Source: Thermoplasmata archaeon
GTDB taxonomy: Archaea > Thermoplasmatota > Thermoplasmata > RBG-16-68-12
Reading direction: 5' to 3'
DNA: 64,000 bases
Assembly: GCA_035636315.1 (NCBI GenBank)
Contig: DASPZJ010000050.1
Span: 34,831 to 98,830, forward strand
How positions within the stretch are numbered: the first letter of the stretch is position 1; the number at the start of each line of letters is the position of its first letter. Below, piece after piece: positions 1-64,000 of this stretch. The position numbers and the translations under genes were made by a program. The notes below the pieces were generated by a model. The model was not told the origin of the DNA, did not search any database, and saw nothing but the letters and a program-made list of their open reading frames with translations.

Positions 1-516
1 GCTGAGCACGACGCGGACGGCGCGGCGCGAGCGGCCGAGGGCGTCGAACAAGAGCCGCAAGATTTCGGGAGCGACCGGAAAGGGACTCACACAGAGGATC
101 TGGCGGCCGCTCGAGAGGACGACCTCCCGCAGCTTGCGCCCGATCGACTCCGCGCCCTTATAGATCCAGAGATCCGTGTCCGCCTCACGGCCCTTGGCGA
201 CCGGCGTCTCTCGGAGGCTGCCAACGACCTCGGCGGCGGACTCGAGATTGTCCCCTCGCGCCTGACGGGCCTCCTCCGCAACGATTCGCGGTGCGCGTGC
301 CCGATAGCGGTTCGGCCGGTCCTGGGAGACCTCGACCCATCCTTTCGACTGGAGCGACTGCAAGATGCGGTAGACGGCGGGATACTGAACCCCGAGGCGC
401 ACGCTCACCTGTTGCGCCGTCGTCACGCCACTCCGTAGGAGGCCGAGATACGCCCGCGCCTCCTTGCCCGTCAGCCCGAGCGTCTCCAAGGCCCGGGACG
501 CGTCCTCCTCCGGCAT
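1..516 (-). CDS. TrmB-family HTH transcriptional regulator (C-terminally truncated by window edge)
   Basis: Minus-strand frame from ATG at 516 reads MPEEDASRALETLGLTGKEARAYLGLLRSGVTTAQQVSVRLGVQYPAVYRILQSLQSKGWVEV... (winged HTH of TrmB N-domain) and continues without stop to position 1. Absent from the ORF track because it has no in-window stop. Confidence 0.55.
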   Translation of the reverse strand, partial: MPEEDASRALETLGLTGKEARAYLGLLRSGVTTAQQVSVRLGVQYPAVYRILQSLQSKGWVEVSQDRPNRYRARAPRIVAEEARQARGDNLESAAEVVGSLRETPVAKGREADTDLWIYKGAESIGRKLREVVLSSGRQILCVSPFPVAPEILRLLFDALGRSRRAVRVVLS

Positions 517-648
517 CGAGTCGGCAAGTGCCCGCCGCTACTAAAGGCTGTGCGCGTTATCAGCGCCGCGCTGATAACCCGAACCGGACCGTCGCCGTTC
601 ACGCGAACCGCTTATCTATCGAGAGACGGTTCCTCATCGGGGAGAACC

Positions 649-1545
649 GTGAAGCGAGTCTCGTTCGAGGATGGCGTCATCTACTCGTTCCGGCCGGACC
701 TTGAGCCGATTGCGACCGCGCGATCCGGCGAAACGATCGAGTTCGTGTGCCAAGACGCCTGCGGCGGCCTCATCCGTTCGGAGAGGGACACCCTGGAATC
801 GCTCGACCTGGACCGCGTGAACGGAGCGACGGGACCCGTGCGAGTGATGGGCTCTCGCCCAGGGGACGCGCTCCGCGTGCTCATCCGCGGCATTCGGGTC
901 GCCGCAGCAGGGTTCCAGTCGATCGCGCCGAAGGTCGGCGTCCTCGGAGACGAAGTCTCGAGGCCGTCGACGAAGATCATCCCTATTCGCGACGGCAAGG
1001 CGGTGTTCTCGAAGTCCATTCGCCTCCCAATCCATCCCCACGTGGGCACAATCGGCGTCGCGCCGAACGAGGGGAGCTGGACGACCTTCTACCCCGGAGA
1101 CCACGGCGGCAACCTCGACACGAAGGAAATCGCGAAAGGCAACGCGGTCTACTTGCCCGTCTTCCAGCCCGGGGTACAGCTGGCGATGGGCGACATCCAC
1201 GCTCTCATGGCGGATGGAGAGGTGTGCGTGACGGGGCTCGAGATCGCCGGGACGATCCGCGCCCAAGTCGACGTCGTACGCGGCGTGCGCATCGAGCGCC
1301 CGGTCGTCGAGACGACGGATGCCTGGATCGCAGTCGCGAGCGCGCCGACGCTCGACGAGGCCGCAAGGCTCGCGACCCATGACGGTGTGGCCCTTCTCGC
1401 TCGGGGCGCGAGGCTCCCCTGGGACGAAGCGTACATGCTCGCGAGCATCGCCTGCGATCTGCGCATTAGCCAAGACGTGGACCCTTGGCGGACCGCGAAG
1501 CTCGTGATCCCGAAGTCCTTGATGCGACGCCTTCCGCCCCGGTGA
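649..1545 (+). CDS. acetamidase/formamidase (FmdA/AmdA family)
   Basis: ORF 550..1545. Likely GTG start at 649 (VKRVSFEDGVIYSF...), ~298 aa, typical family length. Contains metal-binding His/Asp-rich core motifs of the formamidase family. Confidence 0.65.
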   Translation: MKRVSFEDGVIYSFRPDLEPIATARSGETIEFVCQDACGGLIRSERDTLESLDLDRVNGATGPVRVMGSRPGDALRVLIRGIRVAAAGFQSIAPKVGVLGDEVSRPSTKIIPIRDGKAVFSKSIRLPIHPHVGTIGVAPNEGSWTTFYPGDHGGNLDTKEIAKGNAVYLPVFQPGVQLAMGDIHALMADGEVCVTGLEIAGTIRAQVDVVRGVRIERPVVETTDAWIAVASAPTLDEAARLATHDGVALLARGARLPWDEAYMLASIACDLRISQDVDPWRTAKLVIPKSLMRRLPPR

Positions 1546-1655
1546 AGCAGCGAACCGGAAGGAGCCCGCAAAGCCTTATTAAGGGCACGCTCTTTCGCCG
1601 GCTTCTCCGTGCAGGAGGCTCTCGCGGCCGCGCGCACTGCAGGAGGCGATTCCCC

Positions 1656-2294
1656 TTGGCGGACAAGCATTCGGTCGAGACGATCAAGAAGCTCCTCGAG
1701 GCCGCGAAGCCCCGGGAGTTCAAGGAGTCCGTCGAGGTCGCGGTGAACCTGCGCGAAGTCGACCTTTCCGTCCCCAAGAACCGCCTCGATGAGGAGGTCG
1801 TGTTGCCGAGGGGCCGAGGCAAGCCCATCCGCGTGTGCGTCTTTGCCTCGGGGGACCTCGCCTTGAAGGCGCGTGCCGTCGCCGATCTCGTCATCCAGCC
1901 GCAGGAGATCGAAGAGTACGCGAGCGACAAGCGCAAGGCGCGGGAGCTCGCGATGTCGTACGATTTCTTCGTCGCGGAGGCCCCCCTGATGCCGGTCATC
2001 GGGAAGCGACTCGGCGTCGTCCTGGGACCTCGGGGTCGGATGCCTCGGCCCGTGCCACCGACGGCGGATCCGACGAACCTGATCACGTCGATGCGCAACA
2101 CGATCCGCGTACGCAGTCGGGACAAGCGGACGTTCCACGCAGCGATCGGCACACGCGACATGCCCCCGGAGGACCTCGCGGAAAACCTTGATGCGCTCAT
2201 GCGTCGCGTCGTCGGCAAGCTCGAGCGCGGGCGATTCAACATCCAGTCGGCCTACGTCAAGACGACGATGGGCCCGGCTGTGAGGTACCTGTGA
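1656..2294 (+). CDS. rpl1: 50S ribosomal protein L1
   Basis: Translation ...KHSVETIKKLLEAAKPREFKESVEVAVNLREVDLSVPKNRLDEEVVLPRGRGK... is canonical archaeal L1. Probable TTG start at 1656 preceded by AGGAGG (1641-1646). ORF-track start 1485 adds a non-conserved extension. Lies in the L1-P0-L12 order. Confidence 0.85.
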   Translation: MADKHSVETIKKLLEAAKPREFKESVEVAVNLREVDLSVPKNRLDEEVVLPRGRGKPIRVCVFASGDLALKARAVADLVIQPQEIEEYASDKRKARELAMSYDFFVAEAPLMPVIGKRLGVVLGPRGRMPRPVPPTADPTNLITSMRNTIRVRSRDKRTFHAAIGTRDMPPEDLAENLDALMRRVVGKLERGRFNIQSAYVKTTMGPAVRYL

Positions 2295-2297
2295 GGT

Positions 2298-3188
2298 GTG
2301 ACGATGCCCCACGTCGCTCCGTACAAGAAGCAGGTCGTCGAGGACCTCGCCTCTCGCTTCGCCCAGGCGCGCGTCGTCGGGATCGCGAACATCCATGGGA
2401 TCCCCGCGCCGCAGTTCCAAGCGATTCGGAGGAAACTTTCGGGCCGCGCCTCGATCACGGTCGCGAAGAACAATCTGCTCCGCCTCGCTCTCCAAGAGGC
2501 GAGCGCGAAGAAACCGGACCTCGCGAAGCTCGGCGAGACGATTGAGGGGCAGACCGCCGTCGTGACGGCGGACATCAACCCGTTCAAACTGTTCAAGGAA
2601 CTCGAAGCGACGAAGACGAAGGCGCCCGCCCGCGGCGGCGAGATCGCGCCGGAGGACCTGTGGGTCCGCGCCGGCGAGACCCCGTTCAAGCCGGGGCCGG
2701 TCGTCGGCGAGCTGCAGAAGGCGGGCATCCCGGCGGCGATCGAGCGAGGGAAGGTCGTCCTCCGACAGGACAAGCTGATGGTCAAGGCCGGAGACCGGAT
2801 CCCGCGAGAGGTCGCGCAGCAGCTCGCCCGTCTCGAGATCTTCCCGCTCGTCGTCGGGCTCGATCTCCGCGGCGCTTACGAGAACGGTGTCGTGTTCCGA
2901 CGCGACGCGCTCGCGATCGACGACGCGGTGGTCCGGGCCCAGATCGCCCAGGCGGGTCGGGCGGCGCTGGCCCTCGCCCTCGAGATCGCGTACCCCGCGA
3001 AGGACACGATCGGCCCGCTCCTGGCGAAGGCCCATGAGGAGGCGCTCCGCCTCGCGATCGCGTCGGAGTTCCCGACGAAAGAATCGATCAAGTTCCTCTT
3101 GACGAAAGCCCACGCGCAAATGCTCGCCCTCGCGGCTCGCGCACCCGGCGCGGCCGATGACGAGCTTCGTGCGATGGTTGGAGGATGA
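2298..3188 (+). CDS. rplP0: 50S ribosomal protein P0 (L10e)
   Basis: [47 protein letters not shown]... matches archaeal acidic ribosomal stalk protein P0. Sits between L1 and L12. Ends [12 protein letters not shown] without the usual long acidic tail. Confidence 0.85.
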
Positions 3189-3210
3189 AACCGGACAGGA
3201 GGTGACACGA

Positions 3211-3519
3211 ATGGAATATGTCTACGGGGCGTTGGTCCTGCACGCGGCCGGCAAGCCGGTGAGCGAGGAGAACCTGAAGAAGGTCCTCACGGCCGCCGGT
3301 GTGAAGGTCGATGAGACGCGTGTGAAGGCCCTGACCGCCGCGCTGGAGGGCGTCAACATCGACGAGGCTCTGAAGGCCGCCGTCGCGATGCCTGCCGCCG
3401 CTCCGGTTGCCGCGCCCGCCGCGGAGAAGAAGGACGAGAAGAAGAAAGAAGAGAAGAAGGAAGAGGAGAAAGTCTCCGAGGAAGAAGCGGCCGCGGGACT
3501 CGGTGCGCTCTTCGGCTAG
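3211..3519 (+). CDS. rpl12: 50S ribosomal protein L12 (P1 stalk protein)
   Basis: [54 protein letters not shown]...[23 protein letters not shown]. Canonical archaeal L12 with Ala/Pro hinge and acidic tail. GGAGGTGA RBS 7 nt upstream of the ATG at 3211. Confidence 0.9.
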
Positions 3520-3572
3520 GCCGAAGGCCACCGTCGGTCCCAATCGGCGAGCGTGAGCGCGGGTGCTCGATC

Positions 3573-3893
3573 TCAGGCCGCGCCTTTCTTCGCGGCCGCC
3601 TGCGCGCGCTTGCCTCGTTCCTTCGCGGTGTAGCCCGTCGCCTTCTCGAGGAACCCGTTGAAGGCCTTGATCGTGTCCGTCGCGACGTGGTCCGGTACGC
3701 CGGGTTTCATCGTCGTATCGACGAAGAGCCGCTTGCCGTCGGTCCAGGCCACGAGTTTCTCGAGGGCGCCGTACGAGACGATCACCTTGCCGCCGTCCGT
3801 CCCCGCGTCCCCGAACTCGCCGATGGCGATCCGGTGCAGGCCGTCGCCTTCGAGCTCCTTCGCAACGCCTCGACGCAGCTCGTAGTCGCGCAT
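3573..3893 (-). CDS. hypothetical protein (106 aa)
   Basis: Clean ORF with non-repetitive composition (RIAIGEFGDAGTDGGKVIVSYGALEKLVAWTDGKRLFVDTTMKPG...). I recognise no family. Confidence 0.35.
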   Translation of the reverse strand: MRDYELRRGVAKELEGDGLHRIAIGEFGDAGTDGGKVIVSYGALEKLVAWTDGKRLFVDTTMKPGVPDHVATDTIKAFNGFLEKATGYTAKERGKRAQAAAKKGAA

Positions 3894-3926
3894 CGGGGTG
3901 ATGGAGCTTCGCGGGTCGTATGAACG

Positions 3927-4943
3927 TTACGCCTCGAGAATCGCAAGCGGATCGGCCGGCGTGAGCATGAACGCCTGCGCGTCCCGATACGCGCGCCAGA
4001 CGTCCTGGCAGGAGCACGAAAGGTCCCGGAAGTCGCGTCGCAGGCCGAGGGAGAACTCCTCGATCGCCTTCACGACGGCGCGGTCGCAGGAACGGCAGTT
4101 GTGGGCTCCGCGGGCCATCCCGCCCGCTGTCGGATGGCTCTTCACGTGCGCCTTCAGATCCTGCGTACGCTCCAGGACCTCGACGACGGACCACAGCCAT
4201 GGGGGCCGGTACTCGCCCCGCCGGAACAAACGGTCGACGATCGTTCGGCTCTGCACGTTGACCGGGTTGAAGGAGATCGTGTCGCTCTGCGCGTCCGCGT
4301 CGTGGCCGGATCGGACCGCGTCGTCGATCGCCTCCGATTCCGTGAGGAAGGGGGGCTTGATGAGCAGGTACGTCTTGATCGTCGCGCCGGCATCGCGCGC
4401 GAGCGCGGCCGCCCGCGCGTGTTCCTTGAGACCCCACACCTTGTTGACGGCATGCTTTAGCACGCGCTCGTCCGTCGACTCGAGGCCGAGGGCGATCTCC
4501 AGCTCATCGACGAAGCCCAGGGCGTGCTCCAACTGGTCCTTGCGCAGCAGGTGGGAGAGCGTCTCGACGATCACCTTGTCGCAGCGATCCCCGAGCTCCC
4601 TCAAGATCCGCGCGCGGACATCTGGCGGCACTTCGTGATCGTCGAAGAAGTTCCCCGAGGTGTACACCTTCACCATCGGCTGGCTCTCGTGCTTCCGAAG
4701 GACGACGTCGAGCTGGTGCAGCATATCCGCCGGCGCGACCTCCTGTGCGACGTCGTTCACATAGCCGCACATCGAGCATCCACTCGCCCGCGCCCAGTAG
4801 CAGCCCCGGGTGCGGAAGATGATGACCCAGGCGTCGACGACCTTCCCATGAAGGAGGTCTTTCTCCGTCCACGTCGAGATGTACTCCCTCGGGTCGAACT
4901 CCCGCGGACGTCGCTCGTCCTTCACGGCTTCTTGGAGGCGCAT
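3927..4943 (-). CDS. radical SAM superfamily protein, archaeal TIGR01210-like (possible archaeosine-pathway RaSEA-type enzyme)
   Basis: ORF 3927..5075. First 44 aa are low-complexity, so the start is probably M at 4943 (MRLQEAVKDE...). Contains RTRGCYWARASGCSMCGY (Cys triad with CX7CX2C spacing). Family assignment is from recollection of archaeal radical SAM families and is tentative. Confidence 0.5.
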   Translation of the reverse strand: MRLQEAVKDERRPREFDPREYISTWTEKDLLHGKVVDAWVIIFRTRGCYWARASGCSMCGYVNDVAQEVAPADMLHQLDVVLRKHESQPMVKVYTSGNFFDDHEVPPDVRARILRELGDRCDKVIVETLSHLLRKDQLEHALGFVDELEIALGLESTDERVLKHAVNKVWGLKEHARAAALARDAGATIKTYLLIKPPFLTESEAIDDAVRSGHDADAQSDTISFNPVNVQSRTIVDRLFRRGEYRPPWLWSVVEVLERTQDLKAHVKSHPTAGGMARGAHNCRSCDRAVVKAIEEFSLGLRRDFRDLSCSCQDVWRAYRDAQAFMLTPADPLAILEA

Positions 4944-4986
4944 GGAAGGCGGTTCGAACGTCGGGGGATGGGAAAACCTTTGCGGC

Positions 4987-6420
4987 TCACCGACGGTCCC
5001 GGACGGACGAGAGGCCAAGGATCGCTCCCCCGGCCACGAAGACGAACGCGAAGAAACGCAAGCCCCATGCGACATCGGGGGTGAGGACGACGCCCGTCTT
5101 GAACGTCAAGACCGCCGGGAGGTCAACCAGGGCCTCGTAGAGGACGAACAGCACGAGGCCGAGCGCGGCCAGTCCGATTCCGCTCCCCGGGCTTCGATGC
5201 CGATGCACCACCACGGCGGCGGGCTGGTAGACGGCGGGCCGGACCGCTCGTTCCGCCGTCACGGTCGCGGCGACCGGCATCGCCGCCCGTGCCGGCCGCG
5301 GGAGGTCCGCGGGTGCGTATCGACGGCACGAGTCGCACCACCATCGTTCGTATCGATCGATCCAGCGAAGGGTCGCGCCGCAGTTGGGGCAGGCGTTCTT
5401 CGCGCGCGCGACGGGCGAGTACGCACGGCAGGAGTAGCAATACCAGCGGTTGTACTGGGGGATGTAGGTGAGCTCGCGGCTGCATGTGGGGCACGGGTGC
5501 TCGACCTTCGGAATCTCGCGGACGGTGGGCGTCTCTTGGACGATGACCACGGGCTCCGCCGGACGGGCCGTCTCGGAGACCGGGGTTTCGACGATGACTT
5601 CCGGAGCGGCGGTCGTCACGGGAGCAACGGGCTCGGGGCTCTCTTCCGCGGCCGTCTCGATCGGTTCCTCCTGGGACGGTTCCTCCGACACCGGCGATTC
5701 GAAGACCAGATCGGACTCCTCGGCGACTTGGGGGATTTGCTCCGGGGCTTCGATCTCGGATTCCACGGTCGGCTCGTCCTCGGGATGGACTTCTTCCTCC
5801 ACTTCCTTTGACTCCGGCTCGAGTTCGTCGAGATAGCTCAGGAGTCTTCCACGGAGCTGCTCCTTCGTCCCGGTCGGGTCGAGTCCGTACGCCTTGCACA
5901 GCTCGATGAGCACGGGCTTCTTCGCTTGCCAGATCGACCTTCGCACCAGGGGTGGTTTTGATGAGGCCTCTCCGTCTGTCGGGACCTCCTCCGCTGTCGG
6001 CTCCGCAGGTGCCGAGGAAGGCTCCGTCGCGGGCTCGGTCGCAGGCTCCGGAGCGGGCTCGGTCGGTCCTTCGCTGGTCGTTTCGAGGACCGCACGCGGG
6101 ACTTCCTCAGGCTTCGAAGGCTCCTGGACAACGGCCTGATCGGACGGGTCGGCTTCAACCGCGGGCGCGATAACGGCTGGGTCGGGTTCCTGCTTCTCGG
6201 CCACCACTTCTTCGGGAGGGTAGGCGTTGCATCGGTAGCAGTAGTATCGTTCGTACGCCACGATGTACGACAGGACGCCGCCGCACGTGGGGCACGCCTT
6301 CGCACCGCGATCCCCGTACCCCTCGGGCGCGTACCGACCGCACGAGTAGCAATAGTACCGGTTGTACTGCTCGAGGAACGAGGTCTCGCTACCGCAGTTT
6401 GGACAAGGAAGGCCCGTCAA
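4987..6420 (-). CDS. membrane-anchored protein with four tandem zinc-ribbon modules, a SAP-like motif, Pro/Glu-rich linkers and C-terminal TM helices
   Basis: Four repeats of the form CP(N/T)CG...Y(I/L)xxY(N/E)R(Y/W)YCYxCxxY(A/S/P)P at residues ~5, ~42, ~303 and ~340. Contains KPVLIELCKAYGLDPTGTKEQLRGRLLSYL (SAP-like). Long Pro/Glu/Thr-rich acidic segments. C-terminal hydrophobic helices (GIGLAALGLVLFVLY..., FFAFVFVAGGAILGL). Confidence 0.6.
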   Translation of the reverse strand: MTGLPCPNCGSETSFLEQYNRYYCYSCGRYAPEGYGDRGAKACPTCGGVLSYIVAYERYYCYRCNAYPPEEVVAEKQEPDPAVIAPAVEADPSDQAVVQEPSKPEEVPRAVLETTSEGPTEPAPEPATEPATEPSSAPAEPTAEEVPTDGEASSKPPLVRRSIWQAKKPVLIELCKAYGLDPTGTKEQLRGRLLSYLDELEPESKEVEEEVHPEDEPTVESEIEAPEQIPQVAEESDLVFESPVSEEPSQEEPIETAAEESPEPVAPVTTAAPEVIVETPVSETARPAEPVVIVQETPTVREIPKVEHPCPTCSRELTYIPQYNRWYCYSCRAYSPVARAKNACPNCGATLRWIDRYERWWCDSCRRYAPADLPRPARAAMPVAATVTAERAVRPAVYQPAAVVVHRHRSPGSGIGLAALGLVLFVLYEALVDLPAVLTFKTGVVLTPDVAWGLRFFAFVFVAGGAILGLSSVRDRR

Positions 6421-6520
6421 GCAACCGTGCGGAGGCCGGGTGGCGCGAATAAAGGCTCTTCCGTGATTTTAGGAAATGATACTCTTCGCACCGCGCTCGG
6501 CCGAATCGCGCGCGAAAACG

Positions 6521-6528
6521 CTTTTACA
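6521..6528 (+). promoter_or_regulatory. TATA-like box (CTTTTACA) ~25 nt upstream of tRNA-Thr
   Basis: A/T-rich octamer in otherwise GC-rich DNA at the expected archaeal TATA position relative to the tRNA 5' end. Confidence 0.3.
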
Positions 6529-6552
6529 CGAAAGCGCCGATGGGCTCGCCGC

Positions 6553-6625
6553 GCCACCATAGCTCAGTCGGTAGAGCAGCCGCCTTGTAAGCGGCAGGTC
6601 GGGAGTTCAATTCTCCCTGGTGGCT
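6553..6625 (+). tRNA. tRNA-Thr (anticodon UGU)
   Basis: Manual fold: acceptor GCCACCA/TGGTGGC; D-arm GCTC-AGTCGGTAG-AGC; anticodon stem GCCGC/GCGGC with loop CTTGTAA (anticodon TGT); variable loop AGGTC; T-arm GGGAG-TTCAATT-CTCCC; discriminator T. No encoded CCA. Falls inside the spurious ORF 6427..7080. Confidence 0.85.
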
Positions 6626-7089
6626 TCCGACTTCCGTTCATCATGGAAGCCTCTTGCGCCCTCCCGTTCGAGCAGGAATCCCGCCTTGTTGCGGCTCCGG
6701 GGGATCTCCTCGAAGGTGACGTCGAGTTGCGCGGCCAGCGATTTGGACTCCGAGTTCAGGGCCCGAAGGTGGTCCGCCTTGACGCGGTAGCGCCCCTTCA
6801 TCTGTCGGATGACCAGCTGCGAGTCCCCATGGATCGCGTAGGCTCCTCTCCGGCCGGTCTCCGATTCGATCTCGCGAAGCCTTCGCAAAAGGGAGATCAG
6901 GCCGGCGTACTCCGCGATGTTGTTGCTCCTCAGGGGCCCCCTAGCGGTATCGAGATCCGGCACATCCCTCACATGTTCGTGCCCGCCGATGACGTAGGCA
7001 GCCCGCATCGGTCCTTTCTTCTCGAGCTGATTCCCGGGACACGCTCCGTCGAAGAAACATTCGGTGCGGACGGAGTGTGACAGCGCCAT
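6607..7089 (-). CDS. rnhA: ribonuclease HI (RNase H type 1)
   Basis: MALSHSVRTECFFDGACPGNQ...AYVIGG...NNIAEYAGLISLLRRLREIE...IHGDSQLVIRQMKGRYRVKADHLRAL...VTFEEIPRSRNKAGF. Carries the DGA...E...D...N catalytic pattern of RNase H1. Stop overlaps the 3' end of tRNA-Thr on the opposite strand by ~18 nt. Confidence 0.7.
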   Translation of the reverse strand: MALSHSVRTECFFDGACPGNQLEKKGPMRAAYVIGGHEHVRDVPDLDTARGPLRSNNIAEYAGLISLLRRLREIESETGRRGAYAIHGDSQLVIRQMKGRYRVKADHLRALNSESKSLAAQLDVTFEEIPRSRNKAGFLLEREGARGFHDERKSEATREN

Positions 7090-7498
7090 TCGGCATTGGC
7101 GGTACACTGCCTCGCACTTTGAGACTTCCTTTGCCGTGCGCCGGATTCCTGTGTCTGACTCCGCCGTCCGATAATCGCGCGAAAAGTGTTACGTACCTCG
7201 TCTTGTCGTATACCGTCTCGGCCGGTTGCGATGCGCCTGTTCCGCTCTCGTCGGTCAAAGATTGCCTCCGAAGGCGAGCCGGATCCTCATCGGATCCTCA
7301 CCGAGTACGTCCTGCACATGTCGATCACGTGCCTCGGCGACGAGGACGTGACGCCCCTCTATGAGGAGTACATCAAAGACTCGCGGCTCGGTCGATCGGA
7401 GCGTGAGGAGCTGACCCAGGTCTACCGCAGCCTCCTGCCGAGGTCGTCGTCCGGGCTCTCGGCGCGGTAGAGCGTTTCGTCCACCTGCGGTCCGCGTC

Positions 7499-7621
7499 TC
7501 AGCAGCACGCTTGGCTGACGTCGCGCGTCTCAGCAGAGCCCGCGCAGCATCCGCAGCCGCAGCAGCAGGGCCCGCAGCAGCAACAGGTGGTCGCATCAGA
7601 GGTCTTCGGTTGTGCGTTCAT
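7499..7621 (-). CDS. 40-aa cysteine-rich peptide (12 Cys) encoded by a GCA/TGC trinucleotide repeat
   Basis: Minus-strand ATG at 7621 preceded by GGGGGAG 8 nt upstream. Translation MNAQPKTSDATTCCCCGPCCCGCGCCAGSAETRDVSQACC, stop TGA. Coding status uncertain because the DNA is a (GCAGCA)n-type repeat. Not in the ORF track as a discrete ORF. Confidence 0.35.
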   Translation of the reverse strand: MNAQPKTSDATTCCCCGPCCCGCGCCAGSAETRDVSQACC

Positions 7622-7653
7622 GTTAGCTACTCCCCCAGAGTAGTAGTCAAGTT

Positions 7654-7662
7654 CATATACTC
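7654..7662. promoter_or_regulatory. TATA-like element (TTCATATAC) in the 60-bp divergent intergenic region between the Cys-rich peptide and the TrmB regulator
   Basis: Only AT-rich stretch between ATG(-) 7621 and ATG(+) 7683. Lies ~25 nt upstream of the + strand start, consistent with a leaderless archaeal promoter. Confidence 0.35.
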
Positions 7663-7682
7663 TCCCTACCTCCGCCTCCCAG

Positions 7683-8468
7683 ATGGCAGAAGCCCGCCTG
7701 CGCGCGAATGCGCTACTGCAGGAAGCGCTGGGTCCCGCGCTGGAGCGGGTCGGAGGCACGCTGCGTGACCTCGGCCTCAGCGGGAACGCGGCGAAGGTGT
7801 TCTGCGCCCTCGTGCGGACGAGCCGCGGGACCGCGAGCGAGTTGGTCTTGAAGACGGGCATCCCGGATTCGAAGATCTACTACGCGCTCGACGAACTCGC
7901 GGAAAAAGGCCTGGTCGAAGTTCAGGACGGGAAGCCGAAAGTGTATCGAGTCGTCACTCCAAAAGAAGTCGAAATCCGCCTCGCCCGGATCGCCGAGGAG
8001 GACTATGAGCGCCGCCGCGCGTCGACGGCCCGCTTGCGGTCGATCCTCGAGCCTCTCGGTGTCGCGACCGCGTCGCCCGCCACGGATATCGCCTATATCG
8101 TCAAGGGGCTGCCCAACGTCGTCTCCCGCGCGCGAGGACTGATTTCCTCCGCGCGGAAGGAGATCGTCTTGCTGGCCTCGGACGAGTCGCTCTTCCGGAA
8201 ACTGGAGGGCGATTTGGTCAAGGCGACGAAGCGTCGCGTGCGTCTCAAGCTCGCGCTTCCGGCCATCCCCGTCGAGAAAGAACTGGAAAAGGTCGCCGAT
8301 GTCCGCTCGATCGTCTGCGACTGCATGCTACTCGTGGTCGACGGCCAGCAGGTCCTGACGGTGACCCGCACATCCGACGCCGAAGCGTACGCGATCACGT
8401 CGACGGACCGGACCCTCGTCCGCATGGGTCTTGAGTACTGGGAGAGCCCCCGTTGCTGCGCGGTGTGA
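7683..8468 (+). CDS. TrmB-family transcriptional regulator
   Basis: N-terminal wHTH (AKVFCALVRTSRGTASELVLKTGIPDSKIYYALDELAEKGLVEVQDGKPKVYRVV) followed by a TrmB-type C-terminal domain. 261 aa. Confidence 0.7.
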   Translation: MAEARLRANALLQEALGPALERVGGTLRDLGLSGNAAKVFCALVRTSRGTASELVLKTGIPDSKIYYALDELAEKGLVEVQDGKPKVYRVVTPKEVEIRLARIAEEDYERRRASTARLRSILEPLGVATASPATDIAYIVKGLPNVVSRARGLISSARKEIVLLASDESLFRKLEGDLVKATKRRVRLKLALPAIPVEKELEKVADVRSIVCDCMLLVVDGQQVLTVTRTSDAEAYAITSTDRTLVRMGLEYWESPRCCAV

Positions 8469-8655
8469 GGCGGGCGACCTCTTCGTTGGGTCCGCTGAAT
8501 TTCGGCGCGGAACGATGGTCGAGTGGAGCCGCGATTTTCTTCAGTCGAAGCGGTCCTCGATTGAGATGATATCCTGGTCAATTCCGAAAAGAGTCACGGT
8601 TAAATACCGTGTTATACTGTATTGCACTCCGGCCGGAGAAGGCCAGGCGTAACGG

Positions 8656-9042
8656 ATGCTTCAGCCCCAGGAATTGGTCGTCGCCAAGCTCCTGCCGACG
8701 ATCCGTGCGCGTCTCGCCCTCGAGCTCCTTCAAACCTATAAGATGAAGCAGGTCGACGTCGCTCGCTCGATGGCGATCACCCAGGCGGCCGTCAGCCACT
8801 ACAATACGCAGAGCCGCGGAGTTGACCAAGAGATGCTCCGACTGTTCCCGGAAATCAAGCCGTTCGTCCACGGGCTCGCCGAGCGGATTGCGCACGGCAT
8901 GACCCTGTCCGACCAGATCGCGAGCGTCAACGGGTTTTGTTCCGGCCTCATGCTGACCGCTCGTTTCTGCGAGTACCACAAGAGCCTCGGGGACATCGAC
9001 CCGCACTGCACGGCGTGCTTTCCGTCCCCGCCGAGACCCTAG
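8656..9042 (+). CDS. HTH (XRE/Cro-like) transcriptional regulator with C-terminal Cys cluster
   Basis: QVDVARSMAITQAAVSHYNTQSRG is a helix-turn-helix signature. C-terminus has CSGLMLTARFCEYH...DPHCTAC. A palindrome ACGGTTAAATACCGT (8597-8611) lies upstream. Confidence 0.5.
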   Translation: MLQPQELVVAKLLPTIRARLALELLQTYKMKQVDVARSMAITQAAVSHYNTQSRGVDQEMLRLFPEIKPFVHGLAERIAHGMTLSDQIASVNGFCSGLMLTARFCEYHKSLGDIDPHCTACFPSPPRP

Positions 9043-9056
9043 GCTGTCCGCCTCCC

Positions 9057-10124
9057 CTAGGTATAGAGCGCCCGCATCTTGCGGATGAAAATCTCCTCAT
9101 CGAACTCGCGGGCCCTGGCCAGGCAGGGATCCTTCATCGCCTGCAAGGTTGACTCGTCGAGTTCGCGTATTTTCGAAGCGAATGCGTCCGGGCTCGGGGG
9201 AAGCAAGTACCCGGTCCTTCCACTCACGACCGTCTCCCTGTAACCGCCTTCGTCCGTCGCGAGGACGCACTTGCCGGAGGCCATCGCCTCGACCGGCGTG
9301 ATGCCGAAATCCTCGTCGACCGCGGTTGTCAAGAAGCCGCGACATCGCGCATAAAGATCCGTCAGACGCGCCTCCGGAATCTCGCCGACCAGCGTGACGT
9401 TGGGCGGGGGCTTGAGACGCGAGAGGTAGCGTTCCGCGAAGTCGCCGGGGGAATACCCGCCGACGAGGACGAGACGTTCCTGAGGCAGCCGTCGAAACAC
9501 ATCGAGCTGGAGTTCGATCCGCTTCTCCGGGTAGATGCGGCCGACCGAGAGCCAGAAGTCGCCGATCTCCTCGAAGCGGAATCGCGAGGTCGCGACCGGC
9601 GGGTAGATGACGCGCGCCTCCCGATCGTAGTACCGCCGGATGCGCCGTTGGACATTCTCACTGATTGCGACGATGTCGTCGCACGACCGCGCGGATTCCC
9701 GATCGAACTTCGCGTGGGAGGCCGACCAAGCGCGAGCAATCCAGCGGTTCGGGGCCGGGAGCCGGGCGAGCATGGCCGCCCGCTGGTCGTAGAAAGTCCG
9801 CATCGGTGTGAGGCAGTAGTATACGTTCGGATGATGGTGTCGGGATGCGTAGTGAGCGGAGTTTCCAATCAGAAAATGGAAGTCGTAGCCGTCGACGGCG
9901 GCACGCGCGAACTTCCAGGATGATTGTATCTGCTTCAGGGGTGGCCGGAGCAAGACGCGGCCGAGAGAAATCACGCGGATCCCGGCAAAGCCCGCGCGCT
10001 CCGGCAGCTGAGGATCGAACTCGGTCGTGATGAGGTCCGCGTCGAGGCGCTTTGCGAGCGTCAAGGCGACGCGCTCCCCGCCGCCGACCGTCTGTAGGTA
10101 GTCGTAGAAGACCGCGACGCGCAT
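9057..10124 (-). CDS. glycosyltransferase family 4 (GT4, group 1), paralog 1 of 3
   Basis: MRVAVFYDYLQTVGGGERVALTLAKRL... N-terminal Rossmann domain. C-terminal ...GFLTTAVDEDFGITPVEAMASGKCVLATDEGGYRETVV is the GT4 EX7E-type donor-binding region. Confidence 0.8.
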   Translation of the reverse strand: MRVAVFYDYLQTVGGGERVALTLAKRLDADLITTEFDPQLPERAGFAGIRVISLGRVLLRPPLKQIQSSWKFARAAVDGYDFHFLIGNSAHYASRHHHPNVYYCLTPMRTFYDQRAAMLARLPAPNRWIARAWSASHAKFDRESARSCDDIVAISENVQRRIRRYYDREARVIYPPVATSRFRFEEIGDFWLSVGRIYPEKRIELQLDVFRRLPQERLVLVGGYSPGDFAERYLSRLKPPPNVTLVGEIPEARLTDLYARCRGFLTTAVDEDFGITPVEAMASGKCVLATDEGGYRETVVSGRTGYLLPPSPDAFASKIRELDESTLQAMKDPCLARAREFDEEIFIRKMRALYT

Positions 10125-10297
10125 CGATCATCCTCGGGATGCGGAGTCCGGGGGCTTCGGCAACCGTCCTGTCGCTATTATAGCTTGGCTTGCGGCCGGC
10201 GGCCCAAATACGCCTTGCATCCGTGAGATGAACGTAGTTGATGCGCGTCCTTTCCGAGAGACATCGGGTCCCGATGTACCGGTTTCCTCCGAGGTTG

Positions 10298-11380
10298 CTA
10301 CGCCGCCCCTCCCTGATCCAAAGCGGTTTCCACTTTCCTCAGGAATACCGCGACATCGAACTGTCGGGCGCGGTCGATGCACGCACTTCGCATGGACTGC
10401 AAGGTTGCGTCGTCGAGCGAGGCGAGGCGGGATGCGAAGGCGTCGGCTGTCGGCGGAAGGAGGAAACCGGTCTTGCCATCGACGATCGTCTCGCGGTGAC
10501 CGCCCTCATCGGTCGCGAGGACACACTTTCCCGAAGCCATCCCCTCAAGGGGCGTCATTCCGAGGTCCTCGTCCGCGCCGGTCGATATCAGGCCGCGGCA
10601 GCGGGCGTACAAGTCCCGCAAGGTCGTGTCCGCCACCTCGCCAACCATCGTCACGTTTGGCGGAGGATTCAGCGACGCGACGTATCGTTCGGCTCGATCC
10701 CCCTTCGAAAACCCTCCGGCGATGGTCAGCCTCTCCCGCGGAAGCCGTCGGAAGATCTCGAGCTGGAGATCGATGCGCTTGTGGGGATACAGCCGGTTCA
10801 CGGAGAGCCACGAATCGCCGATGCCCTCGAACCGAAAGAGGGAGGTGTCCACAGGGGGATAGATCACCTCCGCGTCGCGACCGTAATATCGGCGAACCCG
10901 CGCCTTGACGTTCTCGCTATTCACGACGATCCGGTCGCAGGATCGCACGGCCCGCCGGTCCCACCGTCCGTGCAACGCGGTCCACGCGTCCGCGACGGCC
11001 CGCTGTCCGATCGGAAGTCGCGCCCGCGTGGTTTCGCGCTGGTCGTAGAAGATCCGGGTCGGCGTGTGACAGTAGTATAGGTTCGGGCGGTGCCGCCGTG
11101 CCGCGAAGTGGGCCCAGTTCCCGGACAAGAAATAGTGTGTGTAACCGGGAAACCGCGCGCGGGCGAACTTCCAGCTCGCGTCGATCTGTTTGAATGGCGG
11201 GCCCCGAGGCAGATCGCCGAGCGAAATCACGTGGACGGGGCCGAACCCCGCGCGAGCTGGCAGATCGGGGTCGAACGAGGTCGTGATGAGGTCCGCCTGG
11301 AAACGTCGTGCCACGGTCAGCACGAGCCGCTCCGCCCCGCCGATTGTGTCCAGGTAGTCGTAGAAGATTGCGAGGCGCAT
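10298..11380 (-). CDS. glycosyltransferase family 4, paralog 2 of 3
   Basis: ORF 10298..11602, but the first 74 aa are junk. True start MRLAIFYDYLDTIGGAERLVLTVARRF at 11380 aligns residue-by-residue with paralog 1. Confidence 0.75.
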   Translation of the reverse strand: MRLAIFYDYLDTIGGAERLVLTVARRFQADLITTSFDPDLPARAGFGPVHVISLGDLPRGPPFKQIDASWKFARARFPGYTHYFLSGNWAHFAARRHRPNLYYCHTPTRIFYDQRETTRARLPIGQRAVADAWTALHGRWDRRAVRSCDRIVVNSENVKARVRRYYGRDAEVIYPPVDTSLFRFEGIGDSWLSVNRLYPHKRIDLQLEIFRRLPRERLTIAGGFSKGDRAERYVASLNPPPNVTMVGEVADTTLRDLYARCRGLISTGADEDLGMTPLEGMASGKCVLATDEGGHRETIVDGKTGFLLPPTADAFASRLASLDDATLQSMRSACIDRARQFDVAVFLRKVETALDQGGAA

Positions 11381-11471
11381 CGAGGTACCCGGGGGCCCGA
11401 ATTGCGGCCAACCGCAACGTCGCATCGGTTTATATATCGCCTCGCGGCCTGACGGCGGGACGGGTGGTCGT

Positions 11472-11984
11472 GTGTCGGCGGCCTGGAAGCTGAACCTGGG
11501 CTGCGGGCGTGACGTCCGTGCGGGTTTCGTGAACGTCGACCGCGTCCATCTCCCGGGCGTCGACCTCGTTGCCGATTTTTCCCGGTTCCCATGGCCCTTC
11601 AAGGATGACGTAATCGACGAGGTCCTCGCGATTCACGTCGTCGAACATCTGCCGGACACGATCCGCGTGATGGAAGAGATGTTCCGCATCACGCGGTCCG
11701 GGGCCACCGTGACGATCGAGGTCCCACACTACAAGCACTCGAACGCGTACAAGGATCCGACGCACGTTCGATTCTTCACCGAAGAATCGTTCGACTATTT
11801 CGGCAAGGGCGAGCGGTCTTACTACACCCATGCACGGTTCCGCGTCGCGAACGTCGAGAAGGTCTACGAATACCATGTGGACCGCTACGTGCGGCGCCGC
11901 TTCCCGCGGATCCTTCCGTGGATCGAGCGGTATCTCGACAACACGGTCGAGAAGCTCATCTTCACCCTCGTGACCGAGAAATGA
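11472..11984 (+). CDS. class I SAM-dependent methyltransferase
   Basis: LNLGCGRDVRAGFVNVD (motif I GxGxG). Acidic motif II (DDVIDEVLAIHVVEHL) and motif III. 170 aa. Divergent from GT4 paralog 2, followed 3 nt later by GT4 paralog 3. Confidence 0.7.
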   Translation: MSAAWKLNLGCGRDVRAGFVNVDRVHLPGVDLVADFSRFPWPFKDDVIDEVLAIHVVEHLPDTIRVMEEMFRITRSGATVTIEVPHYKHSNAYKDPTHVRFFTEESFDYFGKGERSYYTHARFRVANVEKVYEYHVDRYVRRRFPRILPWIERYLDNTVEKLIFTLVTEK

Positions 11985-11986
11985 GT

Positions 11987-13072
11987 TCAGGCCGACCCGC
12001 GCATCGTCTCGATGAGTGCCCGGATCCCGGCGACGAACACGGATCGGTCGAAGGCCCGCGCCCTCGATCGGCACGCCCCCCGCATTGAATCGAGTCGGGT
12101 CGGATCCGCATCGCCGATCGCTCGGGCGAGAGACGCCGCATCCGGAGGGACGAGCCATCCCGTGGTACCGTGGACGACCGTCTCGCGGTAACCGCCCTCG
12201 TCCACCGCGACGACCGCCTTCTCGGAGGCCATCGCCTCGACGGGTGCGAGGCCGAAGTCCTCGTCCAATGCGGTCGCGACGAGCCCGCGGCAGGTGGCAT
12301 AGAGTTCTCGCAACCTCTCATCATCGATTTCTCCGAGGAACTGGACGTTCGGCGGGGCATGGAGAGCCCGGATGACTCGATCCAGCCTCGCGCCGGGTTG
12401 GGTGCCGCCCGCGATGAGTAACCGCTCTCTCGGGAGACGTCGGAAGACCTCGACTTGGAGGTCGATCCGCTTCTCGTGCGAGAGCCGGTTCACGGACAGC
12501 CAGAAATCCCCGATCCGTTCGAATCGATACCGTTCGACGTCGACCGGTGGATGGACGACCGTGGATTCCCGAGACAGGTAGCGCGAGACCCGCCCCGCCA
12601 CGTTCTGGCTGTTCGCCACGATCCGGTCGACACCCGCGACCGCGACCTCGTACCGTTGTCGGCGCGATTCGATCCAACGGCGGGCGGCCCATCGACTCGT
12701 CCACGGGAGGGCATCGAGGAACCGCTCCCGGAGATCGTAGAACACCCGGACCGGGGTGTGGCAGTACCAAAGGTTCGGCCGATGCCGGGGAGCCGCGAAG
12801 ACGGCCCAGTTCCCCGAAGCGACGTAGAGGTCGTAGTCCGGGATCGACGCCCCCTCGAAGGCGCGCATCTGCCGGTCTTGGCGCGAGGGCGGTCGACGCG
12901 GCACCTTCGCGATCTCGAATGCCCTCACGTCCGGCATGCCTGCGCGGGCCGGCAGCGTGGGGTCGAGGTCCGTGACGTATAGGTCCGCATCGAGTCCTCC
13001 CGCCAAGGCGAGGGCGACGCGCTCGCCGCCTCCGATGAAGTCCAAGTGGTCATGGAGGACCGCGATCCGCAT
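11987..13072 (-). CDS. glycosyltransferase family 4, paralog 3 of 3
   Basis: ORF 11987..13195. True start MRIAVLHDHLDFIGGGERVALALAGGL at 13072. Same architecture and conserved C-terminal EDFGLAPVEAMASEKAVVAVDEGGYRETVV. Confidence 0.75.
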   Translation of the reverse strand: MRIAVLHDHLDFIGGGERVALALAGGLDADLYVTDLDPTLPARAGMPDVRAFEIAKVPRRPPSRQDRQMRAFEGASIPDYDLYVASGNWAVFAAPRHRPNLWYCHTPVRVFYDLRERFLDALPWTSRWAARRWIESRRQRYEVAVAGVDRIVANSQNVAGRVSRYLSRESTVVHPPVDVERYRFERIGDFWLSVNRLSHEKRIDLQVEVFRRLPRERLLIAGGTQPGARLDRVIRALHAPPNVQFLGEIDDERLRELYATCRGLVATALDEDFGLAPVEAMASEKAVVAVDEGGYRETVVHGTTGWLVPPDAASLARAIGDADPTRLDSMRGACRSRARAFDRSVFVAGIRALIETMRGSA

Positions 13073-13130
13073 GGACTGCGCGAGATGCGGCCCTCGACCA
13101 TAAAAGGGTGAGGCTCCGGCCGGCTTGGCG

Positions 13131-14804
13131 TCAGCCCCAGCCGATCCAGTAGAGCCGCGCGTAGCCGTTGTCGAACACCTTGATGAACGGCGCATTGTCG
13201 AACTTCGCGATCACGGCGGGATCCATCGGCACCGCGGCCTCCCAGGGAGTGAGCCGCACCCCCGCCTCCATGTCCCGGTCGATCCAGACGTACGTTCCGT
13301 TCTTCGTCCCGGAGGGGGATTCGATCCCGGAGAAGTCCGCCGGGTCCCATACGGGGTGCGTGAACGGCGTCCGCGTCCGGTCCCACGTTGCGTTGATTCC
13401 ACCGAACCCGAAGACGGTCGAGGAGCCGTGGTGGTCCGAGACGAGCAGACCGCTCACGTGGTCCCTCGCCCAGTAGGCCGGGTCGAGCGCCGCGGGGATT
13501 GTGCCTTCCCGCCATCCCGCCAGGGTCGACGGCGGCGGGATCCCGGTCAAGCCGTTCGCCAGCAGGAGGCCTCCGCACACGGCGAGCACGGCGTATCGTT
13601 TCCGGGCCCGGAGGCCGCCGAGGTCCAGGAGGCGGAAGAACCCGACGCCCGCGAAGACCGCGAACGGGATCATGAGGTACTCTGCGTGGCGGTAGGGGAT
13701 GAGGACCCGCGGGGCGGCGACGATCCCGACGACCGCGGACAGCAAGAGGGCCACGAGCCACGCGTTCGGATGGATGCCCTCCCGTTCGAGGTCCAGGAAC
13801 TTCCTCCCCGACGCGGAGAAGGACATGAGTATCGCGAGGGGCACGAAGTACAGGAGGCCGGCGACCGGCACCCGGAACGAGGTTCCCGGGACCACGGAGA
13901 CGACGGTCACGACGCCGATGACGAAGAGTGTCCCCGAGGCCGCCGCACACGCCGAGGCCGAAGGGGCCAGCCGCGGGAACGTGGGTCGGTACCGCCACGC
14001 GAGCCGGGTCCTCGCGGCGATCAGCCCGGCGAGCGCGGCGACGCCCGCCCCGAAGCCGACGAAGAGGAGCCACCACGGCCGGATGTCCACGTCCGGGAGG
14101 ATCCATTCGCGGAACGCGGTGGCGTAGCCGAACCAGTACGCGAACGTCCCGCCGATCAGGACGACGGCGAAGGTGACCTGCCGGCTCGATTCCGCGTCCG
14201 CGCGCCACGGTCGCGCGAACCCTCGGATGACGAGCGCGCCCAGGACCATCAGGATGAAGAAGTACAGCGAGAGGTGGTGGGTTGGGATGAGCGCCCCCGA
14301 GACGAGCAGGAGCGGCGCCATGGCCCGTCGGTCCGTGCGGAGCCGGAGGAACAGGATCAGCCCGGTCAGGGCGAGGACGTCCCCGAGGGTCGCTGGCGCC
14401 GAGTGCGCGGTCGTGTACGCGTGCGGGATCGCCCCGGCCAGGAACGCCGCGGCGAACAACCCGATGCGGTCGTCCCTCGCGATCCGGACCGCCAGGAGGA
14501 ACATCGGCAACACGGCCAACGCGCCGATCACGGGCACCAGGAGGTTGAGGACCGTCGGAAGGTCGAGGCCGCCGAGCTCCACGAGGCCCGCCTGCGGGAA
14601 GAATACGCCCGGGAAGTAAGGATACGTGACCCCCCAGCCGTAATAGGTCGTCGAGACGTGCCCGGTCCGGACGACGTTTCGCAGGATCGAGAAGTACTCG
14701 GCGGTGTCGGAGCCCCAATAGAGGAACGACCACAGAGGCGCCAGTCGGACCGCGATCGCTCCGAGGACGATTGCGCCCAAGGCGATCGCGGTGGACTTCC
14801 GCAT
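13131..14804 (-). CDS. polytopic membrane glycosyltransferase-like protein (GT-C fold, ArnT/PMT/AglB-like) with C-terminal soluble domain
   Basis: 557 aa with >=10 predicted TM helices in the first ~400 aa and a C-terminal ~150-aa hydrophilic domain (DPAYWARDHVSGLLVSDHHGSST...). Adjacent to the GT4 cluster. The overlapping 651-aa and 704-aa ORFs on other frames are Arg/Gly-rich artefacts. Confidence 0.55.
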   Translation of the reverse strand: MRKSTAIALGAIVLGAIAVRLAPLWSFLYWGSDTAEYFSILRNVVRTGHVSTTYYGWGVTYPYFPGVFFPQAGLVELGGLDLPTVLNLLVPVIGALAVLPMFLLAVRIARDDRIGLFAAAFLAGAIPHAYTTAHSAPATLGDVLALTGLILFLRLRTDRRAMAPLLLVSGALIPTHHLSLYFFILMVLGALVIRGFARPWRADAESSRQVTFAVVLIGGTFAYWFGYATAFREWILPDVDIRPWWLLFVGFGAGVAALAGLIAARTRLAWRYRPTFPRLAPSASACAAASGTLFVIGVVTVVSVVPGTSFRVPVAGLLYFVPLAILMSFSASGRKFLDLEREGIHPNAWLVALLLSAVVGIVAAPRVLIPYRHAEYLMIPFAVFAGVGFFRLLDLGGLRARKRYAVLAVCGGLLLANGLTGIPPPSTLAGWREGTIPAALDPAYWARDHVSGLLVSDHHGSSTVFGFGGINATWDRTRTPFTHPVWDPADFSGIESPSGTKNGTYVWIDRDMEAGVRLTPWEAAVPMDPAVIAKFDNAPFIKVFDNGYARLYWIGWG

Positions 14805-14912
14805 CGGCCGCGAACCCGGCCCCGGCTACTAAAGGGTTGTCTCGTCCCGCCGACGCGCATTCCACGAAACCGGGTCGCAAACTATTTCTTTCGAGGGCTT
14901 TCTGTCCGTTCG

Positions 14913-15239
14913 ATGTCCTTCCGGTGCCCGGAGTGCTACGCCGAACTCCCGGAGGACACGATGTGGGTGTGCCCCGTTTGCCGGTACACGCTGCGGACGC
15001 CGGGCGCCGCGAAGGTGGGGGTGGTGCTCATGGTCCTCGGACTCGTCCTCCTCGGCGCCTTCGTGTATGGACCGGACCAGCTCGGGCTCACCAACGGATT
15101 CGTCCCGACGGATTTGGCTCGGATGACGATCGCGAACTTCCCGTTGCTCGTGTTCGGCGCCTTCGCACTCGGTGCATTCCTCGTCGCGGCCGCGGCGCTG
15201 AAGATTCGGAGCGAGCAGGCCCGGGTCGCGTCGGCCTAG
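14913..15239 (+). CDS. small zinc-ribbon membrane protein (109 aa)
   Basis: MSFRCPECYAELPEDTMWVCPVCRYTL (CxxC...CxxC) followed by two hydrophobic helices. It is the only non-junk part of track ORF 13125..15239. Confidence 0.45.
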   Translation: MSFRCPECYAELPEDTMWVCPVCRYTLRTPGAAKVGVVLMVLGLVLLGAFVYGPDQLGLTNGFVPTDLARMTIANFPLLVFGAFALGAFLVAAAALKIRSEQARVASA

Positions 15240-18200
15240 AAGAAGTCGTCGAGCTTGAGGTCCTGCGTCTTGTCGTTCGTGAAGAGCGACGTGATCGCGT
15301 CCTCGATGAGTTCGATCCGTTGCCGGAGGTAGTTCGACACCTCGAACTGGGCGCTGATTCGCTTTGAGATCTCGAGGTACTTCTTGACGGAACTCTCGTG
15401 GACCGTGAGCGTGAGGTTGCCCCCGCAGGCGAGGCACCGACCTCGGAGCGGGATCCGGCGGTACTTCTCTCCGCACCGGGTGCATCGGACCTGCTGACTC
15501 GAGAACGCCTTCAGGTTCCCGATCAGGTCCGGGAGGAAGTGGTGGACGACGATCCTCGCGACGACGTCGTTCGGGTCCACCGCGCGGATCCGGAGGGCGA
15601 GCTCGAGCTGCTTCTCGATCTTCTCGGCCATCGATCCTTCCCCGTAGGCCGACGCGAGGGGGCCCTGCGCGACGCTCGACGTCGCATGGGTGTACGAGAA
15701 CCCCTCGTATTGGAGGACGCTCCCGATCCGCTTGCTCACCGTGTCGATCTGCGGCTCGATCTCGCGCGGGTGGGCGAAGCGCTCGGCCGCGTCGTACAGG
15801 CTCGGCGGGTACGCCGCGAGGACGTCGAGGTTGTGGGCCTCCTTGTCGATTTCGTTCGGGTCGATGCGGGTCGTGATGACGAGCGGCGCATCCATCAGGC
15901 CGCCCCGCTTGTCCGGGAGGAACGCCCGGGAGAAGTTGATCAGGCTGTCCAGGAGCAAGATGACCGAATCCTCGTCGCCGTCGCAGTTCCGGCGGCGGGC
16001 GGCGATGAGGAAGGGATGGGCGAAGCACGCCAATGCGTCCGTGAATCCGACGATCCGGGCGACGACGCCTGCGCTCGTGTGCGGGGCGAGCGTGACGACG
16101 AGTTGGCCGAGTAGATCCTCCGGCCGCGTCGCGCCATAGAATCGGGACAGGCCATAGAGGCGTTCGAGGAGATCGTCGACGAACGACGCGACGCGCACGA
16201 GGTATTCGCCGCACGACCGGGCGACGAGGATGTCTTGCGTCCTCAGCTCGAGCACCTGATCGTCGCGCTCGAGAAGCTGGCCCCGCAGATCCCTCGAGTA
16301 GCCAAGCCGGCGCGCCGCTTCGACCGAGATGCCGGCCTCGTTCGGGGTGAAGTGGGTGAGCGGGAGGTTCGTCATGTCGTACCGGGTCGTTCCGTCCTTG
16401 AACACGTAGATCTCGTGTTTCGCGCGTAGCACGCCCTTCTCAAGCGGCTCCGGCGTCTTCGTCTTCGAGATCATGCCCTGGACCGCCTTGATTGCCGGAG
16501 CCTTCGATTCGCCGACCCGATCGAGCGCCGCCCGGAGGACGTCGGCGAGGGGGACGCGTTGCCTCGTCGGTCCGCCTCGCGGCGTCGTGTGTCCTCCGCA
16601 CGAGCACTTCGGGAGGAACCACCGCTTCCCGCACGCCCCGCAGATGCGGAGCCCGACTTCGATCTCGATCGTGTCCTTCGAAGCGGCGTCGACCAGGAGG
16701 CGCTGGGCGCCGCCGTCGTGGCCGATCGGGAAGAGGGCGTGGGGTGCGGGCTGCATCTTCCGCGGGGCCGCCTTCTCCGGCCGGGCCATCCGCGCGCCGA
16801 TGCGGGTCGGGCCGCGCGCCTTCACGGGGAAGCCCGCCAGGGACGACACGAATGCGAGCGGGTCTTCCGTCTCCGGCGAGGGCCCGATCCGGAGCATCCC
16901 GCCGTCTCGTTCGATGCCGAGGGTCGCGAGCAACGATTCGGTGTGCCGCTCGACGATCAGCTCGTCCCCTCGCGCTTGGTACGGCGCGCCGAGCCGCACG
17001 AGCCATTCCCTCGGCTCCTCGTCGTTCGGGAGCCGGAGCCGGCCGTCTTCGATGCGGCCGTGGACCGTGACGAGCTCGCGGAACCGGGTGAGCTCCTCGA
17101 CGGTTAGGTCGTGGTAGAAGAGATTGTACCGGGGATGGAGCGGCACTCCGAGCTCGCGGGACCACGCGAGCGCCTGTTCCGCCGTCGCCGTCTCCCACCC
17201 GTCGGGCAAGGAGCCGAGCTTCCCTTGGAGCAGCGCCCCGTACCATTCGAGGCAGAAGGCGCCGGGCATCAGCAGGTGATTGTTCTCGAGGAACTCCCCG
17301 AACGGGACGAGGATTTCGCCGAGGTCCGCGATGACGCGGACGCGGGGCGTGAGCCGCTTCGCCGTGGCGGCATCGGAGATTTCGATGAAGTCGCCGTCGT
17401 CGAGGACGACGAGCGGCCCTTCGATCGTATCGCACGGCGTCACCGCGCCGGCCTTCCCCGGACGCTCCGTCTTGATTTGCGTGCCGACCGCGATGAAATC
17501 GTCGAGGATGTGCATCGTCGCGGGATGGAGTGCAAGCGCCGCGAGGCCCGTCGCGCGCGTCCGCCCGTACCGGAGGCGCAGGCCGCCGGCGCGGCTCGGA
17601 TGACAGAGGACCGGCCGGCCCGCGACGATGTTCTGGATGAAGACCTCGCTCGGTTCGACCCCCGCCTCGTCCTTCAGTTCCTCCGGCCGCGCCGATTTCT
17701 CCGCGAGATACGCGTCGATGAACTCCCATCCGTCGATCCGGAGCTTCTTCACGTGCTTCTGGATCTTCGGCGCCTTCAGGCACATGCCGTCCGCGATGAC
17801 GAGGCAAGCGCCGCCGCGGATCCGGTTCGTCTCGATCCGCGGGAGGTCGCGGAATCCGCTGATCTCGGCGTCCTCGGTGCCCTCGCCGTTGATCCCCACG
17901 GGGCAGTGGGCGACGATCAGCGCGATCTCCTCCTCGGACGGTGTGTATTGGAGGTGCTGGGCCTGCTTGTACAGCGGGATTTCCTCTTTGAACCGCTCGA
18001 CCTCCTCCCGCACCGGCTCGTATCGCCCGATGCCGAGTTCCCGCCGGACGACGTCCGCGATGAGGACGCTCAGGGCCTGGCCGGTCCCGCCCGCGGACCG
18101 GATCGGGCCGGCATAGTACAGGTCGACGTACGAGGAGCCGTCGCGGTTCCTCTTGAGCTTCACACCGGCCAGGCCTTCGAGGGGCGCGACCAGGATGCCC

Positions 18201-18544
18201 TCCGTCAGGATCGCCAGGCCCACCCGGACGGCGCGCTCGACCGCCCTCTCCTTGCTCGCCGCAGGCCGCTGGGCGATCTCTTTCGCCACGAGGATCGCGA
18301 GCTCCTCGCGGTCGTGGTGTTTCGCGAGCTCGCGGATTCGGCGGGCGACCCCTTCGACGTCGTAGTTCTCGAGCAGCTTCTCGACACGGGATGCGAGGTC
18401 GTCCGTCAGAGGGATCTCCACATCGAGCTCCGGATCGTAGCCGCGCGCCCGCGCGGCACGGCCGACCGCATACGCGGCCTCGACTTGTTTCTGCAGGGTC
18501 GCGAAGTAGGACCGGACCCCTTCGGACGCGATCGGAGAACCCAT
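15236..18544 (-). CDS. polC: DNA polymerase II (PolD) large subunit DP2
   Basis: 1102 aa. N-terminus MGSPIASEGVRSYFATLQKQVEAAYAVGRAARARGYDPELDVEIPL and C-terminus ...QDLKLDDFF are characteristic of euryarchaeal DP2. Internal Cys clusters (CGACGKRWFLPKCSCGGHT; CTRCGEKYRRIPLRGRCLACGG). No intein. Confidence 0.9.
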   Translation of the reverse strand: MGSPIASEGVRSYFATLQKQVEAAYAVGRAARARGYDPELDVEIPLTDDLASRVEKLLENYDVEGVARRIRELAKHHDREELAILVAKEIAQRPAASKERAVERAVRVGLAILTEGILVAPLEGLAGVKLKRNRDGSSYVDLYYAGPIRSAGGTGQALSVLIADVVRRELGIGRYEPVREEVERFKEEIPLYKQAQHLQYTPSEEEIALIVAHCPVGINGEGTEDAEISGFRDLPRIETNRIRGGACLVIADGMCLKAPKIQKHVKKLRIDGWEFIDAYLAEKSARPEELKDEAGVEPSEVFIQNIVAGRPVLCHPSRAGGLRLRYGRTRATGLAALALHPATMHILDDFIAVGTQIKTERPGKAGAVTPCDTIEGPLVVLDDGDFIEISDAATAKRLTPRVRVIADLGEILVPFGEFLENNHLLMPGAFCLEWYGALLQGKLGSLPDGWETATAEQALAWSRELGVPLHPRYNLFYHDLTVEELTRFRELVTVHGRIEDGRLRLPNDEEPREWLVRLGAPYQARGDELIVERHTESLLATLGIERDGGMLRIGPSPETEDPLAFVSSLAGFPVKARGPTRIGARMARPEKAAPRKMQPAPHALFPIGHDGGAQRLLVDAASKDTIEIEVGLRICGACGKRWFLPKCSCGGHTTPRGGPTRQRVPLADVLRAALDRVGESKAPAIKAVQGMISKTKTPEPLEKGVLRAKHEIYVFKDGTTRYDMTNLPLTHFTPNEAGISVEAARRLGYSRDLRGQLLERDDQVLELRTQDILVARSCGEYLVRVASFVDDLLERLYGLSRFYGATRPEDLLGQLVVTLAPHTSAGVVARIVGFTDALACFAHPFLIAARRRNCDGDEDSVILLLDSLINFSRAFLPDKRGGLMDAPLVITTRIDPNEIDKEAHNLDVLAAYPPSLYDAAERFAHPREIEPQIDTVSKRIGSVLQYEGFSYTHATSSVAQGPLASAYGEGSMAEKIEKQLELALRIRAVDPNDVVARIVVHHFLPDLIGNLKAFSSQQVRCTRCGEKYRRIPLRGRCLACGGNLTLTVHESSVKKYLEISKRISAQFEVSNYLRQRIELIEDAITSLFTNDKTQDLKLDDFF

Positions 18545-18679
18545 TCCATCCCTTCCGGCGAAGGAGAGCGGCGGGCCCTATCCGGAGGACCGGGTATATG
18601 CCTTTCCGTGCGCTGGGTTGCGGACGCGTGAAAGTTCGCGGGTCAACCTTTATCCGCGCGCGACGACTCGGTTACTTCG

Positions 18680-19018
18680 ATGCTCAAGGTCCGAGACCCG
18701 GAGGCGTTCCAGCGGGAGATCCTCGGGTCGAAGGAGCCCACCGTCGTGATGTTCTCGGCGACGTGGTGTCCGTTCTGCCGTCGGTTCCAAGCGGATTTTG
18801 AACGCCTCGCGTCTTCCCGTCCCTGGCGGTTCGCCGCGGTCTACCTCGACGACGAGGACAACCCGCTGTGGGACGACTACGCGGTCGAGGTCGTGCCGAC
18901 CCTCGCGCTCTTCCGCGACGGGACGATCGCCGCGCGTCAAGACGGCGTCCTCGGCTACGGGATCGACAAGAAGATGATCGCGGAGTTCCTCCGAGGCGTG
19001 GAACCCGTCCTGGCATGA
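18680..19018 (+). CDS. thioredoxin-fold protein (WCPFC active site)
   Basis: VVMFSATWCPFCRRFQADFERLA... 112 aa, thioredoxin-like CxxC. Confidence 0.7.
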   Translation: MLKVRDPEAFQREILGSKEPTVVMFSATWCPFCRRFQADFERLASSRPWRFAAVYLDDEDNPLWDDYAVEVVPTLALFRDGTIAARQDGVLGYGIDKKMIAEFLRGVEPVLA

Positions 19019-19082
19019 ATTCGCTCTCGCACCTGATTCTCAGGTCGGCACGTTTTTAGCGTCCCCGCCGGGATGAAATCGC

Positions 19083-19949
19083 GTGCGCAAAATCCGGAGC
19101 GGAATCTATGGACTCAACCCGCTCCTCGACGGCGGCCTGAATGAGAACAGCACGACTGTCGTGATCGGCCGGTCGGGCGCGGGCAAGACGACCTTGGCCA
19201 CGCAGTTCATCCGCCGAGGCCTGCAGGAAGGCCAAGAGGGCGTCTTCGTCTCTCTCGACGAAAACAAGGAACAGATCATCCGTGAGGCCGTCGAGATGGG
19301 CTGGTCGGACATCCTCGAGTACCTCGACGACGAGCTTCTCGTGTTCATCGACGCGTCGGGTCGGGAGTTCTCGAACTTCATCCGCAAGGAGCTCCCCGCG
19401 TTCGTCGCGGACTGGAAGGGGAGCAACGCGCGCATCGCGATCGACCCGCTCACGCCGGTCCTCTGGTCGACGAAGGACCTGTACGAGCAACGCGACCTGA
19501 TTGGCTACATGTTCAAGCAGACGCGGAAAGTCGGGACGGTCCTCTGCACGCTCGAGGAACACGGACAGGCGGACCTCGCCGGCCCGGAGACCGTCATCCC
19601 GATGTACCTCGCGGACTGCGTGATCCACTTGAAGTTCAACAGCGACGGCGCGGACCCGTCGCGCCTACTGAAGATCGTGAAGTGCCGGAACAGCCGCCAC
19701 AGCCAAGGGGCCCATGCCTACGAGATCGTCCGCGGCCTCGGGATCGTCCTCGAGGATGTCGACGGCCGCAAGCCCACGACCTCCAAGGCCCCGTCGCAGC
19801 TGCGGCAGATGCTCCTTACCCGCTCGATGCCGAAGAACGTGAGGGACCATCTCGAGAAGTCTCTCGACGGGCTCACGGACGAGGACTTCCGCTCCTTGAA
19901 GCCCGAGCGTGTGCTCGAGATGATCCTCCAGGAGTACCAGGGGGCGTGA
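19083..19949 (+). CDS. KaiC-like / RecA-superfamily ATPase (single-domain, archaeal KaiC/RadB family)
   Basis: IRSGIYGLNPLLDGGL (KaiC N-motif), Walker A GRSGAGKTT, Walker B LVFIDASG. Confidence 0.75.
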   Translation: MRKIRSGIYGLNPLLDGGLNENSTTVVIGRSGAGKTTLATQFIRRGLQEGQEGVFVSLDENKEQIIREAVEMGWSDILEYLDDELLVFIDASGREFSNFIRKELPAFVADWKGSNARIAIDPLTPVLWSTKDLYEQRDLIGYMFKQTRKVGTVLCTLEEHGQADLAGPETVIPMYLADCVIHLKFNSDGADPSRLLKIVKCRNSRHSQGAHAYEIVRGLGIVLEDVDGRKPTTSKAPSQLRQMLLTRSMPKNVRDHLEKSLDGLTDEDFRSLKPERVLEMILQEYQGA

Positions 19950-19950
19950 G

Positions 19951-20643
19951 ATGGCGCGCGGTCTCGGTCGCGCGCTCGAGCAGGCGGTCGCCCGGGACGG
20001 GCCGGACGAGGACCTCGAGATCGAGGGACGCAGCCTCGCGAACGCGCGCCGCCGCCAGATGTTCCGCTATCTCTGCCGCAAGCCGTGCGCTCGGGTCGGC
20101 GAGATCGGGCGGGAGCTCGCGATGTCCCAGGCCACAGTGCGGTGGCATGCGTGGGATCTCGTGGAGAACGGATACGTGCAAATCGAGGGCACCCGGGCGT
20201 TCCCGAAAGGCCTGATCGATCCGGAGGATGCGGCGATGTTCGCGTCCCTCGCGTCGTCGGGCCGAGCCGCCATTCTTGAGGCCGTATTCCGGCAACCGGG
20301 GCTCTCGTTTCAGGAGCTCGCCGCTGCGCTCAGTTTGACGCGGCAGTCCGTGAGCAAGATTGCCTCGGAGCTCGCGGACTTCGGGCTGCTCACCCTCGTC
20401 GACGACGGTCGGTACCGCCGCGTGTATCCGACGGACCTGATCCCGCGGAAACGCGAATCGAACCGGGCCCGGTCGAACGCCTTTGCGGACGGCCTGCTGC
20501 GCCGGCTCACCGAAGAAGGCCTCTCGCCCGAGCTCCTGCGGCGGGACGAGACGACGGTCCTCGTGCGGTTCGGCAGCGGTTCCAAGAAGGTCGTCCTCGA
20601 CGTCACGCTCGACCCGTACGCCACGGCGTGGAAAGGTCCCTGA
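19951..20643 (+). CDS. transcriptional regulator with two ArsR/MarR-like winged-helix domains
   Basis: RRRQMFRYLCRKPCARVGEIGRELAMSQATVRWHAWDLVENGYV and a second wHTH AAILEAVFRQPGLSFQELAAALSLTRQSVSKIASELADFGLLT. Start is 2 nt after the KaiC-like gene. Confidence 0.6.
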   Translation: MARGLGRALEQAVARDGPDEDLEIEGRSLANARRRQMFRYLCRKPCARVGEIGRELAMSQATVRWHAWDLVENGYVQIEGTRAFPKGLIDPEDAAMFASLASSGRAAILEAVFRQPGLSFQELAAALSLTRQSVSKIASELADFGLLTLVDDGRYRRVYPTDLIPRKRESNRARSNAFADGLLRRLTEEGLSPELLRRDETTVLVRFGSGSKKVVLDVTLDPYATAWKGP

Positions 20644-20727
20644 GCGACACGTGTTAACGGATCGTATAGACCCTGTGATAGGGACGATATAAGGCCCTTT
20701 AAGCCCCCGTCCCACCCGCTCTTGTAG

Positions 20728-23700
20728 ATGGACGAGAGCTATCGCGAGTGGCTATCCTCGATCCCCGGATGGACCGCGGACAAGGCGCAGAAGGTCGGGG
20801 AACGCTTCCCCACGTACGAGCTGCTGCGCGCGGCGAGCCGCGACGAGCTCTCGGCGATCGAAGGCCTCACGTCGGGCGAGGCGGACGCCCTATTCGGCCT
20901 GGTGCATGGCACCTCCGAGGGCGATGCGTCCGGCCATCTGTTCCTGTGCCCGGAATGCGGCTCCTTCGCTGGCGCGGGCGCGACGAAGTGCCCGTCGTGC
21001 GGCGTCGAATTCGGCGGCTCCGAAGATATCGCCGTCGGGAAGGAGCTCGACGCCTTCCTCGAGGACGAGGACGCGCCCGCTCGTATCTGTCTCTCGTGCG
21101 GCGCCGCGATGGCGAAAGGGGACGCGACCTGCGGCGTGTGCGGCCGCGAATATCGTAGGGAGGAACTCGCCCTCCTGCCCGGGCTCGATGGGAGCCTCGA
21201 CGAGGAAGCTCCGTTCTGCCCCCGCTGCGGGGCGTATCTCTTCGCGGACGAATCGGAGTGCGCGATCTGCGGCACGGCCCTGAACGCTCCAACGCCCCCG
21301 GTCACGAACGGGAAGGAGAAGGGCGTCGTGAAGGACTTCCTCAGCCGGTGGCAGCGGGTCGCGGACGCCACGGAGACCACGGAGGCGGAGCGGCTCCAGG
21401 AAGAGCTCGATCATTACGATCGGTTGCTGGAGGCGGACCCGACACTCGAGCGGGCGTGGGCGAAGCGCGCGAAGGTCCTCGAGAAACTCGGACGCCCCGC
21501 GGAGGCGGCGGAGTCCCTCGCGAAGGCCGGAGAGCTGAACCCGGCGCGCGAGGACCAGTACCGCGTCGAGGTCCAGGACGTGACGCGGACGAAGGAGGAC
21601 GTGCCCGTCCTGTCGCCGAAATGGCAGCAGCCCGTCGCGACGGCCGCGCCGAAAGCGCTCGATCCCCGACTCATCGAAGCGCTCGATCACTACGAATCCC
21701 TGTTGCGGGCGGACCCATCCCTCGCGGTCGCATGGCGCACGAAGGGCGAGATCCTGGAGCGACTCGGCCGCTCGGACGAATCGCGCGTCGCCCGCGAGCG
21801 AGCGGACCGGCTCGAACGCGACGAGGGTCGCGCCCTCCAGGCCGCCGCGGAAGGACTCCGGGCGCCGGGCCTCGCGTCCTCGGACCTCGCGGGCGGCGGC
21901 CGCATGAACGGCCGCGTCAGCGGCACGAAAGGGGGTCACACGAACGGCCGCACCAACGGCCACACGAACGGCCGCACGAACGGACGCGTGAACGGCCTGT
22001 CGGAGGGCCGCGTCAACGGCCTGACGACCGGCGCGGTGAACGGCCTAACGTTCGGGCACGGGGCGACGAACGGCCTCGTGAACGGGAACGGCTTCACGAA
22101 CGGCCGGCGGGGCCGCTACGGCACCCCGCGGATTCCGGCGCAGCCGCACTGGTCCCACTCCGTCGTGGGAATCGCCGCGGTCGTCGCCCTCATGGTGATC
22201 GTCCCGATCCTCGTGAGCTTCCTTTCTCCGTCCCCCGCCGGGCCGACCTCGATCATCCGGATCGACGGGGATTTCAGCGACTGGTCCAGGTTCCCGGCGT
22301 ACGCGGACTCGCCGACGGACGCGGTCCAGACGCCCGATGTCAACCTCGTCGCCATGAAGGTCGCGACGCAGGACCGGAACCTGTTCGTCGAGGCGCAGGT
22401 TCAGGGCCTCTTGTTCCAGGGCCCCGCCGCAAACCAGACGGGCAGCGTGTTCGTCTTCGTCGACGAAGACAACGACCGCACGACCGGGTACCCGATCGGC
22501 GACCTCGGCGCGGATTCCATGGTCGAGGTGTACGGATGGCGAGATGTGTCCGCGATCCAGCACGGCGTCTCGGCGTTCGCATTCAACGAGACGGGGGTGA
22601 CGCGCTCGAACGACTTCCGGCGGTTCCTGCCTAGCGGCTCCGCGGACGCCGCGTTCCTCGGCTCGCAGATCGAAATCCGAACGACCGTCCGGGATGCGAC
22701 GAGGGCGCGGGTCCTCGTCTACGCGGCGGACAACCTTGGCGGCCGGGACGCGGCGGATGGCTCCGTGCGTCCTTCCCTCCCGACGGTCGTCCTGGGCCAG
22801 CAGACGGTCGCGCCCGACATCGTCACGACGCCCCGGGCGGTCGTCCTGCGAGTGACGCTCGCGCCGCTCGGAGGCGCGCCCCATGTCACCGGGTTGAACC
22901 TCACGCGGGTGGGCGATTCGGCGGACCCGGTTGATGTGGCCCTGTATCGCGATGACGGGAGCGGCGCGCTCGATCCGGCGGATGCGTTCCTCTCGAACGC
23001 GTCGATGACCGCGAACGCCGTCAGCCTCGCGATGAACGAGAATCTCGCTGGGCCGGCGGTGTACTGGGTCGAAGCACGGTGGACGAACGTCACGCCGACG
23101 ACGACGTTCGGATTGACGGTGAGCGGAGTTGGCTCGAACGGCACCGCGAGCTTCCGAGCCCCCGAGACCGGGCTGGTCTACCTTGCTGCGGCACCGTCGA
23201 CGCTGAGAGTCGACGGCGCGTTCGGCGATTGGCGCGGTCAGATGTACGGTCAGGATCTCCTCGGCGACGTCACGAACCGAAGCGGCGCGACGGAATACGA
23301 CGCGAACGTGGACTTGCTCGCGACCGCAGTGAACGTGGCGGCGAACTTCACCGGATACGTTCGGGTGGACGGCCGCATGCTCGGAGGCCAAGACATCCCG
23401 ACCTCCCGCGAGCGGACGTACAATGCGCCCGTCGACACGGACCTCGACGGCGTGCCGGATTCGATCGAGACCCTCCTCGGCGCGGGCCTGTCCCAAGACT
23501 TCAACAACGACAACCGCACCGACGCGATGTCCGCGGGCGACGTGGACGGGGACGGCGTCATCGATTATCCCGCGGGCACCGACTGCTGGTTGAACACGAC
23601 GATCCCGGCATGGTATCCCGCGCCCTATGCGGGCCGAAGCGTGACGCGATTCATCTGCCCGATCGGACAGCCTCCCCAGGAGGGCGTGGACGTCGTGTAC

Positions 23701-25278
23701 GCGTACGTCGACGCCGACAACGCGACGAGCACCGGGCTCCTGTCCGACGTCGAAGGCCGGACGTACGGCTTCGACTACGCGATGGCGGTCATCGGTAGGA
23801 ACGGAGCGGTCAACTCGAGCGGCCTCTATGCCTTCGTGCCGGCTCGAGCGAACCCCTGGGCCCTCGTGCAGCCGATCGCCGTCGCGCTCGACGCGCATCG
23901 GATGGAATTCGCGGTGGACGCGAGCGCGCTGAACCTGGTCGCCGGGTACCGGGTCGTCTACTTCGCGTCGGACTGGCGGCTCGGATACGATGTCGCCCTG
24001 CCGGACGCCGCCGTCGCCCGCTTCCCGATCGCCGCGCAGGCCGCGACGAATCTCGTCATCAACGAGGTCTCGCCCCAGCCGAACGTGGAATGGGCGGAGA
24101 TCGCGAACCCGACGGCGAGCGCGGTCCCCCTGAACGGTTGGACCCTCGCAATCAACCACGGAAACAAGGCCGTCGTCGTCTACACGTTCTCCGGGACGAT
24201 CGGTGCCTGGGGATCCGGGCAGGAGTACCTCGCGGCCTTCTTGCCCGCGAACTCGCTCCCGAACGGCCAGACTCAATTGCTCCTCATGCAAGGGACCACG
24301 GTGATCGATGCGACAACGTACTCGTCGAACTCGGGCAGCGGCCGCACGTGGGCGCGGTTCAAGGACCCTGTGTCAGGCGTCCCTGCAGATACGAACAACG
24401 ATGCGGTGGACTTCTACCTCTCCTTGGCGCCCTCGTCCGGTCGCGCGAACGACCGCCACCGGCCGACGATCGCCCTCGCGAAGACCGCGAGCCGGGTCGT
24501 TGCGGCGCCGGGGGATCTCATCGTCTACACGTTGTATTACAACAACACGGACACGGGCATGGCGAAGTTCGTGTGGGTGAACGACACGCTCCCGGCGGGC
24601 GTTAGTTTTTCCTCGTCGAGCGTGCCGTACAATTCCGTCTCCGGTTCGACGTACGGGTGGGCCTTCACGAACGTGATGCCCGGCGCCCACGCCTTCACGG
24701 TCTCGGTACAGGTCACTGCCGCCACGGCGGATGGACAGGTGCTCCGCAACACGGCGACGTTGGATTACACGGATCAGCTGCGCCGGCCCCTTCCCCGGAG
24801 TCTCGGATGGGGGAACACGACCGTCGTACGACCGATGATCACGGTCGTCAAGATCGCCACGCCGTCGAACGCGAAACCGGGCGACCTGGTCACCTTCACG
24901 ATTTTCTACAACAACACGGGCTCCGTGGCGGCGGGAACGGTCACGATCAAGGACAGTTTCCCGAGCGGACTCGACTACGTCAGCGCGAGCCCGGCGGCAA
25001 CGTGGACGGACGGCCGGACGTTCTACTGGAACTTCACGAGCGTCGCACCGGGCGCCCATTCCCTCACGTTGATCGCGCGGGTGAACGCCAGCTTCTCGGG
25101 ATCGCAACTCGTCAACTGGGCGTTCCTGAATTACACGACGCCCGGAGGATTCCCGCTGATCGGGAGCAGTTCCTCGACGGTGGTGGCGATCCCGGAGCTC
25201 TCGGATATGATCTTCGTCGCGGCGGTCCCGTTGCTCATCATCGGGCTGAAAATCCGCGCGAAGCGGCGCGTCGAATAG
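20728..25278 (+). CDS. giant single-pass membrane protein: cytoplasmic HhH + 3 double-Zn-ribbons + TPR + (x-T/V-N-G)n repeat, TM, ~1000-aa extracellular domain with DUF11-like repeats, C-terminal PEF-CTERM-like anchor
   Basis: 1516 aa. N-terminal LSSIPGWTADKAQKVGERFPTYELLRAASRDELSAIEGLTSGEADAL (HhH-like). CPECGSF...CPSCGVEF, CLSCGAAM...CGVCGREY and CPRCGAYL...CAICGTAL are zinc ribbons. TPR-like helical repeats (ERAWAKRAKVLEKLGRPAEAAESLAKAGELNP...). NGRVSGTKGGHTNGRTNGHTNGRTNGRVNGL... repeat. TM helix SVVGIAAVVALMVIVPILVSFL. Many N-x-S/T sequons. C-terminal domains of the form ...YTLYYNNTDTG... and ...FTIFYNNTGSVAAGTVTIKD... (DUF11 / conserved-repeat-domain-like). Ends AIPELSDMIFVAAVPLLIIGLKIRAKRRVE (tripeptide + TM + basic tail). 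Confidence 0.8.
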   Translation: MDESYREWLSSIPGWTADKAQKVGERFPTYELLRAASRDELSAIEGLTSGEADALFGLVHGTSEGDASGHLFLCPECGSFAGAGATKCPSCGVEFGGSEDIAVGKELDAFLEDEDAPARICLSCGAAMAKGDATCGVCGREYRREELALLPGLDGSLDEEAPFCPRCGAYLFADESECAICGTALNAPTPPVTNGKEKGVVKDFLSRWQRVADATETTEAERLQEELDHYDRLLEADPTLERAWAKRAKVLEKLGRPAEAAESLAKAGELNPAREDQYRVEVQDVTRTKEDVPVLSPKWQQPVATAAPKALDPRLIEALDHYESLLRADPSLAVAWRTKGEILERLGRSDESRVARERADRLERDEGRALQAAAEGLRAPGLASSDLAGGGRMNGRVSGTKGGHTNGRTNGHTNGRTNGRVNGLSEGRVNGLTTGAVNGLTFGHGATNGLVNGNGFTNGRRGRYGTPRIPAQPHWSHSVVGIAAVVALMVIVPILVSFLSPSPAGPTSIIRIDGDFSDWSRFPAYADSPTDAVQTPDVNLVAMKVATQDRNLFVEAQVQGLLFQGPAANQTGSVFVFVDEDNDRTTGYPIGDLGADSMVEVYGWRDVSAIQHGVSAFAFNETGVTRSNDFRRFLPSGSADAAFLGSQIEIRTTVRDATRARVLVYAADNLGGRDAADGSVRPSLPTVVLGQQTVAPDIVTTPRAVVLRVTLAPLGGAPHVTGLNLTRVGDSADPVDVALYRDDGSGALDPADAFLSNASMTANAVSLAMNENLAGPAVYWVEARWTNVTPTTTFGLTVSGVGSNGTASFRAPETGLVYLAAAPSTLRVDGAFGDWRGQMYGQDLLGDVTNRSGATEYDANVDLLATAVNVAANFTGYVRVDGRMLGGQDIPTSRERTYNAPVDTDLDGVPDSIETLLGAGLSQDFNNDNRTDAMSAGDVDGDGVIDYPAGTDCWLNTTIPAWYPAPYAGRSVTRFICPIGQPPQEGVDVVYAYVDADNATSTGLLSDVEGRTYGFDYAMAVIGRNGAVNSSGLYAFVPARANPWALVQPIAVALDAHRMEFAVDASALNLVAGYRVVYFASDWRLGYDVALPDAAVARFPIAAQAATNLVINEVSPQPNVEWAEIANPTASAVPLNGWTLAINHGNKAVVVYTFSGTIGAWGSGQEYLAAFLPANSLPNGQTQLLLMQGTTVIDATTYSSNSGSGRTWARFKDPVSGVPADTNNDAVDFYLSLAPSSGRANDRHRPTIALAKTASRVVAAPGDLIVYTLYYNNTDTGMAKFVWVNDTLPAGVSFSSSSVPYNSVSGSTYGWAFTNVMPGAHAFTVSVQVTAATADGQVLRNTATLDYTDQLRRPLPRSLGWGNTTVVRPMITVVKIATPSNAKPGDLVTFTIFYNNTGSVAAGTVTIKDSFPSGLDYVSASPAATWTDGRTFYWNFTSVAPGAHSLTLIARVNASFSGSQLVNWAFLNYTTPGGFPLIGSSSSTVVAIPELSDMIFVAAVPLLIIGLKIRAKRRVE
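21904..22105 (+). repeat. tandem 12-nt repeat (consensus ACGAACGGCCGC) encoding the x-T/V-N-G peptide repeat
   Basis: ~16 imperfect units visible in sequence 21904-22105, inside the 20728..25278 CDS. Confidence 0.7.
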
Positions 25279-25367
25279 CGAGTGGCTGACGGCGTTCCAT
25301 GGATCGGCGGCCGTTAGAACGGCACGTTTCGTCGTCCACCACAAGGATGGACGGCTAGCGTACCTAG

Positions 25368-25508
25368 GTCGCCGGCCCAAGCCCTCCTCAAAGGAGGGCA
25401 GGCTTCCCACGGGCTCGCGCACCGTAGTACCGCAGGGAACGTGGGCGGGCTTAACTTCCGGGTTCGGGATGGGACCGGGTGTATCCCCGCCGCTTTGGCC
25501 GTCAAACC
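25368..25508 (-). rRNA. 5S ribosomal RNA (with an apparent ~20-nt 3'-proximal hairpin insertion; ends approximate)
   Basis: Minus strand reads TTTGACGGCCAAAGCGGCGGGGATACACCCGGTCCCATCCCGAACCCGGAAGTTAAGCCCGCCCACGTTCCCTGCGGTACTACGGTGCGCGAGCCCGTGGGAAGCC. This matches the archaeal 5S consensus (CCCATCCCGAAC, GGAAGTTAAGCCC, GTGCGCGAGCC, TGGGAA). It is followed by a perfect hairpin GCCCTCCTttgAGGAGGGC and GGGCCGGCGACC. A TATA-like GATATATC lies ~30 nt upstream on the minus strand (25536-25543). Confidence 0.75.
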
Positions 25509-25700
25509 ACTGCTGTCTCCGCCGAGAGAGCGCGAGATATATCAGCATTTCGATGCGGGCGGTTCGAGGGCCATGATGTATCGTTCTGGCCCCTCTCGTG
25601 CCTGCACCTTTGTCGTCACTTTGGCGGCTGGCAATCACCGATGATTATTGCGCCACAAGGGAGTTAGTCACAGGAGGCCACCGTGAGTTGAGGTGACGAG

Positions 25701-25949
25701 GTGTCAACGGTTTCGTACGCCCTCCGCCTAGTGGCGGTCCTCGGCGTATTGGCCCTTTCGGTCAGCACGACGGCGTTCGCAGCCTCGGTGAACCTCGAGG
25801 CCGCGGGCTCCCGCTCTCCGAGCGGCGATCACGGCTCGTGCGTCGCTTCGGCGGTCCACCAAGCACTCGCGGAGCGGCAACCTGACGTAGGGATCGGCTC
25901 CGTGATTTCCGGCATCGCCGGATGTGCGCGACCCCGACTGACCCGGTAA
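25701..25949 (+). CDS. small putative secreted protein (82 aa, GTG start)
   Basis: GAGGTGA RBS-like sequence then GTG. Signal-peptide-like VAVLGVLALSVSTTAFAASV. No recognisable family, weak support. Confidence 0.25.
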   Translation: MSTVSYALRLVAVLGVLALSVSTTAFAASVNLEAAGSRSPSGDHGSCVASAVHQALAERQPDVGIGSVISGIAGCARPRLTR

Positions 25950-26129
25950 TCGGCACGCGCGTCGTACGCTCGTGTCACCTGCACGTCCCCCCGGACGTGC
26001 ACCTTCTTCCTTTCGTTTTTCGTGATCCAGACGGAGTCCCGGCGGTCGTCCGGAGGCGTATCTGATAATCACCCCCGCGAACCGACTGCCCATGTTTATC
26101 CGGCCCGGGAGGGAACCCTTCAAGATTCG

Positions 26130-27095
26130 ATGGACGACGAACCGGCGCCGCGTGCGCCACCGGACGGGGGCTCCGAGCTGCCCCCGGACCGTTGCCCGAA
26201 TTGCGGGGGACCTCTGAAGTCCTTCTGGGACCAGCCCGAGGCCCTTTGCCCGGAGTGCCGGATCTTTGTCGAGATCCTGCGGGCCGGGAGCGTGAGGGGC
26301 TCTCCATCCGAGCCGGTGGCCGAAAGCCTCCATCACCGCTTGGGGCTTGCGAAATACCATCTGATGTCCGAAGAGCTCGACGAGGAAGATCTCGAGGACG
26401 AGCCGCAGAAGGTCGAGCTCGAGGCCGGGCCGCCGGAGCGATACCCGCCGGCGCCTCCCGCCGAGAGACTGCCGCCGGAGCCCGCCGCCGTCGAGGCTTC
26501 GGGGGCCACAGCCATCGCAGTCGACGACCGATCGACGGAGGGCGATCTAGAACCGCCCGAGCCGCCCGCGCCCGAGTCCGACGCATCGATCCCGACCGAG
26601 GATGACGAGACCCCGCCCGAACCGTTGCCGCAGCCCGAGATCACGGTCGAGGAGATTCCCCCGCCCACGGACGCGGAGGCTGCTCCGGAGGTCGAGGTCT
26701 ATGGCGAGCAAGGCTCGCAGCTCGTGATCGAAGAGCCCGTCGAACGAGTGCCGCGGTACCGAGAAGTCCCGCCGCTTCCGATGGCTCAGGCGGAATCGGT
26801 CCAGGCGGCCGGGCGGGTCTCGTCCACGCGCCCGTTGAGGCCCCGTCGGAGTCACAGGGTGATCTTCTACGCCGGCGGAGTCAACGTGGCCTTCGGCGGC
26901 GCGGTCCTCGTCTTCGGTTCGTTTCTCCACGACTTCTTCCGCGTCCCATTCATCGGTGAGTCGTACGGCGTGTTCGGGCCGCTGAACCTGTTCGCCGCCC
27001 AACTCGGCGCCATCTTCGTGGTCCTGGGAGTCGTCGCCATGACGGCCGCGGCGCGCCGAGGCCGCCGTCCGACCCGTCAGACCGCGGGAGGCTGA
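26130..27095 (+). CDS. zinc-ribbon / Pro-Glu-rich / C-terminal two-TM membrane protein
   Basis: MDDEPAPRAPP...RCPNCGGPLKSFWDQPEALCPECRIF (Zn ribbon), ~200 aa acidic P/E-rich linker, C-terminal helices VIFYAGGVNVAFGGAVLVFGSFL and LFAAQLGAIFVVLGVVAMTAA. Same architecture class as 4987..6420. Track ORF starts at 26022, but M at 26130 is the more plausible start. Confidence 0.55.
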   Translation: MDDEPAPRAPPDGGSELPPDRCPNCGGPLKSFWDQPEALCPECRIFVEILRAGSVRGSPSEPVAESLHHRLGLAKYHLMSEELDEEDLEDEPQKVELEAGPPERYPPAPPAERLPPEPAAVEASGATAIAVDDRSTEGDLEPPEPPAPESDASIPTEDDETPPEPLPQPEITVEEIPPPTDAEAAPEVEVYGEQGSQLVIEEPVERVPRYREVPPLPMAQAESVQAAGRVSSTRPLRPRRSHRVIFYAGGVNVAFGGAVLVFGSFLHDFFRVPFIGESYGVFGPLNLFAAQLGAIFVVLGVVAMTAAARRGRRPTRQTAGG

Positions 27096-27099
27096 GAGA

Positions 27100-29523
27100 G
27101 TGGACCCCGACCGTGGATCTCGAGGCCTCGTGAGCCATTCCGCGGCGGCTCCCCGCAATCCGAGTTCGTCCCGCGGATGGACGAACGGCGCCCGTGGCCG
27201 CACGAACGGATTGGTGGAGAGCCGCGGCCGGACGAACGGGCTCGTCCACGGGATCGGCTTCACGAACGGGGTCCGGCTTCGGCAGAGCAAGTACGGCATC
27301 GTGGCGCCGGCTGACTACCGTCGGGTCGTAGCCTTCATCGCTGCGTGCGTCCTCGTGATGGTCGTCCTCGGCTATTTCTTCGGCACCCCGGAGCCGTACC
27401 GGTCGCCCTTCGCGGTGGACGGCAACTTCTCCGAATGGGCGTCGGTGCCGACGTACACCGATCCGGTCGAGGCGCTCCCTGCGAGCGCGGACCTCATCGC
27501 CTTCAAGGTCCATGCGGAGCCGGGCCGGCTCTTCGTGTACGCGGAGACGGCAGGGCCGATCTTCCCCGGCACCGGGGTATCGAGCCTCTATCTCCTCATC
27601 GACGATCCGTCGAGGCGAGGATACACCGTCCAGGATCGCGACGTCGACTTCCTCGCCGAGGTGTGGGGATGGGGCGGGCAGGTCCGGGGAACGGTCGTCC
27701 GTCAGTGGACCGGAGATCCGGACCGGGACAACGCGACGGCGTTCCGCAGCAGCGGCGCGTTTGATGCGGCGTCTGCCGGATCGGAGGTCGAGTTGATGTT
27801 GACGGACACCCAGGTCGGTCTCGATTCCGTGCCGGGCTGGCGCTTTGCCCCTGCGGTGCGACTCGGAGACGACTTGGACATTGGAGCCACGGTCGGGCGG
27901 CCCCTTGGCGCGCTCGTCGTGGAACAAATTCCCCTGACGAGTTCGATCGCGTCGCCGACGCCCGTTCTCGAACTGCACCTCCAAGCCCTCGGAGGGAGCG
28001 TTGAGGTCCGCAGCTTCCTGTTCAACCACACCGGGGGAGGGACGATTCTCACGCCGGCGCTCCCGTTCATCGTCGCCGTGGGCCAGCCGCCGCGAGTCGT
28101 GCAAATCACCCTCGATCCGTCGGGCCTGCCCGCCGGTTCCTTCGTGTCGCTACGCCTCGTAGGCGCAGACGCCGTCGCGGCGGGAAGTTCGGACCCGGTT
28201 CCGGCCACCATCACCGAAGAAGGCGTTCGATTCTATGTGGGCCCGACGCCATCCGCCTATGTGGTCGACGGCCTGTTCGCCGAATGGACGACCCCGGTCT
28301 TGGATCCCGCCGATCCCCTCCCCGCCTCGATCGACCTGCGTGGGACGGCGTTCGCGGTCCCGGCCGACGCGTTCTTCTACGTTCACACGGCGGGGAGCAT
28401 CCTCGCAGGGGCGATCCTCCCCGAGCAGAGGACGATCCCCGTGGCAGCCGGAAACGGCACCCCGCCGGCGCCGCAACCACCTCGACGGAACGCCGCGGAG
28501 GACGTGCTGGACATCTATGTGGACACGGACAACCGCGACGCCGTCGGGATGGCGATCGGTGGCATCGTCGCGAACCGGTTCCTCGAGGTCCGCGGTCGGA
28601 ACGGGCGCGTCGCCTCCGCGACGCTGTATGCGTGGAACAATGTCACCTGGCGGTGGGACCCGAGCGTCGGGCGGTTCGATGTCGCCCTCGTCGGATCGGA
28701 GCTCGAGGCATCCGCCGACGCCGCTTTCTTCGGTCCGATGAACGGGTCGCGAGCCGTGTACGCGACGACGGACTGGACCCACCGGACCGACCTGACGGAC
28801 ATCCCGGCGCCGGCTTCGGCGCCAACTCTGAAGACCCAGGTTTCTCCGCTCCATTCGCCGGTGCCGGACGAGATCACGGCAACTTCCCTCGTCAACACTC
28901 CGGTCATCGACGGAATCTGTGGCACGTCCCCGGACGAGTACCTCGGGGCGAGCGTCGCGAGCAATCCTTCCATGAGTTTCGCCATCGGCCGGCGCGACGA
29001 CACTCAGTTCCTGTACGTATGCATCCATGTGACCCTCGATACGACAAAGAGCCCGAACGACTGGGACGAGGTGATCTTCGACACGAAGCACGACGGCGGA
29101 GGCGCCCCGCAGACCGACGACCGCCTCCTCTATGTGTTCGGAAATGGCGATACGACCGTCACGACATGGCAGGGGAACGGGGTGGGATGGGACGCCACTT
29201 GCGGCAGCTGCGATTCCGGGGATGCCGGCGCGAGCCGGTACGCCGGTGGCATTGAGAGCTACGAATTCAAGGTCCGCTACACGGACGTCTGGTCGACCCT
29301 CACCCCCTCTCCCGGCCAGACCGCGGGGTTCGCGATCATCGACTACGACTTCAACCTCGGCGTGCTGCACACCTGGGGCGGGCCCACGGTCGACGAGAAC
29401 ATCCCGGACACCTGGGGGCATGTGTTCTACCCGATTCCCGAGTTCCCGATGGTGGCCCTTGGCGTGCTTCCCGCGGTGCTTATCCCCCTCCTCCGGCGGC
29501 GCGGCCGACGCGCTGCGCGGTGA
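27100..29523 (+). CDS. surface protein paralogous to the extracellular part of 20728..25278; N-terminal TNG repeats, TM, C-terminal PEF-CTERM sorting signal
   Basis: 807 aa. TNGARGRTNGLVESRGRTNGLVHGIGFTNG repeats, TM AFIAACVLVMVVLGYFF. VDGNFSEWASVPTYTDP...LIAFKVHAEPGRLFVYAETAGPIF aligns with IDGDFSDWSRFPAYADSP...LVAMKVATQDRNLFVEAQVQGLLF of the 1516-aa protein. C-terminus IPEFPMVALGVLPAVLIPLLRRRGRRAAR. Confidence 0.75.
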   Translation: MDPDRGSRGLVSHSAAAPRNPSSSRGWTNGARGRTNGLVESRGRTNGLVHGIGFTNGVRLRQSKYGIVAPADYRRVVAFIAACVLVMVVLGYFFGTPEPYRSPFAVDGNFSEWASVPTYTDPVEALPASADLIAFKVHAEPGRLFVYAETAGPIFPGTGVSSLYLLIDDPSRRGYTVQDRDVDFLAEVWGWGGQVRGTVVRQWTGDPDRDNATAFRSSGAFDAASAGSEVELMLTDTQVGLDSVPGWRFAPAVRLGDDLDIGATVGRPLGALVVEQIPLTSSIASPTPVLELHLQALGGSVEVRSFLFNHTGGGTILTPALPFIVAVGQPPRVVQITLDPSGLPAGSFVSLRLVGADAVAAGSSDPVPATITEEGVRFYVGPTPSAYVVDGLFAEWTTPVLDPADPLPASIDLRGTAFAVPADAFFYVHTAGSILAGAILPEQRTIPVAAGNGTPPAPQPPRRNAAEDVLDIYVDTDNRDAVGMAIGGIVANRFLEVRGRNGRVASATLYAWNNVTWRWDPSVGRFDVALVGSELEASADAAFFGPMNGSRAVYATTDWTHRTDLTDIPAPASAPTLKTQVSPLHSPVPDEITATSLVNTPVIDGICGTSPDEYLGASVASNPSMSFAIGRRDDTQFLYVCIHVTLDTTKSPNDWDEVIFDTKHDGGGAPQTDDRLLYVFGNGDTTVTTWQGNGVGWDATCGSCDSGDAGASRYAGGIESYEFKVRYTDVWSTLTPSPGQTAGFAIIDYDFNLGVLHTWGGPTVDENIPDTWGHVFYPIPEFPMVALGVLPAVLIPLLRRRGRRAAR
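27178..27270 (+). repeat. degenerate ACGAACGG-type repeat encoding TNG units
   Basis: acgaacggcgcccgtggccgcacgaacggattg...cggacgaacgggctcgtccacgggatcggcttcacgaacgggg. Same nucleotide unit as 21904-22105. Confidence 0.5.
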
Positions 29524-29593
29524 CCCCGCCGGCAAGTCGATCGAACGGACCGAGACTCCGCTCCGAAGGCCCGCGAGCCGGATTTCTCCCGTT

Positions 29594-30562
29594 TCACCCG
29601 GGGAGGTCTAAGATGCCGACCAGCAGATTCCCCATCACGAAGGCGAGGACGAATCCGACGAAGAGCGGGACCATGAACGGGATTTGCGGCGTGACCCAGG
29701 CCCGCTTGATGCCTCGCGCCTGAAGCTGGGCGACCTGAGCGGCGGAATCCGCACCTCGCTTCGGGAAGAGGACGAGGACGTGCTCCCCGCCGTCCGTGAT
29801 TCGTTCCATCAGCCAGGCATGGCGGGGTTGCGGATCGAGCGGCGCGCGGTATCCCAGGAACGCCTGCGGGAATGCGAGGTCCCTGCGGACCGCGTTGTAC
29901 AGGACCAACCCGATCGGGACGGCGAGAGAAACGATCGCGGCGTCGACCCATACGACGAGGGAGAAGGGGAACGCGACCCGGATCACCGACTCCACCCGTG
30001 GGTCCGCCGTCAGAAGCGGGAACGGGCGAGCGTCGGGGTACGACGGGATGAGCAGGGTGAGCGCGATGAGCCCTTTGGTGTCGGCCCCGCCGTGGAGGAG
30101 CCGGACCCGATAGAAGAGCTGGTACACGATGAGCATCACGGGCATCGATGCGAGCTCCGCCAAGGGCGGTCCGGTGGAGGCGCTCAACCCGGTCCGGAGA
30201 GGTGCGAAGAACAGGACCGCGGCGGCGAGGAGCAGTAGGATTCGACCCGGCCGTGGATGGAATCCGGTGTCGTCGAAGAGCGGTTTGCCTAGGAACACGG
30301 CGTAGAACAGGATGGCGGCGGAGCCGACGAGCGACCACGCGGTCCACGGCGATCCCGCGCCAACGAGCTGGGCCCCGAGGAGGACGATGCCGAACGTTCC
30401 GAGCCCCATCCAAAGGGGATCCCGCACGCGGCGCGTCCGGACATCGGACATGGCCGCGACGAGGAGGCAGCCCGCGCCGACTGCGAGTCGCGTCGCCGCG
30501 AACGCGTCCACGCCGGCGCATTCCTGAGTCGTTATTTCAAGGGTTGCGTCTCTCGATCGCAA
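29594..30562 (-). CDS. archaeal type IV prepilin/preflagellin signal peptidase (A24 family, FlaK/PibD-like) with extended C-terminal membrane domain
   Basis: First catalytic Asp in AAMSDVRTRRVRDPLW (D-x-R-T-R-x-V/P motif) and second in LHGGADTKGLIALTLL (GxGDxK-type motif). Polytopic. 322 aa. Confidence 0.7.
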   Translation of the reverse strand: MRSRDATLEITTQECAGVDAFAATRLAVGAGCLLVAAMSDVRTRRVRDPLWMGLGTFGIVLLGAQLVGAGSPWTAWSLVGSAAILFYAVFLGKPLFDDTGFHPRPGRILLLLAAAVLFFAPLRTGLSASTGPPLAELASMPVMLIVYQLFYRVRLLHGGADTKGLIALTLLIPSYPDARPFPLLTADPRVESVIRVAFPFSLVVWVDAAIVSLAVPIGLVLYNAVRRDLAFPQAFLGYRAPLDPQPRHAWLMERITDGGEHVLVLFPKRGADSAAQVAQLQARGIKRAWVTPQIPFMVPLFVGFVLAFVMGNLLVGILDLPG

Positions 30563-30656
30563 TGGGTCGCTGCGAATCTCGCGGCAATGACTAAATAGAG
30601 CCTAGCAAATAGCCGCAAACATCGGAGGGTTTTCCGCCGTCTCCCGAGGGTCCGCG

Positions 30657-31208
30657 ATGATGGAACCGCGTCGGATGAAAGTAAAAGTCTGCCTCGTCGG
30701 GGAGCACGCGGTCGGCAAGACGTCCCTCATCAAACGCTACGTACTCAACGAGTACGACGACCGCTACATCGTGACGCTCGGCGCGAAGGTTTCCAAGAAG
30801 GAACTCGCCCTCACCCCGAAAGGCGCCGATCCGGTCCAGATGGACATGACGATCTGGGACATCATGGGGTCGAAGGGATTCCGAGAGCTGCTGCGGGAGG
30901 CATACTTCCACGGAGCCCAAGGCATCCTTGCTGTGGCGGACATCACGCGATACGACACGCTGGAGGACCTCGACTCCTGGGTCGAGTCCGTGTTCCGGAC
31001 CGTCGGCGAGATCCCTGTCACGTTCGCGATCAACAAGACGGACCTCAAAGAGCAGGCCGCGTTCGGCGAGGAGCAGGTGAAGCAGGCCACGGAGGCGTTC
31101 GACGCGCCCTACTTCTTCAGTTCGGCGAAATCCGGCGAGAACGTCGAACTCGTCTTCCGCACGCTCGGCGAGACGATTGCTCAGACCGCTTCGAAGTCCG
31201 CCGCCTAG
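30657..31208 (+). CDS. Ras-superfamily small GTPase (Rab/Ras-like)
   Basis: G1 KVCLVGEHAVGKTSL, switch II-like WDIMGSKGF (DxxG), G4 FAINKTD (NKxD), G5 FFSSAKSG (SAK). 183 aa. Confidence 0.7.
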   Translation: MMEPRRMKVKVCLVGEHAVGKTSLIKRYVLNEYDDRYIVTLGAKVSKKELALTPKGADPVQMDMTIWDIMGSKGFRELLREAYFHGAQGILAVADITRYDTLEDLDSWVESVFRTVGEIPVTFAINKTDLKEQAAFGEEQVKQATEAFDAPYFFSSAKSGENVELVFRTLGETIAQTASKSAA

Positions 31209-31294
31209 CGCGATTCGAGAGATCGGAAATCACGACCCACTCGTCGCCAGGTCGTCCGCCATAGCCTCAAGTATCCCAGGCTTTCTCCGCCCTC

Positions 31295-33589
31295 GTGGCC
31301 TCCCGGGGACCCGGCGCCGGTTCCGTCCGCGTGCGCGTCACGCGGGACCTCGGGCTCTTCGACGTCACGATGGCCGCCGTCGGGGCCATGGTCGGCGCCG
31401 CCATCTTCCTGCTAGTCGGCGCGACGTACACCGTCGCGGGGCCGTTCGTCCTCCTGAGCCTCGCGATCGCCGCGCTCGTCGCGATGCTCGCCGGGATGTC
31501 GTACGCGGAACTCGCGTCCGGCCGGCCGGATGCCTCCGGTGGGGCGTACGTCTGGGTGCGGAGCGCGCTGCCGTCGCCCGCGGGATTCCTGAGCGGCTGG
31601 CTCTCGTGGGGAGCGCACATGGCCGCCTCCGGACTCAGCGCCCTCGGCCTCGGGATCTTCCTAGTCGAGCTCGTCCGCCCCTCGAATCTGTCCTCGTTCT
31701 TCGGCCCGAATCCGCTCGACGTGAGCCTGGTCGCACTCGCGGTCTTGGCCCTCTCGGCGGTCGCGCATTTCGCGCGCGTCCACCTGCCGCTCCGCGCGCT
31801 CGGCCGATTGACGCTCGGGAAAATCCTGCTGATTGTCCTCGTCGCGGTCGTCGGGGCGATCTCCGTCTTCCAGCCTGGGATTCCTCGGGGCTTCGCCGTC
31901 GGCGCGCCGGTCTCGTCCCTCGACTTGATGCTCGGTGCCGGGGTCCTGTTCATCGCGTTCCAAGGCTTCGAAGTCGTCGCCCAGCTTTCCGACCAGGTGA
32001 AACATCCCGAGAGCAGCGTGCCGCGGGGCGTGTTCCTCGCGCTCGTGCTCGCGTTCCTCGTGTACGCGGGGTTTTTCCTCGCGGTGTTGGGCAACGTCCC
32101 GAGCGACCAGTTGTCCGGCTGGCCGGTGTGTTCGGCCTGTTTCGGCGGATCCGAAGACATGGTCCTCCTGGGCGTCCGGTATTTCCTCGGACAGCCGTAC
32201 GTGCGGGAGGCCGTGCTGATCATCGGGATCGTCTCGATGTACGGCGCCTTGAACTCAAACCTGACCGCGGCGATCAGGACGTCGTTCAGCATGGCGCGAG
32301 ATCGGCTCCTTCCGGCGCGGCTCGCCCGGATCGGCGGCCGGGAGGTCCCTCCGGCCGCGGTCGCCCTCACGTTCGTCGGCGCCGGCTTGCTCGTCTTCCT
32401 CACGATCGAGACGATCGCTATCATCGCGAGCCTCGCTTTCCTCGGTCTGTTCTCGTTCGTGCACGCCTCCGTCGTTGCGCTTCGGCGTGGGGAGCGCCGG
32501 AGCGCACCCGGATTCCGCGTGCCGCTGGTGCCGGCCGTCCCGATGGGCGCGATCGCGTTGAACCTGGCCCTCGGGGCCCTGCTGTGGAACTACCCGTCAA
32601 GGAGCGACGCGCCCATCCCGCCGGGGATGCTCGCCACGATTCTCGGCGCCCTCTGGCTCGCGATCGGCCTCGCGTACCACGGGTTCGTCGGCCGCCGCCG
32701 TCCGCGGCCCTCTCCGACGCCGGCGACGGTGACGGAGGTCCACGATATCCTCACGACGGGAGAGGAGCGGGTCGAACTTGAGCGATACAGGGTCTTCCTG
32801 CCGCTCCGGGAGTTTGAGGACCGCACGCTCGTGGACCTGGGGGCGCGGGTGGCGCGAGAACGAAACGGGGAGCTGAGCCTCTTGCACGTCGTCGAGATCC
32901 CGCGGAACCTGCCACCGAAAGCGATCCGCTTCGGATTCGTCGACGAGCGAATCCGCGGACTTCAAGCACTCGCGCGGATCGGCGAGGACCGCGGCGTCGA
33001 CACCCGTCCGGTCGTGAAGATCGGACACAAGGTGTACGAGATCATCCTGGACACGATCCGAGAGGAGGCGGTGAACCTCCTCATCATGGGGTGGCGCGGC
33101 GCGCGGATCGAAGGCGACCGGCGGGTGCTCGGGAGCAACATCGACTACCTGATCGAGAACGCCCCCTGCGACGTGATCGTGTTCAAGACCCAGGGATGGC
33201 GGCGACCGCTCCGGCGAATCGTCATCCTCACGAGCGCCATCTGGAGCCTCGAGGGGGTCGACGACCTCGCGCTCCTCCTCGCGGAGGACGATTCTCCGAT
33301 CCTCGAGGTCGTTTGCCTCGCGAGCGACCCGGCCGAGGCGGAGCGGCTGAAGCTCGACAGTGCGCACTTCGAAGGTCGTGCGCGGGAGCGCGGCGTGTCC
33401 GTCGAACCGAAGGTCGTCTATTCCACCCATTGGGAGTCCGAGGCGTTGCGGGAGAGCGGGGAGGCGTCGCTGTTGATGATTCGCGCCACGTCCCCGGGCG
33501 GACTCCGCAAATTCGCGTTGGGTCCGGTCGAGGATCGGATCGTCAAGCTCGCCAAGTGCCCGGTCCTCATCCTACGGAAGGGGGCTTAG
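31295..33589 (+). CDS. APC-family amino acid permease fused to two C-terminal universal stress protein (UspA) domains
   Basis: N-terminal ~470 aa with 12 TM helices (GLFDVTMAAVGAMVGAAIFLL...). C-terminal EERVELERYRVFLPLREFEDRTLVDLGARVARERNGELSLLHVVEI... and a second USP-like domain ...RIVILTSAIWSLEGVDDLALL.... Confidence 0.7.
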   Translation: MASRGPGAGSVRVRVTRDLGLFDVTMAAVGAMVGAAIFLLVGATYTVAGPFVLLSLAIAALVAMLAGMSYAELASGRPDASGGAYVWVRSALPSPAGFLSGWLSWGAHMAASGLSALGLGIFLVELVRPSNLSSFFGPNPLDVSLVALAVLALSAVAHFARVHLPLRALGRLTLGKILLIVLVAVVGAISVFQPGIPRGFAVGAPVSSLDLMLGAGVLFIAFQGFEVVAQLSDQVKHPESSVPRGVFLALVLAFLVYAGFFLAVLGNVPSDQLSGWPVCSACFGGSEDMVLLGVRYFLGQPYVREAVLIIGIVSMYGALNSNLTAAIRTSFSMARDRLLPARLARIGGREVPPAAVALTFVGAGLLVFLTIETIAIIASLAFLGLFSFVHASVVALRRGERRSAPGFRVPLVPAVPMGAIALNLALGALLWNYPSRSDAPIPPGMLATILGALWLAIGLAYHGFVGRRRPRPSPTPATVTEVHDILTTGEERVELERYRVFLPLREFEDRTLVDLGARVARERNGELSLLHVVEIPRNLPPKAIRFGFVDERIRGLQALARIGEDRGVDTRPVVKIGHKVYEIILDTIREEAVNLLIMGWRGARIEGDRRVLGSNIDYLIENAPCDVIVFKTQGWRRPLRRIVILTSAIWSLEGVDDLALLLAEDDSPILEVVCLASDPAEAERLKLDSAHFEGRARERGVSVEPKVVYSTHWESEALRESGEASLLMIRATSPGGLRKFALGPVEDRIVKLAKCPVLILRKGA

Positions 33590-34414
33590 CCCCTCGGGGG
33601 CGGGCGACTCCTCCCGGTCGGGCCTCCGCGACTCCCACGCGATCTGGGCGGCGGCGAGGAGCATGACGACGGCGAGGATCCCCGTCACGAACACGTCGCT
33701 CGTCCGGTGCAAGAGCGCGACGCCGACCGCGACGCCTCCGACCCCGACCCCTCCCATGATCGCCCCCAGGCGGACGGCACGGGGGGTCGCCTGCCCGAGC
33801 TGCCGATGCTTCCAGAGGCCCGCGAATTGCTGCGGCACGGAGACGAGGGAGCTGATCGTCCCCGCGACGATCGCCGGCAGTCCGAAGATCAGGATCAGGG
33901 CGGGAATGCGGTATTCCCCGCCCGCGACTCCTAGGAGCCCGGAGACCACGCCGATTCCGAAACCGGTGAGCAAGGCGAGTGCGGCCTGCTCCGCTCCGAA
34001 TGAGAACAGCCCCGGGTTATTCGACTGTAACAGCACGAGTCGGAGCGCCGTCGCCGCAAGAATCCCCGCAAGGAAGATCTTGAGCCACCTCGTGGGCGTC
34101 CGGCGGGCGAGGAGCGCCCCGGCATACGCGCCCGGGACCGACGTGACGATCATGGTCGCCGCCAGGAGCAGCGCATCGCTGCCCTGGAACAGCGCTCCTC
34201 GAAGGACCACGACGGCGACCGAGACGATCACGCCCGCCAGGAGATTCCCCGCGATCGTCCACCGGACGTTTCGGAGCAGGATGAGGAGGACCGGCGCGCG
34301 GTACTCCCCTCCTCCCACCCCCGCCACTCCGGCCACGACGCCGATCGGGAACGCGGCGATCGCCGCGACGACGTCGGCGCGCGAAAGACCGCGCGCGCTC
34401 GTTTCGGGAGTCAC
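33572..34414 (-). CDS. TauE/SafE-family (DUF81) anion exporter-like membrane protein
   Basis: Two internal repeats each beginning with a G-rich helix (GVVAGVAGVGGGEYRAPVL; GVVSGLLGVAGGEYRIPAL). 8 predicted TM. Confidence 0.6.
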   Translation of the reverse strand: MTPETSARGLSRADVVAAIAAFPIGVVAGVAGVGGGEYRAPVLLILLRNVRWTIAGNLLAGVIVSVAVVVLRGALFQGSDALLLAATMIVTSVPGAYAGALLARRTPTRWLKIFLAGILAATALRLVLLQSNNPGLFSFGAEQAALALLTGFGIGVVSGLLGVAGGEYRIPALILIFGLPAIVAGTISSLVSVPQQFAGLWKHRQLGQATPRAVRLGAIMGGVGVGGVAVGVALLHRTSDVFVTGILAVVMLLAAAQIAWESRRPDREESPAPEGLSPLP

Positions 34415-34502
34415 CCGGATTTCCTCCCTGACAGATGGATAGCCGGACGGAAAACCTGGATCGCGGACAAGGACGACACCTTCGAGCGGATCGCCGGACG
34501 GC

Positions 34503-34763
34503 TCAGACGAGGGTCACGTCGACGGTCTCCACGCTGCCGACTCCTGGAATCGCCGCGAGGGCCTGTTCGAGCGGCTCCGTCCCGCCGGAATCACTGACGA
34601 CGGCGATCGCGAGGATCGCGTTAAGACCGAACGCCACCGGCTGCTCCCGGAGGTCGCGCAGCGATCCGGCGAGGCTCGTCCGGACACGTGACTTGACCTC
34701 TTCGAGGTCCGTCTCGGCATCATCGGGCATGATCCGAAAGGTGATTGCGACGGAGCCCATCAT
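34503..34763 (-). CDS. ef1b: translation elongation factor aEF-1 beta
   Basis: MMGSVAITFRIMPDDAETDLEEVKSRVRTSLAGSLRDLREQPVAFGLNAILAIAVVSDSGGTEPLEQALAAIPGVGSVETVDVTLV. Canonical ~88-aa archaeal EF-1beta. Track ORF 34503..34919 carries a spurious N-extension. Confidence 0.85.
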   Translation of the reverse strand: MMGSVAITFRIMPDDAETDLEEVKSRVRTSLAGSLRDLREQPVAFGLNAILAIAVVSDSGGTEPLEQALAAIPGVGSVETVDVTLV

Positions 34764-34768
34764 GCACC

Positions 34769-34939
34769 TCAGGGGCCTTGGAACGAACAGACCGGGCAGC
34801 GATAGGAGACGGACTGGTCGCGACAGCGCGCGCAACGGCCGATCTGTCCTCGGCCGCAGCTCGGGCACACGAACACGGTCGTCCCTTTCCCGGTAAGGAC
34901 CGCCCCGCACGAGGTGCATCGGCTCTCGGCCCGGATCAC
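34769..34939 (-). CDS. Zn-ribbon RNA-binding protein (COG2888/DUF1610 type) conserved upstream of EF-1beta
   Basis: GTG start at 34939. Translation (M)IRAESRCTSCGAVLTGKGTTVFVCPSCGRGQIGRCARCRDQSVSYRCPVCSFQGP. Stop is 5 nt before the EF-1beta ATG. TTTTATAC (minus; plus 34961-34968) lies ~25 nt upstream. Absent from the ORF track. Confidence 0.7.
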   Translation of the reverse strand: MIRAESRCTSCGAVLTGKGTTVFVCPSCGRGQIGRCARCRDQSVSYRCPVCSFQGP

Positions 34940-35116
34940 GATCGTTGGGATGGAGTTGCCGTATAAAACATTGTGCTCGGGCCGACTTCTATTCTCTACA
35001 GAAGATAATTATGGACGACTCCTGCCGTGGGCCGGGGCTCGCTCGGTTCATCACCGCAAACTTTAATACGATGGCTCGATTAGGCGAACGGTCGCATGTC
35101 GCCGCCGCTAGCCGGA

Positions 35117-35242
35117 GGGCCCGTAGCTCAGCTAGGTAGGATGGCGATGGAACCGTCCCTAGAAAGAGCATCCGGCTTTTAGCCGCCTTCCCTCACCGGA
35201 GGGCGGGAAGAGACCGGGTGGTCCGGGGTTCGAACGGGCCCT
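35117..35242 (+). ncRNA. tRNA-like structured element (possible multi-intron or disrupted tRNA; unresolved)
   Basis: 5' GGGCCCGTAGCTCAGCTAGGTAG is a perfect tRNA acceptor+D-arm 5' half. 3' ...GGGGTTCGAA-CGGGCCC-T has a T-loop consensus immediately followed by the exact complement of the 5' acceptor strand. In between, TCCGG-CTTTTA...A-CCGGA forms a 5-bp anticodon-like stem with a UUU-containing loop. No complete cloverleaf can be drawn without invoking 2-3 introns. Confidence 0.25.
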
Positions 35243-35340
35243 GCGGACCGCGCGGAGGCCCCGAAAGTCCCCGCGGGCCCGTACGGCTCGCGCGCGCGTG
35301 ACATGCCAGGTGCAAAACGGTCGCCCAGGGAGGACCTCCC

Positions 35341-35592
35341 TTGAGGTTTAACGTGTTGGAGCATCAGCTCGTTCCAGAACATCGCCTCGTCGCGGAGGAA
35401 GAGGCGGATCGCGTTTTGAAGGCGTTGAAGATCACGCGGGACCAGCTCCCGAAGATCCGGAAGAGCGATCCGGTGATTCAGGTGCTGGAGAAGATCGAGG
35501 GGCCCATCGAAGAGGGCCGGATCATCCGCGTGACGAGGGTGAGCGGCACGGCGGGCGTTTCGGAAGCATATCGACTGGTGATCGGGAGGTAA
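35341..35592 (+). CDS. rpoH: DNA-directed RNA polymerase subunit H (Rpb5 homolog)
   Basis: (M)RFNVLEHQLVPEHRLVAEEEADRVLKALKITRDQLPKIRKSDPVIQVLE...RVSGTAGVSEAYRLV. TTG start. First gene of the rpoH-B-A'-A'' operon. Confidence 0.85.
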   Translation: MRFNVLEHQLVPEHRLVAEEEADRVLKALKITRDQLPKIRKSDPVIQVLEKIEGPIEEGRIIRVTRVSGTAGVSEAYRLVIGR

Positions 35593-35595
35593 GGC

Positions 35596-38500
35596 ATGCG
35601 AGATTTGATTGACGCGTTCTTCCGAGAACGCTCGATTGTGAACCATCACATCGCGTCGTTCAACGATTTCCTGCCGACGATCGACAACCCGAACTCCCGG
35701 ATGCAGCGGATTGTCGACAACCTTCGTTCCGCGCCGGAAGACGAGCGACGTGGGATCATCAAGCTCGATGAGGACCGGACGGAAGGCGACGTCATCGAGA
35801 TTCGGATCGGACGCAAGCGGGATGACCGCGGCCGGATCGACCTCGAGGCGAAGCCGACGATTACGCTCGGCCTGCCCGTCGTCAAGGAGGCGAACGGCGC
35901 GACGCATCCGCTGACCCCGATGGAGGCCCGCCAGCGGAACCTGAACTACACCGCGCCGATCTACCTGGACTTCACGGTCATCGAGAACGGGATCGAGCGG
36001 GAGCCGGAGCGCGTCCACATCGGGAACTTCCCGATCATGGCGAAGTCGAAGCGCTGCTTGCTCTACAAGGAGAACATGGAGACGGAGGGTGAGCTCAACC
36101 AGGATGAGTACCGCCGAAAGCTCATCGAGCTGGGCGAGGACCCGTTCGATCCGGGCGGCTACTTCATCATCGGCGGGACGGAGCGCGCGTTGATCTCGCT
36201 CGAGGACCTCGCGCCGAACCGCGTGCTCGTCGAGTTCAACGAGCGGTACGGCCGGAAGGTCGAGGTCGCCAAGGTGTTCTCCCAGAAAGAGGGGTACCGC
36301 GCCCTGACCCTGATGGAGAAGAAGAAAGACGGGCAGCTCATCGTGAGCGTTCCGACCGCCTCGGGCCAGATCCCGCTGATCATCCTGATGAAGGCGCTCG
36401 GCATGGAGAAGGACGAGGACATCTACAACGCAATCGTCTCCGCGCCCGAGATGGCGAACATCGTCTACGCGAACATCGAGGAGTGCCAGAACAAGAAGAA
36501 CTACCCGCCGAACGGCATCTTCACGCGGGACGACGCGATCAACTACCTCGAGAAGAAGTTCGCCACGGGCCAGGCGAAAGAATACCGCATCAAGAAGGTC
36601 GAGTCGATCCTCGACCGCAGCCTTCTCCCGCACCTGGGAGACACCCGCGAGGATCGGATCAAGAAAGCGATTTTCCTCGGCCGCGTCGCCCGCACCGTCC
36701 TCGAGTTGTCCCTCGGCGGACGTCGGGAGGACGACAAGGACCACTACGCGAACAAGCGCCTCAAGCTCGCGGGCGACCTCATGGAGGACCTATTCCGCGT
36801 CGCGTTCGCGAACCTCGTGAAGGACCTGAAGTACCAGCTCGAGCGCTCGTACGCCCGGCGCCGGGAACTCAAGATTTCCTCGGCGATCCGTCCGGATCTG
36901 CTCACCCAGCGACTCTTGCACGCCCTGGCGACGGGCAACTGGGTCGGCGGCCGGGCGGGAGTGAGCCAGCTCTTGGACCGCACCTCAAACATGAGCGCCT
37001 TGAGTCACCTCCGCCGTGTGACATCGCCACTCACTCGGTCGCAGCCGCACTTCGAAGCGCGCGACCTCCATCCGACGCAATGGGGACGTCTGTGTCCGAA
37101 CGAGACGCCGGAAGGCCAAAATTGCGGGTTAGTAAAAAATCTGGCTTTGGTGATCGACGTCTCCGAAGGCTTCCCGGAGGAGGAGGTCAAACTGCTCCTC
37201 GCGGACCTCGGCACGAAGCAGGTGAAAGGGCAGCAGACGCAGCTCACTCGCGTCTACGTGAACGGGGACCTCGTCGGGCTCCACGAAGACCCGAAGATGC
37301 TCGTCGCGGAGATCCGGGAGCGACGGCGCAGCGGCCTGCTGAGCCACGAAGTCAACGTCCGGTTCGACGAGAACATGGGGGAGATCATCATCAACTGCGA
37401 CGAGGGCCGCATCCGCCGCCCGCTCTTGGTCGTCAAGGACGGCCACCTCGCCTTCTCGAGGAAGCACGTCGACGAGCTGAAGATGGGCCGACTCCGGTTC
37501 TCCGACCTCGTCCGGAACGGCATCGTCGAGTGGATCGATGCGGAGGAGGAAGAGGACACGTTCATCGCCATCTACCCATACGACGTGCCGAGCCGCTGCA
37601 AGGAGTGCAAGCACCCCCTGAGCCGCAACGACGTCACGTGGGTGAACATGGGCAGCCGCGACGACGAGTCCGATCTTGAGTGCAAGTACTGCCACAAGAC
37701 GTTCCGCGTGCGGTCCGCGATCACGAAGGAGACGACCCACCTCGAGGTCGACCCGGAGGTCATCCTCGGCGTCGCGTCCGGCGTGGTCCCGTACCCGGAG
37801 CACAACTCGTCGCCCCGGGTCACGATGGGGGCGGGGATGGCGAAGCAATCGCTCGGCCTGGGTTCGAGCAACTACCGGTCCCGTCCCGACACTCGGAGCC
37901 ATCTCCTGCACTATCCGGAGCAGCCGCTCGTCCAGACGGACTCGATGAAGCATGTGTCGTTCAACGAGCGCCCGGCGGGCCAGAACTTCGTCGTGGCAGT
38001 CATGTCGTACTACGGATACAACATGGAAGACGCGATCGTCATGAACAAGGCCTCGATCGACCGAGGTCTCGGCCGGTCATCGTTCATGCGGACATACCGC
38101 GCGGAAGAACGCCGCTATCCAGGGGGCCAGGAAGATCACTTCGAGATCCCCTCTCCCGATGTCCGCGGCGCGCGCGCCGACCTGTCGTACGCGAACCTGA
38201 CGCCGGATGACGGCCTCATCTCGCCCGAGGTCCTCGTCCAGGGAGGGGAGGTCTTGATCGGGAAGACGAGCCCACCGCGGTTCCTCGAAGAGGAGACAGA
38301 CTTCCTGACGCCGCAGAAGCGCCGCGAGACATCCGTCACCGTGCGGCACGGGGAGAGCGGCTGGGTCGACTCCGTCATGCTCACGGAGAGCGAGAACGGC
38401 TCGAAGCTCGCGAAGGTCAAAGTCCGCGACCTGCGAGTGCCCGAGCTCGGCGACAAGTTCGCCTCCCGGCACGGACAGAAAGGCGTCATCGGGCTGATCG

Positions 38501-39185
38501 CGCCGCACGAAGACATGCCCTTCACCTCCCAAGGGATCATCCCGGACCTGATCATCAACCCGCACGCGATCCCCTCGCGGATGACTGTGGCCCACGTCCT
38601 CGAGCAGATCGGCGGCAAGGTCGGCTCCCTCGAAGGCCGGCCGATCGACGGCACCCCGTTCAGTGGAGAGCGCGAGGAGGCGCTCCGCAAGGCCTTGGAG
38701 GAAAACGGATTCCGATCGAACGGGAAGGAGATCCTCTACGACGGGCGGACGGGCCGCATGATCCCCGCGGAGATTTTCGTCGGCGTGATCTACTACCAGA
38801 AACTGCACCACATGGTCTCCGGCAAGCTGCACGTGCGTAGCCGCGGACCGGTGCAGATCCTCACCCGCCAGCCGACGGAAGGCCGGTCCCGCCAGGGCGG
38901 CCTGCGGTTCGGAGAGATGGAACGCGATTGCCTGATCGGCCACGGAGCCGCGATGGTGATCAAGGACCGCTTGCTCGACGAATCCGACGGCACGATTCAG
39001 TACGTCTGCGGCAACCCGGATTGCGGCCACTTCGCGATCAAGGACCGGAAGGGGAACCTGCGCTGCCCCGTCGACGACAACACGTCGAAGATCTATCCCG
39101 TGCAGACCTCGTACGCATTCAAGCTGCTCCTCGACGAGCTCTTGTCCCTGGGCGTCGTCATGCGGCTCCAACTGGAGGACATGCG

Positions 39186-39189
<4 letters not shown>
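35596..39189 (+). CDS. rpoB: DNA-directed RNA polymerase subunit B (unsplit B'+B'')
   Basis: 1197 aa. GGAGGTAAGG RBS. Conserved Rpb2 blocks ([18 protein letters not shown]-terminal Zn ribbon [10 protein letters not shown]...LRCPVD). Confidence 0.95.
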
Positions 39190-43833
<4,644 letters not shown>

Positions 43834-43840
43834 GATTCGC

Positions 43841-44266
43841 ATGGCCGAGATCGTTTTCGACGAGCAGACGATCAAGTACGTCGCCCTCTTCCAGGACCTC
43901 AGCCGCTCGACGGTCGTCGACTGCGTCGACGCGGGTGACAAGCTCATCTTCGTCGTCAAGGAAGGCGACATCGGGAAAGCGATCGGGAAGAAGGGCGAGA
44001 ATATCGCGAAACTGAAGCGGCTCATCAACAAGGAGATCCACGTGGTGGAGTACTCCGACCAGCCCGACAAGTTCGTCGCGAACGTCTTCCGGAACTACGA
44101 CGTCAAGTCCGTCCAGCTCGAGCAGCGCGGGGACATCACCCACGCGACCGTGACCGTCGAGGCGACGAAGAAGGGCCGGGCGATCGGGAAGGAGGGCCGC
44201 AACCTGCGCGTTTCGCGGGATCTGATCGCCCGCCACCATCCCATCCAGAGCGTCAGCGTCGCCTGA
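43841..44266 (+). CDS. nusA: archaeal transcription termination/antitermination factor NusA (KH-domain protein)
   Basis: 141 aa, two KH motifs (IGKAIGKKGENIAKLKRL; GRAIGKEGRNLRVSRDLI). Standard position after L30e. Confidence 0.85.
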   Translation: MAEIVFDEQTIKYVALFQDLSRSTVVDCVDAGDKLIFVVKEGDIGKAIGKKGENIAKLKRLINKEIHVVEYSDQPDKFVANVFRNYDVKSVQLEQRGDITHATVTVEATKKGRAIGKEGRNLRVSRDLIARHHPIQSVSVA

Positions 44267-44284
44267 GATGTCCACCCGTCCGCA

Positions 44285-45814
44285 TTGTCACCTCGGCGGG
44301 TGACGAAAATTCAAAGTGCGCCGGGCCATCGCCGCCCGCGAAGTCGCGTTTCCGAGGCGGTTCGAATCGAGTACAAGTGGACGGTCCTCACCGTGACGAC
44401 CGTGGGGGTCCTCATGGCGGGGCTCGACTCGCGCATTGTGATCGTCGGCCTCCCGAGTGTCGCGGCCAGCCTGGGAGCTGACCTCGAACAGGCGATCTGG
44501 ATCACCCAAGCGTACGTCCTCGGGAGCACGGTCGCCCTCCTGCTGGTCGGCCGGATCTCCGACATCGTCGGTCGCGTGAAGCTGTACACGAGCGGCTTCG
44601 CGGTCTTCACGCTCGGCTCGCTCCTGACGAGTCTCGCCACGGATCCGGCGCAGGTGATCGGGTTCCGAGCGCTCCAAGGCCTTGGCTCCGCGATCCTCTT
44701 CACGAACAGCGCCGCGATGATCGTGGACGCGACGCCTTCCCATGAGCTCGGTTTGTCTCTGGGCATCAATCAGGTCGCGTTCCGGATGGGCTCTATGGCC
44801 GGCCTCACCGTGAGCGGCGTCATCCTGTCGATCCTTGACTGGCGGGCGCTCTTCTACATCAACGTCCCGATCGGGATCTTCGGAACGGCGTGGGCGCACT
44901 TCCGACTCCGGGAGATCGCGAAGCTAGACCGCGGCGCACCGATCGACTGGGCCGGGTTCGTGAGCTTCACCGGGTTCATCATGGCCCTCCTGCTCGGCCT
45001 CACTCTCGCCGCGTACGGCGTCGGCGAGGCCCGGACCGTCGAGGCGCTCCTCGCGTTCTCGTTCGGCAGCCTCGCCGTGTTCGCGTACGTCGAGCACCGG
45101 ATCCCCCATCCCCTGCTGGACCTCCGTCTGCTCCGCATCCGCGAGTTCACGGGCGGCGTCGTCGCCCAACTCCTGAACGCGATTGCGTTCGGCGCGGTCC
45201 TGCTTCTCCTCAGCCTGTACTTCCAGCTCGTCCTTGGGCTGAGCCCGCTCGCCTCGGGCGTCCTCATCCTCCCGATGGACATCGCGACCCTCGCGTGCGG
45301 CCCCCTGAGCGGTCGCCTCTCGGACAAGTACGGCCAGGTCCCCTTCACGACGACGGGATTGGCGGTCATCAGCCTCTCCTTGTTCCTCTTCTCGACGACG
45401 GACGCCTTGACGCCGTACTCGCACCTCATCGTGTACATCATCCTCTTCGGGGCCGGACTCGGACTCTTCGCGTCGCCGAACATCAGCTCGATCATGGGCT
45501 CCGTGCCGGCGGAACGGCGCGGCATCGCTTCCGGGTTCCGCGCGACGTTCTTCAACGTCGGATATACGGTGAGCCTGAACCTCGCGATCCTGATCACGAC
45601 CTTCACCGTGCCGTACGCCCTCGTGACGCGGATCCTGTCATCCGGAGACCCGAGCACTATTTCCGCCGCCGACCGCCTGCTGTTCGCGCAAGGCATCCGA
45701 ACGACGTACCTCTGGCTGGCGGGCCTCAACACCCTCGCGATCCTGCCGTCGCTGCTCCGAGGTCGGCGCGTGAGCCCGCCGAAACCCGCGGTCCCTGCGG
45801 CCCCCGACCTGTGA
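44285..45814 (+). CDS. MFS transporter (14-TM DHA2/EmrB-like)
   Basis: GLDSRIVIVGLPSVAASLG, RISDIVGRVKLY (MFS motif A-like), 14 hydrophobic segments. 509 aa. Confidence 0.75.
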   Translation: MSPRRVTKIQSAPGHRRPRSRVSEAVRIEYKWTVLTVTTVGVLMAGLDSRIVIVGLPSVAASLGADLEQAIWITQAYVLGSTVALLLVGRISDIVGRVKLYTSGFAVFTLGSLLTSLATDPAQVIGFRALQGLGSAILFTNSAAMIVDATPSHELGLSLGINQVAFRMGSMAGLTVSGVILSILDWRALFYINVPIGIFGTAWAHFRLREIAKLDRGAPIDWAGFVSFTGFIMALLLGLTLAAYGVGEARTVEALLAFSFGSLAVFAYVEHRIPHPLLDLRLLRIREFTGGVVAQLLNAIAFGAVLLLLSLYFQLVLGLSPLASGVLILPMDIATLACGPLSGRLSDKYGQVPFTTTGLAVISLSLFLFSTTDALTPYSHLIVYIILFGAGLGLFASPNISSIMGSVPAERRGIASGFRATFFNVGYTVSLNLAILITTFTVPYALVTRILSSGDPSTISAADRLLFAQGIRTTYLWLAGLNTLAILPSLLRGRRVSPPKPAVPAAPDL

Positions 45815-45836
45815 TGCGGCGAGCAAACGGTTATTA

Positions 45837-47654
45837 TTGCTCTCGGTAATTCCGCGCCGCCTGCGATGGCAGGTGAAGGGATCCCCCTCTATGCCCTCCC
45901 CGGGCCGGGAGGCCTCCTGGGCAGAGCCCGCTCTCTCCCTGGAGTTCAGCCCGTCCGATCCGGAACTCCTCGCGATCGCGTTCGCGTCGCCGGGAGACGG
46001 CCCGCGCGCGTGGCGGCTGAACGGCGAGGCGCACCGGCTGTCCCTCGTGGACGGATTCGATCGACTCCTCGCCTGGCCCTCCCTCCGCGGCGTTCGCCGG
46101 TACGAGCATCAGGAGCGCACCGCGATGCGCGTCCTGCGGGACCTGCACGGCCGCGCCGTCCTCGCGGACGAGGTCGGCCTCGGAAAGACGATCGAGGCGG
46201 GCCTCATCCTGAAGGAGTACGCGATCCGCGGCCTGGTCCGCCGGGCGCTCATCCTCACGCCGCCCTCCCTGACGTCGCAGTGGCGGGAGGAGATGGAGAC
46301 GAAGTTCTCCCTCCCGTTCGAGGTCCTCCGTTCGGCGGGTGACTGGGAGCGTCGGCCGCTCCTCATCGCGTCGATGGACACGGCGAAGCGGGAGGCACAC
46401 CGGCGGGCGGCGCAGGCCCGGTCCTGGGACCTCGTCGTGGTCGACGAGGCGCATCGCCTCAAGAACCGCACGAGCCTCAATTGGCGGTTCGTCTCCGGCC
46501 TCTCGAAGAAGTACATGCTCCTGCTGACCGCGACGCCGGTCCAGAACGACATGGAGGAACTGTTCAACCTGATCAGCCTCCTCAAGCCCGGCGCGCTGCA
46601 CACGCACGACGGCTTCCTGGAGCGCTACGTCGCGAGCGCCGACCGCCGCGTGCCCGCGCGGGTGCCGGAACTGCGCGATCGGCTCCGGGACGTGATGATC
46701 CGGAACCGGCGTGGGATCGCCTTCACCCTGCCGCCCCGACGGGTGCACAGCCTCGCGGTGCGCCTCGGACCGGCCGAGCGGCGCCTGTACGACGACGTCA
46801 CGGAGTTCGTGCGCGACGCGTACTGGGCCGCCTCCGGGCGACTCCCGTGGACCGCGCGGCTCACGCTCATCGTGTTGCAGCGGGAGATCGGCAGCAGCAC
46901 GTTCGCGGTCGCGGAGACGCTCGGTCGGCTCGCCCGCGGTCCGACGTTCGACGCGGAGGATTGCGAGCGGCTCGAAGCGCTCCGGGACGATGCGCGCGCG
47001 ATCGCGACGAACGTCAAGGCGGACCGACTGCGGACGTTCCTGCGGACGTTCGACGAAAAGGCCCTCGTCTTCACGCAATACGTGCGCACCCTCCGATATT
47101 TGGAGGGGGTCCTGCGAAGCGAGGGGTACCGCATCGCGACGTACCACGGGGGCTTGGGGGCTGCCGCCAAGGATGCTGCCGTGCGTGCGTTCCGAGCGGA
47201 CGCCCAGGTCTTCCTGAGCACGGAAGCGGGCGGGGAGGGCCGGAACCTTCAGTTCGCGCGCACGGTCGTGAACTACGACCTCCCCTGGAACCCGCTTCGG
47301 ATCGAGCAGAGGATCGGCCGCGTGCACCGCCTCGGCCAGGAGCGAGAGGTGCACGTCGTGAACCTCTGGGCGGAGGACACGATCGAGGCGTACCTGATGG
47401 AGCTGCTCGACCGCAAGATCCACATGTTCGAGCTCGTCGTCGGCGAGCTGGACCTCATCCTCGGCCACCTCGACGAGCGACGGTCCTTCGAGGAGCTCCT
47501 GCTCGACGTCTGGGCGCTCCGGGAAGCGGAGGCGCGACGCGCCGCGATGCGGAAGCTCGGGGATGCCCTCGTCCGCGCGCGGGGCCAATACGACCGGGTG
47601 AGGGAGCGAAACGAGGAGTTCCTCCGCGGGGTCGGCGGGGAGGCGGCCGCATGA
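45837..47654 (+). CDS. SNF2/Rad54-family helicase-like ATPase
   Basis: YEHQERTAMRVLRDLHGRAVLADEVGLGKTIEAG (motif I), VVDEAHRLKN (DEAH box), LLLTATPVQN (motif III), helicase-C motifs ...LSTEAGGEGRNLQ..., QRIGRVHRLGQ. Confidence 0.85.
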   Translation: MLSVIPRRLRWQVKGSPSMPSPGREASWAEPALSLEFSPSDPELLAIAFASPGDGPRAWRLNGEAHRLSLVDGFDRLLAWPSLRGVRRYEHQERTAMRVLRDLHGRAVLADEVGLGKTIEAGLILKEYAIRGLVRRALILTPPSLTSQWREEMETKFSLPFEVLRSAGDWERRPLLIASMDTAKREAHRRAAQARSWDLVVVDEAHRLKNRTSLNWRFVSGLSKKYMLLLTATPVQNDMEELFNLISLLKPGALHTHDGFLERYVASADRRVPARVPELRDRLRDVMIRNRRGIAFTLPPRRVHSLAVRLGPAERRLYDDVTEFVRDAYWAASGRLPWTARLTLIVLQREIGSSTFAVAETLGRLARGPTFDAEDCERLEALRDDARAIATNVKADRLRTFLRTFDEKALVFTQYVRTLRYLEGVLRSEGYRIATYHGGLGAAAKDAAVRAFRADAQVFLSTEAGGEGRNLQFARTVVNYDLPWNPLRIEQRIGRVHRLGQEREVHVVNLWAEDTIEAYLMELLDRKIHMFELVVGELDLILGHLDERRSFEELLLDVWALREAEARRAAMRKLGDALVRARGQYDRVRERNEEFLRGVGGEAAA

Positions 47655-48685
47655 GCGAGGCGGCGCCCCTCAAGGCGTTCGTCCGGGAGGCCCTCGCCGA
47701 CCTGGGCGCGGAGATCTCGGAAGCGGAGTCGCTCTTGTGGGTGCGCGCTCCGGAGTCGGTCCGGCGGCAGCTCGAGGTCGGGTCGGAGTTCGCCCTGGCG
47801 TTCGATCCCGCGCACGTCGGCGAATTCGGGGCAGAGCTCGTGGCACCGGGCAGCTACTTCCTCGAGCGATTGTTCGCGTGTGCGACGCGACGCGGGCGTT
47901 GGGACGCCGTCCGCGTTGAGGCCGACGACGGCGCGTGGGTCGCGCCCGCGATCGCGGCATCGGGGCTCGCCGTCGCGGCGACTCCGGAGGTCGTCGAGGT
48001 CACGGAGGACGTCCTCCTGGTGTTCGCGTTCCGGACGACCCTCGCTTCCGATGAGAAGCGGGAAGCGTTCCACAGCTTCGCGGTCTCGACCGCGGACGAC
48101 TCGGTCTGGGCCGTCGATGGGGCCGACGCATCCGCGGTCGTCCCGGTCCCTCTCCCGGATCTCCGGACGAAGCTCGAGCCCGCGTACCGACGCGCGTCGG
48201 AGGCGTTGCGGAACCGGATGCGAGACGAGGTCGAGCGATTCCGAGCGAAGAGCCTCGGCCTCCTCGAGGAAGAGGTCCGGCGGATCTTCGGCTACTTCGA
48301 CCGGACGGTTTCGGAGATTCGCGAAGCCGACCCCGACGGCTCGGCGGACCTGGTCCGCGCGGTGATGGCGGAGCGGGATCGCCGGCTCGCGGAGGCCCTC
48401 GAACGGTTCGAGCCGCGAGCGGCCGCCACGCTGTGTTCGATCCGGGCGGTCCTCACGCCCTCCGTCCGCATGCGCGTCCCCCTCGACGATGGCGAGGCCG
48501 AGGTGCGCCTCGACGCCTGGTCCCGCCAGGCCCGCGTCACGCGAGCCGAGTCCGCTCGACTTCCAGGCCGTCCGCCGTCGGGTACTCCTCGACCAGGAAC
48601 GCCGGCCGGTGCAGGCGGGGAGCGAGCTCCTCGAGGACCCAGGGCGCGATCTCGAGCCGCTTCCGCGGGCCGTCGACGGCCATGA
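47651..48685 (+). CDS. hypothetical protein translationally coupled to the SNF2 helicase (ATGA overlap)
   Basis: MSEAAPLKAFVREALADLGAEISEAESLLWVRAPESVRRQLEVGSEFALAFDP... Non-repetitive for ~290 aa, then low-complexity tail. Stop not reached until 48685, overlapping the convergent radical-SAM gene by ~148 nt. C-terminal extent uncertain. Confidence 0.45.
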   Translation: MSEAAPLKAFVREALADLGAEISEAESLLWVRAPESVRRQLEVGSEFALAFDPAHVGEFGAELVAPGSYFLERLFACATRRGRWDAVRVEADDGAWVAPAIAASGLAVAATPEVVEVTEDVLLVFAFRTTLASDEKREAFHSFAVSTADDSVWAVDGADASAVVPVPLPDLRTKLEPAYRRASEALRNRMRDEVERFRAKSLGLLEEEVRRIFGYFDRTVSEIREADPDGSADLVRAVMAERDRRLAEALERFEPRAAATLCSIRAVLTPSVRMRVPLDDGEAEVRLDAWSRQARVTRAESARLPGRPPSGTPRPGTPAGAGGERAPRGPRARSRAASAGRRRP

Positions 48686-49523
48686 GCTCCCTCGGCACGC
48701 GGTACTTCCGCGCGAGGTCCTCCCTCAGGACGTCGAGGTCGGATCCCTCGACGACCCCCTTGATCAGCGTGCCGTCCTCCGTGATGACGTCCCAAGGCCG
48801 CGCGACGTTCTCCGCACGTCGCTTGATGCGCGACCGGAGCTGCCATCCGTCCTTGTACCCGCTCGTGCAGTAGTGGACCGTCGTCTTCCAGCGCCGTTCG
48901 AGGATTCGAAGGGCGACCGGGTCGGCGCCTTTCACGCCGTACGAGAGTTCGTGTTTCATCTCGTATCCGTGGACCTTCATCCGCGGGAAGTTCGCCTCGG
49001 AGAACTCCATCTCGTTCAGGTTGACGAAGGCGAGGCCTTCCTCCCCCGCCCACTCGATCAGCCGGAGGAGGTCCGCCTCCCGCTCCGGGATGAGCGGCAC
49101 CTCCAGGCCTGCCGTCACGCCGAGAGACCGCGCGACCCGCGACGCCGCGACGTAGGCGCTCGACGCGGCGCGCGCCCACAGCCCGGGCGGCACATGGAAC
49201 CGGATCTCGTCGAGGCCGGCGTCCGCGAGGGCGCGGATCTTCTCCGCATCCGTGGACATGGTGTACAGGTGGGTGTGGAAGCTCGGACCGAACTCCCGTT
49301 TCAGGATCCGGATGTAGTGGCACGTTCGCTCCACCGCATCGAGCGGGTCGCCGCCCGTGATCCCCGCGCCCGTCGCCCGGATCGCGCGGGCCTCCTCGAG
49401 GACGTCCTCGTCCCGCGTCACCCGCTTCTCGTCCGCGAAGACGACGTCCTTGTACATCTTCTCGTCCGACACCGGGCAGTAGAAGCAGTGGAACGAGCAC
49501 ACGCCGGTGACGAAGAGGACCAT
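48537..49523 (-). CDS. radical SAM domain protein (PflA-like, CxxxCxxC)
   Basis: MVLFVTGVCSFHCFYCPVS (CX3CX2C) and glycine-rich SAM-binding ATGAGITGGDP. ~328 aa from M at 49523. An upstream in-frame segment ...RPVRLEERPFGGFARGTLSAGCRQC resembles the N-terminal Cys region of PflA-like archaeal enzymes, so the true start may be a non-ATG codon near 49610-49650. Track ORF 48537..51200 is over-extended. Confidence 0.6.
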   Translation of the reverse strand: MVLFVTGVCSFHCFYCPVSDEKMYKDVVFADEKRVTRDEDVLEEARAIRATGAGITGGDPLDAVERTCHYIRILKREFGPSFHTHLYTMSTDAEKIRALADAGLDEIRFHVPPGLWARAASSAYVAASRVARSLGVTAGLEVPLIPEREADLLRLIEWAGEEGLAFVNLNEMEFSEANFPRMKVHGYEMKHELSYGVKGADPVALRILERRWKTTVHYCTSGYKDGWQLRSRIKRRAENVARPWDVITEDGTLIKGVVEGSDLDVLREDLARKYRVPRELMAVDGPRKRLEIAPWVLEELAPRLHRPAFLVEEYPTADGLEVERTRLA

Positions 49524-49682
49524 CTTTGCGCCGTCCGTGCACTGGCGGCATCCGGCGGACAGGGTGCCACGGGCGAACCCGCCGAAGGGACGCTCCTCGA
49601 GTCGCACGGGCCGTCGAACGGACCTCGGGGGATAAAGGTTCGCGGTCCGGCCGTGGGCCCTCGGATGGCCTCTCCTCCGACG

Positions 49683-49699
49683 TACCTCTAAGTAGAGGC
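49683..49699. promoter_or_regulatory. palindrome copy 1: TACCTCTAAGTAGAGGC
   Basis: Inverted repeat ACCTCTA-AG-TAGAGG. Near-identical to copy 2. Lies upstream of the radical-SAM gene and overlaps the stop of the small gene. Confidence 0.5.
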
Positions 49700-49933
49700 A
49701 TGCGAGGCGACGAGCTGCTCGATCCGCGCTCGCCTCCGCGCGAGTTCCTGCTCCGCCCTGCGGTGGTATGCGGCCATACGGCGCAGGACCTCCGACCTGG
49801 CCCGCTCGGCGCCCAGCCGGCCGATGTAGTCCTCGCGTCGGAGGGAGCGTCCGTTCTCTCGCTCGTAGTGCCAGAAGTACAGGTATCTGCGCCCGCCGAA
49901 GTCGCGGACCCGCGCCCCGCATCCGATCTCCAT
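49688..49933 (-). CDS. small Arg-rich protein (81 aa), bracketed by two copies of a 17-bp palindrome
   Basis: MEIGCGARVRDFGGRRYLYFWHYERENGRSLRREDYIGRLGAERARSEVLRRMAAYHRRAEQELARRRARIEQLV. The palindrome lies 8-25 nt upstream of its ATG and again across its TAG stop. Confidence 0.4.
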   Translation of the reverse strand: MEIGCGARVRDFGGRRYLYFWHYERENGRSLRREDYIGRLGAERARSEVLRRMAAYHRRAEQELARRRARIEQLVASHAST

Positions 49934-49939
49934 ATTTCA

Positions 49940-49957
49940 TACCTCTAAGTAGAGGTA
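49940..49957. promoter_or_regulatory. palindrome copy 2: TACCTCTAAGTAGAGGTA (perfect 8+2+8)
   Basis: Located between the small minus-strand gene (start 49933) and the divergent thiolase gene (start 50058). Confidence 0.5.
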
Positions 49958-50057
49958 TGTCCCAGGAACCCAAAGGCCTTCCGGTGGGGTGGGTGAAACA
50001 ACCCCCACGATCGATCGCGCGGCGCTCCGAATCCCGAAGTCCAAATGCCCCGACGCG

Positions 50058-51311
50058 ATGGAGGGGACCATCCCACGGAGGTCGAGACCCGTGCCCGAAG
50101 CCGTGATCGTCGAGGCCGTGCGGACGCCGATGGGCCGCCACCGCGGCGCGTTGAAGGACGTCCGTCCGGACGATCTGGCAGCGCTCGTGGTCCGTGAGGT
50201 CGTTCGGCGGGCGGGCGTGGATCCCTCGCTCGTCGAGGAGGTCTACCTGGGCTGCGCGAACCAGGCCGGGGAGGACAATCGCAACGTCGCGCGGATGGCC
50301 GCGCTGCTCGCCGGCCTCCCGGTCTCCGTGGCCGGGGTGACGTTCAACCGTCTCTGTTCGTCGGGTCTCGCGGCGGTCAACGCGGCCGCGCGGGCGATCA
50401 GGGCGGGCGAGGGCGATGTCTTCGTGGCGGGCGGCGTCGAGAGCATGACGCGCGCGCCGTACGCGATCCCGAAGAATCCCGACGGCGCGATGGGCAACGT
50501 CACGGCGTGGGACACGACGCTCGGATGGCGGTTCCCGAACCCGCGGCTCAAGGCCGAGTACGGGAACGATTCGATGGGGGAGACCGCGGAGAACCTCCGG
50601 CCTCTCCATCCGCAGATCTCGCGCGAGGATCAGGACCGGTTCGCGCTGGAAAGCCATCGACGGGCGGTCGCGGCGATCGAGAGCGGGAAGTTCGCGGAGG
50701 AGATCGTGGCCGTCCCGGTCCCGCAGAGGACCGGAGAGCCAGTCCTCGTCTCGCGAGACGAACCGCCGCGACGAGACACGTCGCTCGGAGCGCTCTCGAA
50801 GCTTCCCCCCGCCTTCCGGGACGGGGGCACCGTGACGGCGGGCAACTCGAGCGGCATCGCCGACGGCGCCGCCGCCGTGCTCGTGATGAGCGACCGCACG
50901 GCGCGCGACCTCGGGCTGCGCGCGCTCGTCCGTATCGTCGCCTCGGCCGCGGCCGGGGTGGAACCGCGCACGATGGGCCTGGGCCCCGTCCCGGCGACGC
51001 GGAAGGCGCTCGCACGCGCCGGCGTGACGATCGACGCGATCCGGCTGATCGAGTTGAATGAGGCGTTCGCGGTCCAAGCGCTCGCCGTGATGCGGGAACT
51101 GGGGCTCCGCCCGGAGATTACGAACGTGAACGGCGGTGCCATCGCCCTCGGCCATCCGCTGGGCTGCAGCGGCGCCCGGATCCTCTGCACGCTCGTCCAC
51201 GAAATGCGGAGGCGCGCTCCGAACGAGCCGCGGCCGTACTACGGCCTCGCGACCTTGTGCGTCGGCGTGGGACAGGGGGAGTCGACCGTCGTCGAGTGGG
51301 CCGCCGGCTGA
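50058..51311 (+). CDS. acetyl-CoA C-acetyltransferase (thiolase)
   Basis: [34 protein letters not shown]...[11 protein letters not shown] (active Cys)...[21 protein letters not shown] (thiolase signature). Start M at 50058. Track start 49989 adds 23 aa. Confidence 0.85.
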
Positions 51312-51320
51312 CGGCGTCGA

Positions 51321-51782
51321 TCAGGCGGGGCCCGGCGCGTCCTGTTCGAGGAACGCCTTCAACGATTGCACGGATCGCTGCCACACGCCGTCCCACCCGC
51401 CGGGTACCGGCATCGGCGAGCGGTGGGCGACGTGGACCGCGGTCTCCGGGCCTTTCGGGCTGAGCTCGAAGACCACGCTCGTCTCGACGGACCCGCCCTC
51501 GTGGGGGACCGGCCAGGTGTACGAGAGCTTGCCGGGACCGTCGATCGCCGTGATCGTCCCTTCGACCCGGCCTTCGGGGAGCGTCCCCTCGTACCGGCCG
51601 CCCAACTCCGCCTCGATTCGGGCGTCCTCCGCCCACCACATGGCGAGCTGCTCGCCGTTGGTGAGCGCCTCGAACACGCGAGGGATCGGCGCCCGGACCG
51701 TGATCTTCGCGGCGCCCAGGAGGACGCTCCGCGGTGCGGGCGGTGGCTTCGGCGCCGCCGGGGCCTCGGGGGAACCGGACAT
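51321..51782 (-). CDS. SRPBCC/AHSA1-like (activator of Hsp90 ATPase homolog) domain protein
   Basis: MSGSPEAPAAPKPPPAPRSVLLGAAKITVRAPIPRVFEALTNGEQLAMWW...GTITAIDGPGKLSYTW...VVFELSPKGPETAVHVAH. 153 aa. Track ORF 51321..53162 is over-extended. Confidence 0.6.
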   Translation of the reverse strand: MSGSPEAPAAPKPPPAPRSVLLGAAKITVRAPIPRVFEALTNGEQLAMWWAEDARIEAELGGRYEGTLPEGRVEGTITAIDGPGKLSYTWPVPHEGGSVETSVVFELSPKGPETAVHVAHRSPMPVPGGWDGVWQRSVQSLKAFLEQDAPGPA

Positions 51783-51835
51783 GGCCTCGGCTCGGGCAAG
51801 GGGGTCCGGCGCATAATCATTGCTGCCCGATTCGC

Positions 51836-52072
51836 TCAGAGGGGGTTCTTGCATCGCGCGCACACGAGGCGGCAGTCCTTCTTGCATTCGAGGCAGGTCC
51901 CGTGCAGGAACCGCTCTCGCACGGGCGCGTGGTGGCAATCGCTCACGGCGGTGACCATGTGCCCGCAGTAGTCGCAGAGGTGCTGGACCGGCTTCTTGCC
52001 GGCGACGTACCGCTGGTACGCCATCAGGATCGCGAGGACGAGCACGAGCGCCCCGATGATCAGGCCGACCAT
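51836..52072 (-). CDS. small membrane-anchored Cys-rich (zinc-finger-like) protein, 78 aa
   Basis: MVGLIIGALVLVLAILMAYQRY (TM) then CDYCGHMVTAVSDCHH...CLECKKDCRLVCARC. Confidence 0.35.
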   Translation of the reverse strand: MVGLIIGALVLVLAILMAYQRYVAGKKPVQHLCDYCGHMVTAVSDCHHAPVRERFLHGTCLECKKDCRLVCARCKNPL

Positions 52073-52248
52073 CCAGCACTGAAGGCTCCCCTCGACCTGG
52101 AAGGGCAGCGCGCCCCCGGGTACGGGCACGCGACCCCATCCGAACTTCCCATTCAAATACTGATGGGTGAGAATATCCGCCGTTAGAGGATTCCCGAACG
52201 AGAAACGCGGTCCTATATTCCGGCGCGGGCCTACGTTCGGCGGTGCGA

Positions 52249-53615
52249 TCATGATGTGGACCGCTCGCACGGTCGTGTTGCTCGTCGCCCTTGGCATCGG
52301 CTCCGCCGGCGCGGCCTGGGGCCTGCACGCGCTCGTGACCGCGAACGGCGCCGGGACGGACTACGGGCTCGACACGAACGGGAACGGCGCCTTCGAATGG
52401 CTCGTCGTCGAGGCGGGCGTCTCCCTTCCGCAGGCGGGCACATGGACGATCTACGCGGACCTCTCGGCCTCGAGCCCTCCCGCGGGCGGGCCCTGCGGCG
52501 TCGGATACGGCGTGCCGCTTCCCATGCCGCCGATCGTCGCGACGGCCGACGCGGTGTATCCGATCGCCTGGACGAACGAGCGGTACTTCTTCCCCGCCGG
52601 CGAGCAGACGATCCGCATGGCGTTCGCGGGAACGGACATCGCACGCGCCGGCGTGGACGGCCCCTACCGGGTGCATGCCACGCTGTTCCTCGGGGACCCG
52701 ATCATGTACGACCGGGCGGGGCCGCTCCCGCAGCCCGCCGGGGACCCCCTCGAGTGGAACTACACGACGAAGGCGTACGCCGCCTCCGCGTTCGAGGCGC
52801 CCGTCCGGCCCGCGTACTTCACGGGCGGGCACACGGACCAGGCGGTCGACCTGGACCTCGACGGGCTCGCGGACTTCCTCGAGCTGCGTGCGGACGTCCA
52901 CGTGAACGTCGAGGGGAACTACAGCCTGAACGGCGTCCTCATGTCGCCATCCGGGGACGTCGTGAGGATGGTCGCGTACGCCTACCGGACCGTCGCCCTC
53001 AAAGCGTCGGACACGAGCGTGTCCTTGCGGTTCCGCGGGGACCAGATCCGTTCCGCGGGCGTCGACGGACCGTGGAACTTCTCCCTGACCATGTACGGGC
53101 CGGTCGACTACCGACTGTCCCCCGCGGCCCCCGATCCGGTCGGTTCCGTCCTGCGGCCGCAACCCCTCTCCTATCCGGAAACGCTGTGCGGCTCGACGTC
53201 CGCGTACCGAGCGAGCGACTTCGATGACACCGTGGAGCTCCTGTCGTTCACCGGTCGGTTCGAGGAGCTCACCCCGGACCGCGACGCCGACGGGACGTAC
53301 GACGCCCTCGTGATCCGCGCGGAGGTCGAGGTGTTCGTCTCCGCGGCGTTCGACGTGTCGGGCCTCCTTCAGCCCGTCGGATCCTCGCGGGACGTCGCCA
53401 AGGTGTCCGCTCAGGCGTGGGTCCTCGAAGGCGTGCAGTGGGTCGAATTCGCCTTCGCAGGCCCGGACATCCGCGCGGGCGGGCTTGACGGGCCCTACCT
53501 CGCGACGTTATCGCTCATGCCGACCGCCGGTCGCATCGATCCCACGACAACGTACACGACGCAAGCGTACCACGCGACAGACTTTGACGCGGACCCGTCC
53601 GGCACGCAACCCTAA
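52249..53615 (+). CDS. secreted protein with three internal ~120-aa repeats
   Basis: Signal peptide MMWTARTVVLLVALGIGSAGAAWG. Repeats marked by ...Y(T/R)(T/A)...A(S/T)(A/D)F(E/D)... and ...AGVDGPYR/WN.... Ends YHATDFDADPSGTQP. Start at M 52249 rather than track 52167. Confidence 0.6.
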
Positions 53616-53640
53616 ATCGTCGGGCGGCCGTGCCGCTGCC

Positions 53641-54522
53641 GTGGACGAGGACCCCCGACGCACGCTGCGTCGTCTCGGGATCCGGCCCCGGAAAGGGATG
53701 GGCCAGCACTTCCTCGTCGATGGGCGAGTCGCGACCCGCCACGTTGGCCATGCGAATGTCGGCGCGGCGGACGTGGTACTGGAGATCGGCCCGGGACTCG
53801 GCGTGCTCACGCGACGGCTGGTAGAGCGGGCGCGGCGCGTCATCGCGATTGAGACCGACCGTCGCTTCGCCGCCTACCTTCGGGAATCGCTGCCGGAGGT
53901 CGAGATCATCGAGGGCGACGCGCTCAAGGTCGAGTGGCCGCCCTTCGACGTGCTCGCGTCGAACCTGCCCTACAAGATCTCCTCGCCCATCACATTCCGG
54001 CTGCTCGATGAGCGGTTCGACCGGGCGGTCCTGATGTATCAGTGGGAGTTCGCCCGGCGGATGATCGCGAAGCCGGCGACTGCGGACTATTCCCGGTTGA
54101 GCGTCGGCGTGTACCGTCGGGCCGCGGCCGAGATCCTCGAGCGGGTGCCGCGGAACGCCTTCCACCCGCAGCCGCGCGTCGACTCGGCCCTCGTGCGGCT
54201 CATCCCGCGTCCGAGCCCGTTCCCGATCGCGGACCCGGCCCGGTTCGACGCCGTCGTGGACGCGCTGTTCGCGCATCGCCGGAAGACGGTCGAGAACGGC
54301 CTCCGGCTTTCCTGGCGCTCGTTCGCCGAGACGCCGAACGGCCTCGAGTCGATCCTCCCTGCCATCCCGTTCCGGACGCGCCGCGTCGAGGAACTCTCCC
54401 CGGAGGAGATCGCCCGGATCGCCGATGCGATCGCAGTGCGAAAGGTTAATGGGGCATCCGTCAATCGCCGCACTCCGATCGGCCCCGGGGGACCCGATGG
54501 TCCGGAAGAAGACCCTTTCTGA
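53641..54522 (+). CDS. rsmA: 16S rRNA (adenine-N6,N6)-dimethyltransferase KsgA/Dim1
   Basis: LGIRPRKGMGQHFLVD, VLEIGPGLGVLT (SAM motif), NLPYKISSPITFRLL (KsgA NLPY motif). Start GTG 53641 or ATG 53698. Confidence 0.8.
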   Translation: MDEDPRRTLRRLGIRPRKGMGQHFLVDGRVATRHVGHANVGAADVVLEIGPGLGVLTRRLVERARRVIAIETDRRFAAYLRESLPEVEIIEGDALKVEWPPFDVLASNLPYKISSPITFRLLDERFDRAVLMYQWEFARRMIAKPATADYSRLSVGVYRRAAAEILERVPRNAFHPQPRVDSALVRLIPRPSPFPIADPARFDAVVDALFAHRRKTVENGLRLSWRSFAETPNGLESILPAIPFRTRRVEELSPEEIARIADAIAVRKVNGASVNRRTPIGPGGPDGPEEDPF

Positions 54523-55366
54523 GCTGGAACAGGCGGAGATCAAGCTCGAGAGCCTCCTCGAGCGGCGGGCCGCCCTGAACCAGGAGGCCGCGCTCCTCCG
54601 TCAGGAGCGAGACCTCGTGCACGAGAAGAAGCGGGAGCTCGCGCCGAAGCTGCGGGACCTGAAAGACCGGCGGGCCGACCTCGCGGGGAAGGCGCGGGCG
54701 CACCGAGCGGAGCGCGACGAACTCCAGGGGAAGGCGAAGGCGCTCATCGAGCTGAAGCGGAAGATGCGCGGTTCCGCATCCGGGGATGTCGGCGCAGAGC
54801 TTCGGGCGGCGAAGCGGCGGGTCTCGCAGATGGAAATGCGGCAGCAGACCGCGTCCCTGACGCTCAGCGAAGAGAACGAGTTGCTCGTCGAGATCAAACG
54901 CTCCATGAAGCGCCAGGTCGATCTCGAGGCGCTGAAGGCCGATCAAGACAAGATCGCGAAGGAAGTCCGGGACATCGACGCCGGGATCACGGAGCTGTTC
55001 CAGGCCGCGGAGAAGGCGCACGAAGCGGCGGTCGTCCTGAGCGCGGAGGCGCGCGCCGTCCACGACGATTCGCTCGGGCTCGTGCGGGAGGTCTCGGCCC
55101 TGGTGTTCGAGGGTGACGAGAAGCACGAAGCGTACCTCGCGGCGCGGGACAAGGCCGATGAGATCCACGCGAAGGTCGTCGAGATGCGGGACAAGGTGCT
55201 CTCGATCCGGGGCGCGAAGCGCGCGGAGGCACGGGAGTCCCGCGATCTCCTCCGGACGCAGAACCGCCAAGCTCGGGCCCTCTCCGATCCGAAGAAGCTC
55301 GAGGACTCCGCGGACCGGGCGTTGAGGGCCCTCCTGGAGAAAGGCCGCGTGGAGATCGGCCGATGA
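54497..55366 (+). CDS. coiled-coil protein (289 aa)
   Basis: Heptad-rich, Glu/Lys/Arg-rich throughout (LEQAEIKLESLLERRAALNQEAALLRQERDLVHEKKREL...). Start 4 nt overlaps the next gene. Confidence 0.5.
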   Translation: MVRKKTLSELEQAEIKLESLLERRAALNQEAALLRQERDLVHEKKRELAPKLRDLKDRRADLAGKARAHRAERDELQGKAKALIELKRKMRGSASGDVGAELRAAKRRVSQMEMRQQTASLTLSEENELLVEIKRSMKRQVDLEALKADQDKIAKEVRDIDAGITELFQAAEKAHEAAVVLSAEARAVHDDSLGLVREVSALVFEGDEKHEAYLAARDKADEIHAKVVEMRDKVLSIRGAKRAEARESRDLLRTQNRQARALSDPKKLEDSADRALRALLEKGRVEIGR

Positions 55367-56442
55367 AGGCCGTCGTCCTCGCCGGCGGAGAGGGGACTCG
55401 GCTCAAGCCGCTCACCTACAAACGGCCGAAGCCGCTGATGCCCGTCGCCGGCCGGCCGTGCATCGATTACGTCTTGCGGTCCCTCGCGACGTCCGGATTC
55501 CACGAGATCATCGTGACGACGTCTTATCTCTCGGACGCGCTGATCAAGTCGATCGGCGACGGCGCCGACTACAACGCGTCGATCCTGTACAGCTTCGAGG
55601 AGAACCCCGCGGGCACCGCGGGCGCGGTCCGTCGGGTGGGGAACTTCATCGACGAGACGTTCGTCGTCGCGATGGGGGACATCCTCTGCGACGTGGACTT
55701 CAAGGCGCTCTACGACTTCCACAAGCGACGGGGCGGCGTCGGGACGATCGCCCTCACGGAGGTGGACGACCCGACGCAGTACGGGATCGTCGGCCTCGAT
55801 GCGAAGGGCCGGATCGCGAAGTTCCGCGAGAAGCCGAAGCGGGAGGAGGCGTTCTCGAACCTCGCGAACGCGGGCATCTACGTGCTCGAGCCGGAGGTCC
55901 TCGACTTCATCCCGTCGGACCAAAAGTTCGACTTCGCGAAAGACCTGTTCCCGAAGCTCCTCGCGAAAGGCGTCCCGCTCCATGGCTCCAAGCTCGACGG
56001 AGTCTGGATGGACATCGGGCGACCGCACGACCTCTGGAAGGCGAGCATGGAGATCGTGCGACGGGAGGGCAAGCCGCTCCGGCGCGCCGGCATCGCGAGC
56101 GAGGGACCCGTGATCCTCGACGCCGCCGCCCTGATCGAGGACGGCGTCACGATCCGGGGGCCGTGCTACGTCGGGTCCGGGGCCGTCTTGCGGCGCGGCA
56201 GCATCGCGGACAACGCCTGCCTGTACGACGGCGCGCGGGTCGAAGGCAAAGCAATCGTCCGGAACAGCATCGTGCTGGAGGGCAGCGTCGTTGGGGCGAC
56301 TGCAGAAATCGTCGACAGCGTGGTGTCCCGGAACTGTATCATCGAGGAAGGCGCGCGGATCGCCTCGAGCATCATCGGCGACTCGATGACGATTCGTGCA
56401 GGATCCCGGCTGGAGAACGCGACGGTATCCCAGCCGCCGTAA
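55363..56442 (+). CDS. sugar-1-phosphate nucleotidyltransferase (GlmU/RmlA-like N-terminal domain with C-terminal left-handed beta-helix)
   Basis: MKAVVLAGGEGTRLKPLTYKRPKPLMPV (nucleotidyltransferase G-rich loop). C-terminal hexapeptide repeats (...GSGAVLRRGSIADNACLYDGARVEGKAIVRNSIVLEGSVVG...). Confidence 0.8.
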   Translation: MKAVVLAGGEGTRLKPLTYKRPKPLMPVAGRPCIDYVLRSLATSGFHEIIVTTSYLSDALIKSIGDGADYNASILYSFEENPAGTAGAVRRVGNFIDETFVVAMGDILCDVDFKALYDFHKRRGGVGTIALTEVDDPTQYGIVGLDAKGRIAKFREKPKREEAFSNLANAGIYVLEPEVLDFIPSDQKFDFAKDLFPKLLAKGVPLHGSKLDGVWMDIGRPHDLWKASMEIVRREGKPLRRAGIASEGPVILDAAALIEDGVTIRGPCYVGSGAVLRRGSIADNACLYDGARVEGKAIVRNSIVLEGSVVGATAEIVDSVVSRNCIIEEGARIASSIIGDSMTIRAGSRLENATVSQPP

Positions 56443-56475
56443 GATCGTCGCAATGCGGATCGCGTCGCACGACTT

Positions 56476-56793
56476 TCAGCGAAAATCGTCCGGGGAGGCG
56501 AGGACTTCATAGTGCAAGACCTTCGGTTCGAACTCGAGGAGGAACTCCTTGTCCTTCGGAAAATAGACGGCCTTTTCCACGTCACGACCCGCAAACCGTC
56601 GGATTGCCTCGAACGAGTCCCATAGGGAGACGAGCAGGAAATGCGTCCGGTCGCCCTCGTCCCGGCGCAAGACGTACACGCCCCGGTTGCCTTTCGTCTC
56701 GTGGTACTCCTTGACTCCGCTCTCTTCGAGGTATTTCCGGTAGTCGTCGGCCTTCGACTTGTCCGTCACGCCGTGCCAGGTTCGGGCGATCAT
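56476..56793 (-). CDS. small alpha+beta-barrel protein (ABM/Dabb-like), 105 aa
   Basis: MIARTWHGVTDKSKADDYRKYLEESGVKEYHETKGNRGVYVLRRDEGDRTHFLLVSLWDSFEAIRRFAG... Family call from recollection. Track ORF 56476..57126 over-extended. Confidence 0.4.
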   Translation of the reverse strand: MIARTWHGVTDKSKADDYRKYLEESGVKEYHETKGNRGVYVLRRDEGDRTHFLLVSLWDSFEAIRRFAGRDVEKAVYFPKDKEFLLEFEPKVLHYEVLASPDDFR

Positions 56794-56861
56794 CGAAATC
56801 CGCTTCGGTCGGATGACATCCGCCGCCAAGAAGGTGCGCCCGGCACAGGACGGCGCCCGGG

Positions 56862-58172
56862 CTATCGGTGCGCTGCGTCGACCCGAACGCGACCGCTCTT
56901 CACGACCGTCCGCACGGCATTTCCTCCGATCCGATAACCCAAGTGACGATGGGACGGGATCTCCAAGACCAGGAGGTCGGCCCGCTTCCCGGGTTCGAGA
57001 CTTCCGACGTCGACCGCGCGGCCGACCGCGTGTGCTGCATTGATCGTGGAAGCGACGATTGCCTCCGCGGGTAGCAAGCCGTTGTGATGGCACGCGAGCG
57101 CCGCGGCGAGTTGCAAGGACTCGCACCAGCAGTTCGGGTTGAAGTCCGTCCCCAACGCGACCGGCACCCCGGCGGCGACGAGCCGCCGTCCGTCCGCGAA
57201 CGGGAGCCGAGACGCGAGCGACGTCGCCGGGAGCAGAACCCCGATGACGCCCGCGCGGGCCATCGCCTCGATTCCCTCCGTCGATGCGTGCAGGAGGTGG
57301 TCCGCGGAGACCGCCGCGATCTCTGCGGCGAGCGAGGCGCCGCCGGTCTCGGTGAGCTCGTCGGCGTGGATCTTCGGTTGCAGACCCGCGGCCTTCGCCT
57401 TCCCGAGGATTCGTCGAGCCTGATCCGGCGTGAAGTACCCTTGGTCCACGAAGACGTCACAGAAGAGCGCCAGCCCGGTCGCCCGGACGGCGTCCAGCAT
57501 CGGGCCCGATACCAGGTCCGCGTAGGCATCCGGGCGGCCCTCGTATTCCGGGGGGATCGCGTGCGCACCAAGGAACGTTGGCACGACGTCGACGCCCGCG
57601 AGGGACGCGGCGCGGGCGGCGGCCCGTATCATCCGCACCTCGTCGTCGGTCCGCAGTCCATATCCCGTCTTGACTTCGAGCGTCGTCGTTCCTGCGGACA
57701 ACATCGATTGCATTCGTTTGGATCCGCCCCGGACGAGCTCGTCCTCCGACGCATCGCGTGTCGCCCGGACCGTGGAGAGGATCCCTCCCCCGCGCGCCGC
57801 GATCTCTGCGTAGCCTAGTCCTTGCGCCTTCCACTCGACCTCGTGTTCGCGAGATCCCGCGAAGATGGCGTGGGTGTGCGCATCGACGAAGCCCGGCATC
57901 ACGACGCACCCGGCCCCGTCGATCCGGACGTCGGCGCGGGGGTGCCTCGAGAGGACGTCGGAGGCCGTCCCGACATCGACGATTCGGTCCCCCTCGACGT
58001 AGACGGCCCCGTCCTCCACGATCCCGAGATCCGCCGCCGTCTCCCGGACGCGCGGCCCGGGTGGGCCGCGAAGCGTGAGGAGTTCCGCAGCGTGTTCGAC
58101 CAGGAGCGTCCGAGCGACCGCGGCCTTCTCTCCTTTCGTCGGGCGGACCTTGTGCGCCTTCGGGGGCATCAT
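56862..58172 (-). CDS. hutI: imidazolonepropionase (HutI) / amidohydrolase family
   Basis: GFVDAHTHAIFAGSR (metal-binding HxH), KIHADELTETGGASLAA (HAD(E)). Start MMPPKAHK at 58172. Track ORF start 58643 adds 157 junk aa. No hutH/hutU nearby. Confidence 0.7.
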   Translation of the reverse strand: MMPPKAHKVRPTKGEKAAVARTLLVEHAAELLTLRGPPGPRVRETAADLGIVEDGAVYVEGDRIVDVGTASDVLSRHPRADVRIDGAGCVVMPGFVDAHTHAIFAGSREHEVEWKAQGLGYAEIAARGGGILSTVRATRDASEDELVRGGSKRMQSMLSAGTTTLEVKTGYGLRTDDEVRMIRAAARAASLAGVDVVPTFLGAHAIPPEYEGRPDAYADLVSGPMLDAVRATGLALFCDVFVDQGYFTPDQARRILGKAKAAGLQPKIHADELTETGGASLAAEIAAVSADHLLHASTEGIEAMARAGVIGVLLPATSLASRLPFADGRRLVAAGVPVALGTDFNPNCWCESLQLAAALACHHNGLLPAEAIVASTINAAHAVGRAVDVGSLEPGKRADLLVLEIPSHRHLGYRIGGNAVRTVVKSGRVRVDAAHR

Positions 58173-59092
58173 GGCTGCTTCGTCACTCCAACGGAGTCGG
58201 GCCGTACGACGAACGCCTTGCCGCCCGCGGCCCGGATCGTCTCGGCGGTCTCCTCGGGCCGGTCCGTGAGAGCAACGATGCTTCCGCCCCCGCCGGCGCC
58301 GGTGAGCTTCGCGCCATAGCTCGAAGGGCGAGCGGCCGCAACGAGCCGGTCGAGCATCGGATGGCCCACACCGAGGTCCGTCAGAAGGGCGTGGTCGCGG
58401 TCCATCAGCCGTCCCGCTTCGACGAGGTCCCGTCGCCGCAACGCAGCCAGGCCGTCGAGCGTGATCCGGCCGATCTCTCGCACCTTCTCTGCCGCATGAG
58501 GGTCGCGCTCGACGCGGTCCTTGACCTTCGCGACGAGGGGTCCGGTCGCCGCGCTGATGCCCGTGTTGCCGATCACGAACTCGAGATCCGGAAGGCGCGC
58601 GCGGTGGAGGCACCAGCGGCGCGTGTCGCGTTCGATCGTCCACAGGAGGTCCTCCCGCGGCTCACGGAGGACCAGGAGCGCTCCGCCCGCCGTGGCGGTG
58701 CTCGTGTCGAGGGGGCTCGCGCGGCCCTGAACCTCGTGCTCGACCTCGAACGCCTCGCGGGCGATTGTCGGCGCGTCGAGGGCGCCCGCGATACCATGCA
58801 GGGCACCGAGGGTCGCCACGGTAACAGCGGCGGACGATCCAAGGCCCGCGCCGCTCGGCACCATGGACCGGACCTCGATCCACATCGGCTCTCGGGCCTT
58901 CGCCTTCTCGACCGCGCGTTTCACGTACCGGTAGCGGGGCTCGTCGATCGACCCTCCGTCCGCCCGCCACTCCTTGTACGGCCGCACGAAGACCTCCGCG
59001 CGGAGGTTGATCGCGGTACATAGGGCCGGCTCGCCGAAGACAACGGCGTGCTCTCCGAAGAGGATGAGCTTCCCGGGAGCGGAGGCCGCCAC
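58169..59092 (-). CDS. mvk: mevalonate kinase (GHMP kinase family)
   Basis: MAASAPGKLILFGEHAVVFGEPAL, PSGAGLGSSAAVTVATLGAL (GHMP motif 2), KLTGAGGGGSIVAL (motif 3). Confidence 0.75.
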   Translation of the reverse strand: MAASAPGKLILFGEHAVVFGEPALCTAINLRAEVFVRPYKEWRADGGSIDEPRYRYVKRAVEKAKAREPMWIEVRSMVPSGAGLGSSAAVTVATLGALHGIAGALDAPTIAREAFEVEHEVQGRASPLDTSTATAGGALLVLREPREDLLWTIERDTRRWCLHRARLPDLEFVIGNTGISAATGPLVAKVKDRVERDPHAAEKVREIGRITLDGLAALRRRDLVEAGRLMDRDHALLTDLGVGHPMLDRLVAAARPSSYGAKLTGAGGGGSIVALTDRPEETAETIRAAGGKAFVVRPDSVGVTKQP

Positions 59093-59131
59093 GTGCGGCG
59101 ATTCCTCGCTCCGCGTCTTAAGCGTTCCTCC

Positions 59132-61345
59132 TCAGGAGACTTCGGGCCCGCGCGGGAATGGGGACGGCATTCGGCTGTAGAGCGACGGGTCCCCCGTCTG
59201 CGGCTGCACTCTCTTCAGCGCGGCCTCGAAATGTCGTTTCTCGATCGCGACCTTCTTCAGGCCGGCCTCGTCGAGCTTCGGGAGCTTCAACGCGACGTCG
59301 CGGATGGCCAGCATGGACGCCTCGTTGCAGACCGCCGCGAGCTCCGCCCCGGTGTACTTGTCGGTGCGACGAGCGACGTCGTCGAGGTCGACATCCTTCG
59401 CGAGGGGCTTGTTGTGCGTGTGGATCTCGAGGATCGCCTTGCGGGTGGCGAGGTCCGGTGGCGGCGTGTAGATGTGGCGGTCGAATCGGCCGGGCCGCAA
59501 CAACGCCGGGTCCACGAGGTCCATCCGGTTCGTCGCCGCGATGACGGTCACGTTGTGCAACTCCTCGAGCCCGTCCATCTCCGTGAGGATCTGCGAGATC
59601 ACCCGCTCCGTGACCTGGGAGTCCGCGGACATCCCGCGGACGGGCGTGATCGCGTCGATTTCGTCGAAGAAGATGATGCACGGGGCCGCGGTCTTCGCTT
59701 TGCGGAACGTCTCGCGCACCATGCGCTCGCTCTCCCCGACCCACTTGCTGAGGAATTCGGGCCCGCGGACCGAGATGAAGTTCGCCTCCGACTCGGTGGC
59801 GACGGCCTTCGCGAGGAGCGTCTTTCCCGTGCCGGGCGGACCATAGAGCAGGATGCCGCGCGGCGGCCGGGCGTCGAAGTGGGCGAACAGCTTGTTCATC
59901 GTCAGGGGCCATTCAATCGATTCTCGGAGTTCTTGCTTCGCCTCGTCGAGGCCGCCGATGTCCCCCCATCGGACGTTCGGCTTCTCGATGAGGACCTCGC
60001 GCATCGTCGAGGGCTCCATCTCCCGGTACGCCTGCAGGAAGTCGTCCCGCGTGACAACGAGCCGGTTCAGCACCTCGGGCGGGATGTTGTCCACCTGCAG
60101 GTCGATCTCGGGCAGGATCCGCCGCAGCGATCGCATCGCCGCCTCCTTGCAGAGGGCCGCCAGGTCCGCGCCGACGTAGCCGTGCGTGATCCCGGCGAGT
60201 TCCTTCAGGTCGACGTCTTTGGACAGGGGCATGCCGCGCGTGTGGATTTGGAGGATCTCCAGGCGTCCGTCGCGGTCCGGCACCCCGATCTCGATCTCGC
60301 GGTCGAACCGGCCCGGCCGTCGGAGCGCGGGATCGAGTGCGTTCGGACGGTTCGTCGCGCCGATCACCACGACCTTGCCGCGGGCCTGCAAGCCGTCCAT
60401 CAGCGCGAGCAACTGGGCGACGACCCGTCGCTCGACCTCGCCCGTCACCTCGTCCCGTTTCGGGGCGATCGAGTCGAGCTCGTCGATGAAGATGATGCTC
60501 GGCGCGTTCTCCTCGGCCTGCTTGAACATGTCGCGCAGGTTCTCCTCGCTCTGACCGTAGAACTTCGACATGATCTCGGGCCCGGAGATGGAGTAGAAGT
60601 TCGCGTTCGTCTCCGAGGCGACCGCCTTCGCGAGGAGCGTCTTGCCGGTGCCCGGCGGACCGTGGAGGAGCACCCCCTTCGGGGCCTCGACGCCGAGCCG
60701 CTCGAACAGCTCCGGATGGCGGAGGGGCAGCTCGATCATCTCGCGGACCTTCCGGACCTCGCCGCCGAGCCCGCCGATGTCTTCGTAGTCCACCTTCGGG
60801 ACCTTCGCTTCCTCCTCTTTGATCGGCTTCTCCGCGATCTTGATGTCCGTCCCGTCCTCGACGAGGACGGCGTCCGCCCCCGGCGAGAACGACGTGACGA
60901 CGAAGTCGAACTTGCGGCCCATGATGCTCACGCTGATCACGTCGCCGCGGGTGATCGCGCGCCCCCGCAGGACCTGCGCCATGTACTGCTCTCCGCCCAT
61001 GATCCGGATCGGTTCCGTCGGCGCGAGGCTCAGCTTGTCCGCGGGCCGGGCGAACGCCTTCCGGAGGCCGACTTTGTCGTCCAGGCCGACGCCCGCGTTG
61101 CGACGTTGCATGCCGTCCATGCGGATCACGCCGCGGTTCGCGTCCTCCGGGTAGCCGCGGCGTACGCTCGCCGCGGTCGACTTCGTGCCCTCGATGAGCA
61201 CGATGTCCTCTTCCTTCAGTTCCAAGATCCGCATGACTTCCGGATCGATCCGGACGATCCCGCGACCGGCATCCGCGGCCTTCGCCTCGGCGACCCGAAG
61301 GAACTTCTCACGGCCGCTCGCCATGGTGGGCACCTTTCCTGTCAC
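59132..61345 (-). CDS. cdc48: Cdc48/VCP-like AAA+ ATPase (two AAA domains)
   Basis: N-domain then two GPPGTGKT Walker A motifs ([18 protein letters not shown]; [18 protein letters not shown]), DELD Walker B, second region homology. Alternative start M at 61324. Confidence 0.9.
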
Positions 61346-61493
61346 GCGACGCCGTGGGATGGGGCGCCGGCGCGGTTTCGCAACGAATCGGGGTTACTTG
61401 AACTCATGGAACGGCCGTCCATCGAGTACTCAAGAAGAAAGGAAAAGGCGGGCGGGTTCATATCGGTCGAGACGGTCAATTATGTGTATACGG

Positions 61494-61505
61494 TTCTATA
61501 TAAAC
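61494..61505. promoter_or_regulatory. strong TATA box (TCTATATAAACA) in an AT-rich island between cdc48 and rpoK
   Basis: Best TATA match in the window. ~150 nt upstream of the cdc48 ATG on the minus strand, ~55 nt downstream of the rpoK stop. Confidence 0.3.
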
Positions 61506-61560
61506 ACATCGGGACTGGCCCGGTTGCGGACTTCGAACGGCCCGATGGGGACGACTGAGC

Positions 61561-61734
61561 TTACATCTCGCGCTTCACGGTAATCGGGATCGCGCCGCTA
61601 TTGAATTCGACCCATGCGATTTCGATCGGGTCCACGACGCCGGTCGGCACATCCACGAGGATCGGCGACCCCATGCTGATTTGCAGCGCCCGCGCTCCGA
61701 TGATCCGGGCCTTCTCAAATCGCGTGTATCGCAT
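61561..61734 (-). CDS. rpoK: DNA-directed RNA polymerase subunit K (Rpb6 homolog)
   Basis: [57 protein letters not shown]. 57 aa. Track ORF extends to 61893 with junk. Confidence 0.8.
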
Positions 61735-62048
61735 CGCGGATCCCTGGGCAGGCCGCGGTCGAAGGTATTCACTGTCGGACGGGGACGGCCGTAGGACGCC
61801 GGAATTGGGTGCCTCTACTTCAACCTTGCTTCGGGCCGTCGGGAAGGGCCGATTCTCTTGGGCCGACAGGAACGCGTGGGACGCCGTTGCCAATCGTCAC
61901 CGCCCCGCCGGATTCCAGAGCCTTCGAGATGTTCGTTCCACCCGATTGTAATCGGAGATGAGAATCCCGGGGATTCCCTTATCAACCCCTAGCTCCACGA
62001 CGAATAGAGTTCGGGCTCGCGGCCGCGTTCTCCAGAGGCTTCCCCGTC

Positions 62049-62669
62049 ATGGACCAGCAGGCGTTCCGACAGACGATCGTCCTCCTCTCGGGAGAGCACA
62101 GCCTGTCGATTCTCCGCGGGCTGCGCGACGGCGGCTGGCATCTCTCGAGCGAGGTTGCACGGAGCCTGCACATCCACATCACGACCGCGTCGAAGTTCCT
62201 TCAGCGGTTCGCGGAGCTCGGCCTCGTCGAGCGGCGGCAGCACGATTCCCGGACGTTCGAATATCGCCTCCGGAACGCCCGCCTCCGCCTCGAGCTCGAC
62301 CTCGAGGACGACGCCGGGCCGCTTCGCGAGGTGGTCGACTTCTACGTCGCGTACTTCCACTCCCTGTTCGAACGGATCCGGTTCGTTGGCACGCCGTCGA
62401 TCGAGTCGGAGATGGAGCACCGCCTGACGACGGATCATCAGGAACTGCGCAAGGCCGTCTTCGATCAGATGGTCGTCGGCAGCGATGGGGGCATCGACCG
62501 TCTGCGCGAGCTCGTCGCAGCGGTGCATCGGGATCTCTGGACCGTCTGCGCGCAAGGCCTTGGCGCGAGCGCTGCGAAAGGCGTGTTCCAGGGCGCCCTC
62601 CGAGACGCGATCGGCGCCTACCCCGACCTCGCGGTGCGGTGCGGATTGAGCCGCCCCCTCGAGGGGTGA
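62049..62669 (+). CDS. winged-helix (ArsR-like) transcriptional regulator with C-terminal helical domain
   Basis: IVLLSGEHSLSILRGLRDGGWHLSSEVARSLHIHITTASKFLQRFAELGLVERRQ... Confidence 0.55.
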   Translation: MDQQAFRQTIVLLSGEHSLSILRGLRDGGWHLSSEVARSLHIHITTASKFLQRFAELGLVERRQHDSRTFEYRLRNARLRLELDLEDDAGPLREVVDFYVAYFHSLFERIRFVGTPSIESEMEHRLTTDHQELRKAVFDQMVVGSDGGIDRLRELVAAVHRDLWTVCAQGLGASAAKGVFQGALRDAIGAYPDLAVRCGLSRPLEG

Positions 62670-62712
62670 TCCTACGACGCGGATCGAGACCGGCATTGAG
62701 GGATTCGACGCA

Positions 62713-64000
62713 ATGGTTCAAGGCGGACTGCCCGAAGGCTCGAGCGTCCTGCTGCAGGGCCCTCCGGGCCAGGAGAAGTTGCGGTTCGCGCTCACGTTCC
62801 TCGCGGAAGGCCTGAAGGCAGGCGGCAGCGGGCTCGTCCTGATTTCGTCGCAATCGCCCGAAGCGGTCCTCGCGGAACTGCGGGAGTTCGGTGTGAATCT
62901 CGACGCGGTCACGAAGGAGAATCGCATCCGGGTCGTCGACTGGTACTCCTGGAGCGAGGAGCCGGTCGAGGACGTCGAGGAACGCGGGGCGGTCGTGCGC
63001 TCCTCGATCGACCTGACGAACCTCGGCGTGGCGCTGAGCCGCGCGATCGCGGGCCTCGTCGGCGAGTTGCCGCGACGCGCCGTGATCGAGATCCTATCGC
63101 CCGCGACGAACGTCTACGAGGTCACCCAGGTCTACGCGTTCGCGCAGAGCGCGAAGAGGAAGTTCGACCGTTCGCGGTTCACGAGCCTCGTCCTCCTCGA
63201 GAAAGACATGCACTCCGCGTCCGAGCTGACGACGCTCCATCAGCCCTTCGACGGCGTGATCGAGATCGAGCGATCGCGGAGCGGAGATCGGATCGTCCGG
63301 AAGATCGGCGTGCTCCACATGAAAGACACGGCCCCGGACGCCTCGTTCCGGATCCTCGATGTGACGGAGACCGGCATGAGGGTCGTGCGGGATACGTCGA
63401 AGCCCCCGGTCCCGCTGCCGGCCCATGGCGGCGGAGTCCTCGAGTCACAGGACGAACGGGCCCGCCGGCTCCATCTCATCATGCAGATCGCGAGCGAGCG
63501 CCTGAAGCTCAACCCGCGCGATCCGGACGCCCTCTTCGCCCTCGCCGCCGCCCAGGCGACCCTGGACGATGCCGCGGGGGGCGTGCAAACCCTCGACCGC
63601 CTCGCGGGCCTCGATCCAAACTACCCGGGGCTCTGGGTCCTCAAGACGAAGCTCCATGCTCGCCTCGGTCAGACGGATCTCGCAAAGGAGAGTCGGGTGC
63701 GGGCCGCGAAGGAAGAAACGGAAACGGACCTCCCCGCCGGTCCGACGGTCCCATGTCCGATGTGCGAGGCGCCCGTGGCGCCTGGCGCGACGACGTGCGG
63801 GAACTGCGGCATCCGATTCGCCCCCGCCCGGACCCTCGAGGACGAGCTCGACGACCTCGGCCACGCCGCGATCCAGGAGATGGTCCAAGAGGAACTTGCC
63901 ACCCCGCCGAAGGCCCCCGCCAAACCGGGACCGAAGGCGGAGCCGCGGCCTTCCGAAACCCCCTCGACGAAGAAGGGGATGACGAACGGGCTCGCCCTCG
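62713..64000 (+). CDS. KaiC-like (degenerate Walker A) domain fused to TPR + double Zn-ribbon + TNG repeat; runs off window end (partial)
   Basis: Frame open from 62650 to 64000. Conserved KaiC N-motif IETGIEGFDAMVQGGLPEGSSVLLQGPPGQEKLRF begins before the first ATG (62713). Later come TPR-like LNPRDPDALFALAAAQATLDDAAGGVQTLDRLAGLDPNYPGLWVLKTKLHARLG, CPMCEAPVAPGATTCGNCGIRF and terminal ...KKGMTNGLAL. Not in the ORF track (no in-window stop). Confidence 0.6.
   Translation, partial: MVQGGLPEGSSVLLQGPPGQEKLRFALTFLAEGLKAGGSGLVLISSQSPEAVLAELREFGVNLDAVTKENRIRVVDWYSWSEEPVEDVEERGAVVRSSIDLTNLGVALSRAIAGLVGELPRRAVIEILSPATNVYEVTQVYAFAQSAKRKFDRSRFTSLVLLEKDMHSASELTTLHQPFDGVIEIERSRSGDRIVRKIGVLHMKDTAPDASFRILDVTETGMRVVRDTSKPPVPLPAHGGGVLESQDERARRLHLIMQIASERLKLNPRDPDALFALAAAQATLDDAAGGVQTLDRLAGLDPNYPGLWVLKTKLHARLGQTDLAKESRVRAAKEETETDLPAGPTVPCPMCEAPVAPGATTCGNCGIRFAPARTLEDELDDLGHAAIQEMVQEELATPPKAPAKPGPKAEPRPSETPSTKKGMTNGLAL

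Follow-up and report, generated by a model that had tools for sequence, protein, structure and literature searches.

On the reverse strand of the window, the 64,000-nucleotide stretch of archaeal DNA that we analyzed, lies a gene for a protein of 477 amino acids in which four zinc ribbons, a SAP domain, Pro/Glu-rich linkers and a membrane anchor could be recognized, the architecture that an earlier note had already read from this DNA. The codon-position GC of the reading frame (GC1/2/3 = 0.69/0.52/0.79) is as usual for genes of the window, and the N-terminus M-x-x-L-P-C-P is common to homologues that begin with ATG, GTG or TTG. From the position of a putative TATA-like box ahead of the TTG start, the transcript may be leaderless, and this box is similar to one that is conserved at 20 loci upstream of RaSEA, the gene that follows. 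The coordinates of all features are given in Table 1.

Table 1. Features of the gene, its upstream region and its downstream neighbor (positions in the window; res, residues of the 477-aa protein).
Feature	Position	Strand	Details
Putative TATA-like box gCCTTTATTcg	6448..6453	(-)	28-33 nt upstream of the TTG start; read from sequence
Whole CDS	4987..6420	(-)	477 aa; TTG start at 6420; stop codon 4987-4989
Zinc-ribbon module 1	6319..6411	(-)	res 4-34, LPCPNCGSETSFLEQYNRYYCYSCGRYAPEG; Cys 6, 9, 24, 27
Zinc-ribbon module 2	6208..6300	(-)	res 41-71, KACPTCGGVLSYIVAYERYYCYRCNAYPPEE; Cys 43, 46, 61, 64
Disordered acidic Pro/Glu/Ala-rich linker 1	5956..6207	(-)	res 72-155; net charge -17; 53-133 aa across the family
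SAP (helix-extended-helix) domain with flanking helices	5806..5955	(-)	res 156-205
Disordered acidic linker 2	5506..5805	(-)	res 206-305; net charge -26; 68-160 aa across the family
Zinc-ribbon module 3	5407..5499	(-)	res 308-338, HPCPTCSRELTYIPQYNRWYCYSCRAYSPVA; Cys 310, 313, 328, 331
Zinc-ribbon module 4	5305..5397	(-)	res 342-372, NACPNCGATLRWIDRYERWWCDSCRRYAPAD; Cys 344, 347, 362, 365
Juxtamembrane motif HRHRSPGSGIGL	5170..5205	(-)	res 406-417; H406, H408, P411, G414, G416 and L417 at least 90% conserved
TM helix 1	5107..5190	(-)	res 411-438
Loop between TM helices	5080..5106	(-)	res 439-447; sole part predicted outside the cell
TM helix 2 and basic tail ...VRDRR	4990..5079	(-)	res 448-477
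RaSEA, archaeosine radical-SAM enzyme (downstream neighbor)	3927..4943	(-)	ATG at 4943 supported by homologues

The gene, its family and its neighbors

We found about 200 full-length homologues of the protein, every one of them from uncultured Thermoplasmata MAGs; neither the protein searches nor a cluster look-up returned a cultured or named homologue, and all that they did return were MAG or metagenome proteins. Where these homologues carry a name at all, it is "hypothetical", "SAP domain-containing" or a generic zinc-ribbon or ribosomal-protein label from JGI. One layout is common to the approximately 120 homologues listed, in the order CxxC pairs, SAP, CxxC pairs, HRH motif, two TM helices and RDRR end, and the positions of the CxxC pairs agree, four of them toward the N-terminus and four toward the C-terminus with the SAP domain in between. 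In one Thermoplasmata clade the protein is divided between two adjacent genes, so its parts are able to work as separate chains. The 477-aa product is a real, conserved and uncharacterised protein of uncultured Thermoplasmata archaea. A literature search found no work that joins archaea, SAP domain and zinc ribbon, and a broader search gave nothing relevant.

It had also been proposed that the genes at 26130..27095, 14913..15239 and 51836..52072 belong with this one to a class that has expanded in the organism. At the level of homology this did not hold up. When a profile of the ribbon module was run against all six frames of the window, it matched the target alone even at E<=10, and BLASTP against the genes at 26130..27095 and 14913..15239 gave weak CxxC-level similarity only. 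What the three genes have in common with the target is just the generic layout of a CxxC ribbon plus TM.

The start codon of RaSEA lies 43 nt past the stop of our gene; the longest RaSEA reading frame, with its start at 5075, would overlap the target. At 38 of 43 loci the gene is found 46-83 nt upstream of RaSEA on the same strand, beside the L1/L10/P1 ribosomal genes, and this adjacency persists down to 24-28% identity, while at five loci other DNA lies between the two. The gap contains a box, AAA[GC][GC]TTTT[TA], which is conserved at 20 loci, some 30 nt ahead of the ATG of RaSEA and right after the target stop, and which looks like a leaderless BRE/TATA-like promoter of RaSEA's own, so that adjacency need not imply co-transcription. 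The whole block to L1/L10/P1 is syntenic, as vertical descent predicts. An operon with RaSEA was considered as functional evidence and set aside on account of the promoter-like box in the gap and the block-wide synteny.

Zinc ribbons, SAP domain and membrane hairpin

The four modules form two double ribbons, 1+2 near the N-terminus and 3+4 near the C-terminus. The N-terminal doublet is electrically neutral and the C-terminal one is basic, with a net charge of +4. Identity between the two doublets is 41-51% across the family, far above chance, and by this sequence comparison they are an internal duplication. The module carries a strongly conserved signature, L-x-[YFW]-[IVL]-x-Q-Y-x-R-[WYH]-[YW]-C ... 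Y-A-P, for which there is no specific Pfam model. AF2 modelled the modules as beta-hairpin ribbons (pLDDT about 90 in the full-length model, 83 when the doublet was modelled by itself), and they have the two CxxC knuckles on beta-hairpins and the four conserved ligands of a Cys4 zinc ribbon. All 16 cysteines were invariant in an alignment of 48 sequences, an invariance that is partly by construction since these sequences were picked for eight intact CxxC pairs. Over 876 modules, the fourth ligand position was occupied by Cys in 791, Glu in 64, Asp in 16 and another residue in 5 (Cys, Glu or Asp in 871/876), so that a lost cysteine is nearly always replaced by another metal ligand. We infer that the ribbons are genuine metal sites and bind zinc.

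A profile of the doublet, run against 1.84 billion proteins, matched 925 cluster representatives at E<=1e-3 and, at the stricter threshold of E<=1e-10, 222. The aromatic ribbon module, 31 aa long, is a mobile repeat of archaea. Elsewhere it is fused to PRC-barrel domains, Ser/Thr kinases, a Ras-like GTPase, a VWA protein, the C-terminal tail of an MMPL transporter and SAP-clan domains. In Thermoproteota it stands C-terminal to a PRC-barrel in 8/8 proteins tested (PF05239 above its gathering score); the window protein has no PF05239 match, and the barrel is present just in these distant module-bearing proteins. There are also soluble proteins with 5-9 modules on flexible linkers, others with an ARMET_C-type SAP-like N-terminus followed by 4-6 modules, and one bacterial protein that combines a coiled coil, a SAP-like segment and a single module; SAP-clan domains and the ribbon module recur together in independent architectures. 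The fusion partners of the module (PRC barrel, kinase, GTPase, transporter) suit protein targeting at least as well as nucleic-acid binding.

In a fold search of the PDB with the whole model and the isolated double ribbon, no ribbon match was obtained at E<=1e-3. Generic ribbons alone were among the weak matches (TFS4, Rpb9/RPA12, RPA, T7 primase and HVO_2753), so function cannot be transferred from this search. The nearest solved ribbons, eS31/uS14 by sequence and P. abyssi RPA with ssDNA and TFS4 by fold, all contact nucleic acid, and the matches to them are weak.

For the segment between the linkers, the earlier note had named failure in profile searches as grounds for dropping its SAP-like assignment. 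The segment passed. Against PF02037, with a gathering score of 23.9 bits, the whole protein scored 23.6 bits and the isolated segment 28.5 bits, and the model matched 27/27 family members with a best E of 4.5e-11. AF2 placed helices at residues 168-177 and 186-209 (pLDDT 94-96) in a two-helix helix-extended-helix fold, and Foldseek aligned the modelled segment to the SAP domains of 3'hExo and DEK with a probability of 0.97-0.99 and an rmsd of 0.8-1.4 Å (3'hExo, the top structural match, 0.8-1.1 Å; DEK on the nucleosome 1.3 Å). The segment profile also reached the solved SAP domains of Hcc-1, MKL1 and Ku70, and R160, K168, L171, G184, T185, R192, L193 and L194 are invariant. The SAP domain is genuine. 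That such domains are typically eukaryotic, as had been remarked, carries little weight, since NCBI names archaeal homologues "SAP domain-containing protein" and prokaryotic architectures of the module include SAP-clan domains. Going by domain type alone, the segment would bind nucleic acid; SAP domains also act as RNA binders (3'hExo) or as protein-interaction modules.

Both linkers were modelled with pLDDT <50. Their composition across the family (Pro 17-19%, Asp+Glu 17-18%, Ala 16-18%) is kept although length varies. The protein as a whole is very acidic, with a pI of 4.6 and a net charge of -31, which would disfavour non-specific nucleic-acid binding, the folded heads excepted.

The C-terminal membrane anchor that had been predicted is present, but it is a hairpin of two TM helices and not a single helix, as judged from hydropathy and from the AF2 model (helices 411-438 and 448-476, pLDDT 93-96). 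These two are the only hydrophobic segments of the protein, and no N-terminal signal sequence was found, the maximum over the first 30 start positions of the hydropathy scan being -0.26. Before TM helix 1 there are 4 Lys and Arg residues, the loop has 1 and the tail has 3, and by the positive-inside rule both termini of the hairpin are predicted to lie on the cytoplasmic side. To the question of whether the zinc ribbons are in or out, these counts and the presence of the module on cytoplasmic kinases and on the C-terminal tail of an MMPL transporter give the same answer: ribbons and SAP domain are predicted to be cytoplasmic. Together, the topology prediction, the Cys4 sites and the module fusions argue that all but the 9-residue loop is in the cytoplasm.

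A proposed membrane-anchored tether and the alternatives to it

Our preferred reading, which we hold tentatively, is that the protein is a membrane-anchored multivalent tether, most likely one that links the membrane with the chromosome or with some other large partner. The hairpin, with both of its ends inside, would fix the protein in the cytoplasmic membrane, where the HRHxSPGxGxGL motif would sit at the inner face, and some 400 residues would reach from there into the cytoplasm. Moving away from the membrane, one would pass the basic double ribbon, an acidic linker of about 100 residues, the SAP domain, an acidic linker of about 85 residues and the second double ribbon. Nucleic acid, and most probably the DNA of the nucleoid, would be the ligand of the SAP domain, as it is of SAP/HeH domains elsewhere, and the four aromatic zinc ribbons could add multivalent contacts, whose target would be either nucleic acid again or a single partner in the cell common to all of them. 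The acidic linkers may be pliable spacers, by which the heads could reach targets tens of nanometres away from the membrane. As a result, the chromosome, or a nucleoprotein or division assembly, would be held at the membrane.

A serious though unlikely alternative is that the protein is a membrane-anchored recruitment scaffold for a protein machine, possibly of division or the cytoskeleton. Here the ribbons would bind one common partner and the SAP domain would link the chromosome, for example by coupling the nucleoid to division or by excluding division over the nucleoid. The consistent placement of the module behind PRC barrels in Thermoproteota speaks for such a scaffold, as does the fact that the PRC-barrel proteins CdvA and CdpB are archaeal cell-division components and that several Thermoplasmata are without both SepF and PRC-barrel proteins (PMC11188069). 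The spread of the module over Ser/Thr kinases, a Ras-family GTPase, a VWA protein and a transporter tail is the pattern of a localisation or adaptor domain, and the soluble proteins with many modules on flexible linkers are like multivalent scaffolds. However, PRC barrels are found in many proteins without a division role, and we found no FtsZ, SepF or Cdv gene near the target, either in the window or in related loci.

We consider it distinctly unlikely that the protein is a membrane-tethered RNA-binding protein that keeps ribosomes, tRNA or mRNA at the membrane, with ribbons like the ribosomal ones and a SAP domain like that of 3'hExo. Among solved structures, eS31/S27a and uS14 were the best sequence matches of the ribbons, and the best structural match of the SAP segment was the RNA stem-loop-binding SAP domain of 3'hExo. 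These ribosomal matches are marginal, however (E ~1e-3), and fall below the family cut-offs (21.5 against 22.3 bits for PF01599, and 20 against 54 bits for the NCBIfam S27ae model NF001669); a ribosomal or translation role drawn from ribbon similarity was rejected for this reason. Proximity to RaSEA, a tRNA-modification gene, and to L1/L10/P1 would also favor a role with RNA, but RaSEA has its own conserved box after the target stop, synteny of the block is expected from vertical descent and five loci have intervening DNA. Some members are called "RNA-binding Zn-ribbon protein involved in translation" by JGI, a name that probably stems from the generic CPxCG pattern. The Pfam family matching that name, PF07754 (DUF1610/HVO_2753), is absent from the list of 23 families that the window protein gave at E<=10.

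That the protein is a membrane-sequestered transcription regulator, its DNA-binding part freed by proteolysis in a linker, strikes us as very improbable. A DNA-binding-type domain is indeed joined to the anchor through long, protease-accessible disordered linkers, and the two-gene split in one clade indicates that the parts are workable as separate chains, but a sensor domain is lacking, with just 9 residues outside the membrane, and no site-2 or rhomboid protease was found as a conserved neighbor; nor are SAP domains known as sequence-specific regulators. An extracellular Cys-rich protein, with its CxxC pairs as disulfides in a secreted or surface domain, is barely credible and was rejected, for although 16 cysteines in a regular pattern would suit it, there is no signal peptide, by the positive-inside counts the N-terminal part is cytoplasmic, cytoplasmic kinases, a GTPase and the C-tail of a transporter all carry the module, the Glu and Asp that stand in for lost cysteines are metal ligands incapable of forming disulfides, and the match to a known extracellular Cys-rich fold that would have spoken against the earlier note's interpretation did not turn up in the fold searches.

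Its combination of membrane hairpin, SAP domain and four zinc ribbons makes the conserved protein a concrete, testable candidate in a field, the positioning and segregation of the archaeal chromosome relative to the membrane, that is little understood. We know of no earlier description of an integral-membrane DNA tether from archaea. In its own right, the aromatic ribbon of 31 residues is a distinct repeat: it has hundreds of representatives, its fusion partners (PRC barrel, kinases, GTPase) are informative, and its ligand, once defined, would annotate many archaeal "hypothetical" proteins together. A bolder combined proposal, which we regard as speculative and quite improbable in full, is that the protein is a nucleoid-to-membrane tether on HeH/LEM logic and that the ribbon module is an unnamed, widespread archaeal targeting domain linking diverse proteins to one cellular structure. 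Were this true, the ribbon would plug PRC-barrel division factors, kinases, small GTPases and transporters into one common structure, and Thermoplasmata lineages with neither SepF nor PRC-barrel proteins could have in this protein a link between the chromosome and the division site or the envelope.

Comparison with known systems

With the Zn_ribbon_6 (PF07191, YfgJ-like) and DZR (PF12773) families and with archaeal C(P)XCG proteins such as HVO_2753, the protein shares two consecutive Cys4 ribbons with CPxCG knuckles. Residues 5-66 matched PF07191 at 32.7 bits against a cut-off of 25. YfgJ structures were not among the 60 of 92 matches of the doublet profile to solved structures that were listed, which points to a PF07191 match driven by Cys spacing rather than orthology. 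The protein differs from generic double ribbons in that its 31-aa module has its own conserved signature and its own 925 representatives. With eS31 (S27a/S27ae) and uS14 it shares the pattern CP.CG......Y.R.YC..C, and it differs from them in the weakness of the scores and in a wholly different protein context.

The SAP domain has the motif signature L..L...L...GL...G.K..L..RL and the fold of PF02037 proteins (Ku70, SARNP/Hcc-1, DEK, MKL1, 3'hExo and Tho1). The characterised SAP proteins known to us are all soluble nuclear or nucleoid proteins, and none has a TM hairpin or repeated zinc ribbons. Bacterial Noc binds DNA and membrane together and connects the nucleoid with the envelope and with the control of division. 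The likeness to Noc, a ParB-like CTPase whose amphipathic helix binds the membrane, is one of concept only: the folds are unrelated, and homology was neither expected nor found.

A parallel in overall design and in proposed function would be with HeH/LEM proteins, whose HeH domain is in the same Pfam clan as SAP. The HEH-domain proteins Lem2 and Man1, with two TM segments each, anchor chromatin to the inner nuclear membrane (PMC3337167, which cites a clan number for the HEH fold without naming SAP). Like these proteins (Lem2/Heh1 and Man1/Heh2, of the MSC family), the archaeal one combines a HeH-type domain, a long disordered region and two TM segments, and both of its termini are predicted to face the DNA side, as theirs do. 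In contrast to them, it is without the C-terminal MSC winged-helix (no PF09402 match was found in the window protein, and 6 residues follow TM helix 2), its HeH-type domain is internal rather than N-terminal, it has four flanking zinc ribbons that are absent from LEM proteins, and its inter-TM loop is 9 residues long with no lumenal domain. No homology to HeH/LEM proteins was detected beyond the small SAP motif. By this comparison the archaeal protein is best described as an analogue of the HeH/LEM tethers and not a member of their family, and it may offer a prokaryotic counterpart to the proteins by which eukaryotes tether chromatin to the nuclear envelope.

Architecture and membrane topology

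The target gene, which begins at TTG and encodes 477 residues, has codon-position GC values (0.69/0.52/0.79) like those of other genes in the window, where G+C is about 66%. Judged by its gene content, which includes ribosomal L1, L10 and P1, the PolD large subunit, the archaeosine radical-SAM enzyme RaSEA, TrmB and a Cdc48-type ATPase, the window is archaeal. The earlier note had described an open reading frame with four zinc-ribbon modules, a SAP-like motif, Pro/Glu-rich linkers and a C-terminal membrane anchor. We found every one of these features, and the sole correction is that the anchor is a hairpin of two helices instead of a simple one. An AlphaFold2 model built from an input alignment of 48 sequences had four confident parts, namely two ribbon doublets of two modules each (pLDDT ~90), the helical SAP segment (94-96) and the hairpin (93-96), separated by three segments with pLDDT below 50. 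The two long linkers carry net charges of -17 and -26; family-wide, Pro, Glu/Asp and Ala are abundant in such linkers, whose length varies while their composition stays constant. The protein overall is strongly acidic (pI 4.6, net charge -31).

Positions of the target, its parts and the associated features (nucleotides of the window unless a residue range or locus is named)
Feature	Position	Strand	Remarks
Target ORF	4987..6420	-	
Modules 1-4	residues 4-34, 41-71, 308-338, 342-372		
SAP segment	residues 156-205		
Hairpin helices	residues 411-438, 448-476		
RaSEA gene	3927..4943	-	
Longest RaSEA ORF	3927..5075	-	would overlap target 3' end by 89 nt
Target stop-RaSEA gap	4944..4986	-	43 nt
tRNA-Thr(UGU)	6553..6625	+	133 nt upstream of target, other strand
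ORF upstream of target	8656..9042	+	128 aa; no Pfam or NCBIfam match
Ribbon/TM gene	14913..15239	+	108 aa; abuts PolD large-subunit gene
DZR/TPR gene	20728..25278	+	1516 aa
Ribbon/TM-hairpin gene	26130..27095	+	321 aa
ORF following it	27100..29523	+	807 aa; no Pfam match
CxxC/TM gene	51836..52072		
Split-gene examples	L043 6127..7143; L050 5953..7104; L062 262..1299		also P0269-P0285
GTPase-module protein	L076 4924..6213		Bathyarchaeia
Arf/Ras-family GTPase gene	L002 7096..7647		directly upstream of target homologue, opposite strand

A stack of 191 modules, drawn from 48 family members, gave the consensus x-P-C-P-[TN]-C-G-x-x-L-x-[YFW]-[IVL]-x-Q-Y-x-R-[WYH]-[YW]-C-[YD]-x-C-x-x-Y-A-P, and by both sequence and model the module is predicted to be an ordinary Cys4 zinc ribbon. 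Zn_ribbon_6 scored 32.7 bits on the target against a cut-off of 25; the other Pfam matches were all generic ribbons below threshold, and the module has no specific Pfam model. The closest solved sequences were ribosomal eS31/S27a and uS14 (E ~1e-3, scores under the family cut-offs). In Foldseek, the isolated doublet had no PDB match at E<=1e-3, and the top sub-threshold matches were generic ribbons (TFS4, Rpb9/RPA12, the ssDNA-bound Pyrococcus RPA ribbon, an archaeal ribosomal ribbon and HVO_2753). The N-terminal and C-terminal doublets are 41-51% identical, from which we conclude that the target arose when a double-ribbon unit was duplicated. The doublet nearer the membrane is basic (+4), and the other is neutral.

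Across 876 modules in 262 proteins (from the relatives P0001-P0298), the fourth ligand position was Cys in 791, Glu in 64, Asp in 16 and another residue in 5. A lost fourth Cys had therefore become Glu or Asp in 80 of 85 cases, and replacement almost always by another metal ligand supports real metal sites in the modules. In some relatives (P0125, P0127, P0128) most modules read ...YC-x-x-E/D..., suggesting that the site has a Cys3-carboxylate variant.

The earlier note had named failure in profile searches as grounds for doubting the SAP-like segment. Although the Pfam SAP model scored 23.6 bits on the whole target versus a gathering score of 23.9, it reached 28.5 bits on the isolated segment, and PF02037 matched 27 of the 27 family segments tested (best E 4.5e-11). 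A profile of the segment also matched solved SAP domains, those of Hcc-1/SARNP (E 0.005), MKL1 and Ku70, so that the assignment passed this test. The modelled segment superposed on the SAP domain of 3'hExo with an rmsd of 0.8-1.1 A and on that of nucleosome-bound DEK with 1.3-1.4 A (Foldseek, probability 0.97-0.99), and the canonical G-x-K and R-L-L positions (G184, T185, R192, L193, L194) are invariant family-wide.

The target contains just two hydrophobic segments and lacks a signal sequence at its N-terminus. Since four Lys+Arg (plus two His) precede TM1, one lies in the 9-residue loop and three are in the tail, both termini are predicted to be cytoplasmic, which would leave about 400 residues, including the ribbons and the SAP segment, reaching into the cytoplasm. 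This topology agrees with the Cys4 sites and with the other contexts of the module, which include cytoplasmic Ser/Thr kinases, the C-terminal tail of an MMPL/RND transporter, a Ras-family GTPase and PRC-barrel proteins.

Distribution and gene neighbourhood

Among 5.8 billion clustered proteins, 194 matched the target; almost all of them were full-length (40-92% identity, 420-550 aa), and all came from metagenomes or MAGs. Their sole names were "SAP domain-containing protein [Thermoplasmata archaeon]" and generic JGI zinc-ribbon labels. With one genome per GTDB species, relatives were encoded at 330 loci, the closest in Thermoplasmata archaeon SMAG_U11571 (90% identity). The full architecture occurred only in uncultured Thermoplasmata, MAGs variously labelled Thermoplasmata, Methanobacteriota, Euryarchaeota RBG_16 or Methanomassiliicoccales. 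Protein database searches found no cultured organism with the family, and we found no experimental literature on it. It is a genuine, well conserved and uncharacterised Thermoplasmata family, in which known domain types are combined in a novel way; it does not represent a new kind of system.

Family members have two or three ribbons N-terminal of the SAP segment and one to four C-terminal of it. One Thermoplasmata clade divides the protein between adjacent genes for a three-ribbon protein (~100-140 aa) and a SAP/ribbon/TM-hairpin protein (~235 aa), and recurrence of this form in many MAGs excludes sequencing error. Two database proteins, P0011 and P0062, carry N-terminal extensions that are probably mis-annotated starts; that of P0011 (…AALPTELWWRG…) resembles antisense read-through of a tRNA gene like tRNA-Thr(UGU), and that of P0062 is long.

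RaSEA (TIGR01210, 336 bits) lies downstream on the same strand, followed by DUF5611 and then by the P1/L10/L1 genes on the opposite strand. The target-RaSEA order was kept in 38 of 43 loci (gap 46-83 nt), persisting even at 24-28% target identity, and the whole target-RaSEA-L1/L10/P1 block looks vertically inherited. The ATG at 4943 is supported as the likely RaSEA start by homologues and the TIGR01210 alignment. We compared the intergenic regions of L001-L062 (gaps 43-60 nt). In 20 loci, including very distant relatives, an AAA[GC][GC]TTTT[TA] box is conserved about 30 nt upstream of this ATG, and an unexplained TTCGA motif at about -15. The box is probably RaSEA's own promoter, giving a leaderless mRNA, and its T-run may also terminate the target transcript (oligo-T). 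A similar box, GCCTTTATTCG, lies 28-33 nt upstream of the target TTG. The adjacency is real but, with RaSEA having a promoter-like box of its own, establishes neither co-transcription nor shared function. One 743-aa protein, P0045, with no contig on record, has the target broken mid-TM2 and joined to RaSEA partway along its length; a chimeric or deleted assembly, not a true fusion, is the probable origin, but the protein independently reflects the conserved adjacency. By tblastn, most related loci keep the 128-aa ORF upstream of the target.

The ribbon module in other proteins

The earlier note had proposed that the organism expanded this class of protein through three further window genes (26130..27095, 14913..15239 and 51836..52072). 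Each indeed has CxxC motifs and TM segments, but homology is unsupported: a six-frame profile search of the window found the aromatic module in the target alone, and BLASTP against genes 26130 and 14913 gave weak CxxC-level similarity only. The 321-aa product mirrors the target's overall design without SAP or detectable homology: its one CPNCG...CPEC ribbon is accompanied by a long and acidic Pro/Glu linker, a patch of basic residues, a TM hairpin and an RRGRR tail. The 108-aa protein pairs a zinc ribbon with two TM helices, and its position beside PolD DP2 is kept in distant relatives (tblastn; L001, L002, L028). The 1516-aa product has a double zinc ribbon (DZR) at its N-terminus, together with TPR repeats, a lamin-tail domain and DUF11 repeats; it is probably a large protein of the envelope whose ribbon lies in the cytoplasm.

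Among 1.84 billion cluster representatives, the doublet profile matched 925 proteins with E<=1e-3, of which 222 had E<=1e-10. Their architectures comprised soluble proteins with 5-9 modules and acidic or Lys-rich linkers; TM hairpins with ribbons and no SAP; SAP with two ribbons and a TM hairpin; Ser/Thr kinases with 3-4 modules (Pkinase E 1e-37 to 1e-39); an MMPL transporter with six; a VWA domain or a Ras-family GTPase with one; and PRC-barrels with one or two (Desulfurococcales, Thermoproteales, Bathyarchaeia and Caldarchaeum; PF05239 over cut-off in 8/8 tested). A further soluble class had an N-terminal ARMET_C-type (SAP-clan) segment (27.0 and 23.8 bits vs a cut-off of 23.5), a long helical region and 4-6 modules. 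This variety marks the aromatic ribbon as a mobile module that is widespread among archaea and whose fusion partners are informative; it behaves as a cytoplasmic, often multivalent add-on, and a SAP-type domain has been joined to it more than once. In the Bathyarchaeia GTPase protein a long acidic linker connects the GTPase with the single module. The Thermoproteota PRC proteins are small and carry, besides the modules, a PRC-barrel at the N-terminus and a Pro/Ala/Gln-rich linker; PRC-barrel loci were L051, L053, L054, L057-L059, L070, L075, L077-L080 and L083. We found no published description of this architecture, and a link to archaeal division proteins is possible.

Proposed role and eukaryotic precedent

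The target is a conserved, hairpin-anchored protein, predicted to face the cytoplasm, in which one SAP and four zinc ribbons are combined with spacers that are long, acidic and disordered. Our preferred reading, held tentatively, is a membrane tether: the hairpin would anchor the protein, the SAP segment would bind nucleic acid, most likely chromosomal DNA, the four ribbons would supply extra multivalent contacts, and the spacers would give these heads a reach of tens of nanometres into the cell. The earlier note's interpretation, a membrane-tethered nucleic-acid-binding protein, is a plausible hypothesis. The very acidic overall charge and the lack of a significant structural match for the ribbons limit confidence in any one ligand.

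We regard it as unlikely that the target is instead a division- or cytoskeleton-linked scaffold for protein recruitment, a role to which fusion of the module to PRC-barrel, kinase and GTPase domains would point, as would the report that SepF and PRC-barrel proteins are missing from several Thermoplasmata (PMC11188069). A membrane tether for RNA or ribosomes seems somewhat less likely again, and a membrane-sequestered regulator improbable. We rejected an extracellular Cys-rich protein as very improbable, the Lys/Arg topology, the Cys4 sites and the cytoplasmic fusions of the module all being against it.

The target would gain in significance if DNA tethering or the division link proved true. 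Beyond the earlier note, the analysis adds a mobile archaeal module, the predicted cytoplasmic placement of ribbons and SAP, and a design recalling the eukaryotic HeH/LEM group. For a DNA tether this group is the closest functional precedent: Lem2 and Man1, each with an HEH domain and two TM segments, keep both ends on the chromatin side and tie chromatin to the inner nuclear membrane (PMC3337167). The target, which has no MSC domain, is not a member of that family, and the parallel is one of design only.

Follow-up and report, generated by a model that had tools for sequence, protein, structure and literature searches.

A cysteine-packed mini-gene of soil Thermoplasmata archaea stands where relatives have a predicted arsenite methyltransferase gene

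What, if anything, is encoded by the cysteine-codon-rich stretch that lies beside a TrmB-family regulator gene in a soil Thermoplasmata archaeon, and what would its product do? The locus belongs to a window of 64,000 nucleotides, the whole stretch of DNA analysed here. An original prediction made from the letters of this window alone had proposed a 40-aa peptide with 12 cysteines, resembling a metallothionein or a RiPP precursor and controlled by the divergent regulator, and had offered as an alternative that the locus is simply a (CAG/CTG)n microsatellite whose slippage could toggle expression.

The predicted open reading frame is present as described. On the minus strand, an ATG at 7621..7619 and a TGA at 7501..7499 bound a 40-codon gene (7499..7621) with the product MNAQPKTSDATTCCCCGPCCCGCGCCAGSAETRDVSQACC, in which 12 of 40 residues, or 30%, are cysteine. 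Its Cys core, CCCCGPCCCGCGCC (residues 13-26; 7544..7585, minus strand), was delimited from the codon listing and from relatives, and is encoded by TGT TGC TGC TGC GGG CCC TGC TGC TGC GGC TGC GGA TGC TGC. A C-terminal Cys pair (residues 39-40; 7502..7507, minus strand) distinguishes the window clade and L038, and is kept in all 15 window-clade contigs as well as in L038/L088. With 10 Cys per 20 residues, the mini-gene forms a unique maximum across all six frames of the 64 kb. The runner-up, at 7 per 20 aa, is an antisense frame of a real gene, and first-order Markov simulations (n=30, 64 kb each) reached maxima of only 4-6. Other ORFs over the same bases were rejected. A 120-aa ORF (7499..7861, minus strand) is not the conserved unit, relatives showing stop codons directly 5' of the ATG, while a poly-Ala ORF on the plus strand (7511-7768) and a 113-aa ORF on the minus strand (7255-7596) each cross the promoter or a convergent conserved gene and match no family.

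The mini-gene was found in 39 contigs of related Thermoplasmata, representing 28 distinct gene sequences, with its start codon 61-63 nt from the regulator ATG in every case. The family peptides are 30-40 aa long and carry 6-12 Cys, with a mean Cys content of 24.6% over the 28 distinct genes and a CC-x2-4-CC spacing common to all members. Aromatic and His residues are absent from the window peptide and number 5 of 1066 over the 28 genes. Conservation of the reading frame in relatives, which the original prediction had proposed as its own test, bears the coding interpretation out: the Cys frame is free of stops in 28/28 distinct genes, averaging 9.4 Cys where the five remaining frames average 0.25-1.1, and the gaps in codon-naive nucleotide alignments measure 3, 6, 9, 12, 18 or 21 nt, all multiples of 3. 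Every one of the 28 also retains its start, its frame and a stop just past the Cys core. Between the window gene and L038, 39 of 123 nt differ, and 11 of the 12 Cys are aligned to Cys, one of them via a TGT/TGC swap; synonymous Cys swaps likewise occur in the pairs L006/L008 and L014/L015. Across relatives, Cys positions stay constant through such swaps despite changes at other residues, and the non-Cys residues evolve rapidly, with nonsynonymous changes equalling or exceeding synonymous ones in every pair compared. The conservation reaches relatives with 56% regulator identity, in which the DNA has diverged and the cysteines have not. Judged by this pattern of substitution, the 40-codon ORF is a genuine, conserved and selected protein-coding gene of soil Thermoplasmata archaea.

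The same comparisons bear on the view that the locus is a non-coding (CAG/CTG)n microsatellite or a phase-variable repeat toggling expression. TRF does report a period-3 array, and the first Cys run reads CCCC, CCC or SCC among members of the window clade, indicating that occasional one-unit slippage occurs. The trinucleotide repeat originally described holds only loosely: TRF counts 14.3 copies at 62% matches, with a score no higher than the minimum, 30, no perfect run exceeds three units, (GCA)3 being found twice, and the runs are broken by TGT codons. Together with the cysteines kept over changed DNA in the most diverged relatives, these figures argue against a simple microsatellite. The suggestion that slippage switches expression is unsupported because gain or loss of a trinucleotide leaves the frame unchanged; close relatives differ at this run by whole codons only, and no out-of-frame allele occurs among the sequences aligned. 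We consider a non-coding or phase-variable repeat extremely improbable.

Scanned against Pfam and NCBIfam, the peptide matched no family at E <= 0.1, with the Pfam metallothioneins, the prokaryotic SmtA type included, among the profiles covered. No homologue was detected among 5.8 billion clusters with either the single sequence or a 13-member alignment as the query. In a phmmer search of 1.84 billion representatives, the sole related match, P0121, is an over-extended antisense ORF of a close relative, and two further matches are unrelated repetitive proteins. The mini-gene was left uncalled by gene callers in three public assemblies that carry an identical regulator. An Rfam scan of the whole window gave a tRNA-Thr and a 5S rRNA only, with nothing at the mini-gene locus.

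The divergent gene (7683..8468, plus strand) encodes a protein of 261 aa whose assignment to the TrmB family was upheld by profile and by predicted fold. PF01978 (E 1.3e-17, 63.8 bits) and PF11495 (E 6.8e-12, 45.6 bits) both score above the Pfam gathering thresholds, and the protein has the N-terminal winged helix and C-terminal PLD-like domain by which the family is recognized. Its AlphaFold model (pLDDT 80.5) is closest in Foldseek to TrmBL2 (5BQT, E 3e-17), with TrmB also matched (3QPH, E 2e-11), consistent with a TrmBL2-like architecture. Against the NCBIfam equivalogs for TrmB, TrmBL1 and TrmBL2 it scores 34.7-48 bits, below cut-offs of 500-650, and against the ArsR-type HTH profile NF033788 it scores 16 bits (E 0.0078), below a cut-off of 55. 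Three cysteines, C212, C258 and C259, are present in 44 of 44 Thermoplasmata regulators and in 30-32 of 33 homologues from Bathyarchaeia, Nitrososphaerota and Asgard archaea, which were retrieved via a DSKIYYAL pattern and not via the Cys motif. Many of these non-Thermoplasmata homologues are linked to operons of an AhpD-like gene and arsM, the predicted arsenite methyltransferase gene. Gene linkage and the conserved cysteines together mark the regulator as a candidate metalloid sensor.

The spacer between the two divergent genes is 61 nt long and contains, as had been predicted, a single TATA-like element between the starts (TTCATATA on the plus strand, TATATGAA on the minus strand; 7652..7659). 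In 81 distinct intergenic sequences the corresponding columns read GTAT(A/T)T(G/A)A, with 70-90% conservation. The archaeal TATA box usually lies near -26, and by this geometry the regulator mRNA would be leaderless and the peptide mRNA would have a 5' UTR of ~8 nt. Directly upstream of the TATA element in the peptide direction is a purine-rich block (AGGTAGGGAGAG on the minus strand; 7660..7671) with the consensus AGGnAGGGAG, again 70-90% conserved, which may have a BRE-like function. Between the TATA element and the mini-gene, 5 nt upstream of the peptide ATG, lies an imperfect palindrome, CTACTAC-N6-GGAGTAG in the minus-strand reading (7627..7646), which has a single match in the window where 0.09 would be expected by chance. 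The GGGGGAG-8 nt-ATG arrangement that the original prediction had pointed out on the minus strand is real, and the GGGGGAG falls within this palindrome. CTACTAC-N6-GTAGTAG precedes arsM or a peptide gene in about 110 loci, which makes the palindrome a candidate operator of the TrmB-family regulator. Operators in the peptide state have in common a derived right half-site, GAAGTAG or GGAGTAG in place of GTAGTAG, and a purine-rich spacer. The layout of a regulator and its target around a common TATA element, part of the initial proposal, is kept in >100 related loci, and from it we infer that the divergent TrmB-family regulator counts the mini-gene among its targets.

At most orthologous loci, and at their homologues in other archaeal phyla, it is arsM that occupies the position of the peptide gene, equally spaced from the regulator and preceded by the same TATA element and CTACTAC-N6-GTAGTAG palindrome. 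In relatives the locus is an ortholog in conserved synteny. The gene at the promoter in relatives, found by tblastn in 49 loci, is a predicted arsenite methyltransferase by its match to the arsM profile NF008823 (E 1.6e-69; 234 bits, below the curated NCBIfam cut-off of 263 bits), and the L005 protein displays an N-terminal CC motif together with SNCVINL and DCGC. A second, translationally coupled Cys-rich mini-ORF of 33-37 aa follows 50 of 66 complete Thermoplasmata arsM genes; it has a GGAGGTGA Shine-Dalgarno and usually begins at a GTG overlapping the stop codon of arsM. Neither this coupled mini-ORF nor two small neighbouring genes yielded anything usable when scanned against Pfam and NCBIfam. 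The ArsM of L039 has no N-terminal Cys motif, yet the coupled Cys ORF is kept there, and in other archaeal phyla the homologous loci hold an operon of an AhpD-like protein and arsM. The 64-kb window itself contains no arsM-like gene, and no other ars genes (acr3, arsB, arsC) turned up in the window or in the loci inspected. A point overlooked in the original prediction is that the promoter and operator of the mini-gene are those of arsM in sister lineages, and this ties the mini-gene to arsenic or metalloid biology.

Several loci suggest how a methyltransferase gene could give way to a peptide gene. L121 holds a truncated ArsM N-terminus of 60 aa with 7 Cys instead of 4, whereas L037 and L021 hold a coupled mini-ORF with its Shine-Dalgarno directly behind the operator; on gene structure, these are two separate routes to a promoter-proximal Cys peptide. 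The ArsM N-termini of L043 and L013 read M-N-A...CCGPGCC, and the window peptide reads MNAQ...CCCCGPCCC. When the window peptide was compared with ArsM N-termini in hhalign, only the CC..CC motif was aligned (45% probability), and sensitive blastn gave marginal, low-complexity hits (E 0.005-0.3) to the CC region at the N-terminus of ArsM as well as to the Cys region of the coupled ORF. For the window clade, the statistical case for homology is weak. The peptide probably derives from the CC..CC motif at the arsM N-terminus or from the arsM-coupled mini-ORF, with a gain of cysteines thereafter. In a neighbour-joining tree of the regulators, peptide-state clades, apparently at least 3-4 of them, are scattered among the arsM clades, but the peptide-state promoters have derived features in common.

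Such an origin raises the question of whether the ORF could be a functionless relic, left by deletion of arsM or of the coupled ORF and maybe still transcribed, with a product that is not selected. Its location exactly at the arsM start position, the truncation of arsM seen in L121 and the fast evolution of non-Cys residues, with nonsynonymous changes never fewer than synonymous ones in any pair, would all suit a relic. Decay would then be expected, yet start, frame and stop persist in 28/28 distinct genes and gaps are always of whole codons. Moreover, the Cys content has risen above that of either candidate parent (3-4 in the N-terminus of ArsM and 3-8 in the coupled ORF), lineages of the two different routes converge on a polar N-terminus and a CC-rich core, and the regulator and operator are still intact. 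A relic is thus an improbable account of the gene.

The explanation that we consider best, with roughly an even chance of being correct, is that the mini-gene encodes a selected thiol-rich peptide of a TrmB-type regulon, a metalloid-inducible, metallothionein-like binder of As(III) and soft metals. The 'metallothionein-like' label of the original prediction suits the composition, at ~25-30% Cys with almost no aromatic or His residues, and among the traits by which metallothioneins are recognized, the window peptide has the low mass, the very high Cys content (CC/CxC/CxxC) and the near-zero aromatic/His content. That composition would also suit a metallothionein of Cu(I), Cd, Zn or Hg without a role in arsenic, in which case the ligand of the regulator would have changed, and the divergence of the control region, with its derived right half-site and purine-rich spacer in peptide-state operators, could reflect such a change. 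The regulator, on the other hand, is orthologous and syntenic with the arsM-linked regulators and has the same three cysteines, and no metal transporter or homeostasis gene adjoins the mini-gene, so we regard a peptide devoted to other metals as rather unlikely.

A different role under the same promoter would be that of an accessory thiol partner, a free-standing module for As(III) transfer or disulfide relay that would serve a methyltransferase or another thiol enzyme elsewhere in the genome, as a counterpart of the N-terminal Cys pair of ArsM or of the AhpD-like and coupled mini-proteins. The N-terminal cysteines of ArsM take part in As(III) handling as a redox/transfer pair (PMC6138428), a small thiol protein accompanies arsM in nearly all cases among relatives (the coupled mini-ORF in 50/66, or the AhpD-like protein) and L039 illustrates that Cys modules can separate from the enzyme. 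Counting against a partner of this type are the lack of an arsM-like gene in the 64-kb window and the 7-12 cysteines of the peptides, far above the needs of a relay; we judge it unlikely, though worth keeping in view.

The polar 'leader' and Cys-rich 'core' of this short peptide would also suit a RiPP precursor, the core of which would be modified by a maturase, for example to thioethers or thiazoles. Besides the TrmB regulator, the mini-gene has as neighbours an RNase H-like gene, a small unknown ORF and genes for an HTH-like protein and glycosyltransferases. Neither in the window nor in the syntenic loci is it flanked by a cyclodehydratase, a lanthipeptide synthetase, a radical-SAM/SPASM enzyme, a protease or an exporter, and the nearest radical-SAM gene of the window is 41 kb off, at 48.5-51.2 kb. 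The peptide gave no match to the SCIFF/ranthipeptide profile TIGR03973 or to any other NCBIfam or Pfam profile, and its gene stands in place of arsM and not within a biosynthetic cluster. With no maturase near the gene here or in the relatives' loci examined, this part of the original prediction loses its footing, and a RiPP precursor appears highly improbable.

For the metallothionein-like binder that we favour, the following mechanism can be proposed. The ancestral state would have been the regulator with a CTACTAC-N6-GTAGTAG operator controlling an arsM operon, and in the lineage of the window the methyltransferase would have been lost at this locus, leaving a Cys-packed mini-gene that starts exactly at the position of the arsM start codon. 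When no metalloid is present, a regulator dimer would occupy the palindrome, which separates the TATA box from the start codon, and so keep the peptide gene from being transcribed. Binding of As(III), or of a related soft metalloid or metal, by C212, C258 and C259 in a manner resembling the S3 site of ArsR would release the regulator. The peptide would then be made and would chelate As(III) through its vicinal Cys pairs, with a capacity of up to about 4 As(III) for its 12 thiols, and could act as a metallothionein-like buffer or carrier. Such a peptide would bind Cu(I), Cd, Hg and Zn as well. More broadly, and with a little less confidence than we place in the peptide's function as such, we suggest a two-part module in which a TrmB-family As(III) sensor, conserved along with arsM in Thermoplasmatota, Bathyarchaeia, Nitrososphaerota and Asgard archaea, is joined to poly-(CC) peptides that would be natural 'tetracysteine' binders of arsenic; these may have arisen at least twice by domain shedding, once from the ArsM N-terminus and once from an arsM-coupled mini-protein, with sequestration replacing methylation in several soil Thermoplasmata lineages.

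Literature searches on TrmB with arsM or arsenite, on Cys-rich or metallothionein proteins of archaea in connection with arsM, and on Thermoplasmata arsM returned nothing relevant and yielded no report of a TrmB-family arsenic regulator. Among known systems, SmtA/SmtB of Synechococcus consists of a bacterial metallothionein gene, a divergent metal-sensing repressor and an operator palindrome in their common intergenic region. The present locus likewise sets a small Cys-rich gene divergent from a regulator with a palindrome between them. It differs in that the regulator is of the TrmB family and not ArsR/SmtB, as its NF033788 score far below the cut-off indicates, in that the peptide has no His, is built of CC pairs and has no Pfam metallothionein match, and in its archaeal host and inferred metalloid ligand. 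With TrmB, TrmBL1 and TrmBL2 of Thermococcales the regulator shares Pfam domains, fold and a palindromic operator beside a TATA box. Unlike those sugar-responsive or chromatin-type proteins, it carries a Cys triad and is linked to arsM and not to sugar genes.

Arsenic-handling proteins provide further parallels. ArsR sensors of As(III) use three-cysteine S3 sites, and the metallochaperone ArsD, a thioredoxin-fold protein of about 120 aa, uses vicinal cysteines. The regulator described here also has three conserved cysteines, with a vicinal pair near the C-terminus, and the vicinal Cys pairs of the peptide are putative As(III) ligands as in ArsD. Neither shows a sequence or fold relationship to ArsR or ArsD, whose roles in arsenic handling have been described (PMC6138428): the regulator fold is TrmBL2/TrmB-like, and the peptide, at 40 aa, is probably unstructured. 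The peptide can also be compared with the N-terminal Cys motif of ArsM/AS3MT, at whose start position and under whose promoter it begins, but it lacks the methyltransferase domain and carries 2-3 times as many cysteines. Eukaryotic metallothioneins, for which As3+ binding with log K 8-10 is known (PMC10231319), resemble it in low mass, 25-30% Cys and a virtual absence of aromatics, and by analogy three-thiolate coordination of As3+ is plausible for the peptide too; they differ in being unrelated in sequence and twice the size, with CxC/CxxC in place of CC pairs, and the peptide is archaeal. Finally, the engineered tetracysteine motif CCPGCC is the classic biarsenical-binding tag (PMC3665623), and similar CC-x2-CC and CC-x3-CC units (CCGPCC, CCGPGCC, CCGGCC) recur in the peptide family, where the motif is natural, is present in 2-3 copies per peptide and is a putative binder of arsenicals by analogy.

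If this interpretation is true, CC-x2-3-CC repeats of natural origin could be used as arsenic-binding tags, in biosensors or as parts for bioremediation, and its predictions are directly testable with a synthetic peptide and recombinant regulator. It would also mean that a whole class of genes of 30-40 codons escapes gene callers and protein databases. In evolutionary terms, the locus would offer a compact example of small-gene birth, in which the substrate-handling motif of an enzyme broke away and was expanded into an independent binding peptide. For the archaea themselves, it would add a new piece to arsenic and soft-metal biology, a non-ArsR sensor coupled to a ribosomally made thiol-peptide effector. 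Should the broader two-part module hold as well, no metallothionein-like family would have been known from archaea before these peptides, and no protein of metallothionein type devoted to a metalloid.

The minus strand of the window carries, from an ATG at 7621..7619 to a TGA at 7501..7499, a 40-codon ORF whose product, MNAQPKTSDATTCCCCGPCCCGCGCCAGSAETRDVSQACC, contains 12 cysteines, as the original prediction had it. A gene 61 nt away on the opposite strand (7683-8468, +) encodes a protein with both TrmB Pfam domains above threshold, bearing out the proposed divergent TrmB-family regulator. In six-frame translation of the window, a density of 10 Cys per 20 residues is found only once; the second highest value, 7, lies antisense to a real gene, and all 30 of 30 first-order Markov simulations stayed below the observed value, with maxima of 4-6 Cys. 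The trinucleotide repeat also proposed for this DNA is loose at best: a three-nucleotide period can be seen, but Tandem Repeats Finder (TRF) reports 62% matches at its minimum score and perfect runs reach three units at most. That the locus is simply a microsatellite or a phase switch is therefore hardly credible to us.

Genome and metagenome collections supplied 156 loci that encode a relative of the regulator, and we inspected the divergent side of each. A small Cys-rich ORF starts 61-63 nt from the regulator ATG in 39 contigs, the window included; among these, 28 gene sequences and 26 peptides are distinct, the peptides having 30-40 aa and 6-12 Cys. In all of them, CC-x2-4-CC units come after an N-terminus that is polar and rich in Pro/Ser/Glu (for example, MEPSRPSDAPQERAAEEPKARGCCSGGCCCACCGCCG and MSPKEPTDEGRNADACCGPGCCGGAPCCSACCC). 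No stop interrupts the Cys frame in 28/28 of the distinct mini-genes, with a mean of 9.4 Cys as against 0.25-1.1 in the other five frames; cysteine is encoded by TGC (102 codons) or TGT (23), and synonymous swaps between the two occur among closely related copies. Between the window and one related locus, L038, 39 of 123 nt differ, yet Cys stands opposite Cys at 11 of 12 positions. Gaps in codon-blind nucleotide alignments are all of 3, 6, 9, 12, 18 or 21 nt. Within the window clade (13 contigs, regulator identity 93-98%), we find substitutions, changes of one codon in the first run of cysteines, which reads CCCC, CCC or SCC, and no frameshifted allele among the 13. Frame conservation in relatives, named in the original prediction as the deciding comparison, thus leaves coding unrefuted, given open Cys frames, Cys-preserving changes and whole-codon gaps, and the ORF is very probably a real gene under selection. 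It is invisible to databases: 5.8 billion protein clusters hold no homologue, a search of 1.84 billion representatives gives one related match, an antisense ORF called too long in a relative, and three public assemblies with an identical regulator have no gene call in this gap.

The intergenic region is conserved across ~110 loci in the order purine-rich block, TATA element, palindrome CTACTAC-N6-GTAGTAG, ~5 nt and ATG. In the window, the single TATA-like element noted earlier is indeed the sole such sequence between both start codons (TTCATATA, 7652-7659), and the palindrome, with one mismatch (GGAGTAG), occupies 7627-7646; it occurs once in the 64 kb, where 0.09 occurrences are expected. The GGGGGAG previously read as a Shine-Dalgarno sequence is present, but sits inside this palindrome. 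If the TATA element lies near -26, its assumed usual position, the regulator mRNA would be leaderless and the peptide mRNA would have a leader of ~8 nt. For the peptide gene, and likewise for arsM, the arsenite methyltransferase-family gene that occupies its position in most related loci, the palindrome follows the TATA box and precedes the start codon, a site where archaeal repressors keep polymerase from being recruited. We consider it likely that the peptide gene is controlled through this candidate operator. Where the mini-gene stands without arsM, operators have in their right half-site the derived GAAGTAG or GGAGTAG where arsM loci have GTAGTAG, their spacer is rich in purines, and TATATGAAC replaces TATTTAAnG; these shared features may reflect a common origin of the cassette or altered signals for regulation or translation.

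The regulator has 261 aa and a predicted fold (pLDDT 80.5) nearest TrmBL2 and TrmB, and scores far below the equivalog cut-offs for TrmB-type sugar regulators. Cys212, Cys258 and Cys259 are present in 44/44 Thermoplasmata regulators and, among 33 distant homologues, in 30-32. As the Cys-containing search pattern does not match the C-termini of the distant homologues, it was evidently the DSKIYYAL pattern that retrieved them, and conservation of the triad is therefore not a search artefact. As(III)-sensing ArsR proteins use three cysteines, two of them vicinal, on a flexible tail at the C-terminus. The three cysteines of the regulator, with their own vicinal pair, would by analogy resemble that arrangement (PMC6138428 for context). 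No TrmB-family arsenic regulator is described in the literature searched, and we lean slightly towards a regulator that responds to a metalloid.

Together with homologues of the regulator, a locus at 98% identity, L001, assigns the window to an uncultured Thermoplasmata archaeon from soil. The window is ordinary chromosome, with genes for the DNA polymerase D large subunit, RNA polymerase subunits, CDC48, 5S rRNA and tRNA-Thr. The 5S rRNA gene (25386-25506, -; 75 bits) is stand-alone, and no 16S or 23S rRNA lies in the 64-kb window. Ahead of a 1516-aa protein with zinc-ribbon, TPR, lamin-tail and DUF11 domains (20728-25278, +) are a KaiC-like ATPase and a double winged-helix regulator (19083-20643, +). 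Nearer the peptide gene, a 477-aa protein (4987-6420, -) combines four double-zinc-ribbon units of the YNRYYCYSCGRYAP type with a SAP domain, a linker that is long, acidic and rich in Pro/Glu, and a membrane segment at the C-terminus. Directly beside tRNA-Thr (TGT; 6553-6625, +) is an RNase H-like (RVT_3) gene (6607-7107, -), which overlaps it as listed with a GTG start; this pair also flanks the locus in relatives such as L121. A small ORF without a family match (7186-7470, +), convergent with the peptide gene and 79 aa in public annotations, keeps its C-terminal part ...ILTEYVLHMSITCLGDEDVTPLYEEYIKDSRLG... at 60-96% identity in relatives. Downstream of the regulator, a 128-aa protein (8656-9042, +) with an HTH-like N-terminus, a C-terminal Cys cluster FCSGLMLTARFCEYHKSLGDIDPHCTAC and no Pfam family remains at 89-92% identity even where regulator identity is only 70%. 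Because the RNase H-like gene, the small ORF and the 128-aa protein flank the window locus and the arsM loci alike, these loci are orthologous.

At the other Thermoplasmata loci, a methyltransferase of ~240 aa in the ArsM family begins 61-63 nt from the regulator (profile NF008823, E 1.6e-69, but 234 bits against a curated cut-off of 263); tblastn matches arsM in 49 loci. Distant regulator homologues in Bathyarchaeia, Nitrososphaerota and Asgard archaea also adjoin arsM, in operons often divergent from the regulator that encode an AhpD-like/CMD-like 100-aa protein, ArsM and a flavin reductase or nitroreductase (among L044-L076, for example, L051:2061-3882, L069:2717-3874 and L056:1741-3919). 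Such operons suggest that an arsM regulon with a thiol-redox partner is widespread among archaea.

Directly after arsM, 50/66 complete Thermoplasmata genes are followed by a second Cys-rich ORF of 33-37 aa (L005:3101-3214, -; also L003, L007, L012, L039 and L040), with a product such as VIPVETMLAKALAEELRAEGCCGSCPCCADSRCGCCA that has no Pfam or NCBIfam match. It has an amphipathic N-terminus, LAKALAEELR, then CC-x3-4-CC-x3-4-C(C)xC(C). It is preceded by a GGAGGTGA Shine-Dalgarno and mostly starts with a GTG overlapping the arsM stop as GTGA, judged from sequence a classic translational-coupling arrangement. In L039, the Cys modules of the enzyme are found naturally apart: its ArsM (~3339-3937, -) begins MEPELARIP... 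without the N-terminal Cys motif, and the coupled mini-ORF is retained. In L037 and L021, arsM is precisely missing and the coupled mini-ORF, with its Shine-Dalgarno, lies directly behind the operator, now reading CCCCGGCCPGGCC in L021. Of arsM, L121 retains just the first 60 codons (52.5% identity to the L091 ArsM N-terminus, 7 Cys versus 4), followed immediately by the RNase H-like gene, the small ORF having been deleted with arsM. As read from these sequences, the three loci illustrate two routes by which arsM is lost and a Cys peptide kept. Sister-lineage ArsM N-termini (L043, L013), MNA...CCGPGCC, resemble the window's MNAQ...CCCCGPCCC; statistical support for either parent is weak in the window clade, whose peptide probably descends from the ArsM N-terminus or the coupled mini-ORF. 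A quick, not robust neighbour-joining tree places arsM as ancestral and the peptide state in several clades. A mere relic of arsM deletion seems unlikely, as frames are intact everywhere, cysteines have been gained and two different parents converge on a Cys peptide.

We propose that the regulator would repress the peptide gene, that As(III), or another metalloid or metal of like thiophilic character, on its Cys triad would lift repression, and that the peptide would then chelate the metalloid through its Cys pairs. ArsM N-terminal cysteines handle As(III) (PMC6138428), metallothionein binds As3+ with log K 8-10 (PMC10231319), and CCPGCC is the standard biarsenical-binding tag (PMC3665623). 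Near the peptide locus there is no arsenic-resistance gene. We rate the whole chain, from real gene through operator control and metalloid response to chelation, as an even call. That the peptide serves as an accessory thiol relay or chaperone to an enzyme whose gene lies elsewhere is a minor possibility, and a metallothionein for other metals is improbable; a RiPP precursor is very improbable, no peptide-maturation gene being found near the locus. In the SmtA/SmtB system, a small Cys-rich binding protein is transcribed divergently from its metal-sensing repressor. The pairing of a Cys-rich mini-gene with a divergent putative sensor is alike, and the functional idea is thus already known. What appears to be new is the peptide family, its seeming origin in the Cys motif of an enzyme, the candidate TrmB-type sensor and the link to arsM across archaeal phyla.

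Follow-up and report, generated by a model that had tools for sequence, protein, structure and literature searches.

The genes at 19083-25278 of the window (the whole stretch of 64,000 nt from a Thermoplasmata archaeon that was analysed) encode an active single-domain KaiC-like ATPase, a regulator with two winged-helix (wHTH) domains and a 1516-aa membrane protein, here called the giant. The evidence supports these three genes as a real, conserved module. Because KaiC and wHTH genes always adjoin the giant gene and a quarter of the giant's relatives carry an inactive intracellular KaiC domain, what the locus encodes has the look of a cell-surface-to-gene signalling system not described before. 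It would be a Thermoplasmata-specific trans-envelope module, with the giant as receptor for surface contact or glycans, KaiC as hub and the wHTH protein as output. We infer this function with a probability of about 0.5. The main features of the locus, called module 1, are as follows.

19032..19058, plus strand: promoter-like region of the KaiC-wHTH operon, palindrome CCTGAttcTCAGG followed by TATA-like GTTTTTAG (direct reading)
19083..19949, plus strand: KaiC-like ATPase, single domain, 288 aa (PF06745, E 7e-37; ortholog identity 64-100%)
19951..20643, plus strand: regulator with two wHTH domains, 230 aa, pI 9.2 (HTH_5 at residues 33-77; MarR_2/HTH_24 at 106-157)
20652..20705, plus strand: non-coding block 5' of the giant gene, with a TGTTAACGG box, three GATA-containing boxes and TATA-like CTTTAAG (14 orthologous upstream regions aligned)
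20728..25278, plus strand: giant protein, 1516 aa, predicted N-in/C-out (single ORF)

The three ORFs are adjacent and co-directional, with a coding-type GC3 of 0.85-0.90, and their coordinates from ORF reading agree with the original prediction. The spacer between KaiC and wHTH is 1 nt (19949 to 19951), not the 2 nt given there, and the giant gene has its separate conserved upstream block. Wherever the DNA reaches far enough upstream, in 25 related loci (23 of them GTDB species representatives), the gene order is KaiC-wHTH-giant, without a counter-example. These loci come largely from one lineage sharing broad synteny, with L031 and L032 the sole independent ones. A double-wHTH gene lies between KaiC and giant at every locus of this set. 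Most loci share a stretch of DP2, thioredoxin, KaiC, wHTH, giant, A24 peptidase and Ras GTPase genes. L031 and L032 lack the DP2/thioredoxin/A24/Ras synteny but retain the triad order, with the giant's head only 26-29% identical to that of module 1. The triad, together with the fusions described below, joins KaiC or an inactivated KaiC (iKaiC) to a putative input and output by conserved operon or fusion, which is what defines a KaiC-centred signalling module in the concept of Makarova et al. 2017.

The stand-alone KaiC-like protein scores 127.4 bits against PF06745 (cut-off 26.6) and resembles solved KaiC structures (E ~3e-31). Its Walker A motif is intact (GRSGAGKT), its acidic catalytic pair is DE (SLDE), and both are invariant in nine orthologs. 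The C-terminal 65 aa are also conserved, ending in EY plus two or three residues. A bona fide circadian KaiC was considered and rejected, since the protein has one domain and scores 101.9 vs 408 bits with NF006799 and 58.8 vs 546 with TIGR02655. No KaiA or KaiB gene was found among the neighbours examined.

The adjoining gene encodes an ArsR/MarR-type winged-helix regulator, predicted to bind DNA from profile matches in two separate regions (HTH_24, 40.3 bits vs cut-off 21.9; MarR_2, 40.9 vs 27; HTH_5, 32.4 vs 22). The TATA-like GTTTTTAG lies ~25-30 nt upstream of the KaiC GTG start. The element at 19032-19058 is kept in orthologous loci L004-L027 and is unique within the window (chance expectation, 0 matches). 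In the block ahead of the giant gene, CTTTAAG lies ~30 nt before the ATG, and the initial 20 nt (20652-20671) are unique in the window; 20652-20705 is a candidate operator and promoter.

The giant is a surface glycoprotein with a one-helix N-in anchor and an outer chain of beta-sandwiches of adhesin and carbohydrate-binding type. This plan is shared by orthologs that are each encoded in one ORF, of 1439-2396 aa, and in the giant itself it is laid out as follows.

20728..20913, plus strand: helix-hairpin-helix (HhH) domain, residues 1-62, acidic, pI 4.6 (ortholog HHH_5 matches; model pLDDT 79-87)
20947..21270, plus strand: three Cys4 zinc ribbons, C74/77/88/91, C121/124/135/138 and C164/167/178/181 (DZR, Zn_ribbon matches)
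21382..21861, plus strand: two TPR blocks, residues 219-290 and 313-378 (TPR Pfam at 220-281; model pLDDT ~90)
21898..22122, plus strand: juxtamembrane (R/L/H)(T/V)NG tetrapeptide repeat, its end LVNGNGFTNGRRGR (tandem 12-24-nt DNA repeats)
22147..22242, plus strand: transmembrane helix, residues 474-505 (hydropathy 2.89; position kept in orthologs)
22243..25176, plus strand: ectodomain, ~980 aa, all-beta, 19 sequons
24034..24396, plus strand: lamin-tail domain (LTD), residues 1103-1223
24499..25128, plus strand: two DUF11 domains, between residues 1258 and 1467
25177..25278, plus strand: C-terminal anchor of IPEL, hydrophobic helix and KIRAKRR tail

The original prediction placed ~470 residues in the cytoplasm, followed by a single transmembrane helix and an ectodomain with glycosylation sequons and DUF11-like repeats, and this picture stands. 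Hydropathy, charge and sequon counts are the basis for N-in/C-out as its probable topology. Residues 474-505 and 1484-1512 form hydrophobic segments. The 19 N-X-S/T sequons are all found beyond residue 569, and across 24 giant orthologs there are 0-4 sequons inside versus 14-42 outside. The giant has no signal peptide, an RRGR cluster precedes the membrane helix, and the zinc-ribbon cysteines are all N-terminal to that helix. In paralogs, the head position is taken by an ATPase-type KaiC domain.

HhH, zinc ribbons and TPR blocks make up the head as a series of protein-interaction modules, which a conserved basic (R/L)(T/V)NG repeat tethers to the membrane. Its parts were mostly foreseen, with corrections. 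The HhH motif is matched in orthologs L031 and L032 (HHH_5, 52.4 and 43.2 bits vs cut-off 27), HhH Pfams are listed for the giant's homologs, and residues 1-62 are modelled as a confident helical domain (pLDDT ~83), while the window giant itself matches no HhH profile at E 0.01 or better. The zinc ribbons exist as three Cys4 ribbons rather than three double ones: there are 12 Cys in six CxxC pairs (C74-C181), in columns that are nearly invariant. The TPR repeats are confirmed by the Pfam match and by the second block (313-378), seen in the structure model; by Foldseek, both resemble peptide-binding TPR structures. The repeat at residues 391-465, counted before as 14 x-T/V-N-G units, has ~10 canonical (T/V/I)NG units and further degenerate ones. 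It carries a net charge of +9 and is predicted to be disordered (pLDDT ~30). Repeat and membrane helix form the giant's best-conserved segment (71% mean identity). With the family comes a newly defined juxtamembrane repeat, under stronger constraint than the flanking folded domains.

The ectodomain contains two DGxFxDW (CBM9-like) modules and Asp-rich loops. DUF11 (PF01345 / TIGR01451) is present in two copies (80.5 bits vs 24.6 and 74.4 vs 24), and the lamin-tail match (PF00932) is marginal at 36.6 bits vs 34.3, the domain being listed also for many homologs. Likenesses are to adhesin, pilin, cohesin and CBM9 types and to Ig-like folds. No recognised sensor fold was found in the giant's ectodomain. 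In appearance it is closer to adhesins or glycan binders than to classical sensors of small ligands, and its role could be structural or adhesive only. The C-terminal motif is IPEL in the giant, PIPEF in its 807-aa paralog and VPIPEF in the L037 protein; the PEF-CTERM model (TIGR03024) is matched weakly, by the L031 ortholog only (18.7 bits vs cut-off 23).

An exhaustive ectodomain search shows that the giant family in Thermoplasmatota has at least 593 sequence clusters, of which 104 long representatives were analysed. The repeat stands just ahead of the membrane helix in 87 of these. An N-terminal KaiC-like domain is fused to the head in 25, and its P-loop is degenerate in every representative whose sequence includes that region. 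HhH is found in just 14 of the 104 heads, and other heads have the inactive KaiC domain in its place. These fusions make the link between KaiC and giant stronger than the original prediction knew. Since the fused domains are all inactive, this evidence touches KaiC-fold domains and not directly the active neighbour. Among PADLOC defence-system models the giant has no match, and module 1 otherwise shows generic P-loop and wHTH similarity only.

Related genes are found at two other places in the window.

26130..27095, plus strand: module 2 gene A, with N-terminal zinc ribbon, acidic/Pro-rich linker and two membrane helices (no Pfam family)
27100..29523, plus strand: module 2 gene B, 807-aa giant paralog without the large head, with repeat, membrane helix, ectodomain and PIPEF anchor
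62049..62669, plus strand: module 3 regulator, single wHTH, 206 aa (Pfam MarR/IclR matches)
62674..64000, plus strand: module 3 giant, incomplete at the window end, with inactive KaiC, TPR, one zinc ribbon and the first part of the repeat

Both had been taken as recurrences of the module. This is correct only in part: module 3 has a wHTH gene and an inactive KaiC fused to a giant, and module 2 (26130-29523) contains neither KaiC nor wHTH. In module 2, a TATA-like TGTTTATC precedes ATG 26130, and gene B is 29% identical to residues 425-894 of the giant (E 4e-28). The module 3 wHTH shows no similarity to 19951-20643 by BLAST. The likely start of the module 3 giant is a non-canonical ACG at 62674, and its KaiC domain scores 92.4 bits against PF06745. 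Its P-loop reads GPPGQEKL and SSQS stands in place of the catalytic pair; the domain is catalytically degenerate, an inactivated 'iKaiC'. A full-length relative of 1570 aa in L037 (98% identical) has its membrane helix at residues 573-599, followed by an ectodomain and the VPIPEF anchor. Among the 79 metagenome loci related to module 3 that hold enough upstream DNA, a wHTH gene lies directly 5' of the giant in nearly all, with no match in a few (L069-L071), and none has an active KaiC nearby. L031 has a second module, in which a wHTH and an active KaiC (PF06745, 6e-60) are followed by a giant whose head contains an inactive KaiC.

If the locus is a signalling module, the ectodomain would be engaged or clustered by glycan, surface or cell contact, and the signal would travel inward via the helix and repeat into the head. 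There it would act by physical contact, the head recruiting or releasing the adjoining stand-alone KaiC-like ATPase. The likeness of the TPR blocks to peptide-binding TPRs and the conserved KaiC tail count in favour of this reading. The co-translated double-wHTH regulator would then be controlled by a KaiC hexamer through the hexamer's ATPase or phosphorylation state, and the regulator's presumed targets are the conserved operators ahead of its operon and ahead of the giant gene. In paralogous modules, the inactive KaiC domain of the head may dock onto, or mimic, an active KaiC ring. A broader and more speculative generalisation is that Thermoplasmatota possess a lineage-specific class of single-pass receptors of novel design, with an adhesin- or lectin-like ectodomain, the basic repeat and KaiC-fold rings. 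In some members the KaiC domain would be inactive and part of the receptor; in others an active KaiC would be brought in by a head of the HhH/zinc-ribbon/TPR type. Surface contact would possibly be turned into transcription by KaiC-fold hexamerisation, via a dedicated wHTH protein. If true, such receptors would be to archaea what integrin-type outside-in signalling is elsewhere, and the proposed KaiC hub network would have its first assigned membrane input. Archaeal signal transduction beyond two-component systems is poorly understood and the hub proposal has few defined inputs; the giant family, with a KaiC-fold domain fused or an active KaiC encoded alongside, is a concrete candidate for a membrane input. 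The proposal is testable because dedicated regulators and conserved candidate operators come with the family. In the abundant, uncultured Thermoplasmata of soil, the family also marks probable major glycoproteins of the cell surface.

The giant could also simply be a regulated target, since it has its own promoter: a conserved TATA-like element and upstream boxes apart from the KaiC-wHTH operon. KaiC and wHTH would then be a self-contained pair, like GvpD/GvpE, that switches the giant on or off as output only, the giant being a structural or adhesive coat component of S-layer-less Thermoplasmata whose head serves for anchoring or oligomerisation. This is possible, though we consider it the less probable account. 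The adhesin-, pilin-, cohesin- and CBM9-type ectodomain with its 19 sequons and two anchors would suit such a coat, and Thermoplasmatales are known to have no S-layer and an unordered glycoprotein layer instead (PMC12448462). The higher conservation of KaiC (64-100% identity) than of the giant's head (26-97%) is likewise expected of a hub that does not co-evolve with one partner. A pure target, however, has no need of a conserved cytoplasmic head of 470 residues, the juxtamembrane repeat is the giant's most conserved part, and fusion of the KaiC fold to a quarter of the family's heads points to physical coupling in the cytoplasm.

The DNA-binding giant of the original prediction is improbable, whether tethered to the membrane as a ToxR-like protein or as an anchor of the chromosome, with HhH and zinc ribbons on DNA and KaiC acting on the complex. 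In the family an N-terminal HhH domain does exist, zinc ribbons are able to bind nucleic acids, and 4987-6468 encodes another zinc-ribbon protein, with a SAP domain. The giant's head, however, is acidic (net charge -5 for HhH, of pI 4.6, and -15 for the zinc-ribbon region), leaving DNA binding by the giant unsupported. HhH is moreover rare among family heads, others having the inactive KaiC domain, and a dedicated basic wHTH protein is encoded alongside. Least probable, and disfavoured, is an adjacency without functional meaning, in which the triad is just part of the inherited stretch from DP2 to Ras GTPase that most loci share: L031 and L032 keep the triad without the remaining stretch, paralogous modules elsewhere in the genome repeat the wHTH/KaiC/giant theme, and the KaiC fold is fused to the giant in 25 of 104 representatives.

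Several known systems were compared with the module. The cyanobacterial circadian KaiC shares the ATPase fold, Walker A motif and acidic catalytic pair, but it is a double-domain protein of ~520 aa, whereas module 1 KaiC has one domain in 288 aa. In haloarchaeal gas-vesicle regulation (GvpD/GvpE) and with CirA-type KaiC homologs (motility), an ATPase of the KaiC/RecA fold modulates a transcription factor or surface structure. These systems have no giant membrane partner and no sequence orthology to module 1, the best NCBIfam matches being far under cut-offs. The domains of the ectodomain resemble those of bacterial fibrillar adhesins, Gram-positive pilins (AgI/II, BcpA, CLIPPER domain), cohesins and CBM9 proteins. 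Those proteins, however, lack a large cytoplasmic head and a KaiC link, and their anchoring chemistry differs. Integrin- and ToxR-type single-pass receptors offer an analogy only: one membrane helix links a large binding domain outside the cell with an interaction platform in the cytoplasm. There is no homology to the giant, and Foldseek matches to integrin legs are generic Ig-like stacking (TM-scores 0.10-0.15).

Makarova, Galperin and Koonin (mBio 2017) reportedly proposed, from computational analysis, that KaiC-like ATPases and their inactivated homologs are archaeal signalling hubs; PMC5847659 and PMC6393860 cite this work. A description of the giant with KaiC was not found in the searchable literature, and the supplement of the 2017 paper may list a related neighbourhood. 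The likeness to the hub proposal lies in the single-domain KaiC-like ATPase operon-linked to a wHTH output, the iKaiC fusions and the lineage-specific distribution. The difference lies in the partner, which is here a transmembrane adhesin-like glycoprotein of 1400-3200 aa with a unique (R/L)(T/V)NG juxtamembrane repeat. The best reading of the system, whose function we infer, is a new variation on the KaiC-hub idea.

The KaiC-fold proteins, the winged-helix (wHTH) regulators and the receptor-like membrane proteins described here are functionally linked, with a probability that we put at about 85%. Every line of evidence comes from computation, and none of the organisms is in culture. The window is archaeal DNA of 63-72% G+C. 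Module 1, the polymerase gene in the same region, and the parts of the giant protein are as follows.

15236-18544, minus strand: DNA polymerase II (DP2) large subunit gene, recognised from sequence
19083-19949, plus strand: single-domain KaiC-like ATPase, 288 aa (PF06745, E 7e-37)
19951-20643, plus strand: basic wHTH regulator, pI 9.2, two winged-helix domains (domain matches)
20728-25278, plus strand: ORF of the giant, 1516 aa
giant residues 1-62: helical domain, probable HhH (modelled, pLDDT ~83)
giant residues 74-181: six CxxC pairs, three Cys4 zinc ribbons (Pfam and Cys positions)
giant residues 219-290 and 313-378: two TPR blocks (pLDDT ~90)
giant residues 391-465: tetrapeptide repeat (R/L/H)(T/V)NG, ending LVNGNGFTNGRRGR, net charge +9
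giant residues 474-505: strongly hydrophobic helix

As the original prediction had it, module 1 consists of three adjacent co-directional ORFs, which have coding-type codon bias and a GC3 of 0.85-0.90. The wHTH gene begins 1 nt past the KaiC stop codon, where a spacer of 2 nt had been given, and is separated from the giant gene by 84 nt. The stand-alone protein is a KaiC-family ATPase. Solved KaiC structures match it at E ~3e-31, and neither its Walker A (GRSGAGKT) nor its acidic pair (SLDE) varies among the nine orthologs compared. A circadian KaiC identity was rejected because the protein has one domain only and scores far under the equivalog cut-offs. Its C-terminal tail is conserved and ends in EY plus 2-3 residues; speculatively, this could be a TPR ligand. 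The regulator is a double wHTH, as claimed. A defence system was rejected since the PADLOC matches are generic only (P-loop, wHTH).

Upstream of the KaiC gene (19032-19058), the palindrome CCTGAttcTCAGG abuts the TATA-like GTTTTTAG. The giant gene is preceded by some 55 nt (20652-20705), comprising a TGTTAACGG box, three GATA boxes and CTTTAAG, that are kept in loci with protein identities of 35-97%. This DNA points to two putative transcription units, one for KaiC-wHTH and one for the giant, with expected starts near 19075 and 20715; both have a candidate operator. The two upstream motif probes each occur once in the window, so operator motifs shared with the upstream regions of the other modules were dismissed.

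The linkage of the giant to KaiC and wHTH genes holds in other genomes. The window proteins were mapped onto three metagenome contigs and onto 30 Thermoplasmata loci, which came from a scan with a single genome for each GTDB species. The MAGs concerned are from soils, among them the Eel River meadow 'EA' series and the 'SMAG' set. The order KaiC, wHTH, giant is found in all 25 loci with enough upstream DNA. Four more loci end short upstream; the wHTH gene is seen in all four and the KaiC tail in one. No counter-example to the order exists among the loci mapped. Most loci share a wider stretch (DP2, thioredoxin, the triad, A24 peptidase and Ras-like GTPase) and are therefore, taken alone, weak evidence for linkage. 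Two distant loci, L031 and L032, have lost this stretch and retain the triad, with heads 26-29% identical and KaiC still 64% identical. On L004, a near-identical contig from a soil Thermoplasmata MAG, identity across the giant's N-terminal 520 residues is 97%. In word-index searches the head had 44 homologs and the ectodomain 41; every one came from a metagenome or a Thermoplasmata MAG, and many are fragments. The matches listed for KaiC were all at least 80% identical.

Five indicators agree on a predicted N-in/C-out topology of the giant. No N-terminal signal sequence was found, an RRGR cluster lies on the N-terminal side of the membrane helix, and the zinc-ribbon cysteines are all N-terminal to this helix. 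All 19 sequons come after residue 569, and 24 orthologs have 0-4 sequons inside versus 14-42 outside. In paralogs, the N-terminal place of the head is taken by a KaiC domain of ATPase fold. The head is thus predicted to be cytoplasmic, as had been proposed, and not extracellular. It contains the expected TPR repeats, and a fold search with the head model gave TPR proteins only. The zinc ribbons are also present, but the six CxxC pairs form three Cys4 ribbons and not three double ones. The probable HhH motif has a confident helical model, although the HHH_5 cut-off is passed only in the distant orthologs of L031 and L032 (52 and 43 bits). The tetrapeptide repeat is encoded by tandem DNA repeats of 12-24 nt and is predicted to be disordered, the prediction being a low-confidence model and not a measurement.

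The ectodomain, of ~980 residues, is modelled as all-beta at pLDDT 84.5. Its Pfam matches are one lamin-tail domain and two DUF11 repeats, in agreement with the DUF11-like beta repeats expected outside. A PDB sequence search with the ectodomain gave one marginal match, CLIPPER domain 9ifr (E 0.0014). It also has DGxFxDW modules. The C-terminus, a candidate PEF-CTERM anchor, consists of IPEL, a hydrophobic helix and a KIRAKRR tail. In L002, a related locus, the giant (2591-6765) is split into ORFs of 382 and 999 aa near the second TPR block, upstream of the repeat, and several database homologs likewise stop in or shortly after the repeat or the membrane helix. Such breaks may reflect faults of assembly, frameshift errors, contig ends or real variation.

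An exhaustive HMMER search with ectodomain residues 506-1100, clustered at 50% identity, yielded 593 clusters at E <=0.001 and 134 at E <=1e-30. Publicly named members are all from Thermoplasmata or Thermoplasmatota MAGs and carry only the names 'RAD55 family ATPase', 'DUF11 domain-containing' and 'lamin tail domain-containing'. A domain census covered 104 of the best-scoring representatives, all of 900 aa or more. In 87 of the 104, three or more xNG units stand just ahead of the membrane helix, and the census implies that the conserved core is repeat, helix and ectodomain. Heads are modular: zinc-ribbon or TPR heads are found in about 44 representatives, an N-terminal KaiC-like domain in 25 and an HhH domain in 14. 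KaiC-fold domains are a recurrent choice. None of the 25 fused domains has a canonical Walker A; where the sequence covers that region, the P-loop is GP[PAS]G.[ED]K[LD] or close to it.

The most economical reading, to which we give about even chances as a whole, makes the giant a surface-contact or glycan receptor: its ectodomain would sense surface contact or a glycan, its head would communicate with a KaiC ring, and the ring would in turn set the activity of the wHTH regulator. The DNA-binding role first suggested for the head finds no support, as the HhH domain has a pI of 4.6, the zinc-ribbon region has a net charge of -15 and HhH is a minority head type. In the main, less likely alternative, KaiC and wHTH would merely regulate expression of the giant as a structural coat protein or adhesin, and Thermoplasmatales do have an unordered glycoprotein layer in place of an S-layer (PMC12448462). 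Against it speak the large conserved cytoplasmic head, the fusion of KaiC domains to family heads, and the fact that conservation within the giant peaks at repeat and helix (71% mean identity).

The proposal that module 1 recurs twice in the window is true in part. Module 2 (26130-29523) has neither KaiC nor wHTH. Its first gene encodes a zinc-ribbon protein with two membrane helices, and its second an 807-aa protein that is paralogous to the giant over repeat, helix and ectodomain (29% identity, E 4e-28). L004 holds this two-gene arrangement too, in the identical two frames at 91-94% identity, which led us to reject a single gene broken by error. Module 3 (62049 to the window end) has a wHTH gene, the product of which has no detectable similarity to that of module 1, and an ORF that joins a KaiC domain to TPR, a single zinc ribbon and the beginning of the repeat. 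In this KaiC domain the P-loop is degenerate (GPPGQEKL) and the catalytic pair is replaced by SSQS. A metagenome scan for module 3 gave 79 loci. A wHTH gene lies directly upstream of the giant in nearly all of them, and an active KaiC is nearby in none (0/79). Full-length module 3 proteins are 1360-3088 aa long and carry 14-24 copies of the repeat unit; their helix lies around residue 575-600, their ectodomain varies and their anchor is of the PEF type. A second module in L031 has the order wHTH, active KaiC (PF06745, 6e-60), giant, and the N-terminal domain of this giant and the inactive KaiC domain of module 3 are homologs.

Among close relatives in the 79 loci (L035-L113), the module 3 ectodomain ranges from ~750 to ~2500 residues while the head is 67-98% identical. 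In the module 1 giant, by contrast, conservation is even from end to end, and selection seems to differ between the two receptor types. Directly 3' of the module 3 giant in L037, a near-identical relative, lies a paralog (14746-18000) with TPR, zinc ribbon, repeat, helix and ectodomain. Its match to the module 3 fragment of the window is confined to the C-terminal part of that fragment (residues 188-450), so the inactive KaiC domain is missing its N-terminal part in this paralog. This extra paralog implies at least four family members in this organism.

At its junction with the wHTH gene (62647-62715), the module 3 giant has no in-frame ATG, GTG or TTG ahead of the conserved N-terminal GIEGFD motif. 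Of 76 orthologous junctions, 48 have one or more canonical in-frame starts in the 75 nt upstream of GIEGFD, most often an ATG 4 nt past the wHTH stop codon. The 28 junctions without one, including the window (ACG at 62674), usually have ACG or ATT as that codon, and their complete ORFs are intact over roughly 1350-2700 aa. This pattern suggests that translation begins at a near-cognate codon, or that it is coupled to the wHTH gene by termination-reinitiation. A +1 frameshift at GGG-TGA joining wHTH to giant was dropped; a near-cognate start is simpler because of the ATG that most orthologs have.

Several neighbouring genes deserve mention. A lone 5S rRNA gene (25386-25506, minus strand; Rfam 75.2 bits) lies just 3' of the giant gene, and no 16S or 23S rRNA gene is in the window. 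A Ras/Rab-like small GTPase (30657-31208, plus strand; PF00071, E 2e-31), 79-99% identical across related Thermoplasmata loci, nearly always adjoins an A24 prepilin-peptidase homolog (29594-30562, minus strand). A Ras-family GTPase is highly conserved here in a euryarchaeal lineage. A 493-aa protein (4987-6468, minus strand) combines a SAP domain with a double zinc ribbon at its N-terminus, and the genome seems rich in zinc-ribbon proteins. Three GT4-family glycosyltransferase genes (9057-13210, minus strand), followed by the gene of a 564-aa protein with no Pfam match (13131-14825), could supply glycans for sequon-bearing surface proteins.

KaiC-like ATPases and their inactivated homologs (iKaiC) reportedly serve archaea as signalling hubs with connections to input and output domains, a concept put forward by Makarova, Galperin and Koonin in mBio in 2017. 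Their paper is among the references of PMC5847659 and PMC6393860. No account of a tie of KaiC or iKaiC to a giant adhesin-like transmembrane protein, or of the (R/L)(T/V)NG repeat, was found in the searchable literature; the supplement of the 2017 hub paper may list a related neighbourhood. Since the concept is known and no description of the link to a giant was found, the system presented here is a new variant of the KaiC-hub idea.
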